This document shows positions 1 to 64,000 of a DNA stretch of 64,000 nt, in pieces. The position numbers were made by a program, and so were the translations under genes. Each line of letters starts with the position of its first letter. The first letter of the stretch is position 1. The stretch spans positions 245,458,001-245,522,000 of the forward strand of contig NC_067403.1 in the NCBI RefSeq assembly GCF_016432865.1, written 5' to 3'. The stretch is from Antechinus flavipes (lineage: Eukaryota). The notes beneath the pieces are model-generated. The model was not told the origin of the DNA. It saw only the letters and a program-made list of their open reading frames with translations, and did not search any database.

Positions 1-1899
1 TGGGGTCATAAGATAACAATGTTTTGGGTTGATTCTGGATCTGGGTGGGGGGACTTCTGATTCTTTGCAACCATTTTCAGCTTTCCTAGCAACTTAGTAG
101 GGTCAACTGACAGTTGGAAGTGAAGAGAAAATCCCACAATCTTGAATTTAAGCAATATATTAATTAATGTTCTCCCCAAGAAATAGCAAAATTATTTCTC
201 CACAAAGTTAACTTCATGTGAGTCTCTTCACTGCTTGAATTGCTCTTGTGATCTTAGCCATATAGTTGGGCACCTTAAAGCAATGGATTGAAATCTATAG
301 ACTCAAACCCATTTCACCATTTAGCCTCATTGAATATATCATTTACTAGTAATTCATTAAATCTGTGGATTTAGCCATTATATTAAATGAATCTGGGTTT
401 TTTTGGCTAGCAGGAAAAAGATGCTGATCATCAGGTATGAGTATCAAAACAAAAATTATAAAATAAAAGGGGTGTGTTTCTCATAAAAGTGATCACACTC
501 CCATAGTATACTTTTTGAGAGGTAGTGTTCCATCTTATACTTTGCATGGAGCTTGAAACAGTATTGTTCAAGGATGCATTTAATCATTGGTTTTCCAAAA
601 AGAAAAAAAGGAAATATATAAATAGAATTTGAAATTTGATCTCCATTATTTTCTCCATTACTTTCATAAGTCTAGATAGTCAACAAAATGACAAATTAAG
701 CTTTTTTTTTTTTTTTTTTTTTTTTTTGCTGATTTCCAAAGTAAAAAGTTTCACACTAAATTTAATCACAACAGCTGGGACTGGTTTCAGTAGACTACTA
801 CATGAAATTTACCTCATTGTACTCTCAGTCTTTGATTAGAGTTGAACTCACTGGGCCTAAGCTATACTTCAACACAGGACTGTGGTAGGACTGACTTGAA
901 CCTTTATTTTTTTGTTTTTGTTTTTTGTTTGTTTGTTTGTTTGTTTACATCTATGAGTATATTGTGCCACAGAGGAACTGTGAAAAGCTATTTTTTTTTC
1001 AAATGACTTTTGAATATTAGTCTCTCTGCATTTATCAATGAAAGATATTTAGGAGTAAGAAAACTCCCTGGAATATTTTTACAATTACTTTAGCTTCAAT
1101 ACTACCAAAATCTTTGTGCAAGACAGAAGTCACAATTATAACTTTATATTTTCTTGAATCCAGGTTTGAACCATTAATTCAAAGTACTGCAGTTTACCCC
1201 AAATCCAGCTGAAATAGCTTAGCTTCTTTTCTATCAGTCAATAACTTAGAGAAGTTCAGAAAATTATTATCTTCTCACAATCATGTAGATTCTGAATTTT
1301 AAAATGGGTTTCAATTAAGCCTCTATTTCAAGAACTCAGTGATAGCAGTTCTCAGGCTCTGTAATTAGGCCATTCGATTTACTAGTTTGATTTTAATATA
1401 ATTTTGTTTTAATTTTACCAAAATTTGCTTTTCCACACTTCTATTCAGTGTGCTTATTTCTACCTTGATCAACCTAGCAGAACTAAAAAAAGGAATCTTT
1501 CATATTTGACATTCTTTAAAAATCTGATGAAAGGAGTTTAATTTCTACTACTTCCTCTCTTCCTTTATCTAGGTTAATCATTTTCTATTCCCTCACTAAT
1601 AGGAATGTGCTAAAATTTCAATTTTGTAAAAAATATTTTTTCTGTTTGTCAGTATAGTTCTTAAAACATTGCATCTAGAAATGAAGCAAACAAGGTTTGA
1701 TCAAGGCAGAGGAGAGTGTGACTTTCTTATAATTCATTGGTAACATTATGTTCTACTTAGTGTAATATTTTATATACTTTTGGAAGGATTCACCTAACTA
1801 CTATGAACTGATATTAGATATGAATTTAAAGTCCTCACATGGTTTCCTCCATGGTAAATCCCATGATAAATTGTAACTGATTTTCTCTGTAGAAAAAAT

Positions 1900-2190
1900 A
1901 TTTGTCAATCAATTGGTCAATTAAAATGTTTTAAGAGCTTGCTATGAGTCAAAATATTTGCTAATGATTGGGAATACTAAAAAATCAAAGGGAAAAGACA
2001 ATGCCTGCTCTCAAGAACTACATGATCAAAGGAGAAAACAACGTGAAAACTACCTTATGCAGTCAGGTATAAACAGGGTAAATTATAAATGATCTGCAAA
2101 AGGAGGGTACTGAAATTAAATAGGACTGGAAAAGACTTCCTGTAAAATTATTGTATAACTTTAAGTGAATTGACTCAAAAGTGTTTAGTG
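1900..2190 (-). mobile_element. Degenerate L2 3' end; paralogs near 19670, 31330, 42180, 54300
   Basis: aagagcttgctatgagtcaa...gacaatgcctgctctcaagaact resembles the antisense L2 tail (aagcacctactatgtgccagg...ccctgctctcaaggagct). Confidence 0.55.
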
Positions 2191-2489
2191 ACCATTTTTA
2201 TGTGCTTAGCATACTTTTATGTGTGAGAAATATCAAGGAAAAATAAAGTTTTCAATGTATGCAGCTATTCATTTTTTTTAACTCAAGGAGCAGAGACTTA
2301 AATGTGGGAGTTCCTCACAATACCATCTCATGTAGCTAACTAGCTGTGGATGGAGAGTTTGTACTCAATTTCTACTTTTGAGTTTTGCATTTAATATTAA
2401 CTTTTCCCTCCACTTTCAAATCCAGACATCCAACAACTCAATCAAACAGTGTTTAGTTGCAAGTTCTAGGAAATCATTCTTGGCTTTAT

Positions 2490-2519
2490 AAACTGTTTTC
2501 TCACTTATCCCCATAGCAG
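2490..2519 (+). promoter_or_regulatory. Splice acceptor with tandem TAGCAG (NAGNAG) directly before ATG; copies at 20445, 32451, 43327, 55455
   Basis: Pyrimidine tract followed by catagcagATG in all five genes. A coding exon preceded by a 5' UTR intron is typical for ORs. Confidence 0.75.
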
Positions 2520-3482
2520 ATGAAACTGATCAAAAATGTTCCAGGAAATCTCTCCCATGTGACCACATTCATTCTCATTGGAGTCTCGGAGAATCCAGAA
2601 CTTCAAATTCCCCTCTTCTTTATCTTCTTAGCAATCTATGGAGTGACAGTGACTGGAAATGTGGGAATCATCACACTCACAAGTATAGATTCACGACTTC
2701 AAACTCCCATGTACTTTTTCCTCAGACACTTGGCAATCATCAATCTTGGCAATTCCACTGTCATTGCACCCCAGATGCTGGTTAATTTCTTGCTGGAGAA
2801 GAAAACCATTTCCTACTATGGATGTGCAACCCAACATGGAGGTTTCTTAGTGTTCATTGTTGCTGAGATTTTCATGTTGGCTGTTATGGCCTATGACCGC
2901 TATGTGGCCATTTGTAATCCCCTATTATACATGGTTGTGGTATCACGTAAGGTTTGCTTTCTACTCGTCATCCTTACATATTCCTACAGTTTAGCTACAG
3001 CAGTGACTGTCACTTCCTGTGTTTTCTCGATGTCCTACTGTTCTTTCAATGTCATAAATCATTTTTACTGTGATAATGTTCCTTTGTTAGTTTTATCTTG
3101 TTCTGATACCCATATGCCAGAGACAGTAGTCTATATCTCTTCAGCTACTAATCTCTTCTTTTCCATGATAATTGTCCTGGTGTCCTACTTCCAGATCATC
3201 TTGGCCATCCTGAGGATACGTTCAGCAGAAGGAAGACGGAAAGCCTTCTCTACCTGTGCTTCCCATATGACAGCTGTCACTGTTTTCTATGGGACACTCC
3301 TTTTCATGTATTTGCAACCCCAATCAAACCATTCCTTAGATACTGATAAAATGGCTTCAGTGTTTTATACACTAGTGATCCCCATGCTGAATCCTATGAT
3401 TTATAGTCTGAGAAACAAGGATGTAAAAGAGGCTCTGAAGAGAGTCTTTGACAACCCTTGTCAAGCTTTTAAAAATTTGTAA
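2520..3482 (+). CDS. OR8J3: Olfactory receptor, class II, OR8J3-like (gene 1, type A N-terminus MKLIKNVPGNLS), 320 aa
   Basis: Intact ORF with OR motifs [45 protein letters not shown] and N-glycosylation site [17 protein letters not shown] and [16 protein letters not shown] are characteristic of OR8J as I recall it. The symbol means subfamily-like, not proven 1:1 orthology. Confidence 0.95.
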   Translation: MKLIKNVPGNLSHVTTFILIGVSENPELQIPLFFIFLAIYGVTVTGNVGIITLTSIDSRLQTPMYFFLRHLAIINLGNSTVIAPQMLVNFLLEKKTISYYGCATQHGGFLVFIVAEIFMLAVMAYDRYVAICNPLLYMVVVSRKVCFLLVILTYSYSLATAVTVTSCVFSMSYCSFNVINHFYCDNVPLLVLSCSDTHMPETVVYISSATNLFFSMIIVLVSYFQIILAILRIRSAEGRRKAFSTCASHMTAVTVFYGTLLFMYLQPQSNHSLDTDKMASVFYTLVIPMLNPMIYSLRNKDVKEALKRVFDNPCQAFKNL

Positions 3483-3719
3483 TTTGACAAATATTTGAAT
3501 AAGCCAAGAGTCACAATCTGAGGTGGCACCTCTCAAATTATGATTGTTATCCACCTAAATATTCAGCAGAGAGCCTTTATTTTCTCTGTAATAATGTTCA
3601 TAGTGTTTACTTGTAACCACATAATATGTTCAAAAAGAGTATGATTTATTTTAAAATTCTTGTTATACATTTCCAGATCATCTGCAACAAGTTTTTTTTT
3701 TTTTTTCTCTCTTTCACCA

Positions 3720-4565
3720 GCATGTTGCTATTATCAGTTTGATGACTATATGACTACAATTTTAATTTCCTTCATCTTTAGTGAAAATGAACTAGTACAC
3801 TAGAAGATTTTAAAATAATAGGGAAATATGCACTGAATATAATAATGGAGTTCATAAAAATCTTGCCCTCCAGCCCATACCCATGCATTTGGCATTAAAC
3901 CACTTAATTTTACTGATAACTTGTCATATGTTTAAAATACTAGAAATGATCATATTTATTTTGCCACCAGGAAAGATGATAGCTCTATACTAACAATAAA
4001 ATGTATTCTTCACTTCTTTTTGATGTGATCAAAGCAGGAGTGGAGGAATATCAGAAGATGTGTCTTATTATATTGAATGTACAAAGGGATAAATTAATGT
4101 AACCACAGTTTGCAAAATGGAATGGAAAATACTCCCTACATATGAAAGAATGATAAGAGTTTCACAGACTAGTGGAGTCATAATGGCTGTGTAGGGCAAT
4201 GGGTTACTGATAATGATATAGATTCTATGCCATGTCAAGAGAAAACACTGTGTGGTCCCAAAATTTACAGAGATGAGCACCTTAAGTGCAGGGAAGCAGG
4301 GAAGAAATGGTCTTCTAACTCTGCTAAGAATTTAGTTAACACTTTAGGTGTTATCTTTGAGGTATAGCAGGCAACAGTGAAAGAAAGAGAAGACACTCAA
4401 GAAAGGGCACATGTGCTTTAGAGGTGGGAATCCATCACAATTAACCAAATAATCCCAGATTTCCCACCAGTGTAAAGAGATAGATGGCAAAGAAAATAAA
4501 GAAAAGGATGATTTTGTACCTCCAGATGTTCTGCAAAACCCATCAACATGTACTGACACTAAGTC
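3720..4565 (-). pseudogene. OR5T: OR5T-like olfactory receptor pseudogene, convergent with gene 1
   Basis: Minus-strand reading with frameshifts and stops gives [43 protein letters not shown] and FGTTQCFLL..ISNPLPYTAIMTPLVCETLIILSYVGSIFHSILQTVVT (partly ORF 4068..4280). This resembles OR5T (AIYLFTLIGNLGL, FGTTECFLL, SYVASILHATIHTVATF). Confidence 0.85.
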
Positions 4566-4934
4566 ATTGAAACTAGAAATCTCAAGTATTTGCCAAATGT
4601 TTTCAAAGTATTTAATTGTAAAAGTGATAAGAGAAAATTATTCTTGTGGCATACTTATATTAAAACTATAATTCACAAAATTCTGTAACTTTTTAACTTC
4701 TTTCCGAAAATTTCTTTAACCTAATACCCCTAACTTATTATATGTTATTCCATATTATTAACTTTCTTTTCTAGAAAAAAAAAGTCTATTTACTATAACC
4801 TGAAGCTGTAATTCTACCTCCCAATTCTCTTTTTTTGCCCTATCCTATGAATGACTTCCACATAAAATATGAGAAAATGGAATTTTTAATGATTTTACTA
4901 ATCACCTTGATTTTCTCAAGCTTCTTTACCATAC

Positions 4935-5400
4935 AGAAGAGGTGGTACTTACCTGGAAATCAGAACTAGCAGAATAGGGAACTAACTCAGCATTATTTAA
5001 GTTGGCACATCAGAAATTCTTTACACTTTTGGCAAATCAGAAGTTCTTTGCAATCTTTGCATATTGAACCCAGATCTTCCCCTACTATGGCACACAACTA
5101 AATCCACTTGATTCATGTCAAGCCCCAGTTTTCAAAAACTACCCAGCCCAGGGATGACCAGAAAAAAAATTCTGTGATTATCCCCACCTACCTGTAATTT
5201 TTGTCTTGATACCTTGATTATTCCATGATTACTCCCCCTTCTCTTTCCTGACTTGTGATTTTTTTTTTAATTCTGCCACATAAACCTACCCTGAGGTCAG
5301 TTTTTGATGGCCACTCCCATGGTGTGACAATGTCTTCTCTGAATAGAAGTCCATTAATAACCCAACTCTGTTTTTCTTAAACCAAACCCAGAATGTTGAC
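4935..5400. mobile_element. Old LTR-like element; related sequence at 9125-9530, 23850-24320, 47720-48075
   Basis: Recurring ctggaaatcagaa, ctttgca..tttgcat and agggatgacc motifs, ending in gaca or aaca. Family not identified. Confidence 0.35.
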
Positions 5401-6899
5401 ATGTATTTCTAAAATAGTTTTTTTTTAAATCAAATTTATATTCTTTACCCCTACTATAAGAGATCTTCCAGTTAATATTTATTGACTCAAAAATTCAAAT
5501 AATCAACAACAATATCAGTACACAATAGGTGGATTCAGATACCAATTTAATAAATGTCATCTTTGCAGTCTTCTAGCTAGAATGAAGAGAAGGGGAAAGA
5601 GGAACTTAAATCTAGTCCCTGTTTATAACCAATGTAGATGCAAGAAAAAATCCACAGGAGAAAAGTAGTGAATATCTTAGAAATAAGATTGCTTAGAAAT
5701 AAGGCTGAGAATTACATGATAGTTAATAGTATAATAAGTTTGAGAAGTCTAAATAAAACCTAGAATTTGCTTTTAGATATTTGGATAGTAGAATTCTCAC
5801 AAAAACAAAAACATCCCTTTTGTAATAGCATCCTATATCCCACATCCTGTATTTTCCCTCTTATTCACCTTTTTAATTCTCTCATCTTAAAGTTATTATT
5901 TCCCTCCTATTTTATTTCTGTGGTATATTCCTCACAATAAGATACAAGTTCCTTGAAGGCACAATTTTTACCTCTGTCTTCATTTCTTTCCACAGTGCCA
6001 AAAATATTGATAAACTGAAATTGAGGAGGTTGAATCATGGCTTACTGTGTTGTGTGAAATTCTTCTACTTCTGAGCCTAGGAATCTCTAATATGCATGCT
6101 TTCACAATGTGAGGAAATTATATTTTTCTGAAGGTCTTTTGTATAACCAACTTAATGAAAGAAAAAGAGGTGAAACATTGAGTTAATAATTAGAGAAAGA
6201 TTTCCAATTGGATACTAGAATTTTCTAAGATTTTTTTTTTTTTTTAAGATGGCATTTCCTCTTAGATTTTCTCTATATTAAACTTACAAGCTCTTTGGAA
6301 TCTGTAAATTTTGAGGTCTTTTTCCAGCCCCATCATGCTATTTTCTAAATTTTAAAGACTCTTCATTTCTAACATTCTAAATTCTGTTCTAAGGTATCTT
6401 GCAATTCTTATTCTAAGCCCATGACTTCTTCAGATTTCCTACCCCCATTTACCTGTACAATACACAATACTATAATGTTTATTTCTTCTCTGTCAATATC
6501 AGTCATAATATAGATATTTTTCCTTCCTCAGTTACTTTAGTTCCCCTCATTTAATTGTTCTATGTTCATTATTTCCCCATTGTCTCTTCTCTCCACATTC
6601 CAATCTCTCAACCAGTATGAAGGATAGTTTCCAGCAGTAAAGAAAGAACAGTAATTCCAAGTGGCCACTCACCCACCATGATGTATTACTGTCTACACTT
6701 TAATCTTTTTTTCAATACATTTCCTCCCTGAGTCACTTTATTTTTCTTTCTAAGCTGCCAAAATAGCTTTCATCATAAACAGCTTTGATCATGTCACTAT
6801 ACTGCTCAAAACCCTTCTATGGCTCCCACATACATACAGAAAAATTGAAAATTACTTAGTATCATTTGATATTTACAAAGTTTTTTATATTGTTAATTT

Positions 6900-7030
6900 G
6901 ATTTGATTTAGTTTTCACAATAACTGAGAAGTATTACCAACACCATTTAAAAAATAAGTAAACAGACAAGTAACTGGCTCAGGGTCACACAGGTGTTATA
7001 TTTCTGAAGCTGAACTTGAACCTCTGAAAT
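6900..7030 (-). mobile_element. MIR/CORE-SINE fragment
   Basis: tcacaataactgagaagtatt...aagtaactggctcagggtcacacag...ctgaagctgaacttgaac matches the antisense MIR core. Confidence 0.55.
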
Positions 7031-7091
7031 CTATAGAAATTATAGAGACAGTCATTGATTTGGAAAGGATTTTGTAAAAAGTATAATTCTA

Positions 7092-7840
7092 GGGGAAGCT
7101 AGGTGGTACAGTGGATAGAGCACTGAAAGGGGAGGAAAACTGTTCCTTTTACTGAAGCTGTGTTCCCTTTAAGATTATCCCTCTGAAACTGTATTCCCTT
7201 TTGACCTGCGATCTCTTTGGAGTCTCAGGCCCTCCTGGGGAAGGCATATTCCCCAGATAAGTTATTTTTCAGGGGATGCTAGAGGCTTTGAATCAATTAG
7301 AAATCCTGGTCCAAAAGCACCCCTTTGAAGTGTTGTTAATTCCAATAGGAGATCTGACCTGGATATTGATAAGCATCTAGGCTGGGAACCTTGGCTTCTA
7401 GAAGACTCAAGATTCCTTTTAAAGGGCAGTTGCTAAACTCTCTTTGCAGAGGTCCAAGCAATTTGCTAGCACCCTCTCTGCTGAGAAGGCATTCTCTTCT
7501 TAGTGCCAGACTCCATTTTCCTAATAGGACTTTGCCACTATAGAAGTCAGTCTCTTAGCAAAACTGGTTTCTAGCCAACAATAAACTTTCATTTTTGCCC
7601 TCAAGATTTTGGGATAAGTGAATTCTTTCACTTTGAACCTGCTGGCACTCCAAAAGGGGATTTTAACAACTCTCTTATTGCCACTAACCTCATTACCACA
7701 AGGAATCAAGGAGATACTAACCTTATCAGCACCAGCCCTGAAGTCAGGAGGACCTGAGGTCAAATCTGACCTCAGACACTTCACCCATTCTAGCTATGTG
7801 ACCCTGGGAAAGCCACTTAACTCTAGTTGCCTCAAGGAAA
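7092..7840 (+). mobile_element. Marsupial tRNA-derived SINE (WSINE1/SINE1-like), split by an LTR
   Basis: ggggaagctaggtggtacagtggatagagcac | cagccctgaagtcaggaggacctgaggtcaaatctgacctcagacact...ttgcctca. 16-bp TSD aaaaagtataat(t/c)cta at 7076-7091 and 7841-7856. Confidence 0.85.
7124..7728 (+). mobile_element. Solo LTR, 605 bp, ERV1-like
   Basis: TG...CA termini, 4-bp TSD GCAC (7120-7123 and 7729-7732), AATAAA at 7580-7585. Confidence 0.85.
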
Positions 7841-8099
7841 AAAAAGTATAATCCTAGCTTAGTAAAAATTCAGGTCATTTAAATTAAAGCTGTTGTTTTT
7901 AATGTATATTTTTTCTATTATTATAGATTCTGGAAAGATGGTTGGTTCTTGCCATCACAAACCTTTTCTAATAAGGTTTTCACAGTCTTATTCACAGCCA
8001 GTTGTCAACCTGCTGAAGGCTAGATACTATTATCATCCACATATTATCCATTCTATCAGATTTCCTATTATTTTCATCTAAAATATATGTGTATTTGTG

Positions 8100-8255
8100 T
8101 GTGTATGTGTATACTTTGTACTTATTTGTTTACATATTTTCTCTCAATTACATTGTGGTCTCTTATAAGATACACTGTATTTCAACTTTCTTTGTATATC
8201 CAGGGTTTAGCATATTTTCTGACTTAGGGCCATCATTTAATATCTATTTATTGAG
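8100..8255 (+). mobile_element. Degenerate L2 tail; others near 5900-6020, 24830-24930, 61030-61130
   Basis: ctttgtatatccagggtttagcata...tttaatatctatttattga pattern. Confidence 0.5.
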
Positions 8256-8869
8256 TTATTGATAACTGGAATGATAAGTAGCCCAAAGTAGTACCAAGAA
8301 AGACTGTCAGTAACAGGAACAAAGAAGTCACTGAAAAGATCCTAGATCAAAAGAAGATATTCCTGCACAAAGCTGGTTCCTGAAGTGGAGAGATTAAGAT
8401 AAGTAATTCAAAGATATGAAATGAGTGGGCCAATAAGAGATTTGAATGAAAATGCTTATTTAAGTGATAGCTGTCTTTCCCTTGCTACTTGTTACTAAAC
8501 TAACATCTGATAATCATTTAGGTATTTATAATATATATATTTGTTATATGGATATTTTCATAGATTCTTTACATTTTCAAGTGTCATAATTCCTTTTGTC
8601 AGTTTAGTGAAGCATAAAAATCCCATTTACAATTAATTATATGCATAAAATTAATGCATAAAATAAAATATTTACAATGACATAGGAAAGTATTTTTTAA
8701 AGTTCATATTTCCCATGATAAGACCACTTTCCTAGATATAAATTATTTTTTTCTGTTCACAAATGTATTTAAATTATAATATATTCTTCACCTCCTGTGT
8801 TTTTAGCTTCTTTAATTATCTACTGGCTTGCTGCCAGGGCAAAGTATCCAATACTATAGCAAAGCTCTC

Positions 8870-9065
8870 CCCACAGGGACAGCTGAGATCACACCCCTTC
8901 CCACTCTGGTCTGCTCAGTGTGAGCTGCCTGCCTTGCTCTTTGCTGCCACTGCCTGCCCTCAGCTTGTGCCGGATCTAATACCATCCCCGCACTCGAGTG
9001 AAAACAGACCTTTCCTGGTGAATTTCAAGGATGTCTTCTCTTGGTAATTATTTGTGGGGGTTTTT
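8870..9065 (-). mobile_element. Probable L1 5' UTR fragment, GC-richer with CpGs
   Basis: acagacctttcctggtgaatttcaaggatgtcttctc resembles antisense marsupial L1 5' ends as recalled. Absent from the paralogous spacers. Confidence 0.4.
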
Positions 9066-9869
9066 TTGACAGCGGTGCAAATAGAATGGTTAATGACTTT
9101 ATTAACTACCTTGATTTGCTTGAGCATCCTTACTATCCAGAGGAGGCCAGATTGATCTGGGAATCAGAATCAGCCATGCAGGAGGAAAACTTAATATGAT
9201 TTCCATTGGACATTTAAATCCTTTGCAGTATTTGTTTGTTGAACCCTAGAGCCCATTCTGCTGTGCTGGAAACAACTCCGCTGATTAAAGTTAACCTCCA
9301 ATCCAGTGACCAAACCTAATGAGGACATTATAAGACTTCTGAGATATATCCCAGCACAGGGGACCTACCATGGCCACACCTGAATGGACCATATGTGATT
9401 ACAATGCTGCAACTCTCTCTCTCCTCCCCCCCACCAACCCTGATCTGTGTTTTCTCTCTTTATAACATCTTCTGCCTAACTCAGTTCTAACTGTTGCTCT
9501 CATGCATATCTGTCTGCTTAGGGGGTAACAAACGAAGGCCTGCAACCTAACTCATTCTTATGAACAAACACTTGAATATAAAAATATTGAACAGATTATT
9601 AATTCACAACTATTAATTTACTAAATGGTGATAAAGTTCAGATAGAGAAATAGAAGGGGGGAATCGAGAAACGAAGGGGAAGTAAGAGCAACAGTGGGAA
9701 TAAATAAGAAATATTTAGCATGCGATCAGTTAGAATAGGATATGGAACGCTAACAGGGGCCATTGCATCAGATTTTTCTATGTGTTAAAAATAATTCCTG
9801 TCAATAGTCCACAAGGAAAAAATGAAATTGTACATATAATAACTCCACTTCCTAATCTCTTTTAACCTA

Positions 9870-10117
9870 TTCCTTTGGGAAGCATGATGGTGTGAAAAGA
9901 GGCCTTACTAATGAGTCCCCGGTATTCCTTTGTTTCCCTTGGGAAGATGTCATACATTTGAGATTTTCCCCCCTGAATTACATGAGGTGGGAGACATGTA
10001 ATTTACTATTAAACAGAGAGTCCTAGATGCTTCAGGAAATGAGCAAATACTCTAGCAAGATCCATGGGGCTGGGCCACATGAGCTCTGAGCAGAGATTTT
10101 CTCCTCAGCAGGTAGAT
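9870..10117 (+). promoter_or_regulatory. Candidate OR promoter and non-coding exon 1 donor for gene 2
   Basis: Homeodomain site TAATGA 9909-9914, O/E (EBF) palindrome TCCCTTGGGA 9935-9944, conserved donor ctcagcag|GTagat at 10112. Confidence 0.65.
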
Positions 10118-10142
10118 GGACTATCCCACTATACTTCTTTCT

Positions 10143-10178
<36 letters not shown>

Positions 10179-11040
10179 GCAGTAGTTTTGTTACTTAGCA
10201 TTTTTTATCAGAGATGAAAAATGTAATCAAAATTAAAATCATTTTCAATGTGCTAATCAAGCTACCATTATGTTGCATAGACAGCCATCTCTCACTCCAG
10301 AAATTAGTTTGAAATGTTATTTATGTCTCCATTTTGTTTAGCTAAATCCTAGAATGGAGCACAGTTGAAAATGTTTTTCATAAAATAAATTATGATCTTA
10401 AAATAGGAAAAAAAATAGCTGTTGAAATTTTACTATATTTACCTGGAGCATTTTTTCCTCCAGTATTGTACCAGCTTTCTTTCAATACATCTGCAAATTT
10501 TGTTCACACTCAGAGAGATGTCAGGCTATCTGGATGTTAATGTTCAGTTCAGTTCAGAATGAATCACAAAGCTAATACAAGTTAGGGACCACAAAATAAA
10601 CACTTTTAGATATTAAAAGTAGCAGTTCCCGTAGCAGACTCATGCATTGAAAATGCAGGTCTTCCTGTGTTCTGTGAGAATGGTTTCCAAGCTATTTGTC
10701 TCAAGTTTTAAGAGTCATTAAGTCTTGTGATAGTTCAATTGTACAGAACCAGAATTACCATGGCAGTAACAGGAGTACAATCAGTTACAAGAAACAGGAA
10801 TTGTGAGCATGTAAAAATTTTGAACAATCACTTTAAGCTGATTTATAGCTCAGCAAAAACTCATGCTGGTCAAAGGACTACAGCTTGCCAAAAGGGGAAC
10901 TCATCCAGAGCCCAAATGATTGTTATTATGCCAAACTCAGCACAGCCTCTGGAAATTGGTGTTTCCAAATATTGTGACAACCTTAAGCAGAAAGATGAAA
11001 ACTGAATATTGTTAAATGCAAAACCCTTGGCTCTCTACAG

Positions 11041-11285
11041 TAGGGATTCTTAAACATCTAATTATAAATACTTTTCACCTGAGAAATTTTTAAATGACTC
11101 CAAGTAAATAAATATGTGAAACAGGTATCCAAATCAAATAGTTTTTTGTTATTATATATATATATATATATATAAATATATATATTAAGTACATATATAA
11201 TATATATAAATAAAATATTAATTTAGCAAACCACAAGTTGAGTTATGAGATGCCATATGGGACCACAGTTTAAGAAACTGGGTAT
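11041..11285. mobile_element. hAT-Charlie-like MITE; copies near 28040, 39150, 51300
   Basis: Inverted ends (c)ttcttaaac and gtttaagaa(g), about 190-240 bp; this copy contains a TA-rich expansion. Confidence 0.5.
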
Positions 11286-13425
11286 TAGAGGACTAAGTAT
11301 TTGGAAACAAATTACAGACAGCTCATTTAACCATTCGTAGGTCAAAACCAGCATGAAGTTTGTGCCAAACAATGGAATATAAATTACATGAGTTGGAGAA
11401 ATAGTTGAATTAATGTCTTATGCTATTAATGAATGTTTTTTTGTAGATATTATATGGAGATTAGAGTTTCTGAAAGGTGGCATTTTATGAGCTTATTTCT
11501 AATATTCTGATGACCAAAGACTTGAATTTTCTGAGATGTTTGGGTAAGCCAGGTAGATTTGAACAAAGACTTAGATCATTCCCCAGATGATGACATATGT
11601 TATAAAGGAAGTTGTGATAATTGTTCATCCAATACTTACCTAATGCCTACTTGTTACAATAATTGATTTCATTCTATAATATGATTATTGTTTATCTCAG
11701 GTTACAAGCAAAGTGGCCTTTTAAGAAAAGTTGGGAAGAAGTTAAGAGAAAGTTAAGAGAAGAAGAAACAGATCATCTACCTTCTAGTTAGTGATTTGAG
11801 TTCAACAGGGAGGATGATAATTTCCACTCTTCTAAGCATGAGCACAATTAATAGGTATTAAGAGTACTAATCTTTATAAGGAGATAGAATTTTACAGCTA
11901 GGAAGGCCATTGTAGTGAAGCTAAGGAATATTATCAGAAGTACTGAGAAGGATTAGTTATTTACTATGTCACTGGTAAGGAGGAATTAAAGAGCAATTCT
12001 CAGCTTTGATTATGACTTAATCAGGACCTTTTGCTTGGGTCTCAATATCTTCTTGGATTTCTGTTATCTATCCATGATATATCTTTCTGCTTCAATGTGG
12101 GTAAGCACCCATCACAATCAGTCTTATCAATCATTGCCATAGGGATTTTTCTTAGGGGGCATCATCATTATTCATCTAAATTGTTTTGTTGCGTTTTTTG
12201 TTTGTTTGTTTTTGTTTTTTAATGAGCAAAAAAATGTCAGAATCTAAAATGGTTTTATAAAGATTTTTTTTTTAGAAATCTTTTATAAAGATTTTTTTAC
12301 AAGCCAGAAGGGAGGTATGGCTCCTTCTCAATCAGATTCTGGAAGATTTATGTTGTACAAATTTAGAATAGGATACTCACAGATGGATCACATATATGCA
12401 GGTAGGTGATTTAAGGAGCCAACTTGAAAGTAGAGGGAGATGAATATGAATATATCAATATTACATAAAATTTGGGTGAAGTCAAAAGAGAATATAAAAC
12501 ATAGCCTTGGGTAGGCCCAAAACATTAAACATTGAATGGGAACACAATAGACCAATGTTTTGGATAAATCCAAGATCTGGGGGACTACTAAATTCCTTGC
12601 AGTCATTTCCAGTTTTCCTAAAACCTTATTAAAGTCAACCCATATTCTGAATGAAGATTGCATTATGTTAATTTATACAGTAAAAATTATTAATGTTTCC
12701 TCAAAATATTATATTTTCCAAAAAAATAAGATTTCCATAGGATTCTGCTATCATTGCTTTAATTGCTCTTATGATTTTAGCCATATATTTAGAAGCTTAA
12801 ATCAATCCACATTGAAATCTATAGAATCAAACCTATTTCACCATGTAGGTTTATTCAGTGTATCATTTATTAGTTAGCAATTTGCTAAAATGGTAATTTT
12901 AGCCATGACTTAAGGAAGTCTGCTTTTTTTTTTCCTTTGGGCAAAAAACATGCTATTCAACTGCTTTGAGAGTTTCTTAAAAATAATGTTTCAAAAATAA
13001 AGGCAATATATTTCTCATACAAATGATCATGCTTTCAAGGTAGATTTTGTTAGAACTAGTGCTCCCCATTATACTTTGCATGTAATTGGAATCAGTATTG
13101 TGCAAGGATATGAATTGGCTTTCAAAAGAAGGATATATATAAATAGAATTTTAAATTTAATCTCCCTTATCGTTATTTTCTACATATATTTCATAAGTTT
13201 AGACAATCAACAAAATGAAAAATGAAATTCTTATTTTGTTTTATTTCCAAATTATAACATTTAATGAAAATTTAACCATTTAATAGAATACATGGTGCTG
13301 ATTTTGGCAGATCCCTAGATGAAACCTACCTCTTTCTACTCTTATCCTTTGATCAGAATTGAACTCACTGGGGCTCAGTAGAAAATATCTAACCCCTCAA
13401 AACAGGACTCTGGTGGGACTATTGA

Positions 13426-13465
<40 letters not shown>

Positions 13466-13512
13466 TTTAAGTGTGTATATATATTGTGCAACAGAGGAAC
13501 TTGAAAAGATAT

Positions 13513-13552
<40 letters not shown>

Positions 13553-13560
13553 TTTTTAAC
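13426..13560. repeat. (TG)n and (AT)n microsatellites
   Basis: Direct reading. Confidence 0.95.
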
Positions 13561-14279
13561 CAAATATCCTTTGAATATCAGTCTCTTTGGATTTATTGAT
13601 GTAAGATGGATACTTAAAGAAACAAACACACACTCTATAATGTACTTGATGTGATCACATTCATGTTTACTTCAGTTTCAATATTGTCTAAACTTTGAAT
13701 AAAATTTAAGTCACAATCATGCCTTTACAACTGATCTTTTGGAACCCAGGTTTAAACTGTGGACTCAAAATACTACAGCTTACCATAGTTCTGAGATAAT
13801 TTAGCTTTGTTTCTATCAGTCAATAATTTACAGAACCTCAGAAAGTACTTTCTTCTCACAATCAATTGTATGGATTCTGAGTTGTAAATTCATCTCCCCT
13901 AACGAATCCTCTACTTGAAGAATTCAGTGAAGGCAGCTCTCAGACTCCACACATAAGTCATTTTAGTTTAGAACTTTGATTTTTAGCATAATTTTACTTT
14001 AATTTTAACAAAATTTACATTTCTGTCATATCGATATATTCCTATTTATACCTTAATGTGCTCAGCAAAACAAAACAAACAAACAAACAAACAAAAAAAA
14101 AAACAAGTCTTTCTTACTTGACTGTTCTTTAAAATTTTAAAAATAATTGCTTTATCTCCAGTTGCAAGTCTTCCCTTTTGTAGATTAGCCATTTCAAATG
14201 CTTTATCTAACTCTTATATGACAAAATTTCAAGTTTTTTTTAATATCTATATCTATAATCTTATTTTTTTTTTTTTGTT

Positions 14280-16170
14280 TTTCCCCAGATACATTTAAAA
14301 CATTTTTACATTTGTTTTTAAAACTTTGAGTTTTAGAATATCTTCCATATATCTACTCCAGCCCCCATTAAGAAAGCATATGTGAAATTATGCTTAACTT
14401 TTTCATAAGTTATTTTATAAAAGAAAATATAGTTTCTCCCACAAAAAAACCCTCAGAAAAAATAAAGTTAATAGACAGAGAGACAGAGAGAAAATGAGTG
14501 AGTAACAGAGAGAGAGAATTTCAATCAGTAGTCAGATACAATTGGTGCTGTTACTGGGTATGAATAAGATTTTTCAACATAACTTCTCTAGAGTATCCAT
14601 TCATCACTGTACTGCTAAGTATAGCAAAACCATTCACAGCTGATCACCCCACAATGTCACTATTGCTTTGTACATAATACATTTTACTTTGGTGGAATTC
14701 AAAGTTACCTTATCAAAGTGACTTTCTTCATTTTTTAAAAAATAATTATTATGGATAACTGTGTTCCTTCCCACACCCCACATTGGTTCTATTCTCTCTT
14801 CTTTCACCTTCTCCCTCCTTTTTTTTTGTAACTTATAGGCCACTCCTTCCCCCAATATGGCCTCTCTTTTATCACCTACCCCTTTTCAAATACCCTATTC
14901 CCCTCCTACTTTCTGGAAGGATAAGATAGATTTCCCTACCCATATTGGGTATGCATGTTATTCCTCCTTAAACCAATTATGATGAAAATAATGTCCACCC
15001 CCTCATCCTCTCCTCTCCTACTTCCCCCACAATGGTAAATTTTTTTCTTACTTATTTTTATGTAAAATGATTTAAACCATTCCACTGTCCTTTTCCCATT
15101 CTCACAACACATTCCTCTTTCAAACTTTAATTTTATTTTTAAAATAAATTATCCATTCATTATTCAATTCACACCTGTTCCTTTTGTCTATACCTACTGG
15201 TTCTAAAAGCCATAAAAATGAGAAAGTTCTAATGAGTTACAATTCCATGTAAGAATGTAAACAGATAAACCTAATTAAATCCCTTGTGGTATCTGTTTCC
15301 TGCTTCTTCTTATGCTTCTCCTGAGTCCTTATTTGAAAATCAAATGTTCCATTTAGCTCTGTTCTTTTAATCATGAATGTTTAAACATCTGCTATTTTAT
15401 TGAAGATCCCCCTTTTCCTCTGAAAGTTATACATAGTTTTGCTGGGTGTGTGATGCTTGGCTGTAATCCTAGCTCAATTGTTTTAATGTAGAAGCTTCTA
15501 AATCTTATTATTCTAACTGTAGCTCTATTATATTTGACTTTTTTTTTTCTTTCTGGATACTTTCAATATTTTCTCCTTAACCTGGGAAATGTGGAATATG
15601 GCTTTAATATTCCTGAAAGTTTTCATTTTGGGATCTCTGTCAGGAGATGATTGGTGGATTTATTCAATTTCTAATGTATTCTTTAGATCTATAATAACAG
15701 GACAGTTTTGCTTGTAATTTCTTGAAAGATCCATGTCCAGGCTCTTTCTTTTATCATGACTTTCTAACAGATCGATAATTTTAATGTTACCTCTCTTTTT
15801 TTTTTCTTTGCTTTATAGTAAAAGTCATAAAGTCATCAGCTTAAATTTGTTCAATTCTAATTTTTAAGGAATTATTTTTCTCAGTAAACTTTTGTACCTC
15901 ATCTCCCATCTGTCCAATTTTGCTTTTTATAAAATTCTTCTCATTACCATTTTGTATTTTTTACAATATTCTCAAATGTTTTCCTATCTTTCTTTTGCTC
16001 TGTCTCTCTTTATTGATTTTCAAAAGCCCATTTAAGTTTTTCCATGCCCTGAGCTCAATTATTATTTTTCTTGGAGACTTTGTATATAGAAGCTTTGACT
16101 TTATTATCATCTTCCAAGTACATGTGTTGCTCTCCCTTGCCAACAAAATAGCTTTCAATTGGCCAAATGT
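14280..16170 (-). mobile_element. HAL1-like (ORF1-only) L1 derivative
   Basis: Minus strand runs ORF1-like sequence, purine-rich spacer, the junction aaaaaatgaagaaagtcactttgataagg, then the L1 3' UTR and a T-run, with no reverse transcriptase region. Confidence 0.6.
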
Positions 16171-16871
16171 TTAAAAAAAAAAGATAAAAAAGATAACTGA
16201 AGAAAATGATTAAAAAAAATTAGAATTGAACAAATAGAAGACAATGATTCAATGACACATCGTGAATCAGGTAAGCAAAATCAAATAAATGAAAAAAAAA
16301 AATAGAAGAAAATGTAAAATATCTCATTGGAAAAGCAACTGCCAAGGGAAATAGATCCAGGAAAGACAATCTAAGAATTCTTGCATCATCTGAAAAACCA
16401 TGATTAAAAAAAAAAAAAAAGCACAAGAAATCATCAAGGAAAACTGCCCTGATATCCTAGAACCAGAAGGTAAATTAACCTTTGGAAAAATCCATTGATG
16501 ACCTCCTGAAAAAGACTTCAAAATAAAAATTTCAACAAATATTGTAGCTAAATGACAGAATTATCAAATCAAGGAAAAAATAGTACAAGTAGCCAGAAAG
16601 AAACAATTCAAATAATAAAGAGCAACAATCAGGATTACCTGACTTAGTACCTTCCAATTTAAAGTATCAAAGAATCTAGAATATGACATCCCAGACCATA
16701 AAGAAGTTCAGAGTGTAACCAAGAATTAGCTATCTGGAAAAACTAAGCATTATCTTTCAAAGAAAAAAAAAATGGGTATTCAATGAAATAGAGGATTTTC
16801 ATTTTTTTTTTTTTTATGAAAAGACCAATCAGATCTGAACAGAAAACTTGATTTTCAAATTCAGGACTGAA

Positions 16872-16932
<61 letters not shown>
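16872..16932. repeat. (TA)n microsatellite within L1
   Basis: Direct reading. Other TA tracts at 11153-11210 and 47568-47590; poly-T at 702-726; poly-A at 17707-17733. Confidence 0.95.
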
Positions 16933-16934
<2 letters not shown>

Positions 16935-17702
16935 TTATATACATGAAAGTACAAAAGGAAGAAAAAACTTTGATTTTTAAAGGTTAAAATGTTTACAACT
17001 CTACAAGGGAATTTGATATGTGTAACTCTTGTGAACTGTCTCTTTATAAGGTGTATACTTAGAAGGTGTAGGTATAAGTTGACTTTAATATGATGATATA
17101 AGAAAAAAAAAAAAAACCAAGAGATGGAAAATGAATGGTACTAGAAGAGAAAGAGGGAGATAAAATATAGTAAATTACATCACAAAAAAAAAAAAAGACC
17201 TATTACAATTGAGAGAAAGAAAGGAGGGATATGAGCATTCTTTGAACCTTAATCTCATTGTATTTGGCTCAAAGAGGAAATATGCATACTTAATTTGAAA
17301 TAGAGGCTTGGCTTAATCTATAGGGAAGTAGAAGTAGAAAGGGAAAAGGAAAGCAGGAGACTAATAGAAGTGAGAACCAAAGTAGGAAGGTAAGGAGGCT
17401 AAAAAAGGGAGGTCAGATTAAAGGAGGTGGTGTTCAGAAGAAATATACTGGCAAGGAGGGAAAGGGGGAAAGGAGAGAGTGAAGTAAAACTTGGAAAAAA
17501 TAGGATGGCAGGAAATACAGAATCTATTATTTTAACTGTGAATGTGAATGGGATGAACTCTTTTGTGAAAGAGAAGTGAATAGCAACCATATTTAAAGCC
17601 AGAATGCTGCAATATGTTGTTTACAAAAAACACATTTGAGGCAGAGAGATGATACAGAGTAAAGGTAAAAGACTAGAGCAGAATCTATTAAGCCTTGCCT
17701 GC

Positions 17703-17735
<33 letters not shown>

Positions 17736-18788
17736 ACATATAGCAATCCTAATCTCAGATCAAACAATAGTAAAAATAAATCTAATTAAGAGAGATTTGG
17801 AAGAAAACTACATCTTGCTAAAGGATAACATAGGTAATGAAGTACTATCAATACTAAAACATATGCACCAAGTGGTATAGCCTCTAGCAAAATTAGTGAG
17901 GAACCTCAAAATTCCTCTATCAGAACTCTGGGATACCACTACATATCTCTTAGATTAGCTAAAATGACAGGAAAAGATAATAATAAATGTTGGAGGAGAT
18001 GTGAGAAAACTGAGACATTAATATATTATTGGTGGAGCTGTGAACTGATCCAACCATTCTAGAGAGCAATATGGAACTATGGCCAAAGGGCTATCAAATT
18101 ATGCATAACCTTTGATCTAGCAGTGCTGTACTGAGTTTCAAAGAGATCATAAAAATGGGAAAATGTCCTGCGTGTGCAAAAATGTTGGTAGCAGCCCTTT
18201 TTGTAGTGTCAAGGAACTAGAAACTGAATGGATGTCCATTAGTTGGAGAATAAGGTATGAATAAGCTGGATCTTATGGAATACTGTTGTTGTATAAGAAA
18301 TGATCAGCAGAATGCTTTCACAAAGGCTTGGAGAGATTTACATGAGCTGATGCTCAGTGAAGTGAATAGAACCAAGAGAACATTGTACATAACAACAAGA
18401 TTATGCATTGATCAACTGTAATCGGCTTGGCTCTTTTCAACAATGAGGCTATTCAAACCAATTCCATGAGAATTATGATGGAGAGAGCCATCTGAACCAA
18501 AAGAGAGGACTATGGGGACTTAATGTAGATCACAACCTGGTATTTTCAGTTTTTTTAATTGTTGTTTGCTTGCTATTTTCCCTTCATTTTAAAATATTTT
18601 TCTTCTGATTTTTCTTGTGCAGCATGATAAATGTGAAAATAGAAGAATTGCACGTTTAACATATATTGAATCACTTGCTGCCTAGGGGAGAAGGTGGGAG
18701 GCAGGGAGAGAGAAAAAAAAATGGAACACAAGATTTTGCTGTTGTAAATGTTGAAAACTTTCTTTACATGTATTTTGAAAATAAAGAG

Positions 18789-19352
18789 TGTTGTGATCTA
18801 GTTCAGATGGATCTGAATCGGTCCTTGTTCGGGCGCCAAAATGTGGTGATCTTCTTCCCAAATGCAGCCAGGTGATGAAAGTTCAGATCTTTTATTATCT
18901 CCAATATAGCCCGGTTAGCTTAGAGGCCTATCTCTCTGCTTGGTTCCAAGAGCTCTTGCCGCTTTGTCCTTTGCTTCTGCCTCTGCTTTCTTCAGCCTCC
19001 AGAGCTAGTACCAAGTTGAATCTGTCTTGCCTTGAAGAGAGGGCTTCTGGCGTAATTCTGCTGAAATCCCAACTTGTAGCTTCTTCACTCTGAAGAACTT
19101 CTTTGACTGGCCCATTGAAGCTCTATTTATGCTCCTTCAAGAGAGGGATTGTGGGTTTTCTCCCATAGTGCTCTCTGGCCCAAAGAGCTTCAAGGCAGGT
19201 ATGAACTCATTGAACTCCAATGAGTAAAGGTGTGAACACAAGCCTTGTATTAATTAGTTCTACTTAGTACCTTGTTTCAGGTTCTGCCCAAAACATCTTC
19301 TTGTAAGATTAGATCAACTCTAATTAGTTAGCAGTTAGTAAGGATTCCAACA
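18789..19352 (-). mobile_element. ERV2 (betaretrovirus-like) LTR with retained tRNA-Lys PBS
   Basis: 6-bp TSD AAAGAG (18783-18788, 19353-19358). Minus strand runs TGTTGG...GATCACCACA (LTR 19352-18842), then PBS TGGCGCCCGAACAAGGAC (18838-18821; 17/18 match to the Lys3 PBS TGGCGCCCGAACAGGGAC). AATAAA on the minus strand near 18895. Confidence 0.9.
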
Positions 19353-20450
19353 AAAGAGTTGTTATTAAATTGTTTTTTTTTAATTGTACCCAAAAATGAA
19401 ACAAACTTGAAATTTGATGAAGGCAGAAGAAACTGGGCTCTTCTTATAAATTAATCTTAAAATTATATTCAATTAATTCAGTTTAATATTTTGTTAACTT
19501 TTAGAAGTACTCACACAATCAATTTTAACAATTGTTTAATAATTGATATCAGTCATGAATTTATTAAAATCCTTACCTGATTTTCACCATGACAATTTTC
19601 TTAACAAATTGCCATATTGATATTTAAATTTGGATGGATTTTCTCAGAAGAGATACATTTGTCACTATATTGTTCAACAAGTAATGTTTAAGAGCCTTCT
19701 ATGAGTCAAGATCTTTGCTAATTGCTGAGGATATTGAAAAATAATAGGCAAAAAACAATGCAAGTTCTCAAGAACTATGTTTAGCAAATGAGGACACATG
19801 AAAATCACTATTTACAAGCAAAGTATAGACAGGATAAATTATTTTTCTTCAGCAGAGAGGTGTATATACTGAAATCAAGAGGGCTGGGATAGATTTTCTA
19901 TGAAATTACTATCTGATATAAATAAAGTTCCTTAGAAGTGGTTACTCATTGTTTTGTATGTACTTAGTACGTTTCTACTATTTGTGAGAAATAGCAAGGA
20001 AAATAAAATTTCATTGCATGCAATTATTCATTTTCTTAACTCAAGGATCATAGCTTTAAATGTAGAAGGCACCTCACAGTGCTCTCTCATATATCTACCT
20101 GGATATGGATGGAAATTTTGTATTCAATTGTACTTTTTGAGTTTAATATTTAACTTCCCTCCATTTTTACATCTGGAAATTCAATATATCAAGCCTCCAT
20201 AATTTTTTTTTTTTTTTTGCCAATTCCAAGGTGTGAAGTCTTCCTGAAAAATTAAACAATCAGCTCTTTTAAATCCATCTGAAAAGATCAGGAATTAGAT
20301 AAAATTAACTCTCCAAATATAAGATCATTTGCTCCAAACACTTAAAAATAAAAATACCTAAATCCTAGGATATACTGATTTCCTTAAATTGCAAATTCTA
20401 GGAAATCGTTCTTGGCCTTATAAACTGTTTTCTTACTTGCCCCATAGCAG

Positions 20451-21413
20451 ATGAAACTGATTAAACATGTTCCAGGAAATCTCTCCCATGTGACCACATT
20501 CATTCTTATTGGAGTCTCAGATCATCCAGAGCTTCAACTTCCCCTCTTCTTCATCTTCTTAGCAATCTATGGAGTGACAGTGACTGGAAATGTGGGAATC
20601 ATCACACTCACTGGTATAGATTCTCGACTTCAAACTCCCATGTACTTTTTCCTCAGACACTTGGCAATCATCAATCTTGGCAATTCTACTGTCATTGCTC
20701 CCCAGATGCTGGTTAATTTCTTGGTGGAGAAGAAAACCATTTCCTACTATGGATGTGCAACCCAACATGGAGGTTTCTTAGTGTTCATTGTTGCTGAAGT
20801 TTTCATGTTGGCTGCTATGGCCTATGACCGTTATGTGGCTATTTGTAATCCTCTATTATACATGGTTGTTGTATCACGGAAAGTTTGCTTTCTACTCGTC
20901 ATCCTTACATATTCCTACAGTTTAGCTACAGCAGTGACTGTCACTTCCTGTGTTTTTTCAATGTCCTACTGTTCTTCCAATGTCATTAATCATTTTTACT
21001 GTGATAATGTCCCTTTGTTAGTTTTATCTTGCTCTGCTACACATATGCCAGAAACGGTAGTTTATATCTCTACAGCTAGTAATCTCTTCTTTTCCATGAT
21101 AATTGTCCTGGTGTCCTACTTCCAGATCATCTTGGCCATCCTGAGGATACGTTCAGCAGAAGGAAGACGGAAAGCTTTCTCTACCTGTGCTTCCCACATG
21201 ACAGCTGTCACTGTTTTCTATGGGACACTCCTTTTCATGTATTTGCAGCCTCAGTCAAACCATTCCTTAGATACTGATAAAATGGCTTCAGTGTTTTATA
21301 CACTAGTGATCCCCATGCTGAATCCTATGATCTATAGTATGAGGAACAAGGATGTAAAGGAGGCACTGAAGAGAGTCCTCATCAACTCTTGTCGAACTTT
21401 TAAAAACATGTAA
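20451..21413 (+). CDS. OR8J3: Olfactory receptor OR8J3-like (gene 2, type A), 320 aa
   Basis: Intact ORF with the same motifs; 19 aa differences from gene 1 by my manual count. Confidence 0.95.
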   Translation: MKLIKHVPGNLSHVTTFILIGVSDHPELQLPLFFIFLAIYGVTVTGNVGIITLTGIDSRLQTPMYFFLRHLAIINLGNSTVIAPQMLVNFLVEKKTISYYGCATQHGGFLVFIVAEVFMLAAMAYDRYVAICNPLLYMVVVSRKVCFLLVILTYSYSLATAVTVTSCVFSMSYCSSNVINHFYCDNVPLLVLSCSATHMPETVVYISTASNLFFSMIIVLVSYFQIILAILRIRSAEGRRKAFSTCASHMTAVTVFYGTLLFMYLQPQSNHSLDTDKMASVFYTLVIPMLNPMIYSMRNKDVKEALKRVLINSCRTFKNM

Positions 21414-21679
21414 TATGATAAATATTTGAGTAAATAGAGTCATCATCTGAGAAAGCACTTCTCAAATTACAATTGTTATCCATATCAATATAATTTAGCA
21501 TATACCCCTTTTTATGACAATGTTCTTAGTGTTTACTTATCATAATCAGATTATTGGTTCAAAATATGGTTTATTTTTATTTCTAGTTATACATTTGCAG
21601 GCCATCTGCAACAAAATTTTTTTTTTCATTCCTCTAGAATTGAGGTATATAAACCTCTTACTATTATTAGTTTGATAAT

Positions 21680-22770
21680 TGTGGAGTGGGTTTTTTTTTT
21701 TCCTCAACATGGTTACAATTTTAATTTTCTTGATCTTTGCTTTAGTTGAACATTATAGTTATTAAATATTAGGATATTTAAATTGAGAGAAATACATGCA
21801 GTGAATATAATATTGTATTTCATAAAAAATCCTTCCTTCTCCTATTCACCTATTTTTGTGATTATATCACTTACTTTTACTGATAATTTATAATATATTA
21901 ATTCCACCTAAAGAAATCATATTTATTTTATCCCATGAAAAGTGATAGCTCTCCAGTAACATTAAAGAAAAGTACTTTTTAACTCCCCCTTTTGTGATGT
22001 GAGTATTACATCAGGACATGGACAGGAATGGAAGAATATCTCAGAACTTAGATTATATCAGATGCAGAAAAGAATAAAGTAAATGTAGCCACAGTGTTTA
22101 AATTGGTATGAAAAACACATCCTACAACTGATAAATGGCTTATACACTCATGGAGTCATGATGAGCTGTATAGAGGACTAGATTACTGATTGCACTGCAA
22201 TAATCATGTGCCATGATAGTCAAGAGCAAACACTCAGTAGTCTGGAAATTTTGAGAGATATGCATATAGGTCATATAACCACAAAAGGAATTGGTCTTAT
22301 TCTCTATTATTAATTGACTAATATCTTAAATGTGATTGCTGAAGAATAACAGGCATCCAAAAAAAGATAGACATTCAAGAAATGGTACATGGGGGTGTGT
22401 TGGGGCCAATTCACCCCAACTTATATAAACAATCCCAGATTCCTCACCAACATAAAGAGATCTTCTGCTAAGAACACAAAGAAAAAGATAATTTGTATAT
22501 GTAGATCAATGGTCATCAAAATGTTGTCCAGAGAATCCTTGGATTCCCTAAAATCCTTACAGAAGTTCTACAAAATCAAAATTAGTTTTTATTTCTAATT
22601 TTGTAAATATCTATACATGTGACCCATATAAACAAAATCTCTTTGGTCACATCCTCAATAATTTTTAATAGAATAAAGACACTGAGAACAAAAGTTTGAG
22701 AAACATTGTTCTAGCTGATTTATAAAGCCCTTCAAAACAAACATGGTGATTATGATATGTTAATCAACAT
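21680..22770 (-). pseudogene. OR5T: OR5T-like pseudogene, convergent with gene 2, interrupted by a hAT MITE
   Basis: Minus-strand translation gives ITMFVLKGFINQLE, then after the MITE HTPMYHFLNVYLFLDACYSSAITFKI and TTECLLLTIMAHDYCSAISNLVLYT (about 22241-22167). Stops and frameshifts are present. Confidence 0.85.
22507..22708. mobile_element. hAT-Charlie (MER5A-like) MITE inside the OR5T pseudogene
   Basis: TIRs caatggtcatcaaa and tttgagaaacattg. Flanking 8-mers atgtagat and ttctagct resemble the Charlie NTCTAGAN target. Confidence 0.7.
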
Positions 22771-25700
22771 GATATTTTTGTTGATATTTATTTAACCCTA
22801 AGAACATAGTAAAGTTATAGATATTATATATTAAAATTTAATACACATTTTGAGTACCTACTATGTACAGTATTAAATATCATAGAATGCCTGCATCAAA
22901 GTCAGTGTTTGTCATGTTTAGATCCCATAACTTTGATCACATTACTATTTACATGGTTCTTGGTGCTACATATTATGCTACATTAATCAATTCAACCAAT
23001 TGTGACGGAAAGAAGCCTGCTCTTTGTCCTCTCCTAAAAAAGCAGATTAGTATATTGAATGGGAAAGAAATCATTGTTTAAATTGACAGTTGATGTTTTT
23101 TTTTTTTTTTTCCACATTTTAAGCAGCATTTCTGTATTTTAGAACATCCATTGTGATCAAAGAAAAAGATTACAAATATGATGCACACCTAGGGAATCAG
23201 TAAAATACATTTCATTTGTTTACAAGTTTACTTGGCTGCCTTCTTAATGATGACATAACTATATGTTGGAGAACTTTGGTATGGATGACAGATGAAAGGT
23301 TTTTATTTTGTTCTGTATTTCTTTAGGGATAATATTTAAAAGTCACCTTACAATCTTACGATCTTTCTAGTCTTAAGATTAGACTTAATCTATGACAATC
23401 TAAATTGATTGAAAGGGAAATTCCAGAGACACTTTGTTCAAGTACCTCAATTTATACAGAAAGATATTGAGATCCAGAAATCTCAAATATTTGCCAAATA
23501 TTCTCAAAATATTCAGTTGTAAAAGTAATAAAAGAAAATTATTCTTGTGGCATATTTATATTAGACATTCAATTCAAAAAAATAAGTAAATTTAAACTTC
23601 TTCCTAAAAGCTCCCTAACCCAATACAACAGGCTTATTATGTTACTCATCATTAGCTTTCTATTTTAGATTTTTTTTCTATTTACTGTAACCTTAATCTA
23701 GAATTCTATCTCCTAATTATTTTTCTAATTTCTAATTTCTTTTCTAATCTGAGAATGACTTCTCAGGTGAAATATGTGAAAATGGAATGGTTACTGACTT
23801 AACTGAAGAACTTGGTTGCTCAAGCTCCTTTATTATCCAAAAGAGGTATGAATGAACTGAGAATCAGAACTATCTGAGGAGTAGATACACTCAGTATTCA
23901 TAAATAAGCACATCAAACATTCTTTGCAGTATCAACAAATTAGAAATTACTTGTAGTACTCATGTATCAGAGGTTCTTTTTAGTATTTGCATACCGAATC
24001 CCAGGACACCCCTTGCTTTGCCACAGAGTCAATTTATCTTGACTCATGTCCCGTGAATAAAATCATAATGTGATTATTACCCAACTGCACCTGTGATTTT
24101 TGTCTTGATAATATGATTAGACTATTATGTGATTACTGCATCTGTCCTTTCCTGACCTGTGATTTTTGAATTTATAATTGCTACATACATAAACCCACCC
24201 CAAAATTAGTGTTGATTGTCATTTTCATATTGCAAATTTTGTCTGAACAGAGGGGAATCAAAAGCCCAACAACAATTCAACTCTGTCTTTCTTATATTAA
24301 ATTCAGAAGTTTGACAAATTAATCTCTAAAATATTTCATTTTCTTCAAGACCAAACTTACATGTTTAATCTCTACTGTGAGAGATGTTTTTTATGTATAA
24401 TGACTCAGTATCAGTTCAGTTTGGATGGAGTAAGATACTCATTTTAAAAATATCTTCAAAGCCTTCTTCTGGCTAGAATGAAGTCATGGGGAGGGAAAAA
24501 AGGAACTATAATCAAAGGAACTTATCTCTAACTATAACCTATATTGATGGAAAAAAAATCCATGAAGAAAAAATAGTGAATATTTTAAAAATAAGGTGTT
24601 AGAAATAATGATGAGAATTACGTGGAAATTCAGTAGCATGATAAGATTGAAAAGTCTAAATAAGCCAGAGAAGTTAATTTTAGATATTTAGTTAGCAGAA
24701 ATTTCATAAAGACAAAAACAGTCCTTTTGTCATTTCCCAATCCAATATCTCACATCCTATATTTTCCCCTGATTCTCCATTTTAATCTTTCTCAACTTAA
24801 AGTAATTATTTTACCTCTCCCCCCCCATTTTATATCTGTGGCATATCCCTCACAATAAGATACAAGTTCCTTGATGACACAATTTTCCCTCTGTTTTCAT
24901 TTCTTTCCACATTGCCAAAACAGTAATAAATTGAATTTGATGAGATTGGATCATGGCTTACTATGTTATGTGAAATTCATATGACTTTGAGGCAAGGAAT
25001 CTCTAACATGCATGCTTTCATAATGTGAGCAAATTATATTCTTTGCAAGTTCTTTTCTATAACCAACTTAATGAAAGAACAAGAGATGAAACATGAGAGT
25101 TAATGATTAGAGAAGAACTTGCAGTTGGATACTGGGATTTTCTAAGATTTTTTTTCCCAAGATGGCATTTCCTCTTGGCTATACTCTATATTAAACTTAT
25201 AAGATCCTCAAAATCTGTAAATGGTAAGGTGTTGTCCAGCCCTATCATGCTATGTTCTAAGTTTTAAAGATGTTTCATCTCTGACATTCTAATTCTGTTT
25301 TAAGGTACCTTGAAATACTCTTATTCTAAGCCTATCAGTTCTTCAGGTTTCGTATGTCCTATTTACCTGTAGAATACATAATACTATAAGGTTTACTTTT
25401 TCTCTGTCAATATCAGTTATAATGTAGATATTTTTCCTTCCTCAGTTACTTTAGTTCCCTCACTTAATTATTTTTTTTCATTATTTTCCTCATTATTTCT
25501 TCTCTGCCCTTTCCAATCTTTCAATTAGCATTTTAAAACATAGCTTCTGGTATATGACCATCTGGACAATAAAGAACAGTAATTCCAAATGGCCACTCAC
25601 ACCTTGATATATTATTCTCTATACTTATATCTCTTTTCCCAATACATTTCCTTCCTGAGTAAATTTATTGGTTTTTCCAAGCTGCCAAAATAACTTTCAT

Positions 25701-26864
25701 GATAAACAATTTTCATCGTGTTTCACTACACTGCTCATAACTTTTCAATGGCTCCCACAAACTTTCAGGAAAAGTTGAAAATTACTTTTGTGTTATTTGC
25801 TGTTTACAAAGCTTTTTTTTTTTTTGGCATGTTTTACAATTCTTATTTGATTTGATTTCGTTTTCTCAACTGAGAAGTAGTTGTTATCAACATTATTTTA
25901 AAAACTGAGTAAGCAGAGAAGTAACTGTCTCAGTTTTTTTTTTTTTTTTTTTTGATAGTTCTGAGGTTGAATTTTCTGACTTAGGGCAGGCACTTAATAC
26001 CTATTTATTGAGTTATTGATAACTGGAATGATAAGTAGCCCCAAAGAAAGACTGGCAGTGACAAGAACAAAGAATTCACGGAAAAGATCTTAGATTAAAA
26101 GGAGATATTCCTGCCCCAAAGCTGGTTCCTGAAGAGGAGAGATTATAACTCTGTTAGATAATTGAAAGTTATGTAATGAGTGGGTCAATAAGACATTTGA
26201 ATTAAAATGCCTGTTTAAGTGATAACTGCTTCTACCTTGCCACTTGCTACTAAACAAACATCTGATGACTATTTAGTTGAAGTTCAAGTTAACCTCCAAC
26301 CTAGTGGCCAAATCTAATGAGAATATTATAAGACTTCTGAGATATAGCTCAGTCCAGGGGAACCTATCAATGGACACAATTGACTAGACCACTATGTGAT
26401 TACCATGCTGAAACTAAACCCCACCCCCAACCATGATCATGCTTTCTGTCTTTATAACCCCTGCTGCCTAACTCAATTCTAACTGTTGCTTCCATGTATG
26501 TCTTCCTGCTTAAGGGGAATAAACACATGCCTAAAACCTAACTCTTTCTTATGGACATACAATTGAATATGAAAAAATTGAATAGATTGTTAATTCATAA
26601 ATATTAATTCACTAAATGATGGTAAAGTTCAGATAGCAAGCAGAAGGGAGCAATCGAGGAAGGAAGGGGAAGAGAGAGCAACAATAAGAGTAAATAAGAA
26701 ATATTTAGCATGAGACCAATTAGAATGGGATGTAGGACAGCTAAGACTGAGTCATTGCATCAGATTTTTTTATGTGTTAAAAATAATTCCTGGCAATAGT
26801 CCACAAGGAAAAAAGTGTTGTACATATAACAACACCAATTCCCAAACTCTTTTAAAGATATTCC

Positions 26865-27095
26865 TTTGGGGATATTCCACAGGATGATGTGAAAAGAGAC
26901 ATTACAGTTGAGTTCCTAGTATTCTTTTGTTCCCCTTGGGAAGATGGCATACATTTGAGATTTTTTTTCTGAATTACATAATTATTATTAAAAGAAGGTT
27001 TCAGAAGCTTCAGGAAATGAGAAAATACCCTAGCAAGATCCATGGGTCTAGGCCATATGAGTTCTGAGCAGAGATTTTCTCCTCAGCAGGTATAT
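26865..27095 (+). promoter_or_regulatory. Candidate OR promoter and exon 1 donor for gene 3
   Basis: O/E-like CCCCTTGGGA 26932-26941; donor ctcagcag|GTatat at 27090. Confidence 0.6.
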
Positions 27096-30000
27096 GTACT
27101 ATCCCACTGTACTTGTTTCAGATTTGTTATTATTAGTAGTAGTAGTAGTGGTGGTGGTGGTGGTAGTAGCATTTATTACTTAGCATTTTCATTATAACTA
27201 GAGTTGAAAAATGTAATCAAAATCAAAATAATTTTCAATGTGCTAATCAAGCTACTATTATGTTGCATAGACAGCCATCTCTCACTTTAAAGTCTAGAAT
27301 GTTAGTTCTGTGTACATTTTATTTGGATAAATCCTAGAATGGAGCACAATTGAAATTCTTCTTCATAAAATAAGTTATGATCTTAAAATAGAAAAAAAAA
27401 ATTAGCTGTTGGAGCCTTTACTATTTTTATCTGGAGCATTTTTTCCAGTTCTGTACCAAATTTCTTTCAATGATTCTGCAACTCTTTTTCATACTCTGAG
27501 AGTGTTGTCTGGGATACTGGGATGTTAATCAGTTCGAAATGAATCACATGGCTAATCCAAGACAGGGACCACAACATAAACATTTTTTAAGGTCTTGAGT
27601 AGCAGTTCCCACAGCAGATTCATGCATGGAAAAAGCAGGTCTTACTTTGTTCTGTGAGAATGGTTTCCAAGTTAATTGTCTCAAATCTTAAGGGCCATTG
27701 AGTCTTGTGATAATTCAGTGGGTACAGAACCAGAGTTACCATGGCAGTAACAGGAGTAAAGTCGGTTACAAGAAACAGGAATTGTGAGCATGACAAAAAA
27801 AATATGATGAATCACTTTAGGCTGATTCATCCCTCAGCAAAATCTGGTCAAAGGACTACATCTTGACAGAAGGGGAACTCATCCAGAGCCCAAATGATTG
27901 CTGTTATGCCAAGCTGAGGTTCCAGCCTGCTTGTTGGTCCTTTCATGTAGAAACAGGGTGTCTCCAAATAATTTGTGACAATCTTAAACAGGAAGATGAA
28001 AACTGAATATTGTTAAATGAAAAACAGTTGGCACTATAGTAGGACTTCTTAAACGTCTACTTGTGAATACTTTTCACCTGAGAAATGGTTCAATGACCCC
28101 AAGTAAATAAATATGTGAAATAGGTATCCAAATAAAACAATTCTGGATAATAAATAATAATTTGATAAGCCTCAAGTTGAGTTATGAGTTGCCATATTGG
28201 CCCACAGTTTAAGTCAGAGCTGGGGGCTAGAGGATTGAATAAATAACAACAACTCATTTAACAATTCCTAGGTGAAAACAGTCATGAAGTTTGTGCTAGT
28301 TCAATATAAATTGTCTGAGTTGAAGAAATAGTTGAATTAAAGTCTTCCTTCTATTCAAGAGAATATGCTATTAATGGATGGTTTTGTAGATATATGGAGA
28401 TTAGAGGTGCTTGAAGGTAGAATTTTATGAGCTTATTCCTAATGTTCTGATGATTAAAGATTTGAATTATCTGGGATGCATGGGTAAAGACAGAGCATTC
28501 CACAGATGATGACAGATAATGTTATAAAGGAATCTGTGATAATTCTCCCAATACCTACATAACTCTTTCCTGTTACAATAATTTATTGCATTCCATAATA
28601 TAATTATTTTTTTTTTATCTCAAACTACAGTAAAGTAGCCTGTTAAGACAAAAAAAAAATAGACCATCTAAAAAGGTACACTGTCTATTTAGAGATTTGG
28701 GTTCAAGGCAGAGGATGAACATTTCCACTTTTCTGAGAATGAGCACAATGAATATGTGGTAAGAGTAGAAATCTTCATAAGGAAATAGAATTTTACAAGT
28801 AGGAAGGTCATTGTAGTGAAGCTGGGGAATAATATCAGAAGTACTGAATAAGGTTAGTTATCTACTATATCTCTGGAAAGGAGAGATTAAAGATGAATTC
28901 TCAGCTTTGATATGACTCGATCAGGACCTTTTCTTGGGTCTCAATATCTTCTTGGCTTTCTGATGATCTGTCCATGATATATCTTGCTGCTTCAATGTGG
29001 GTAAGTACTCATCACAATGAATCTTATCAGTCATTGCAATAGGAATTTTTGTTATTGTTCATGAGGAAAAATATGTCAAAATTTAAAATGATTTCATAAA
29101 GAAATGTGTTAGATCATTTAGTTGAGGTAGACAAGCCAGAAAGGAGGTATAACTCCCTCTCATCCAGATTCTGGAAGGTTTATATCATACAAATTCAGAT
29201 TAGGATATTCACAGATGGATTGCATATATACAGGCAGATAATTTAACTAAGAAAATAACTTAAAAGTAAAGTAGAAGAAGATGAATGTGAATATATATAT
29301 ATATATTCCACAAAATGTGGGTGAAGCCAAAATAGAAGAGAATATAAAACACAGCTTGGGTAGACCCAAAACAAAAACATTCAACGAGGACACAATATAG
29401 CAATGTTTGGGGTAGATCCAAGATCTCAAGGACCACCAAATTCCTTGCAGCCATTTTGTTTTCCTAAAAACTTACTAAGGCTAACCCACATTCTGAATGA
29501 AAATCACATAATATTGATTTAAACAGTAAAAATATTAATGTTTCCAAAAAATATCATATTTTCTTCACAAAGTTAACATCTTATGAGTCTTCTATGATTG
29601 CTTTAATGGCTCTTATGATCCTAGCCATATTTTGGGAGGGCTTAAATCAATGAACTTTGAAATCTATAGAATCAAACCCATTTCACCATTTAGGCTCATT
29701 CAATCCATAATTTATTAATTAATAATTTATTAAAAGAGTAGTTTTAGCCATGACCTTAAAGGAATTTGGATTTTTTTTTCTTTTGAGGAAAAACATACCG
29801 ATCATCAACTTTTAGAGTCTCTTATGAATGATGTTTCCAAAACAAAAGCAACATACTTTTCACCAAAAAAAAAAAATTAAAAAAAGATCTCACTCCCAAG
29901 GTACATTGTGTTAGAGCTAATGCCCCCCCCCCCCCTTATACATTGCATGGAGCTGAAATCAGTATTGTGTAAGGATATGAATTTGCTTTCAAAAGAAGAA

Positions 30001-30099
30001 AATATATGAATAGAATTTTAAATTTAATCTGCATTATTGTTATTTTCTATATGTACAAGCATTTCTACTCATATGAAAAAAAATGTTCTATATCATTAT

Positions 30100-31055
30100 T
30101 GACTATAGAAATGTAAATTGAGATACCTCTGAGATACCACTATACCTCTTAGGTTGGCTAATATGGCAGTAAAAGATAATGATAAATGTTGAAGGGGAAA
30201 TAGGGAAATTGGGACACAAATACGTTACTGATGGAGTTGTGAAGTGATCCAACCATTTTGAAGAACAATTTGAAGCTATGCTCAAATGGCTATCAAACTA
30301 TGCATCCCCTTTGATCTAGCAGTCTCTTTATTGGGTTTGTATCCCAAATACATGAAAAAAAGTAAAAAAAGACCCACATGTACAAAAATGTTTGTAGCAT
30401 CCCTTTTTGTAGTGGCAAGGGATTGGAAAGGAAGTGGTTACCTATCAGTTGGGGAATGAATGCTGAAGACTTTATGATATGTGACCATTCTATAAGTAAT
30501 TATCAACAGGCTGATTTCAGAAAGGCCTGGCAAGATTTACACAAACTGATGGTTAGTGAAGTGAATAGAACCAAGAGAACACTGTACATAGAAAAAAAAC
30601 AAACAAAACAAAACATTATGTCATTATCAATTGTGATGCCCTTAGATCTTCTCAATCATAAGATGATTCCTGTCAATATGCCATATGCATTCAGAAAGAG
30701 GATTATGGGGATTGAATGTAGCTCACAGTCTAGTACTTTTATCATTTTTGTTGTTGTTTGCTTGCTTCCCCTCCTCCCCCCCCCTCGCTCTCTCGCTCTC
30801 TCTTCTTTTACTGTTTTGAGCTGATTGTTTTTTCTTGTGTAGCATGTTAAAGGAACAAATATGTTTAGAAGAATTGCTCAGGTTTAGCCTATATTTATAT
30901 AAAGGTTTAACCTATAGTTATATATTTAACCTACACTTTAGGGAAAGAGAATTAAAAGAAAGGAAGGAGAAAAATTGGAATAAAAAGTTTTGCTATTGCA
31001 AATGTTGAAAACTATATTTACATGTATTTTAAAAATAATTATTAATTTTTTAAAT
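30100..31055 (+). mobile_element. 5'-truncated L1 (ORF2 end plus 3' UTR); copies at 40975-41910 and 53085-54025
   Basis: ctgagataccactatac...gataaatgttg...cccacatgtacaaaaatgtttgtagca, typical L1 ORF2 C-terminus with stops. Confidence 0.85.
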
Positions 31056-32039
31056 TGTACCCAGGAATTAAACAAAGTTGAAGTTTGATCAGGACAGAGG
31101 AGAGTGGCTCTTCTTATAATTAAATTTTAAAATTATGTTCAATTAATCCAGTCTAATATTTTATTTATTTTAGAAGTATTCATATGACTACAATGGAATT
31201 GATACGAAGTATGAATTTATTAAAATCCCCAGATGATTTTCCCCATGGCAATTGTCTTAACAAATTTCAAGACTAATATTTAACATTTTGATTAATTTTC
31301 TCAGGAGATATTTTTTTCAGGAAAAAAAATGGTTAAGAGCCTTCTGTGTGTCAAGATCTTTTCTAATTGCTGGGTATATTAAAAAAAATAAAATTAAAAA
31401 ACAAGAACCATGCTCAGCTAATGAGGAAACATGAAAACCATTGTGTATAAGCAAAATATAGACAATGAATTATAGATAAATAGGGGAGATGGGGTAACGG
31501 CTTCCTAAAAAAATAACTAGAATTTAAGTAAAGTGACTAATAACTATTTTATCATTTTCTATAAACTTAGCATATTTCTAATAAAAATGAGAAATACAAA
31601 GGTAAATGAAATTTTCATTGTATGCAATTATTCATTTTCTTAACTTAATGATCAAATATTTAGATGTGGAAGACTCCTGACATTACTCTCATTTATCTAG
31701 CTAGCTATGGGTAGAAAATTTGTATTCAATTTGTACTTTGAATTTAATATTTATTAACATTTCCCTCCATTTTAAAATCTAGACATTCAACAACATAATA
31801 AATTTTTTAAAAATTCCTTGATTTCTCTTTTTTGCTAATTCCAAGGTATGAATTTTCACTAAAAAATTTGCCAATCAGTTCTTATGAACTGATTTCAAAA
31901 CCTCAGGAATCAGATAAAATATCTCTCCAAATTTAAGACAGCCTTTTCCAAATGATTAACAACAACAATATTTAATCCTAAAATATAGCAGTTTACTTAA
32001 GTTGCCCGTTCTAGGAAATCATTTTTTGCATTCTAAACT

Positions 32040-32171
32040 GTTTTCTCATTTAATTTCATAGCGGATAAAACTGATCAAACATGTTTCAGGAAATCTTCCC
32101 ATGTGAGCACATTCATTCTCATTGGAGTCTCCAAGCATCCAGAGCTTCAACTTCCTCTCTTCTTCATCTTC
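32040..32171 (+). pseudogene. OR 5' stub (splice acceptor plus about 105 nt of a type-A OR8J CDS) upstream of gene 3
   Basis: catagcggATAaaactgatcaaacATGtttcaggaaatc...cttcttcatctt aligns to the start of gene 2; the first ATG is changed to ATA at 32065. Confidence 0.9.
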
Positions 32172-32472
32172 AATTTCTTAAGTCAATATAATTTAAAAAA
32201 TCATAAATGTTATACTTGCTAATTTCCAAAATATACATTCTCACACTCAAAATTTAACAGTCAACTCTTTGAACACATCTAAATAATCTAGAAATCAGAA
32301 AAAAAAATCTGTCTAAATCTTATATAGGTTTTTCAAAAGAGTTAAAAAGAAAAAAAAAGCTTAAACGTGGGATAGAGTGGTTTACTACAGTGGTTGCAAC
32401 TTCTGGCAAATCAGCTTCGGCCTTCTAAACTCTTTTCCTATTTATTCCCATAGCAGATGAAATCAATCAAAA

Positions 32473-33420
32473 ATGTTTCAAGGAAATCTCTCTCATGTGA
32501 CCACATTCATTCTCATTGGAGTCTCAGAAAATCCAGAGCTTCAACTTCCCCTCTTCTTCATCTTCTTTGCAATCTATGGAGTGACCGTGACTGGAAATGT
32601 GGGAATTATCATACTCACTAGTATAGATTCTCACCTTCAAACTCCCATGTACTTTTTCCTCAGACACTTGGCAATCATCAATCTTGGCAATTCTACTGTC
32701 ATTGCTCCCCAGATGCTGGTTAATTTCTTGCTGGAGAAGAAAACCATTTCCTACTATGGATGTATAATCCAACATGCAGGTTTCATAATTTTCATAGTTG
32801 CTGAGGTTTTCATGTTGGCTGCTATGGCCTATGACCGCTATGTGGCTATTTGTAATCCCCTGTTATATATGGTTGTGGTATCACGGAAGGTTTGCATCCT
32901 ACTTGTCATCCTCATATATATTTATGGCTTCTCAACATCAGTGACAATCACCTCTTGGGTTTTCTCGATGTCCTACTGTTCTTCCAATGTCATTAATCAT
33001 TTTTACTGTGACAATATACCTTTGTTAGCTTTATCTTGCTCTGCTACTCATATACCAGTGACTATAGTCTATATCACTGCAACTACCGATCTCTTCGTTT
33101 CTTTGACAATTATCCTGGTGTCCTACTTCCAGATCATCTTGGCCATCCTAAGGATACGTTCAGCAGAAGGAAGAAAGAAAGCCTTTTCCACTTGTGCTTC
33201 CCACATAACAGCTGTCACTATTTTCTATGGGACACTCTTTTTTATGTATGTGCAGCCCCAGTCAAACCATTCCTTAGATACTGACAAAATGGCTTCAGTG
33301 TTTTATACACTAGTAATCCCAATGTTGAATCCCTTGATATACAGTCTGAGGAACAAGGATGTAAAGGAGGCTCTGCAGAGAGTTCTTACTAACTCTTGCC
33401 AAACTTTTAAAAACATGTAA
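32473..33420 (+). CDS. OR8J3: Olfactory receptor OR8J3-like (gene 3, type B N-terminus MFQGNLS), 315 aa
   Basis: Intact ORF with all OR motifs. Met-to-NxS spacing matches human OR8J (MAPENFT). Confidence 0.95.
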   Translation: MFQGNLSHVTTFILIGVSENPELQLPLFFIFFAIYGVTVTGNVGIIILTSIDSHLQTPMYFFLRHLAIINLGNSTVIAPQMLVNFLLEKKTISYYGCIIQHAGFIIFIVAEVFMLAAMAYDRYVAICNPLLYMVVVSRKVCILLVILIYIYGFSTSVTITSWVFSMSYCSSNVINHFYCDNIPLLALSCSATHIPVTIVYITATTDLFVSLTIILVSYFQIILAILRIRSAEGRKKAFSTCASHITAVTIFYGTLFFMYVQPQSNHSLDTDKMASVFYTLVIPMLNPLIYSLRNKDVKEALQRVLTNSCQTFKNM

Positions 33421-33644
33421 TTTGACAAATATTTGTGTAAACAAAGAGATTCACAATCTGAAGTATCACCTCTCAAATTATGATTGTTATCCATGTAAAT
33501 ATAATTCAGCATATAGCCCTTTGTTTATGATAATGTTCTTGGTCTTTATTTATAATAATGTGATCACTGGTTTAAAGCATGTGATTTATTTTAAATTCTT
33601 TTTTTTCCCCATCCCACCACCATTGAGGCATATAACTTTGCTAC

Positions 33645-34165
33645 TACTATGGCTTTGATCACTATAGAGCAGTTTTTTCAACATGGCTACAATTTTAATT
33701 TCCATGATTTTTGGTATAATTGAGCATTATTAAAACATTAAAAAATTTCAAAATTTAGATAAGAAAATAGTCATTGAATATAATATTGGTGTTCACAAAA
33801 ATCATTCTTTCCCATATTCACTTTGAGATCATTTTTGATATTTGAGACCATTCCACTTAATTTTTTTGATAAGTTTTTATAACACCACCAAATTGATAAT
33901 ATGTATTTTTTGCCCAGGGAAGGTAATAGCTCTCCAGAAGCACTAATGTAATGCACTTTTTGCTCCTTCTTTTGTGATGTGAATATCAGAAAAGGAAATG
34001 TACAGGAAAGGAGAGATATTACAGAAGGTATATCCAATTAAATTGGATACATAAAAAGATAAACTAAATGTAGCCACAATGTGCAAAATGTTATGGAAAA
34101 CACCTCCTTTGTATCAAAGAATGATACATCTCATAGATTCATGGAATCATGATGAGCTGTGCAGA
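33645..34165 (-). pseudogene. OR5T: 3' half of OR5T-like pseudogene (TM4-TM7), 5' part replaced by an L1-derived insertion
   Basis: GGVFHNILHIVATFSLSF near 34090 and IVAMLKKLLYS (degenerate IVIPMLNPIIYS) near 33680. Confidence 0.75.
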
Positions 34166-34184
34166 ATTAGGAATAAGAGATGCA

Positions 34185-35480
34185 CATATCTGGAAAAAGG
34201 GAAAGGGAGAAGTGGAATCATGCTATAAAATAAGAGGCTGGAAAAAGCTTTTACAGTGGAAGGGAAGAGGGAGAGAAGAGGGAGAGTGAGTAAACTTTGC
34301 TATCATTGCAATTGGCTCAAATAGGAAATAACATAGATACGCAATAGAAATATTTCTTATCATGCAGGAGAATAGGAAAAGAATGGGATATTTGAGGTGG
34401 GAGGGTGATAGAGAGATCATATGAGGGGAGAGATTGTTCAGAACAGAACACTTTTGAGGAGGGAAAGAGTGAAAGAGAGGATAATGGGGGGACTACAATT
34501 TGCAATAGTAATTGTTTAAAAAAATTAGAAGCAAGTTTCTATGATAATGCCTCATTTCTCAAACATAGATGAAACTGAGTCAAAATTATACAAAAAAATA
34601 AGAGCCATGCCCCAATTGATAAATGATCAAAAGATATGATCTGTAACCAAAGGGATGTAAATTTATGCATATTATCTGGCCTAATAACACCACCAAGAAT
34701 GAATAAAAAGAAATTTTGGGGGTCCGGAATGAGGGGGAAATTACATGATCTATATGAACAAAAAGTATTCATGGTAGTTCTCTTCTCAGGACACCACCAA
34801 GAATGAACCAAAAGAAATTTGTGGGTGGGGAATGGAGGGAAAAGAAAATGACCTATATGAACAAAAAATATTGATGGTAGTTCTCTTCTCAGGACAAAAA
34901 AAAATACTAATTGAGAAGATGCCCATTAATTGGGGAATGGCTCAATAAAACGTGGTATGTGTTTGTGATGAAATATTGTTCTCTGAGACATGGTGAGCAG
35001 GATGCTCTCAGAAAACAATTGGCAAACCCCTCCATGAACCAAGTGAAATATACTGTATACAAAATAATAGCAATGTTCTGGGATGACCAATTGTAAATGA
35101 CTTTATAGTTTTCAAGAGTACACATTCACAACTTCTCTGAAGGACTCATCATGAAAAATCCTATCCATATCTAGAGAAGGAACTGGCTATATTTGAATAT
35201 TTATTGAAGCATTCTCTCTGCCTCTATTTCTGCCTCTGTCTCTCTGTTTCTCTCTCACTTTTTAACTTAATTATTCTTGAAAGTATTTATTTTTTATTAG
35301 AGTGGGAGATGTATGTTTTCTTTCACAAGTTGACTTTTATGGAAATGTTTTGCACAATTGTAGAAAAAAATTAATGTAACAGGGAAAATAATAAATAAAT
35401 TATATGTTATATATAATATAATTAAATTAAATATAAATATTAAATAAACTATGCATGACATAAAATAAATCCTTGAAATT
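34185..35480 (+). mobile_element. HAL1-like L1 derivative; copies at 45085-46370 and 57185-58490
   Basis: Purine-rich spacer joined at aaaaaattagaagcaagtttctatgataatgcc to the ORF2 3' remnant and 3' UTR, ending in an A-rich tail. Confidence 0.65.
34687..34895 (+). repeat. 104-bp tandem duplication inside the unit 3 HAL1-like element
   Basis: acaccaccaagaatgaa starts at 34687 and again at 34791; single copy in units 4 and 5. Confidence 0.9.
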
Positions 35481-35589
35481 AAAAAAAATAATAATGATGA
35501 ATTGGTTGATTGATTAAAAAAGGAATTTAACAGCTCCTTCTGACTAATCCTACAGCTCTACTACTACTGACTAATCCTACTATTATTTA

Positions 35590-36125
35590 TTTCTATTATT
35601 GTTACATAAGAAATACTGAGCAGACTGATTTCAGAAAAAGCCTGGAAAGATTTACATGAACTTATGCTGAGTAAAGTGAGCAGAAATAAGAGACCATCAT
35701 ATATAGCAACAAGTTTATGTTATGATCAACTGGCTCTTTTCAGTAGTGAGGTGAAGAATCAAGACAATTCTGACTTGTGATGGAAAGTCCCAACTGCATT
35801 TACAGAGACAACTAGGGAGACTGAGTATGGATCAAAGCATAGCATTTTCACCTGTGCTGTTGTTTGTTCATTTGTTTTCTTTCTCATGCTTTTTTTTTTT
35901 TTTTTCCCTTTTTGATCTGATTTTTCTTGTGTAGCACGACCAATATGAAAATATATTTCGAAGAAGTAAACATTTATAACCTATATTGAATTGCTAAATC
36001 TCTTGGTGAGGGAAAGGGAAAGAAAATTTTGGAGTACAAGGTTTTTGCAAGGGAGAATGTTGAAAACTGTCTTTGCATGTATATGAAAAAAAGTAAAATG
36101 CTATTAAGAAAAAAAGAAAAGAAAG
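35590..36125 (+). mobile_element. L1 3' end; longer copies at 46445-47195 and 58575-59645
   Basis: gatttcagaaaaagcctggaaagatttacatgaac...gaaaactgtctttgcatgtata L1 3' UTR. Confidence 0.8.
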
Positions 36126-36769
36126 CCACTGCTCCTGAGTGAATGTCAGAACTCTCTAGGGCCCTAAGGATTCATCTAGTATGAACTCAGAAACAAATGA
36201 CATCAAATGAGACATCCAAATTTTGGACCAGGTCTGAGTAGGCTTACCAAGTTGTTGTTATTGTTGTGTTTTTGTTTTTGTTTTTGTCCCCCCCCCCCCT
36301 TCCAATCTCCTTTTGTTATGTGCCCAACCACCATAGAGTGGTGTTGAAATTTTTTCCCTCTACATTTTTGTCAATCCCCATGCTGGCCTCCTCCCGCCAA
36401 CTTCTGAGACCCTTTCATATATATTTGACTTACTGACAAACTGGTATAAAAGCCCCAAACCAGTACCAGGCAAGACCAGCAGTGACAGAAACAAAGGAAT
36501 CCTTGAAAAAATCTTAGAGGAAAAAGAGGTACTGCTGGACTATGTCTAGCTCTTCAATTGAAGAAAACATGAATAAGTGCAGAAAATTTCAACATATGGA
36601 CTGAATGTGAAAACAAAGAAGCCTGAATGGTGTCTCCACCTAAGATGCAGAGAATTTTTTATTTGCATAATATCTTCCTCCACCCAGCTACCATACCAGC
36701 ATCTGATTACCATTTAGGTATAAACATTTTATCTAATCTTAAATATATTTGTTATATCAATACTCATAG

Positions 36770-36945
36770 TCTAAGATTCTTAATGTTTTCATGTGTCATA
36801 AAATCTTTTGGCAATTTAGTGAAGCTAATGCATTTTTTATAAACTAAAAATGTTTAACATATAAATGTAAGATGACATAGGAAATAGTATTCACAGATTA
36901 GAAATAGAAATAGTTTAAATGATTCCAAGTTAAGACCACTGGCCT
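36770..36945. mobile_element. hAT-Charlie-like relic; homologs near 8540-8740 and 60605-60780
   Basis: Ends aagattcttaa and gttaagaccactg. Confidence 0.45.
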
Positions 36946-37967
36946 AGATTTTGATTAAATTCAACCATTCACAAATTTATATATAAACTATAGTCATAAT
37001 TGAGGTTAAGTTGAACTCTTTTAATCACAATTTGTAGTTTTAAAAAGGAAAGGTTCTACACAATCCTCTTGCAACTAGCCATTAATGAGATCTGTTCATC
37101 AGAATACAATATTCAATGACTGTTTGATAACTGGAATGATAAGTAGCCCCAAAGAAAGACTGGCAGTGACAAGAACAAAGAATTCACTGAAAAGATCCTA
37201 GATTAAAAGGAGATATTCCTGCCCCAAAGCTGGTTCCTGAAGAGGAGAGATTATAACTCTGTTAGGTAATTGAAAGTTATGTAGTGAGTGGGTCAATAAG
37301 ACATTTGAATTAAAATACCTGTTTAAGTGATAACTGCTTCTATCTTGCCACTTGCTACTAAACAAACATCTGATGACTGTTTAGTTCAAGTTCAAGTTAA
37401 CCTCCAACCTAGTGGCCAGATCTAATGAGAATATTATAAGATTTCTGAGATATAGCTCAGTCCAGGGAAACCTATCAATGGACACAATTGAAAAGACCAG
37501 AATGGTGATTACCATGCTGAAACTAAACACTGCCCCAAGCCATGATCGTGCTTTCTGTCTTTATCACCTCTGTTGCCTAATTCAATTTTAACTGTTGCTT
37601 GCATGTATGTTTGCCTGCTTAAGAGGAATAAACACATGCCTAAAACCTAACTCTTTCTTATGGACATACAACTGAATATGAAAATATTAGATAAATTATT
37701 GATTCACAAATATTAATTTACTAAATGATAGTAAAGTTCAGATAGCAAGCAGAAGGGAGCAATCAAGGAAGGAAGGGGAAGAGAGAGCAACAATAAGAGT
37801 AAATAAGAAATATTTAGCATGAGACCAATTAGAGTGGGATATAGGAAAGCTAAGACTGAGTCATTGCATCAGATTTTTCTATGTGTTAAAAATAATTCCT
37901 GGCAATAGTCCACAAGGAAAAAGTGTTGTACATATAACAACACCAATTCCCAAACTCTTTTAAAGAT

Positions 37968-38216
37968 ATTCCTTTGGGGAGCAGGATGATGTGAAAAGAG
38001 GCCTTACAGTTGAGTCCCTGGTATTCCTTTGTTTCCCTTGGGAAGATGTCATACATTTGAGATTTTTTGTTTCTGAATTACATAAGGTAGGAGACATGTA
38101 TTTCATTATTAAAAGAGGTCTTCGGAGGCTTCAGGAAATGAGCAAAAACCCTAGCAAGATCCATGGGGCTAGGCCATATGAGTTCTGAGCAGAGATTTTC
38201 TCCTCAGCAGGTATAT
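37968..38216 (+). promoter_or_regulatory. Candidate OR promoter and exon 1 donor for gene 4
   Basis: O/E TCCCTTGGGA 38034-38043; donor GT at 38211. Confidence 0.6.
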
Positions 38217-41200
38217 GTACTATCCCACTGTACTTGTTTCTGATTTGTTATTATTATTATTAGTAGTAGTAATAGTAGTAATAGCATTTATTATTTAGCA
38301 TGTTCATTATTATTAGTTGAAAAATGTAATCAAAATCAAAATAATTTTCAATGTGCTAAAAAGGCTACTATTATGCTGCATAGACAGCCATTTAAAGTTT
38401 AGAATGTTAGTTCTGTGTACATTTTGTTTGGATAAATCCTAGAATTGAGCACAGTTGAAATTCTTCTTCATAAAATGTTATGATCTTAAAATAGAAAAAA
38501 AAAAATAGCTGTGGAGCCTTTACTATTTTTATCTGGAGCATTTTTTTCCAGTGCTGTACCAGATTTCTTTCAATGATTCTACAACTCTTATTCATACTCT
38601 GAGAGTGTTGTCTGGGATACTGGGATGTTAATCAGTTCAGGATGAATCACATGGCTAATCCAAGACAGGGACCACAACATAAACATTTTTTTAGGTCTTG
38701 AGTAGCAGTTCCCACAGCAGATTCATGCATGGAAAAAGCAGGTCTTACTTTGTTCTGTGAGAATGGTTTCCAAGTTAATTGTCTCAAATCTTAAGGGTCA
38801 TTGAGGCTTGTGATAATTCAGTGGGTACAGAACCAGAGTTACTATGGCAGTAACAGGAGTAAAGTTGGTTACAAGAAACAGGAATTGTGAGCATGACAAA
38901 AAAAAAAAAAAAATATGATGAATCACTTTAGGCTTATTCATCCCTCAGCAAAGTCTGGTTAAAGGACTACATCTTGACAGAAGAGGAACTCATCCAGAGC
39001 CCAAATGATTGTTGTTATGCCAAGCTGAAGTTCCAGCCTGCTTGTTGGTCTTTCATGTAGAAACAGGGTGTCGCCAAATAATTTGTGACAATATTAAACA
39101 GGAAGATGAAAACTGAATATTGTTAAATGCAAAACAGTTGACATCACAGTAGGACTTCTTAAACTTCTACTTGTGAATACTAATCACCTGAGAAAATTTT
39201 TAATGACCCCAAGTAAATAAATATGTGAAATAGGTATCCAAATCAAACAATTTCAGATAATAAATAATAATTTGACAAGCTTCAAGTTGAGTTATGAGTT
39301 GCCATATTGGCCCACAGTTTAAGAAGGTGGGCGCTAGAGGATTGAGTATTTGGAAACAAATAACAAACAACTCATTTAACAATTCCTAGGTGAAAAGAGT
39401 CATGAAGTTTTTGCTAGTTCAATATAAATTATCTGAGTTGGAGAAATAGTTGAATTAAAGTCTTCCTTCTATTCAAGAGAATATGCTATTAATGGATGGT
39501 TTTGTAGATATTATATGAAGATTAAAGGTGTTTGAAGGTAGAATTTTATGAGCTTATTCTGAATGTTCTGATGATTAAAGATTTGAATTATCTGGGATGC
39601 GTGGGTAAAAACAGTTCGTTCCACAGATGATGACAGATAATGTTATAAAGGAATCTGTGATAATTCTCCTAATACCTACTTAACTCTTTCCTGTTACAAT
39701 AATTTATTGCATTCCATAATATAATTATTTCTTATCTCAAACTACAGTAAAGTGGCCTGTTAAGACAAGAAAAAATAGACCATCTAAAATGATATACCTT
39801 CTATTTAGAGATTTGGGGTCAAGACAGAGGATGAACATTTCCACTTTTCTGAGAATAAACACAATGAATATGTAGTAAGAGTCGAAATCTTCATAAGGAA
39901 ATAGAATTTTACAACTAGGAAGGTCATTGTAGTGACACTGGGGAATAATATCAGAAGTACTGAGTAAAGTTAGTTATCTACTATATCACTAGAAAGGAGG
40001 GATTAAAGACGAATTTCAGCTTTGATATGACTTGATCAGGACCTTTTCTTGGGTCTCAATATCTTCTTGGATTTCTGCTGATCTATCTCTTTGTACTTTT
40101 GATTAGCCTTTGATTAAAGTTGAACTCATTGGGACTTGGCAGAATAAATCTAATCCCTCAACACAGGACACTGGTGGGACTGTTGAGACTTTGATCTTTT
40201 TTTTTGTTTGTTTGTTTTTTTGTTTTTTTTTTTTGTTTGTTTGTTTTGTTTTTGTTTTTGTTTTTGTTTATTTTTTCAGTGAGTATATTGTGTCAGAGAG
40301 AAACTTGAAAACATATTTTTTCCAAATGTCCTTTGAATGTCAGTCTCTTTGGATTTATCAATGCAAGGTGGATACTTAAAGAAACAAACACACACCCTAT
40401 GATGTATTTTATTTGATCATATTCACCATCATTTTAGTTTCAATATTGCCTAAACTTTGAACAAAATTTAAGTCACAATCATGCCTTTATAATATCTTCT
40501 GGAATCCAGGTTTAAACTGTGGACTCAAAATACTGCAGCTTATCACAAATGAGATAATTTAGCTTCTTTTTTCTATCAGTCAATAATTTACAGAAGCTCA
40601 GAAAATACTTTCTTCTTAGAATCAATTGAATGGATTCCAAGTTGTAAATTCATCTCACCTTGGACTCTACTTGAAAAACTCTCAGATTCCACAAATAAGT
40701 CATTTTAGTTTAGAAATTTAATTTTTAGCATAATTTACCTTAATTTTACCAAGATTTCCACTTCTACTTCTCTCTCTATATATTTTTTCTTAGAATTAGT
40801 GTTCCTTCTTGTACTTTGCATGGAGCTAGAATCAGTATTGCGCAAGGATATGAATTGGCTTTCAAAAGAAAGAAATATATAAATAGATTTTAAATTTAAC
40901 CTGCATTATTGTTATTTTCTATATGTACAAGCATTTCTACTCATATGAAAAAAAAATGTTCTATATCATTATTGACTATAGAAATGTAAATTGAGATACC
41001 TCTGAGATACCACTATACACCTCTTAGATTAGCTAATATGGCAGTAAAAGATAATGATAAATGTTGGAGGGGAAGTAGGGAAATTGGGACACAAATAAAT
41101 TACTGATGGAGTTGTGAAGTGATCCAACTATTTTGAAGAACAATTTGAAACTATGCTCAAATGGCTATCAAACTATGCATTCCCTTTGATCTAGCAGTCT

Positions 41201-42910
41201 CTTCACTGGGTCTGTATCCCAAATACATCAAAAAAAGAAAAAAAGAAAATGAAAAAGACCCACATGTACAAAAATGTTTGTAGCATCCCTTTTTGTAGTG
41301 GCAAGGAACTGGAAACTGAGTGATTGTCTATCAGTTGGGAAATGAATGCTGAAGACTTTATGATATGTGACCATTCTATAAGTAATTATCAACAGGCTGA
41401 TTTTAGAAAGGCCTGGCAAGATTTACATAAATTGATGGTTAGTGTAGTGAATAGAACTAAGAGAACACTGTACCCAGAAAAAACAACATTATGTCATTAT
41501 CAACTATGATGCCCTTAGATCTTTTCAATCATAAGATGATTATTGTCAATATGCCATATGCATCCAGAAAGAGGATTATGGGGATTGAATGTAGCTCACA
41601 GTTTAGTATTTTTATTGTTGTTTGCTTGCTTTTTTCCCCTCTCTCTCCCTCTCACTCTCTCTTCTTTTACTGTTTTGAACTGATTTTTTTTTCTTGTGTA
41701 GCATGTTAAAGGAACAAATATGTTTAGAAGAATTGCTCAGGCTTAACCTATATTTATATATAGGCTTAACCTATATTTATATATTTAACCTATACTTTAG
41801 GGAAGGAGAATTAAAAGAAAGGAAGGAGAAAAATTGGAATAAAATGTTTTGCAATTGCAAATGTTGAAAACTATATTTACATGTATTTTAAAAATAGATT
41901 TTAATTTTTTAATTGTACCCAGGCATTAAACAAACTTGGAGTTTGATCAGGACAGAGAGAGTGGCTCTTCTTATAATTAAATCTTAAAATTATGTTCAAT
42001 TAATCCAGTCTAATAATTTATTTATTTTATAAGTATTCATATGACTACAATGGAATTGATATCAAGTATGAATTTATTAAAATCCTCAGATGATATTCCC
42101 CATGACAATTGTCTTAAGAAATCGCAAGACTAATATTTAATTTTTTGATTGATTTTCTCAGAAGAGAGATGTTTGTTCAAGAAAAAAATGGTTAAGAGAC
42201 TTCTGTGTGTCAAGATCTTTTCTAATTGCTGGGTACATTAAAAAAATAAAATTAAAATGCTCAGTTAATGAGGAAACATGAAAACCATTGTGTATAAGCA
42301 AAATATGACAATGAATTATAGATAAATAGGGGAGATGGGGTTCTGAAATCAAGGGGAATTGGGAATGGCTTTCTAAAAAAATAACTTGAATTTAAGTAAA
42401 GTGACTAATAACTATTTTATCATTTTCTATAAACCTAGCCTATTTCTAATATATTTGAGAAATACAAAGGTAAATTAAATTTTCATCGTATGCAATTATT
42501 CATTTTCTTAACTTAATGGTCAGATACTTAGGTGTGGAAGACTCCTGACATTACTCTCATTTGTCTAGCTAGCTATGGGTAGAAAATTTGTATTCAATTT
42601 GTATTTTGAATTTAATATTTATTGTTAACATTTCCCTCCATTTTAAAATCTAGACATTCAACAACATAATAAATTTTTAAAATTTCCTTAATTTCTCTTT
42701 TTTGCTAATTCCAAGATATGAATTTTCACTAAAAAAATTTGCCAATCAGTTCTTTTGAACCGATTTCAAAACCTCAGGAAACAGATAAAATATCTTTCCA
42801 ATTTTAAGACAGCCTTTTCCAAACAATTAAAAATAACAATATTTAATCCGGAAATATAACAGTTTACTTAAGTTGCACTTTCATGGAAATCATTCTTTGC
42901 ATTCTAAACT

Positions 42911-43043
42911 ATTTTCTCATTTAATTTCATAGCAGATAAAAGTGATCAAACATGTTTCAGGAAATCTCTCCCATGTGAGCACATTCATTCTCATTGGAGT
43001 CTCTAAGCATCCAGAGCTTCAACTTCCTCTCTTCTTCATCTTC
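42911..43043 (+). pseudogene. OR 5' stub upstream of gene 4
   Basis: Same stub; TAGCAG retained, ATA at 42936, ATG at 42952. Confidence 0.9.
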
Positions 43044-43348
43044 AATTTCATAAGTCTATATAATTTACAAAATCATAAATCTTATACTTGCTAATTTCCA
43101 AAATGTACATTCTCACACTCAAAATTTAACAGTCAACTCTTTGAACACATCTCAATAATCTAGAAATCAGAAAAAAAAAAAATCTGTCTAAATCTTATGC
43201 AGGATTTTCAAAAGAGTTAAAAAGAAAAAAAAAAGCTTAATCTTAGGATATAGTGATTTATTACAGTGGTTGCAACTTCTGGCAAATCAGCTTTGGCCTT
43301 CTAAACTCTTTTCCTTTTTATTCCCATAGCAGATGAAATCAATCAAAA

Positions 43349-44296
43349 ATGTTTCAAGGAAATCTCTCTCATGTGACCACATTCATTCTCATTGGAGTCT
43401 CAGAAAATCCAGAGCTTCAACTTCCCCTCTTCTTCATCTTCTTTGCAATCTATGGAGTGACCGTGACTGGAAATGTGGGAATCATCACACTCACTAGTAT
43501 AGATTCTCAACTTCAAACTCCCATGTACTTTTTCCTCAGACACTTGGCAATCATCAATCTTGGCAATTCTACTGTCATTGCTCCCCAGATGCTGGTTAAT
43601 TTCTTGCTGGAGAAGAAAACCATTTCCTACTATGGATGTGTAATCCAACATGCAGGCTTCTTAGTTTTCATAGTTGCTGAGGTTTTCATGTTGGCTGCTA
43701 TGGCCTATGACCGCTATGTGGCTATTTGTAATCCCCTGTTATATATGGTTGTGGTATCACGGAAGGTTTGCATCCTACTTGTCATCCTCATATATATTTA
43801 TGGCTTCTTAACATCAGTGACAGTTACCTCTTGTGTTTTCTCAATGTCCTACTGTTCTTCCAATGTCATTAATCATTTTTACTGTGACAATATCCCTTTG
43901 TTAGCGTTATCTTGCTCTTCTACTCATATACCAGTGACTATAGTCTATATCACTGCAGCTATCAATCTCTTCGTTTCCTTGACAATTATCCTGATATCCT
44001 ACTTCCAGATCATCTTGGCCATCCTGAGGATACGTTCAGCAGAAGGAAGAAAGAAAGCCTTTTCCACTTGTGCTTCCCATATGACAGCTGTCACTATTTT
44101 CTATGGGACACTTCTTTTTATGTATGTGCAGCCCCAGTCAAACCATTCCTTAGATACTGACAAAATGGCTTCAGTGTTTTATACACTAGTAATCCCTATG
44201 TTAAATCCTTTGATATATAGTCTGAGGAACAAGGATGTGAAGGAGGCTCTGAAGAGAGTTCTTACTAACTCTTGCCAAACTTTTAAAAACCTGTAA
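43349..44296 (+). CDS. OR8J3: Olfactory receptor OR8J3-like (gene 4, type B), 315 aa
   Basis: Intact ORF with all OR motifs. Confidence 0.95.
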
Positions 44297-44554
44297 TTTG
44301 ATAAACATTTGTGAAAATGAAGAGATTCACAATCTGAAGTATCATCTCTCAAATTATGATTGTTATCCATCTAAATATAATTCACCATATGGCCCTTTGT
44401 TTATGATAATCTTCTTGGTCTTTGTAATAATCAGATCACTGGTTTAAAGCATGTGATTTATTTTAAATTCTTGTTAAACATCTACAGGTCATCTGCAACA
44501 AAGCCTTTTTTTTTCCCCATCTCGCCACCATTGAGGCATATAACTCTGCTACTA

Positions 44555-45076
44555 CTATGGGTTTGATCATTATAGAGCAGTTTTTTCAACATAGCTACAA
44601 TTTTAATTTCCATGATTTTTGATATCATTGAGCATTATTAAAACATTAAAAAAATTCAAAATTTAGATAAGAAAATATTCATTGAATATAACATTGATGT
44701 TCACAAAAATCACTCTTTCCCATATTCACTTTGAGATCATTTTTGATATTTGAGACCATTCCACTTAATTTTATTGATAAGTTTTAATATATTAACACCA
44801 CCAAATTGATAAAATGTATTTTTGGCACAGGGAAGGCAATAGCTCTCCAGAGCACTAATGTAATGTACTTTTTGCTCCTTCTTTTGTGATGTGAATATCA
44901 GAAAAGGAAATGTACAGGAATGGAAGGATATCACAGAAGGTATATCCAATTAAATTGCATACATAAAAAGATAAACTAAATGTAGCCACAGTGTGCAAAA
45001 TGTTATGGAAAACACCTCCTCTGTATCAAAGAATGATACATCTCATAGACTCATGGAATCATGATGAGCTGTGCAG
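44555..45076 (-). pseudogene. OR5T: 3' half of OR5T-like pseudogene, unit 4 copy
   Basis: Near-identical paralog of 33645-34165. ORF 44737..44949 starts with DIPSVISFHS, a degenerate DIPPLL. Confidence 0.75.
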
Positions 45077-48000
45077 AATTAAGAATAAGAGATGCATATA
45101 TCTGGAAAAAGGGAAAGGGAGAAGTGGAATCGTGCTATAAAATAAGAGGCTGGAATAAGCTTTTACACTGGAAGGGAAGAGGGAGAGAAGAGGAGGAGTG
45201 AGTAAACTTTACTATCATTGCAATTGGCTCAAATAGGAAATAACATAGATGCGCAATAGAAATATTTCTTATCATGCAGGGGAATAGGAAAAGAATGGAT
45301 ATTTGAGGGGGGAGGGTAATAAAGAGATCATATGGGGGGAGAGATTGTTCAGAACAGAACACTTTTGGGAGGGAAAGAGTGAAAGAGCGAATAATGGGGG
45401 GAATACAATTTGCAATAGTAATTGTTAAAAAAAAATAGAAGCAAGTTTCTATGATAATGCCTCGTTTCTCAAACATAGATGAAACTGAGTCAAAATTACA
45501 TAAAAAAATAAGAGCCATGCCCTAATTGATAAATGATCAAAAGATATGATCTGTACCCAAAGGGATGTAGATTTATGCATATAATCTGGCCTAATAACAC
45601 CACCAAGAATGAACCAAAAGAAATTTGGGGGTATGGAATGAGGGGTAAAGAAAATGACCTATATAAAAAAAATATTCATGGTAATTCTCTTCTCAGGACA
45701 AAAAAAAATTACAAATTGAGAAGATGCCCATCAATTGGGGAATGGCTCAGTAAAACGTGGTATGTGTTTATGATGAAATATTGTTCTCTGAGACATGGTG
45801 AGCAGGATGCTCTCAGAAAAAAGTTGGCAAAACTCTCCATGAACAAAGTGAAATATAATGTATACAAAATAATAGCAATGTTCTGGGATGACCAACTGTA
45901 AATGAATTTACAGTTTTCAAGAGTACACATTCACAGCTTTTCTGAAGGACTTATCATGAAAAATCCTACCCACATCCAGAGAAGGAACTGGCTATATTGA
46001 ATATTTATTGAAGCATTCTCTCCGCCTCTGTTTCTGTCTCTGTCTCTCTGTTTCTCTCTCTCTTTTTAACTTAATTATTCTTGAAGGTATTTATTTTTTA
46101 TTAGAGTTGGAGAGGTATGTTTTCTTTCACAAGTTGACTTTTATGGAAATGTTTTGCATAATTTGACATGTGGTTTCTTAATTGTGGATGGGGATAAGGT
46201 AGAGAACCTAGAACTCAAAAATCTTAAAAAAACAATTGTAGAAAAAAAATGAATGTAACAGGGGAAAAATAATAAATAAATTATATATAATAAATATAAA
46301 TAAAATATAAATATTAAATAAACTATACATGACATAAAATAAATAAATAAATCCTTGAAATTAAAAAAAAAAATGACAAAGGAATTTAACAGATCCTTCT
46401 GACTAATCCTACAGGTCTACTACTACTGACTAATCCTACTACTCCTACTGCTCCTCAACCCAAAGGGTCATAAATTGTGCATACGCTTTGATATAGGAGT
46501 GTCACTACTGCGTCTGTATCCCAAAAAAGATCATAAAATCAGGAAAAAGACCAACAGGTGCAAAATTGTTTGTAGTAGCCTTTTAGTAATGGCAAAGAAT
46601 TGGGAACTGAGTAGATGTCTATCAGTTGGGGAATGGGTGAATAAATTATGGTATATGAATGTAATAAAATATTATTGTTTCATAAGAAATAATGAGCAGG
46701 CTGATTTCAGAAATAGCCTGGAAAGGTTCACATGAACTGATGCTGAGTAAAGTGAGCAGAAACAAGAGGCCATCATACATAGCAACAAGATTATGTGATG
46801 ATCAACTGTGATGGACCTGGCTCTTTTCAGCAGTGAGGTGAAGAATCAAGACAATTCCAACAGACTTGTGATGGAAAGTCCCAACTGCCTCCACAGAGAG
46901 AACTATGGAGACTGAGTGTGGATCAAAGCATAGCATTTTCACTTGTGCTGTTGTTTGTTCATTTGTTTTCTTTTTCATTTTTTTTTTTTACTTTTTGATC
47001 TGATTTTTCTTGTGCAGCATGACCAATATGAAAATATATTTCAAAGAAGTAAACATTTATGACCTATATTGAATTGCTAAATCTCTTGGTGAGAGAAAGG
47101 GAAAGAAAAATTTGGATCACAAGATTTTTGCAAGGGAGAAACTGTCTTTCTATGTATATGGAAAAAAGTAAAATGCTATTAAGAAAAAAGAAAAGAAAGC
47201 CACTGCTCCTGAGTGAATGTCAGAACTCTCTAGGGCCCTAAGCATTCATCTAGTATGAACTCAGAAACAAATGACATCCAAATGAGACATCCAAATTTTG
47301 GACAAGGTCTGAGTAGGCTTACCAAGTTGTTGTTATTGTTGTGTGTTTTTTTTTTTCTTTCTCCCCCCGTCCCTCTCTTTTCTTATGTGCCCAACCACCA
47401 TAGAGTGGTGTTGAAATTTTTTCCCTCTACATTTTTGTCAATCCCCATGCCGGCCTCCTCCCACCAACTTCTGAGTCCCTTTCATGCCAGAACCACTTGC
47501 CATATCTCATGATTCCCCTCAGGGTGGTAGTATTTTGCTTTACTTGTCTGATTTCTTCTATTATGTCATATATATATATATATATATATTTGTTTCTTAT
47601 AATTATCTTTCTGGGGGGCCCAGTATAGCCTGACTGTAGTTCAAAGGCATCATGTTCCAAATGTGGAATTGAAGCAATTCATGATTTTGATTAAACACCA
47701 TGTTTTCCTCTAATCTCCCTACTATGCAGAAGCCAGACTGAACTGGAAATCAGAATCAGGAGACAAATTGGGCATTCCCTAAACTGCATATATCAGAAAT
47801 GCTTTGCATATTTGCATGCTGAATCTGGAACTCACTCCCCCCAACCCATCTATGCTATATAACCAACTCAGACTACTTCATGTTGCCCCCAGCCCAGTGA
47901 CTAAAGCTGAGTTGGCCATTATACACTTTCTGAAAAACAACTTAGAACAGGGATGACCTAAGAAGACCACAAATGCAATTACCCCATACCCACCCAAAAA

Positions 48001-48079
48001 TGTGGATTCTGTTTTGACAACCTGATCAGATCACTCTGTTTATCTTTCTTAGATTGAACTGTGGAAAAGGGCTGGTTCT

Positions 48080-48230
48080 GTGTATATATGTTTAGAAGTA
48101 TATGTATTTTGCATGTATATGTATATGTGTATTATACAACACAAATATATACATGGATATACCATATACATGCATGTAAAATATATACATGTAATGTTTA
48201 TTTATGTAATATACCATATTGCATATATTC
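48080..48230. repeat. Degenerate purine-pyrimidine alternating low-complexity tract
   Basis: tgtgtatatatg/catatacatg mixture. Confidence 0.8.
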
Positions 48231-48689
48231 TTTTTAGAATGAACTTCATAAGAATTAAAAAAAATAAATTTTGTAATACACAAAGTCCATATGAAGATTT
48301 TATATGAAATTGTGGATTTGTATTATATACAATTTCTTTTAAAAAATATCCCATTTGGTCAATTTCTGCCAATACTGAAATATTTTTACTTATTCTCATT
48401 GTTATTCTCACTTTCATATCCTTCCTTCTCCTCACTTCTCCATTTGATATTTGCTGTAATTTATTAGTTGAGTTAGTTAGTTATGATATAAAAATTAACA
48501 AAACCCTATTTGTTCTAGTTGCCAAAACTTTTTTTTTTTATTTTAGAGGAGAAAAATATAGTAGCAATATGTTCACCTTGGGAATCTCTGTCCCCTCCAA
48601 TTTATTCACCCACACTCCTAGTAAAAAGCCTCTTCATATCAACAACACAGCAACATAGTGACTGAAGCAAAGCTCATTATTATTTTATC

Positions 48690-48780
48690 ATTCCAGTTAT
48701 GGCCAACTCATAGTGATCTTTTTGCATTTGGGATTTTCTTGGAAAAGTTACTAGAGTTCATTGCCATTCCCTTCTCCAAA
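48690..48780 (-). mobile_element. RTE-type or Mar1 SINE tail
   Basis: ttttcttggaaaagttactagagttcattgccattcccttctcca matches the antisense RTE tail (tttcttggcaaagatactggagtggtttgccatttccttctcca). Confidence 0.6.
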
Positions 48781-50124
48781 AATAAAGATTATATTTTCCA
48801 AAATGTAGCTTGGTAGAGATATTGATAGAAAATGTCCAGAATAATAACACAGATGAGAGGACACTCTTAGAATAAGTTGGAAAAAGGATGACAGACTTGA
48901 TAAGTAGTTCTTGCCATCTTTTCTAATTTACATTTAATTTTAGATTCTTCAATATGTTGATTATTCCTTTTCAGAGATAGTATAGAGATAAAAAGATTAT
49001 TTTTGAACATATTTGTTTACTGGCTTTGCTTTATTTTTCCCTAAGATTGATTATATTTTACCTTTCTTTGTATATCCAATGCTTAGTATATTCTCTAAAA
49101 TGATAATATATATGTCAGATTCCAAGTTAAGACCACTGGCCTAGATTTTTATTAAATTCAACCATTTACAAATTTATATATAAACTATAATCATAATTGA
49201 GGTTAAGTCAAACTCTTTTACTCACAATTTGTATTTTTAAAAAGGAAAGGTTCTTCACAATCCTCTTGCAACTAGCAATTAATGAGATCTGTTCATCAGA
49301 ATACAACATTTAATGACTGTTTGATAACTGGAATGATAAGTAGCCCCAAAGAAAGACTGGTAGTGAAAAAAACGAAGAATTCATTGAAAAGATCCTAGAT
49401 TAAAAGGAGATATTCCTGCCCCAAAACTGGTTCCCGAAGAGGAGAGATTATAACTCTGTTAGGTAATTGAAAGTTATGTAGTGAGTGGGTCAATAAGACA
49501 TTTGAATTAAAATGCCTGTTTAAGTGATAGCTGCTTCTACCTTGATACTTGCTACTAAACAAACATCTGATGACTGTGTAGTACAAGTTCAAGTTAACCT
49601 CCAACCTAGTGGCCAGATCTAATGAGAATATTATAAGATTTCTGAGATATAGCTCAGTCCAGGAAATCTATCAATGGACACAATTGAATAGACCATTATG
49701 TGATTACTATGCTGAAACTAAACCCCGCCCCCAACCATGATCATGCTTTCTGTCTTTATAACCTCTGCTGCCTAACTCAATTCTTACTGTTGCTTCCATG
49801 TATGTTTGCCTGCTTAAGGGGAACAAACACAGGCCTAAAACCTAACTGTTTCTTATAGACATACAACTGAATATGAAAATATTAAATAGATTATGGTAAA
49901 GTTCAGATAGCAAGCAGAAGGGAGCAATCAAGGAAGGAAGGGGAAGAGAGAGCAACAAATAAGAAATATTTAGCATGAGACCAATTAGAATGGGATGTAG
50001 GAAAAGTTAAGATTGAGTCATTGCATCAGATTTTTCTATGTGTTAAAAATAATTCCTGGCAATAGTCCACAAGGAAAAAGTGTTGTACATATAACAACAC
50101 CAATTCCCAAACTCTTTTAAAGAT

Positions 50125-50373
50125 ATTCCTTTGGGGAGCAAGATGATGTGAAAAGAGGCCTTACAGTTGAGTCCCTGGTATTCCTTTGTTTCTCTTGGGA
50201 AGATGTCATACATTTGAGATTTTTTTTTTCTGAATTACATAAGGTGGGAGACATGTAATTTATTATTAAAAGAGGGCTTCAGATGCTTCAGGAAATGAGC
50301 AAATACCCTAGTAAGATCCATGGGGTTAGGCCATATGAGTTCTGAGCGGAGATTTTCTCCTCAGCAGGTATAT
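50125..50373 (+). promoter_or_regulatory. Candidate OR promoter and exon 1 donor for gene 5
   Basis: O/E variant TCTCTTGGGA 50191-50200; donor GT at 50368. Confidence 0.55.
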
Positions 50374-53300
50374 GTACTATCCCACAGCACTTGTTTCTGA
50401 TTTGTTATTATTATTATTATTATTAGTAGTAGTAGTAGCATTTATTATTTAGCATTTTCATTATTACTAGAGCTGAAAAATGTAATCAAAATCAAAATAA
50501 TTTTCAATGTGCTAATCAGGCTACTATTATGTTGCATAGACAGCCATTTAAAGTTTAGAATGTTAGTTCTGTGTACATTTTGTTTGGATAAATCCTAGAA
50601 TTGAGCACAGTTGAAATTCTTCTTCATAAAATAAGTTATGATCTTAAAATAGAAAAAAAAATAGCTGTGGAGCCTTTACTATTTTTATCTGGAGCATTTT
50701 TTTCCAGTGCTGTACCAGATTTCTTTCAATGATTCTGCAACTCTTATTCATACTCTGAGAGTGTTGTCTGGGATACTAGGATGTTAATCAGTTCAGAATG
50801 AATCACATGGCTAATCCATGACAGAGACCACAACATAAACATTTTTTTAGGTCTTGAGTAGCAGTTCCCACAGCAGATTCATGCATGGAAAAAGCAGATC
50901 TTACTTTGTTCTATGAGAATGATTTCCATATTAATTGTCTCAAATCTTAAGGGTCATTGAGGCTTGTGATAATTCAGTGGGTACAGAACCAGAGTTACCA
51001 TGGCAGTAACAGGAGTAAAGTTGGTTACAAGAAACAGGAATTGTGAGCATGACAAAAAAAAAAAAAATGATGAATCATTTTAGGCTGATTCATCCCTCAG
51101 CAAAATCTGGTCAAAGGACTACATCTTGACAGAAGGGGAACTCATCCAGAGCCCAAATGATTGTTGTTATGCCAAGCTGAGGTTCCAGCCTGCTTGTTCG
51201 TCCTTTCATCAGAAACAGAGTGTCTCCAAACAATTTGTGACAATCTTAAACAGGAAGATGAAAACGAATATTGTTAAATGCAAAACAGTTGGCATTACAG
51301 TAGGACTTCTTAAACTTCTACTTGTGAATACTTTTTACCTGAGAAATGATTTAATGATACCAAGTAAATAAATATGTGAAATAAGTATCCAAATCAAACA
51401 ATTCTTTATAATAAATAATAATTTGACAAGCCTCAAGTTGAGTTATGAGTTGTCATATTGGGCCACAGTTTAAGAAGCTGGGCGCTAGAGGATTGAGTAT
51501 TTGGAAACAAATAACAAACAACTCATTTAACAATTCCTAGGTGAAAACAGTCATAAAGTTTTTGCTAGTTCAATATAAATTGTCTGAGTTGGAGAAATAG
51601 TTGAATTAAAGTCTTCCTTGTATTCAAGAGAATATGCTATTAATGGATGGTTTTGTAGATATTATATGAAGATTAAAGGTGTTTGAAGGTAGAATTTTAT
51701 GAGCTTATTCCGAATGTTCTGATGATTAAAGATTTGAATTATCTGGGATGCATGGATAAAAACAGTTCATTCCACAGAAGATGACAGATAATGTTATAAA
51801 CAAATTTGTGATAATTCTCCCAATACCTACTTAACTCTTTCCTGTTACAATAATTTATTGTATTCCATAATATAATTATTTCTTATCTCAAACTACAGTA
51901 AAGTGGTCTGTTAAGACAAGAAAAAATAGGCCATCTAAAATGATATACCTTCTATTTAGAGATTTGGGTTCAAGGCAGAGGATGAACATTTCCACTTTTC
52001 TGAGAATAAGCACAATGAATATGTGGTAAGAGTAGAAATCTTCACAAGGAAATAGAATTTTACAAGTAGGAAGGTCATTGTAGTGAAGCTGGGGAATAAT
52101 ATCAGTAGTACTAAATAAGGTTAATTATCTACTATATCTCTGGAAAGGAGAGATTAAAGATGAATTTCAGCTTTGATATGACTTGATCAGGACCTTTTCT
52201 TGGGTCGCAATATCTTCTTGGATTTCTGCTGATCTATCTCTTTGTACTTTTGATTAGATTTTTTGATTAGCCTTTGATTAAAGTTGAACTCACTGGGACT
52301 TGGCAGAATAAATCTAATCCCTCAACACAGGACACTGGTAGGACTGTTGAGCCTTTGATTTTTTTTTTTTTTTCCAGTGAGTATATTGTGTCAGAGAGAA
52401 ACTTGAAAAAATATATTTTTTTTCCAAATGTTTTTTGAATGTCAGTCTCTTTGGATTCATCAATGCAAGGTGGATACTTAAAGAAACAAATACACACCCT
52501 ATGATGTATTTTATTTGATCATATTCACCATCATTTTAGTTTCAATATTGCCTAAACTTTGAACAAATGTTAAGTCACAATCATGCCTTTATAATATCTT
52601 CGGGAATCCAGGTTTAAACTGTGGACTCAAAATACTGCAGCTTACCACAAATGAGATACTTTAGCTTCTTTTTTCTATCAGTCAATAATTTACAGAAGCT
52701 CAGAAAATACTTTCTTCTTAGAATCAATTGCATGGAATCCAAGTTGTAAATTCATCTCATCTTGGACTCTACTTGAAAAACTCTCAGATTCCACAAATAA
52801 GTCATTTTAGTTTAGAAATTTAATTTTTAGCATAATTTATCTTAATTTTACCAAGATTTCCATTTCTTCTACTTCTCTCTCTCTCTCTATTTTTTCTTAG
52901 AACTAGCGTTCCTTCTTATACTTTGCATGGAGCTGGAATCAGTATTGTGCAAGGATATGAATTGGCTTTCAAAAGAAGGAAATATATAAATAGAATTTTA
53001 AATTTAATTTGCATTATTGTTATTTTCTATATCTACAACCATTTCTACTCATATGAAAAAAAAATGTTTTACATCATTATTGACTATAGAAATGTAAATT
53101 GAGATACCTCTGAGATACCACTATACACCTCTTATATTAGCTAATATGGCAGTAAAAGATAATGATAAATGTTGGAGGGGAAGTAAAGAAATTGGGACAC
53201 AAATACCTTACCGATGGAGCTGTGAAGTGATCCAACCATTTTGAAGAACAATTTGAATCTATGCTCAAATGACTATCAAACTATACATTCCCTTTGATCT

Positions 53301-55044
53301 AGCAGTCTCTTTATTGGGTATGTATCCCAAATACATAAAAAAAAAAAAAGTGAAAAAGACCCAATTGTACAAAAAATGTTTGTAGCATCCCTTTTTGTAG
53401 TGGCAAGGAAATGGAAACTGAGTAGTTGCCTATCGGTTGGGGAATGAAAGCTGAAGACTTTATGATATGTGACCATTCTATAAGTAATTATCAACAGGCT
53501 GATTTCAGAAAGGCCTGGCAAGATTTACACGAACTGATGGTTAGTGAAGTGAATAGAACCAAGAGAACACTGTGTACATAGAAAAAACATTATGTCATTA
53601 TCAACTATGATACTCTTAGATCTTTTCAATCTTAAGATGATTTGTTTCAATATGCCATATGCATCCAGAAAGAGGATTATGGGGATTTAATGTAGCTCAC
53701 AGTCTAGTATTTTTATCATTTTTGTTGTTGTTTGCTTGCTTTTTTCCCCCCTCTCCTGCTCTCTTGCTCTCTCTTCTTTTACTGTTTTGAGCTGATTTTT
53801 TTTTCTTGTGTAGCATGTTAAAGGAACAAATATGTTTAGAAGAATTGCTCAGGTTAACCTATATTTATATGTAGGTTTAACCTATATTTATATATTGAAC
53901 CTACACTTTAGGGAAGGAGAATTAAAAGAAAGGAAGGAGAAAAATTGGAATAAAATGTTTTGCAATTGCAAATGTTGAAAAAATATTTTTACATGCATTT
54001 TAAAAATAGTTCTTAAATTTTTTAATTGTACCCCAGAATTAAACAAACTTGAAGTTTGATCAGGACAGAGGAGAATGGCTCTTCTTATAATTAAATCTTA
54101 AAATTCTGTTCAATTAATCCAGTCTAATATTTTATTTATTTTAGAAGTATTCATACAATTACAATGGAATTGATATCAAGTATGAATTTATTAAAATCCC
54201 CAAATGACTTTCCCCATGGCAATTGTCTTAACAAATTTCAAGACTAATATTTAACATTTTGATTGATTTTCTCAGAAGAGAGATATTTGTTCAGGAAAAA
54301 AAAATGGTTAAGAGACTTCTGTGGGTCAAGATCTTTTCTAATTGCTGGGTATTTAAAAAATAAAATTAAAAAACAAGAACCACACTCAGCTAATGAGGAA
54401 ACATGAAAACCATTGTGTACAAGCAAAATATAGACAATGAATTATAGATAAATAGGGGAGATGGGGTGCTGAAATCAACAGGAATTGGGAATGGCTTCCT
54501 AAAAACATAACTAGAATTTAAGTAAAGTGACTCATAACTATTTTATCATTTTCTATAAACCTAGCATATTTCTAATATATTTGAGAAATACAAAGATAAA
54601 TGAAATGGTCATTGTATGCAATTATTCATTTTCTTAACTTAATGATCAGATATTTAGATGTGGAAGACTCCTGACATTACTCTCATTTGTCTAGCTAGCT
54701 ATGGGTAGAAAATTTGTATTCAATTTATACTTTGAATTTAATATTTATTGTTAATATTTCCCTCCATTTTAAAATCTAGACATTCAACAACATAATAAAT
54801 TTTTTTTAAAAAAATTCCTTGATTTTTCTTTTTTGCTAATTCCAAGGTATGAACTTTCCTCCCTAAAAATTTTGCCAATCAGTTCTTTTGAACCCATTTC
54901 AAAACCTCAGGAATCAGATAAAATAACTCTCCAACTTTAAGACAGCCTTTTCCAAACAATTAAAAATAACAATATTTAATCCTAAAATATAGCAGTTTAC
55001 TTAAGTTGCCTGTTCTAGGAAATCATTTTTTGCATTTTAAACTG

Positions 55045-55176
55045 TTTTCTCATTTAATTTCATAGCGGATAAAACTGATCAAACATGTTTCAGGAAATCT
55101 CTCCCATGTGAGTACATTCATTCTCATTGGAGCCTCCAAGCATCCAGAGCTTCAACTTCCTCTCTTCTTCATCTTC
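55045..55176 (+). pseudogene. OR 5' stub upstream of gene 5
   Basis: Same stub; ATA at 55069, ATG at 55085, GTGAGT at 55108. Confidence 0.9.
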
Positions 55177-55476
55177 AATTTTGTAAGTCTGTATAATTTA
55201 CAAAATCATAAATCTTATACTTGCTAATTTCCAAAATGTACATTCTCACACTCAAAATTTAACAGTCAACTCTTTAAACACATCTCAATAATCTAGAAAT
55301 CAGAAAAAAAAAATCTGTCTAAATCTAATACAGGTTTTTCAAAAGAGTTAAAAAAAAAAAAAGCTTAATCCTAGGATATAGTGGTTTACTACAGTGGTTG
55401 CAACTGCTGGCAAATCAGCTTTGGCCTTCTAAACTCTTTTCCTATTTATTCCCATAGCAGATGAAATCAATCAAAA

Positions 55477-56424
55477 ATGTTTCAAGGAAATCTCTCCCAA
55501 GTGACCACATTCATTCTCATTGGAGTCTCAGAAAATCCAGAGCTTCAACTTCCCCTCTTCTTCATCTTCTTTGCAATCTATGGAGTGACCGTGACTGGAA
55601 ATGTGGGAATCATCACACTCACTAGTATAGATTCTCAACTTCAAACTCCCATGTACTTTTTCCTCAGACACTTGGCAATCATCAATCTTGGCAATTCTAC
55701 TGTCATCGCTCCCCAGATGCTGGTTAATTTCTTGCTGGAGAAGAAAACCATTTCCTACTATGGATGTGTAATCCAACATGCAGGCTTCTTAGTTTTCATA
55801 GTTGCTGAGGTTTTCATGTTGGCTGCTATGGCCTATGACCGCTATGTGGCTATTTGTAATCCCCTGTTATATATGGTTGTGGTATCACGGAAGGTTTGCA
55901 TCCTACTTGTCATCCTCATATATATTTATGGCTTCTCAACATCAGTGACAGTTACCTCTTGTGTTTTCTCAATGTCCTACTGTTCTTCCAATGTCATTAA
56001 TCATTTTTACTGTGACAATATCCCTTTGTTAGCTTTATCTTGCTCTGCTACTCATATACCAGAGACTATAGTCTATATTTCTGCAGGTACTAATCTCTTC
56101 CTTTCCTTGACAATTGTCCTGATGTCCTACTTCCAGATCATCTTGGCCATCCTGAGGATACGTTCAGCAGAAGGAAGAAAGAAAGCCTTTTCCACTTGTG
56201 CTTCCCACATGACAGCTGTCACTATTTTCTATGGGACACTCCTTTTTATGTATGTGCAGCCCCAGTCAAACCATTCTTTAGATACTGATAAAATGGCATC
56301 AGTGTTTTATACACTAGTAATCCCTATGTTGAATCCTTTGATATACAGTCTGAGGAACAAGGATGTAAAGGAGGCTCTGAAAAGAGTTCTTACAAACTCT
56401 TGCCAAACTTTTAAAAACTTGTAA
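55477..56424 (+). CDS. OR8J3: Olfactory receptor OR8J3-like (gene 5, type B), 315 aa
   Basis: Intact ORF with all OR motifs; 10 aa differences from gene 4. Confidence 0.95.
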
Positions 56425-56684
56425 TTTGACAAACATTTGTGTAAATGAAGACATTCACAATCTGAAGTATCATCTCTCAAATTATGATTGTTATCCATCT
56501 AACTATAATTCAGCATATAGCCCTTTGTTTATGATAATTTCCTTGGCCTTTATCTATAATAATCAGATCACTGGTTTAAAGCATTTTATTTTATTTTATA
56601 TTCTTGTTAAACATTTACAGCATCCGCAACAAAGTCTTTATTTTTTTTTCCCATCTCACCACCATTGAGGCATATAACTCTGCT

Positions 56685-57176
56685 ACTACTATGGGTTTGA
56701 TCACTATATAGCAGTTTTTTTCAACGTGGCTACAATTTTAATTTTCATGATTTTTGTTATAATTGAACATTATTAAAACATTAAAAAATTCATTGAATAT
56801 AATATTGATGTTCACAAAAATCACTCTTTCCCATATTCACTTTGAGATCATTTTTGAGATTTGAGATCATTCCACTTAATTTTATTGATGTTTTAATATA
56901 TTAACACCACCAATTGATTTTTTGCCCAGGGAAGGTAATAGCTCTCCAGAAGCACTAATGTAATGCACCTTTTGCTCCTTCTTTTGTGATGTGAATATCA
57001 GAAAAGGAAATGTACAGGAATGGAGGGATATTACAGAAGGCATATCCAATTAAATTGGATATATAAAAAGATAAACTAAATGTAGCCACAATATGCAAAA
57101 TATTATGGAAAACACCTCCTCTGTATAAAAGAATGATACATCTCATAGATTCATGGAATCATGATGAGCTGCGCAG
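56685..57176 (-). pseudogene. OR5T: 3' half of OR5T-like pseudogene, unit 5 copy
   Basis: ORF 56955..57146 reads [39 protein letters not shown], matching recalled OR5T [39 protein letters not shown]. Confidence 0.8.
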
Positions 57177-59180
57177 AATTAGGAATAAGAGATGTACATA
57201 CCTGGAAAAAGGGAAAGGGAGAAGTGGAATCGTGCTATAAGAGGCTGGAATAAGCTTTTACAGTGGAAGGGAAGAGGGAGAGAAGAGGAGGAGTGAGTAA
57301 ACTTTACTTTCATTGCAATTGGCTCAAATAGGAAATAACATAGATATGCAATAGAAATATTTCTTATCATGCAGGGGAATAGGAAAAGAATGGGATATTT
57401 GAGGGGGGAAGGTGATAAAGAGATCATATGGGGGAGAGATTTTTCAGAACAGAACACTTTTGAGGAGGGAAATAGTGAAAGAGAGAATAAATGTGGAGAA
57501 TACAATTTGTAATAGTAATTGTTAAAAAAAAAATAGAAGCAAGTTTCTATGATAATGCCTCATTTCTCATAGACGAAACTGAGTCAAACTTATATTAAAA
57601 AATAAGAGCCATGCCCCAATTGATAAATGATCAAAAGATATGATCTGTACCCAAAGGATTGTAGATTTATGCATATATTCTGGCCTAATAATACCACCAA
57701 GAATGAACCAAAAGAAATTTGGGGGTGTGGAATGAGGGGGAAAGAAAATGACCTATATGAACAAAAAAATATTTATGGTAGTTCTCTTCTCAGGACAAAA
57801 AAAAAAAAATTACAAATTGAGACGATGCCCATCAATTGGGGAATGGCTCAATAAAACGTGGTATGTGTTTATGATGAAATATTGTTCTCTGAGACATGGT
57901 GAGCAGAATGCTCTCAGGAAAAAAAATTAGCAAAGCTCTCCATGAACAAAGTTAAATATACTGTATACAAAATAAAAGCAATGTTCTGGGTTGACCAACT
58001 GTAAATGATTTTGCAGTTTTCAAGAGTACACATTCACAATTTCTCTGAAGGATTTATGATGAAAAATCTTATCCATACCCAGAGAAGGAACTGGCTAGAT
58101 TTGAATATTTATTGAAGCATTCTCTCTACCTCTGTTTCTGTCTCTCTGTCTCTCTGTTTCTCTCTCTCTTTTTAACTTAATTATTCTTGAAAGTATTCGT
58201 TTTTTATTAGAGTGGGAGATATATGTTTTCTTTCACAAGTTGACTTTTTATGGAAATGTTTTGCATAATTTGACATGTGGCTTTTTAATTGTGGATGGGG
58301 ATAAGGGAGAGAATTCAAAAATCTTAAAAACAATTGTAGGAAAAAAAAAGAATGTAACAGGGAAAAATAACAAATAAATTACATATATATAACATAATAA
58401 ATATAAATAAATTATATATAAATATTAAATAAACTAGACATATAAAATAAATAAATAAATCCTTGAAATTAAATAAATAATGAATTGGTTGATTGATTGA
58501 AAAATAAATTTATCAGATCCTTCTGACTAATCCTACAACTCTACTACTACTGACTAATCCTACTACTCCTACTGCTCCTCAATTCAAAGGGTCATAAACT
58601 GTGCATACATTTTGATATAGGAGTGTCACTACTGGGTCTATATCCAAAAAAGATCATAAAATTAGGAAAAACCAACAGGTGCAAAATTGTTTGTAACAGC
58701 CTTTTAGTAGTGGCAAAGAACTGGGAACCGAGTAGATATCTATCAGTTGGGGAATGGATGAATAAATTATGGTATATAAATGTAATAAAATATTATTGTT
58801 TCATAAGAAATAATGAGCAGGATGATTTCAGAAAAAGCCTGGAAAGATTTACATGAACCTGATACTGAGTAAAGTGAGCAAAAACAAGAGACCATCATAC
58901 ATAGCAACAAGATTATGTGAAGATCAACTGTGATGGTCCTAGCTCTTTTCAGCAGTGAGGTGAAGAATCAAGACAATTCTAATAGACTTGTGATGGAAAG
59001 TCCCAACTGCATCCACCAAGAGAATTGCAGAGATCGAATGTGGATCAAAGCATAGCATTTTCACCTGTTGTTTTTTTTTTTTTTTTTTTTTTGATTTTTC
59101 TTGTACAGCATGACCAATATGAAAATATATTTCAAAGAAGTAAACATTTATAACCTATATTGAATTGCTAAATCTCTTGG

Positions 59181-59534
59181 TGAGAGGACTGAAACTAATT
59201 GAGTTGATGCACTGAAGTCAGGACTGCCCAGCACTTGAGGCTAACTACCGATTGGACAATACTCTATGGGCATATACTTGGAAAATGGTCCTTTCCACTA
59301 TCTGTGCTGGCTCAATCACTGGTGTATACAGAGGACTGTAAAAGGGACTAGAGGGTAGAGTAAGACTAGCAAGAATTAGTCTTTGACGGTAGACAAGGGA
59401 GAAGGCGGTTGTGGAGATTCTGCTTTCATCCTGTTCAACCCTGCGTCTAAGACCAAGAATAAAGATTAAGGACTTTTGCTTATCCTGACTCCAGCTGATT
59501 CTGAAGTATCTGGGGTGCTAGCAAGGTTGTCACA
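59181..59534 (+). mobile_element. Solo LTR, about 354 bp, present only in unit 5
   Basis: TG...CA, AATAAA 59458-59463, flanked by gtgag and gtaag; the empty site is visible at about 36005 and 47088. Confidence 0.75.
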
Positions 59535-61469
59535 GTAAGGGAAAGGGAAAGAAAAATTTGGAGCACAAGGTGATTTCAAGAGAGAATATTGAAAAGTGTC
59601 TTTGCATGCATCTGGAAAAAAATAAAATGCTATTAAGAAAAAAGAAAAGAAAGCCACTGCTCCTGAGTGAATGTTAGAACTCTCTAGGGCCCTAAGGATT
59701 CATCTAGTATGAACCGAGAAACAAATGACATCGAAATGAGACATCCAAATTTTGGACCAGGTCTGAGTAGGCTTACCAAGTTGTTGTTACTGTTGTATTT
59801 TTTTTTTCCCTTCCTCTCTCTCCCACCCCCTCTCATTTTGTTATGTACCCTACCACCATAGAGTGGTGTTGAAATTTTCTCCCTCTACATTTTTGTCAAT
59901 TCCCATGCTGGCCTCCTCCCCCCAACTTCTGCGTCCCTTTCATGCCAGAGCCAATTGCCATATCTCATGATTCCCCTCAGGGTGGTAGTATTTTGTGTTA
60001 CTTGTCTGATTTCTTCTATTATGTCCTGAATATTATTTTTTTTTGTTTGTTTCTTATAATTACCTTTCTGGGGGACCCAGTACGGCATGACTGTAGCTCA
60101 AAGGCATCATGTTCCATATGTGGAACTGAGGCAATTCATGATTTTAACTAAATACCATGTTTTCCTCTAATTTTCCCACTATGCAGAAGCCAGATTGAAC
60201 TGGGAATCAGAATCAGGAGACAAATTGGGCATTCCCTAAATTGGGTACATCAGAAATGCTTTGCATATTTGCATGCTGAAGCTGGAACTCCCCAAACCAG
60301 TACCAGGCAAGACCAGCAGTGACAGAAACAAAGGAATCCTTGAAAAGATCTTAGAGGAAAAAGAGGCACTCCTAGACTATGTCTAGCTCCTCAATTGAAA
60401 AAAAAAACATGCATAAGTGCAGATAATTTCGAGATATGGACTGAATGTGAAAGCAAGAAGCCTGAATGTTGTCTCCACCTAAGTTGTAGAGCATTTTTAT
60501 TTGCATATCTTCCTCCACCCAGCTACCAGACCAGCATCTGATTGCCATTTAAGTATAAACATTTTATCTAATCTTAAATATATTTGTTATATCAATACTC
60601 ATAGTCAAAGATTCTTAATGTTTTCATGTGTCATAAAATCTTTTGGCAATTTAGTGAAGTTAATGCATTTTTTATAAACTAAAAATGTTTAACATATAAA
60701 TGTAAAGTGACATAGGAAATAGTATTCACAGATTAGAAATAGAAATAGTTTATAGATTCTAAGTTAAGACCACTGGCCTAGATTTTGATTAAATTCAACC
60801 ATTCACAAATTTATATATAATCTATAGTCATAATTGAGGTTAAGTCGTTCTTTTAAAAAGGAAAGGTTCTTCACAATCCTCTTGCAATTAGCCATTAGTG
60901 AGATCTGTTCATCAGAATACAACATTTAATGGCTGTTTTCTCAAAATATGAATGAATGCATACATTTCTCCATTATATTATAAGTTTATTAGAATTTATA
61001 TAATAGGATAATAGGTATTTGTAGCATGTAATAAGGCTTATCTCCGTTATACTTATAAGGTTCTCACCTAGAATAGAATTCAGCAAATGGTAAACACTTA
61101 ATAAATAGCTATAAGTAATTGATTGATAAATAAGTTATATAGCTTGAGTCAGGTAATCATGAACAATGAGATATAGCCTTGAAAGTAGGAAAATACAAAA
61201 CAGATTTTTAACTCAAAAATATTAATGTGTTTAATAATGGTAAAGTTCAAGGAGAAAACTAGGAGGGGGTAATTCAGGAAGGAAAGGGAAATGAAAACAA
61301 TATTGGGAATGAATGAGAAACAATGAAGATAAGAATAAGATGTAGAGAAACTAATAATGACCTATTTGGGTTAAATTTTGGAGAGTTAAAAATAATTCCT
61401 GGCAAAGTTTCAAACAGAAAAACAAGATATTTTTATGACAATAACTATAATTCCCAACCTCTTTTTATA

Positions 61470-61721
61470 TATTCACTTGGGGAATACAATGATATGTAAA
61501 GAGGCCTTAGTAATGAGTCTCTAGTATTCCTTCGTTCCCCAGGGAAGGAGCCATATATCAGAGGGTATTTTTTATCTGAGTCATAAGAGACTGGATATAT
61601 GTAGTTTATTACTAATCATAGAACTCTATATGGTTCAGGAATAATAATAAAAAAAATAACAAAATTCATGGGGTTAGGCTATAGGAACTTTGGACACAGT
61701 TTTTCTCTTCAACAGGTAGGT
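61470..61721 (+). promoter_or_regulatory. Candidate OR promoter and exon 1 donor for a sixth gene beyond the window
   Basis: TAATGA 61511-61516, O/E TCCCCAGGGA 61536-61545, donor caacag|GTaggt at 61716; homologous to the other four blocks but more diverged. Confidence 0.6.
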
Positions 61722-62324
61722 TCACTATTCTACTGTACTTGCTTTAATATTTTTGTTTTCTACTAGAGCAGAACAGTTTGATCCAAATCAAAGTAACCTT
61801 CAATATACTAATTAAACTACAGTTATGCTGCATAGGGAGCCACCATTTAATCTTGGATCTGGAATGTTATCCCTGTCTCCATGGTGCTTGGATGAGCCAA
61901 AGAAAGAAGATATTGAACTTCTTTTTCTAGAAAATGTTACAAGTTTAAAATATATTTTTGTAAAAAGCTATTCGATTTCTATTATTTTCATCTTGAGCTG
62001 TTTTTGTTTTTCCTCCCCATATTGTATGTGCAGAATTCCGGCAATACTTTTACAACTCTTATTCATACTTTTAGAGCATTGTCTAACATACTGAAAGGTA
62101 AAACAAATTCAAAATGGATAATGTGGCTTATCTGGGCCAGACAAGGAGAGATTAGAGAGGAATTCTCAGCTTTGTTTTAGCTCCATAATCAGTCACAGAA
62201 GAACTTCTTGACTCTGAATCCATTCTTATTATTTTGTCTCTCATATGCCATCAGGTAGGAAGGGAAATAAGCAATTAGGAATTCTTGACTACCTGGACTA
62301 ATCATAGATTTTAATGTATGCTAG

Positions 62325-62580
62325 GGACAACTTCATCAGATAGTGAATGGAGTACCTAACCAGGAGTTAGGAAAACTTAGCTCCTTGAATTCAAATCTCA
62401 CCTAATAGCTACTAGTTATTTGACCCTGGACAAGTAATTTAAACCTATTTGCCTCCATTTTCTCATCTCTACATTGAATTAGAGAAGGAAGCAGTAAATC
62501 ATTCCAATATTTTTGTCAAAAAAAAAATGGGTCACTAAGAGTCAGACACAACTAAAAATTGGCACAGAAATAGTAATAAC
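62325..62580 (+). mobile_element. Mar1-like CORE-SINE (tRNA head, CORE, RTE tail)
   Basis: ttgaccctggacaagtaatttaaacc...ttttctcatct...gagaaggaagcagtaaatcattccaatatttttgtcaa...gggtcactaagagtcagacacaact. Confidence 0.7.
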
Positions 62581-64000
62581 TACTGTACCCTAGGGAAACT
62601 AATAATTTACTTTGGATTAAAGAAAGCTATACTTAATAGTTATCATTAAGGGGAAGAATCTTGACTCTATTACATTTTGTCTAGGAAGTGGCCATGAGAT
62701 TATTTCTTTCTATGGGTACAACTAATATGATAGAATGGGACACAATTAAATGTTTAAAACTTCTTAATCAGACTGGAATTAGCCTCAACTTGTGAAAGGT
62801 CAGAGTCAAACAGAGGATGCCAGAGGCAAAAGGGCTATGGATATCATGGATCAAACAGAAATTTAATTATAGAATGAGGAAAATGCTTACAAGAGGAATG
62901 TCCCATCCTGAGAAGGAGGGCTTATCAGGCTGGTTCAAAGCCAGGGTTTATATACATTAAAAATCACAAGCAGGCTTGACCACAACATAGTCTTTTTAGG
63001 TCTTGAGTAGCAGTTCCCATAACAGACTCAAGAGTATACAACACAAGCATTCCTGGATCCTGTTGGAATATATCAAGAGATGTGATGAATGGCTGTAGAC
63101 TGATTAAATTCACTAATGAACACCTAGTGATGGCCAAAGCTTTACATTTGCCAGAGAATGAGATCCTCCAGAGGCCAAAGGATTGTTATTATGCCAAGCT
63201 CAAAACATAGCCTATTGTTTGGGCCTTAACTCAGGAAACACAGTGGCTCCAAATATTTTGCCAACATTAAGCAGGAAAGTGAAAGTTGAAAATAAATATG
63301 ACACACGATATTAGAAGAATATGTATTTGGCAACAATGTACAAAACATTGAATAATTCATAAGAAAAAATAGTCGTGAGGTTTGTGCAAAGCAGATGAAT
63401 ATTAGTTATGAATTGGAGGAATTAGTTATCAATTGTTGAACTGATCTTCCTCCCTCAAATGTTATTTATCCTGCCTGGAGTATATATTAGCAGAAGAATG
63501 TTTTTTAAGTATGATATGGATGTTAGGGGTTCTGAGAAATGGGACTCTGAGAGTCTATTCCTAATATCCTGAAGTCCAAAGGCTTGGATTTCTTGGATAC
63601 TTAGGTGAGCTAGGTAGATTTGGGCAAAGATTTAGAACATCCTGTAGATGATGACATAAAATGGTTCAAGGGAATTTGTGATAATTGTTCTCCCAATTTC
63701 TACCTAGCACCAGCTTGGTAGGGTAATTGATTCCTGTTTATCTCAGGAATATAGAAAATAGAATATAAAAAAATATATAGAAAAGTGGCCTGCTAAGAGA
63801 CAAAGAAAGAGATCACATACAAAGATAAGAAAGGGGAGATAGTTACTTTCTGTTAGAGATTGGGAGAGAATGACCACTTTCACTTTTCCAAGCATAAATC
63901 ACAATGAATATATGATAACAGTATTAGTCTTCCATAGAGTGATAGAATTTCTCATCTAGGAAGACCCTTGGAGTGACACTGAGGAATAATATTAGAAGCT

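What the first reader, a model, noticed from the sequence alone, without database searches (positions are those of the whole stretch)
32040..32475. A dead OR start apparently recycled as a uORF-bearing micro-exon in front of genes 3, 4 and 5
About 392-397 bp upstream of each type-B gene lies a stub of a type-A OR with an intact acceptor (ttttctcatttaatttcatag). It has lost its own start (ATG to ATA) and changed coding catGTGACc to catGTGAG(c/t), a donor consensus (full GTGAGT at 55108). This defines 41-42 nt candidate cassette exons at 32062-32102, 42933-42974 and 55066-55107, followed by an intron of about 350 nt. In genes 4 and 5 the exon's remaining ATG would give MFQEISPI(R)*, and with either NAGNAG acceptor its stop is the TGA of the inhibitory upstream ATGA, ending 12 nt before the true start. 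Inclusion or skipping would therefore change the uORF layout and could act as a splicing-controlled translational switch built from a receptor fragment. The three stubs descend from one event, so shared changes are not independent evidence of selection.
Basis: partly seen in the sequence, partly recalled or inferred. Interest (0 to 1): 0.75.

Follow-up and report, generated by a model that had tools for sequence, protein, structure and literature searches.

The report
Dead smell-receptor stub before three genes
The stub is the real front end of a dead smell-receptor gene, left when a neighbouring receptor gene was joined to the dead gene's promoter; it could be spliced in as a tiny leader exon, but nothing shows that it is, or that it controls translation.

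Summary
About 392-397 bp before each 315-aa receptor gene (B3, B4, B5) lies a truncated copy of a receptor 5' end. It has an intact acceptor, ATG changed to ATA, and GTGACC changed to GTGAG(C/T).

New here:
- The window is Antechinus flavipes.
- The stub is older than the triplication. It sits once before the single ortholog in Sarcophilus and in Sminthopsis. A fourth B-type gene just past the window lacks it.
- The whole stretch from a conserved O/E-site promoter block (about 5.3 kb upstream) to the stub is colinear with gene A2. It groups with A2 in trees, whereas the coding body groups with the fourth B-type gene. So the stub marks a promoter-capture fusion and lies in the B genes' 5' intron.
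- The stub evolves at the neutral rate.
- The devil has ATGAG in place of the proposed donor, with a different GT 14 nt upstream.
- The proposed uORF layout holds in only 3 of 5 copies.

Use as a leader exon is plausible but unproven, and a selected translational switch is unlikely. uORF-bearing alternative leader exons are the norm in receptor genes. The scan had noted a similar promoter-capture idea in the next window, but not this stub.

The parts
31706..32171 (+). Stub 3: truncated 5' region of a dead A2-like receptor gene (about 350 nt of upstream flank, the acceptor, and the first ~36 codon equivalents)
   Evidence: Matches A2 20104-20558 at 76.5% over 473 nt and A1 2452-2627 at 86%. Homology ends at 32171.
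42568..43043 (+). Stub 4, same structure
   Evidence: 93% identical to stub 3. Colinear with A2 up to 20558, which is codon 36.
54694..55176 (+). Stub 5, same structure
   Evidence: 94% identical to stub 3. 85% identical to the Sminthopsis stub.
32062..32102 (+). Candidate 41-nt micro-exon of gene B3 (1-nt deletion; ATG at 32081)
   Evidence: If spliced, the uORF is 21-22 codons long and overlaps the main start.
42933..42974 (+). Candidate 42-nt micro-exon of gene B4 (ATG at 42952)
   Evidence: The spliced uORF is MFQEISPI(R)*.
55066..55107 (+). Candidate 42-nt micro-exon of gene B5 (ATG at 55085)
32103..32108 (+). Donor-like GTGAGC of stub 3
   Evidence: Approximate matrix score 4.8, top 0.9% of GT sites in the window.
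42975..42980 (+). Donor-like GTGAGC of stub 4
55108..55113 (+). Donor-like GTGAGT of stub 5
   Evidence: Score 5.2, top 0.6% of GT sites. U1 duplex -7.0 kcal/mol.
32454..33420 (+). Coding exon of B3 up to its stop codon. The true acceptor AG is at 32452-32453, the out-of-frame uATG at 32457 and the CDS at 32473-33420.
   Evidence: The stretch from acceptor to ATG has 8% variable columns, as low as the CDS.
43330..44296 (+). Coding exon of B4 up to its stop codon (uATG at 43333, CDS 43349-44296)
55458..56424 (+). Coding exon of B5 up to its stop codon (uATG at 55461, CDS 55477-56424)
37800..38200 (+). Likely promoter and first exon of B4. Perfect O/E site TCCCTTGGGA at 38034-38043. Candidate exon-1 donor AAG|GTAGGA with its GT at 38087.
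   Evidence: Most conserved non-coding block of the unit: 2 variable columns in 60. O/E site. Donor shared by 4 of 5 copies. 86.7% identical to the A2 block against 69.8% to the B6 block.
26691..27079 (+). Same promoter block for B3. A 17-nt deletion after 26981 removes the candidate exon-1 donor.
49957..50357 (+). Same promoter block for B5 (donor AAG|GTGGGA with its GT at 50244)
9701..10101 (+). Paralogous promoter block of gene A2 (O/E site at 9935-9944). This is the lineage from which the B promoter, intron and stub derive.
20451..21413 (+). Gene A2 (320 aa), the closest intact relative of the stub

Best explanation
The stub is the leftover 5' end of a dead A2-like OR8J-type receptor gene.

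Origin. Before the dasyurid radiation, a deletion or unequal recombination joined two points: codon ~36 of that gene, and a point about 300 bp upstream of the start codon of a B-type gene (about 285 bp upstream of its coding exon). The B gene has since been transcribed from the dead gene's promoter and first exon, about 5 kb upstream. This step is inferred from O/E sites and conservation. In Antechinus the whole unit was later triplicated.

Position and splicing. The stub therefore lies in the last ~400 nt of the B genes' 5' intron. It still carries the native acceptor of that intron. One substitution turned a near-donor (GTGACC) into GTGAG, so the stub can in principle be spliced in as a 41-42-nt leader exon.

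Most likely status. It is a neutrally drifting relic that is mostly skipped, or included as a minor isoform, without a selected regulatory role. If included, its ATG (purine at -3) would open a short uORF ending 12 nt before the start. That would more likely lower than raise receptor translation.

Shown: the homology, the chimeric origin, the age, the sites and the rates. Inferred: the position of the transcription start, any splicing, and any effect on translation.
For: 1. Chimeric origin.
- The B4 unit 37391-43043 is colinear with the A2 unit 9285-20558. Then 43121-44382 re-aligns with A2 20248-21495.
- The trees are incompatible. The coding body splits {A1,A2 | B,B6} with 100/100 support. 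The promoter block splits {A2,B | A1,B6} with 98/96 support.
- Promoter identity is 86.7% to A2 against 69.8% to B6.

2. Age. The stub is present once before the single ortholog in Sarcophilus (two identical assemblies) and in Sminthopsis, with the same ATA.

3. Neutral drift.
- Stub terminal branches are 0.07-0.10, against 0.02-0.03 for the same segment of functional genes.
- The micro-exon 100-nt block is 85-88% identical between species, equal to the background.
- The stub acceptor has 4 of 21 variable columns. The true acceptor-to-ATG stretch has 4 of 48. The far-upstream baseline is 22%.

4. The devil has ATGAG at the donor and still keeps an intact 315-aa gene.

5. The true acceptor and the CDS are constrained, with 8-9% variable columns. 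So the B genes are in use and spliced from an upstream exon.

6. The only strongly conserved upstream block holds O/E sites.

7. Leader exons with uORFs are ordinary in receptor genes. [quoted passage not shown] Shum 2015 (PMC4627058) reports uORFs in 67%.
Against: - No RNA data could be examined, so the level of inclusion is unknown and could be high.
- In each of the five copies, exactly one good GT site lies between the stub acceptor and the true acceptor, always 28-42 nt after the stub acceptor. The devil lost one and gained another, CAG|GTAATC.
- Only 4 of 324 single changes to the parental sequence create such a donor, and both changes seen are among them. By my rough estimate each step has a chance of about 0.1, judged after the fact. 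This hints at selection to keep a donor behind the decoy acceptor.
- The micro-exon itself has 5 of 42 variable or gapped columns, which puts it in the lowest 5.5% of upstream windows.
- The transcription start is inferred from motifs and conservation, not observed.
Confidence: 0.6

Rival explanations
1. Tolerated or rescuing leader exon. The stub acceptor, being the native partner of the captured first exon, is used often. Selection keeps a donor just behind it so that the ~350 nt of junk with 2-3 further ATGs is removed. The result is a constitutive or major 28-42-nt leader exon without any switch function.
For: - The acceptor is intact in all five copies, with 15/20 pyrimidines against 16-18/20 for the true acceptors.
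- There is one good donor 28-42 nt downstream in every copy, with turnover in the devil.
- Donor-creating changes are rare: 4 of 324, and 3 of 144.
- An unspliced leader would be 411-416 nt long with 4-5 ATGs.
- The start codon of the dead gene is lost in all copies.
Against: - Each donor event has a chance probability of about 0.1 and was noticed after the fact.
- The stub as a whole drifts neutrally.
- Exons this short are often poorly recognised (general knowledge).
- There are no RNA data.
Confidence: 0.25
2. The stub is an alternatively included cassette exon. Its uORF ends at the TGA of the ATGA and so masks the inhibitory upstream ATG, giving a splicing-controlled translational switch kept by selection.
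For: - The sites and frames are as described in B4 and B5.
- Sminthopsis has the same layout (MFQEISPFR*, 42-nt exon).
- The out-of-frame upstream ATG, 16 nt before the start and opening a 54-codon frame, is present in all B genes.
Against: - The layout fails in B3 (frameshift, 21-22-codon overlapping uORF). It also fails in the devil, which has no GT at the site; with the alternative donor the frame is a 58-codon overlapping one.
- There is no conservation above background.
- The mini-frame is inherited from the parent gene.
- Re-initiation 12 nt after a stop codon is usually inefficient (general knowledge), so inclusion would probably repress translation, not relieve it.
- uORFs are common in receptor leaders in any case.
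Confidence: 0.07
3. The stub is a local tandem duplicate of the B gene's own 5' end. It is not a piece of a different type-A gene, and the upstream promoter has always belonged to B.
For: The stub flank is also 74% identical to B's own upstream region. All units of the cluster are paralogous, so colinearity alone does not decide.
Against: - The stub carries the type-A leader and frame.
- It sits beside A2 and not with the B/B6 clade, which has 98/96 support.
- The promoter and coding-body trees conflict.
- The sister gene B6 has a very different promoter block (69.8% identity).
Confidence: 0.07
4. B transcripts start within or just downstream of the stub, which would act as proximal promoter sequence. 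The stub is then never part of the RNA.
For: The 264 nt from the stub acceptor onward are the least variable stretch of that length in the 2.3 kb upstream: 49 variable columns against a mean of 73 (lowest 2% of windows). A TATATAA-like motif follows the stub.
Against: - In the three-species profile these windows (0.85-0.89 conserved) lie inside the normal intergenic range.
- The true acceptor just before the start codon is as constrained as the CDS, which implies an upstream exon.
- The only O/E-site block lies about 5 kb upstream.
Confidence: 0.08

Closest known systems
Alternatively spliced non-coding 5'-UTR exons of mammalian olfactory receptor genes, with frequent uORFs (Barnes et al. 2020, PMC7055050; Ibarra-Soria et al. 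2014, PMC4154679; Shum et al. 2015, PMC4627058)
   Same: The layout matches: promoter and short first exon kilobases upstream, an acceptor a few nt before the start codon, optional short leader exons, and upstream ATGs and uORFs in most genes.
   Different: Here the candidate exon is recognisably a piece of another receptor gene's coding exon, and there is no transcript evidence for it.
Receptor pseudogene remnants embedded in the transcripts of neighbouring receptor genes, and receptor genes that share 5' exons (Barnes et al. 2020, PMC7055050)
   Same: A dead receptor fragment lies inside the transcription unit of an intact neighbour, and upstream exons or promoters are used by more than one coding exon.
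   Different: The remnants described there lie mostly in 3' UTRs. Here the remnant is a 5' fragment in the 5' intron, and the promoter was taken over rather than shared.
Chimeric genes formed by promoter capture through deletion or unequal crossing-over in tandem gene families (general knowledge)
   Same: The 5' region and the coding body have different phylogenetic histories. There is a sharp breakpoint, and the downstream gene stays under purifying selection.
   Different: No protein chimera results. The captured piece contributes only non-coding sequence and a spare acceptor.
Translational control by alternative 5'-UTR splicing that adds or removes uORFs (review PMC13631847; CD20/MS4A1 preprint 10.1101/2023.02.19.529123, both seen only in the listing)
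   Same: This is the proposed logic: inclusion of a small leader exon changes the set of uORFs.
   Different: Those cases rest on measured isoforms and translation. Here neither exists, and the layout is not conserved.

Membership tests
Truncated olfactory receptor pseudogene fragment | Significant homology to a receptor gene that stops inside the coding region | tested here: met
   473 nt at 76.5% to A2 and 176 nt at 86% to A1. Homology ends at codon ~36.
Truncated olfactory receptor pseudogene fragment | Loss of coding capacity (start codon or frame) | tested here: met
   ATG is ATA in all five copies of three species. Stub 3 has a 1-nt deletion and the devil a 3-nt deletion.
Truncated olfactory receptor pseudogene fragment | Relaxed rate compared with functional paralogs | tested here: met
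   Terminal branches are 0.07-0.10 against 0.02-0.03.
Non-coding 5'-UTR cassette exon of a receptor gene | Lies between the transcription start and the coding exon, on the same strand | tested here: inconclusive
   A conserved O/E-site block and a candidate exon-1 donor lie about 5 kb upstream. The true acceptor is constrained. The start itself was not observed.
Non-coding 5'-UTR cassette exon of a receptor gene | Usable acceptor and donor at both ends | tested here: met
   The acceptor has 15/20 pyrimidines plus TAG in all copies. The donor is in the top 1-2.4% of GT sites in 4 of 5 copies; in the devil it sits at another position. The matrix is an approximation recalled from memory, not MaxEntScan.
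Non-coding 5'-UTR cassette exon of a receptor gene | Junction reads or cDNA that use the sites | not testable with these tools
No transcript-derived contig encodes the B proteins.
uORF-based translational switch by alternative leader splicing | uORF start, frame and stop conserved among orthologs and paralogs | tested here: not met
   The same layout holds in B4, B5 and Sminthopsis only. It differs in B3 and the devil.
uORF-based translational switch by alternative leader splicing | Sequence constraint above the neutral background | tested here: not met
   The block with the micro-exon is 85-88% identical between species, equal to background. The micro-exon alone falls only in the lowest 5.5% of windows.
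uORF-based translational switch by alternative leader splicing | Isoforms that differ in translation | not testable with these tools
   This needs reporters or ribosome profiling.
Promoter-capture chimera | The 5' region and the coding body have conflicting phylogenies, with a defined breakpoint | tested here: met
   Splits {A2,B | A1,B6} (98/96) against {A1,A2 | B,B6} (100/100). Colinearity with A2 up to 43043.
Promoter-capture chimera | The downstream gene remains functional | tested here: met
   Intact 315-aa frames in three species. The CDS has 8.8% variable columns against a 22% baseline. Pfam 7tm_4 E-value 3e-49.
Promoter-capture chimera | Transcription of the downstream gene from the captured promoter | not testable with these tools
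   No RNA data.

The most novel reading that the evidence does not exclude
The stub is a genuine, selected leader micro-exon. After the B gene was placed behind a dead paralog's promoter, the dead gene's own acceptor stayed in use. Selection then removed its start codon and has kept a donor just behind it, replacing it in the devil. A fragment of receptor coding sequence would thus now set the uORF layout, and with it the translation, of a family of receptors.
Probability: 0.08. Interest if true: 0.6.

Novelty: new member of a known kind. Interest (0 to 1): 0.3.

Why it matters
If the micro-exon is used, this is a clean, datable case of two linked things: a tandem-array rearrangement that re-wires a receptor gene to a neighbour's promoter, and the leftover splice signals being dealt with afterwards. 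It has five natural replicates in three species.

As it stands, it mainly shows that the leader architecture of these marsupial receptor genes is the ordinary one, and that the stub is a rearrangement scar. It is a useful marker for annotating the 5' ends of these genes, but not evidence of a new control mechanism.

Tried and rejected
- Outgroup marsupials. Loci for Petaurus, Trichosurus, Macrotis and Notamacropus came back without DNA. The fusion could therefore not be dated beyond 'older than the dasyurid crown'.
- Rfam scan of 31000-33600: only a chance-level hit inside the CDS.
- ORFs on both strands of the stub: only short accidental frames.
- The paper by Young et al. 2003 on receptor ESTs is not held.
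- MaxEntScan is not available. I used an approximate donor matrix recalled from memory and a U1 duplex energy, ranked against all GT sites in the window.
- Local tandem duplication of B's own 5' end: rejected on the trees.
- Stub as proximal promoter: considered and judged unlikely.
- The apparent 'most conserved 264 nt' signal did not stand out in the wider three-species profile.

Full report
**What the window is.** The window holds five intact single-exon olfactory receptor genes on the + strand. A1 (2520-3482) and A2 (20451-21413) encode 320 aa. B3 (32473-33420), B4 (43349-44296) and B5 (55477-56424) encode 315 aa. All match Pfam 7tm_4 (E 3e-49) and are OR8J-like. The exact proteins sit on chromosome record CM028222.1 of Antechinus flavipes (GCA_016432865.2), and the window corresponds to about 245,458,001-245,522,000. 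No fetched contig was taken for human.

**The observation.**
- Acceptor copies ...catag|C open candidate exons at 32062, 42933 and 55066.
- ATG is ATA in all three stubs.
- The catGTGACC of all five intact genes is catGTGAGC in stubs 3 and 4 and catGTGAGT in stub 5.
- Stub 3 has a 1-nt deletion (alignment A1).
- The next intervals are 351, 355 and 350 nt.
- Joined locally, the frame from the remaining ATG reads MFQEISPI(R)* in B4 and B5 and stops at the TGA of ATGA, 12 nt before the start.

The homology is not chance. The stub with its flank matches A2 over 473 nt (76.5%, E 5e-90) and A1 over 176 nt (86%).

Two additions:
- About 350 nt upstream of the acceptor belong to the same block.
- The little ATG...TGA frame (MFQEISPM*) already exists out of frame inside A1 and A2. 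It is inherited and not a new feature.

**Age and distribution.** A fourth B-type gene (B6, P0006) lies at window-equivalent 65489 and has no stub. The single B orthologs of Sarcophilus harrisii (P0135; L007, and L008 from a second assembly) and Sminthopsis crassicaudata (P0136, L009) each have the stub about 390 bp upstream. Both carry the same ATA, and the two devil assemblies are identical there. The event therefore predates the split of these three dasyurids, and the three Antechinus copies come from a later triplication.

**What the stub is.** The B4 unit from 37391 to 43043 is colinear with the A2 unit from 9285 to 20558. That span covers A2's upstream block, its whole intron, its acceptor and its first 36 codons. 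At 43121 the alignment jumps back to A2 20248 and runs through the CDS.

The most conserved non-coding block of the unit lies at 37870-38080, with 2 variable columns in 60.
- It holds a perfect O/E (EBF) site, TCCCTTGGGA, at 38034. The same site stands at 9935 before A2, and a variant at 61536 before B6 (3 matches against 0.47 expected).
- It is followed by a donor-like AAG|GTRGGA shared by four of five copies.
- This block is 86.7% identical to A2's but only 69.8% identical to B6's.

The trees conflict.
- The coding body gives {A1,A2 | B,B6} (100/100).
- The promoter block gives {A2,B | A1,B6} (98/96).
- The stub itself forms a clade (100/99) beside A2, away from the B/B6 clade (98/96).

The simplest reading is that an A2-like gene once lay between A2 and B. 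A deletion or unequal exchange then joined its codon ~36 to a point about 300 bp before B's start codon. B has since used the dead gene's promoter, first exon and intron. The stub acceptor is thus the native acceptor of that intron, and it lies 392-397 nt before B's own acceptor. The position of the transcription start is inferred from motifs and conservation, not seen.

**Is the stub under selection?** As a whole, no.
- Its terminal branches (devil 0.10, dunnart 0.07) are three to five times longer than those of the same segment in functional genes (0.02-0.03).
- The 100-nt block with the micro-exon is 88, 85 and 87% identical between species, like the intergenic background of about 85-93%.
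- In a 9-kb three-species profile its windows (0.59, 0.85, 0.89) lie inside the normal range.
- The true acceptor-to-ATG stretch has 4 of 48 variable columns and the CDS 8.8%, against a 22% baseline. The stub acceptor has 4 of 21.
- The micro-exon alone has 5 of 42 variable or gapped columns, in the lowest 5.5% of windows. The 264 nt from the acceptor onward are in the lowest 2% of the nearest 2.3 kb. This weak signal is not confined to the exon.
- With a stub-clade tree length of about 0.27 changes per site, roughly two of the eight key letters (AG, ATG, GT, +5 G) should have changed by chance. One has. The comparison has little power either way (my inference).

**The splice sites.**
- Acceptors: 15 of 20 pyrimidines in every stub copy, against 16-18 for the true acceptors, with the same TCTAAAC-like branch region.
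- Donors: I had no MaxEntScan. I used an approximate matrix recalled from memory plus the U1 duplex energy, ranked against all 2803 GT sites of the window.
- GTGAGC and GTGAGT rank in the top 0.9% and 0.6%. The parental GTGACC ranks in the top 7%.
- The devil has ATGAG, so that donor is dead there. A devil-specific A-to-T change 14 nt upstream makes CAG|GTAATC (top 2.1% by the matrix, top 1.2% by U1 pairing).
- In each of the five copies this is the only GT scoring 3 or more between the two acceptors, and it always lies 28-42 nt after the stub acceptor.
- Only 4 of 324 single changes to the parental sequence make such a donor. Both observed changes are among them.
- From the branch lengths, each step has a chance probability of roughly 0.1 (my estimate, made after seeing the data). 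This is the one hint that a donor behind the spare acceptor may be favoured.

**uORF layout.**
- Without the exon, all B leaders already carry an out-of-frame ATG 16 nt before the start (pyrimidine at -3), opening a 54-codon overlapping frame.
- With the exon, B4, B5 and the dunnart give an 8-9-codon uORF ending at ATGA.
- B3 gives a 21-22-codon uORF that overlaps the start.
- The devil gives either nothing or, with its own donor, a 28-nt exon and a 58-codon overlapping frame.
- If the stub acceptor were used with no donor, the leader would be 411-416 nt long with 4-5 ATGs.
- The proposed layout is thus not conserved. Since re-initiation 12 nt after a stop is usually poor (general knowledge), inclusion would more likely lower translation.

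**Comparison with what is known.**
- Barnes et al. [quoted passage not shown] They find uORFs in 54.5% of human and 86.4% of mouse genes, alternative transcripts in most multi-exon genes, genes sharing 5' exons, and pseudogene remnants embedded in neighbours' UTRs.
- Shum et al. 2015 (PMC4627058) found uORFs in 67% of expressed mouse receptor mRNAs.
- A uORF-bearing optional leader exon would therefore be ordinary. What is particular here is its origin from a receptor coding fragment, and the promoter-capture history behind it.

**What could not be done.**
- No transcript-derived contig encodes these proteins.
- Outgroup loci had no DNA.

**Verdict.** The stub is a neutral-looking scar of a promoter-capture fusion that lies in the B genes' 5' intron (confidence about 0.6). 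It may be included as a small leader exon, possibly with a donor kept for tidiness (about 0.25). A selected translational switch is unlikely (about 0.07).

Noticed in passing
L005:10001-10948 (window-equivalent 65489-66436); window 61536-61545: A fourth B-type receptor gene (P0006, 88% identical to B3) lies just past the window end. It has no stub and has its own, much more diverged O/E-site block about 4 kb upstream.
   Followed up: partly
window 26974-26990: Copy B3 has a 17-nt deletion that removes the candidate exon-1 donor AAG|GTRGGA kept in B4, B5, devil and dunnart. B3 also has the longest coding branch of the three copies (0.029 against 0.012) and the 1-nt deletion in its stub. It may be on its way out.
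   Followed up: partly
window 32457-32621, 43333, 55461: All B genes, in all three species, keep an out-of-frame ATG 16 nt before the true start, opening a 54-codon overlapping frame. In the A genes the same ATG is the in-frame start.
   Followed up: partly
L004:10001-10129 and 17762-17824 (Sarcophilus): The RefSeq model of the devil's A1 ortholog (P0131, 364 aa) adds 43 residues from an exon 7.6 kb upstream. That exon is spliced to the same acceptor, 3 nt before the usual ATG. It lies 1.4 kb upstream of the O/E block.
   Followed up: partly
P0008 / P0139 / P0137 (Petaurus breviceps): The sugar glider's B-like gene has RefSeq isoforms. One replaces the first four residues (MVQG becomes MSGR) through an exon about 7 kb upstream spliced into the coding exon. 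No DNA was available to inspect.
   Followed up: no
window 42713-42721 and equivalents: A donor-like AAG|GTRTGR site about 215 nt upstream of the stub acceptor is shared by four of the five copies (B3, B5, devil and dunnart, not B4). Its meaning is unknown.
   Followed up: no
window 55180-55188: Stub 5 alone has a GTAAGT hexamer at the end of the stub homology (ttt|GTAAGT). This is a second possible donor, specific to that copy.
   Followed up: no
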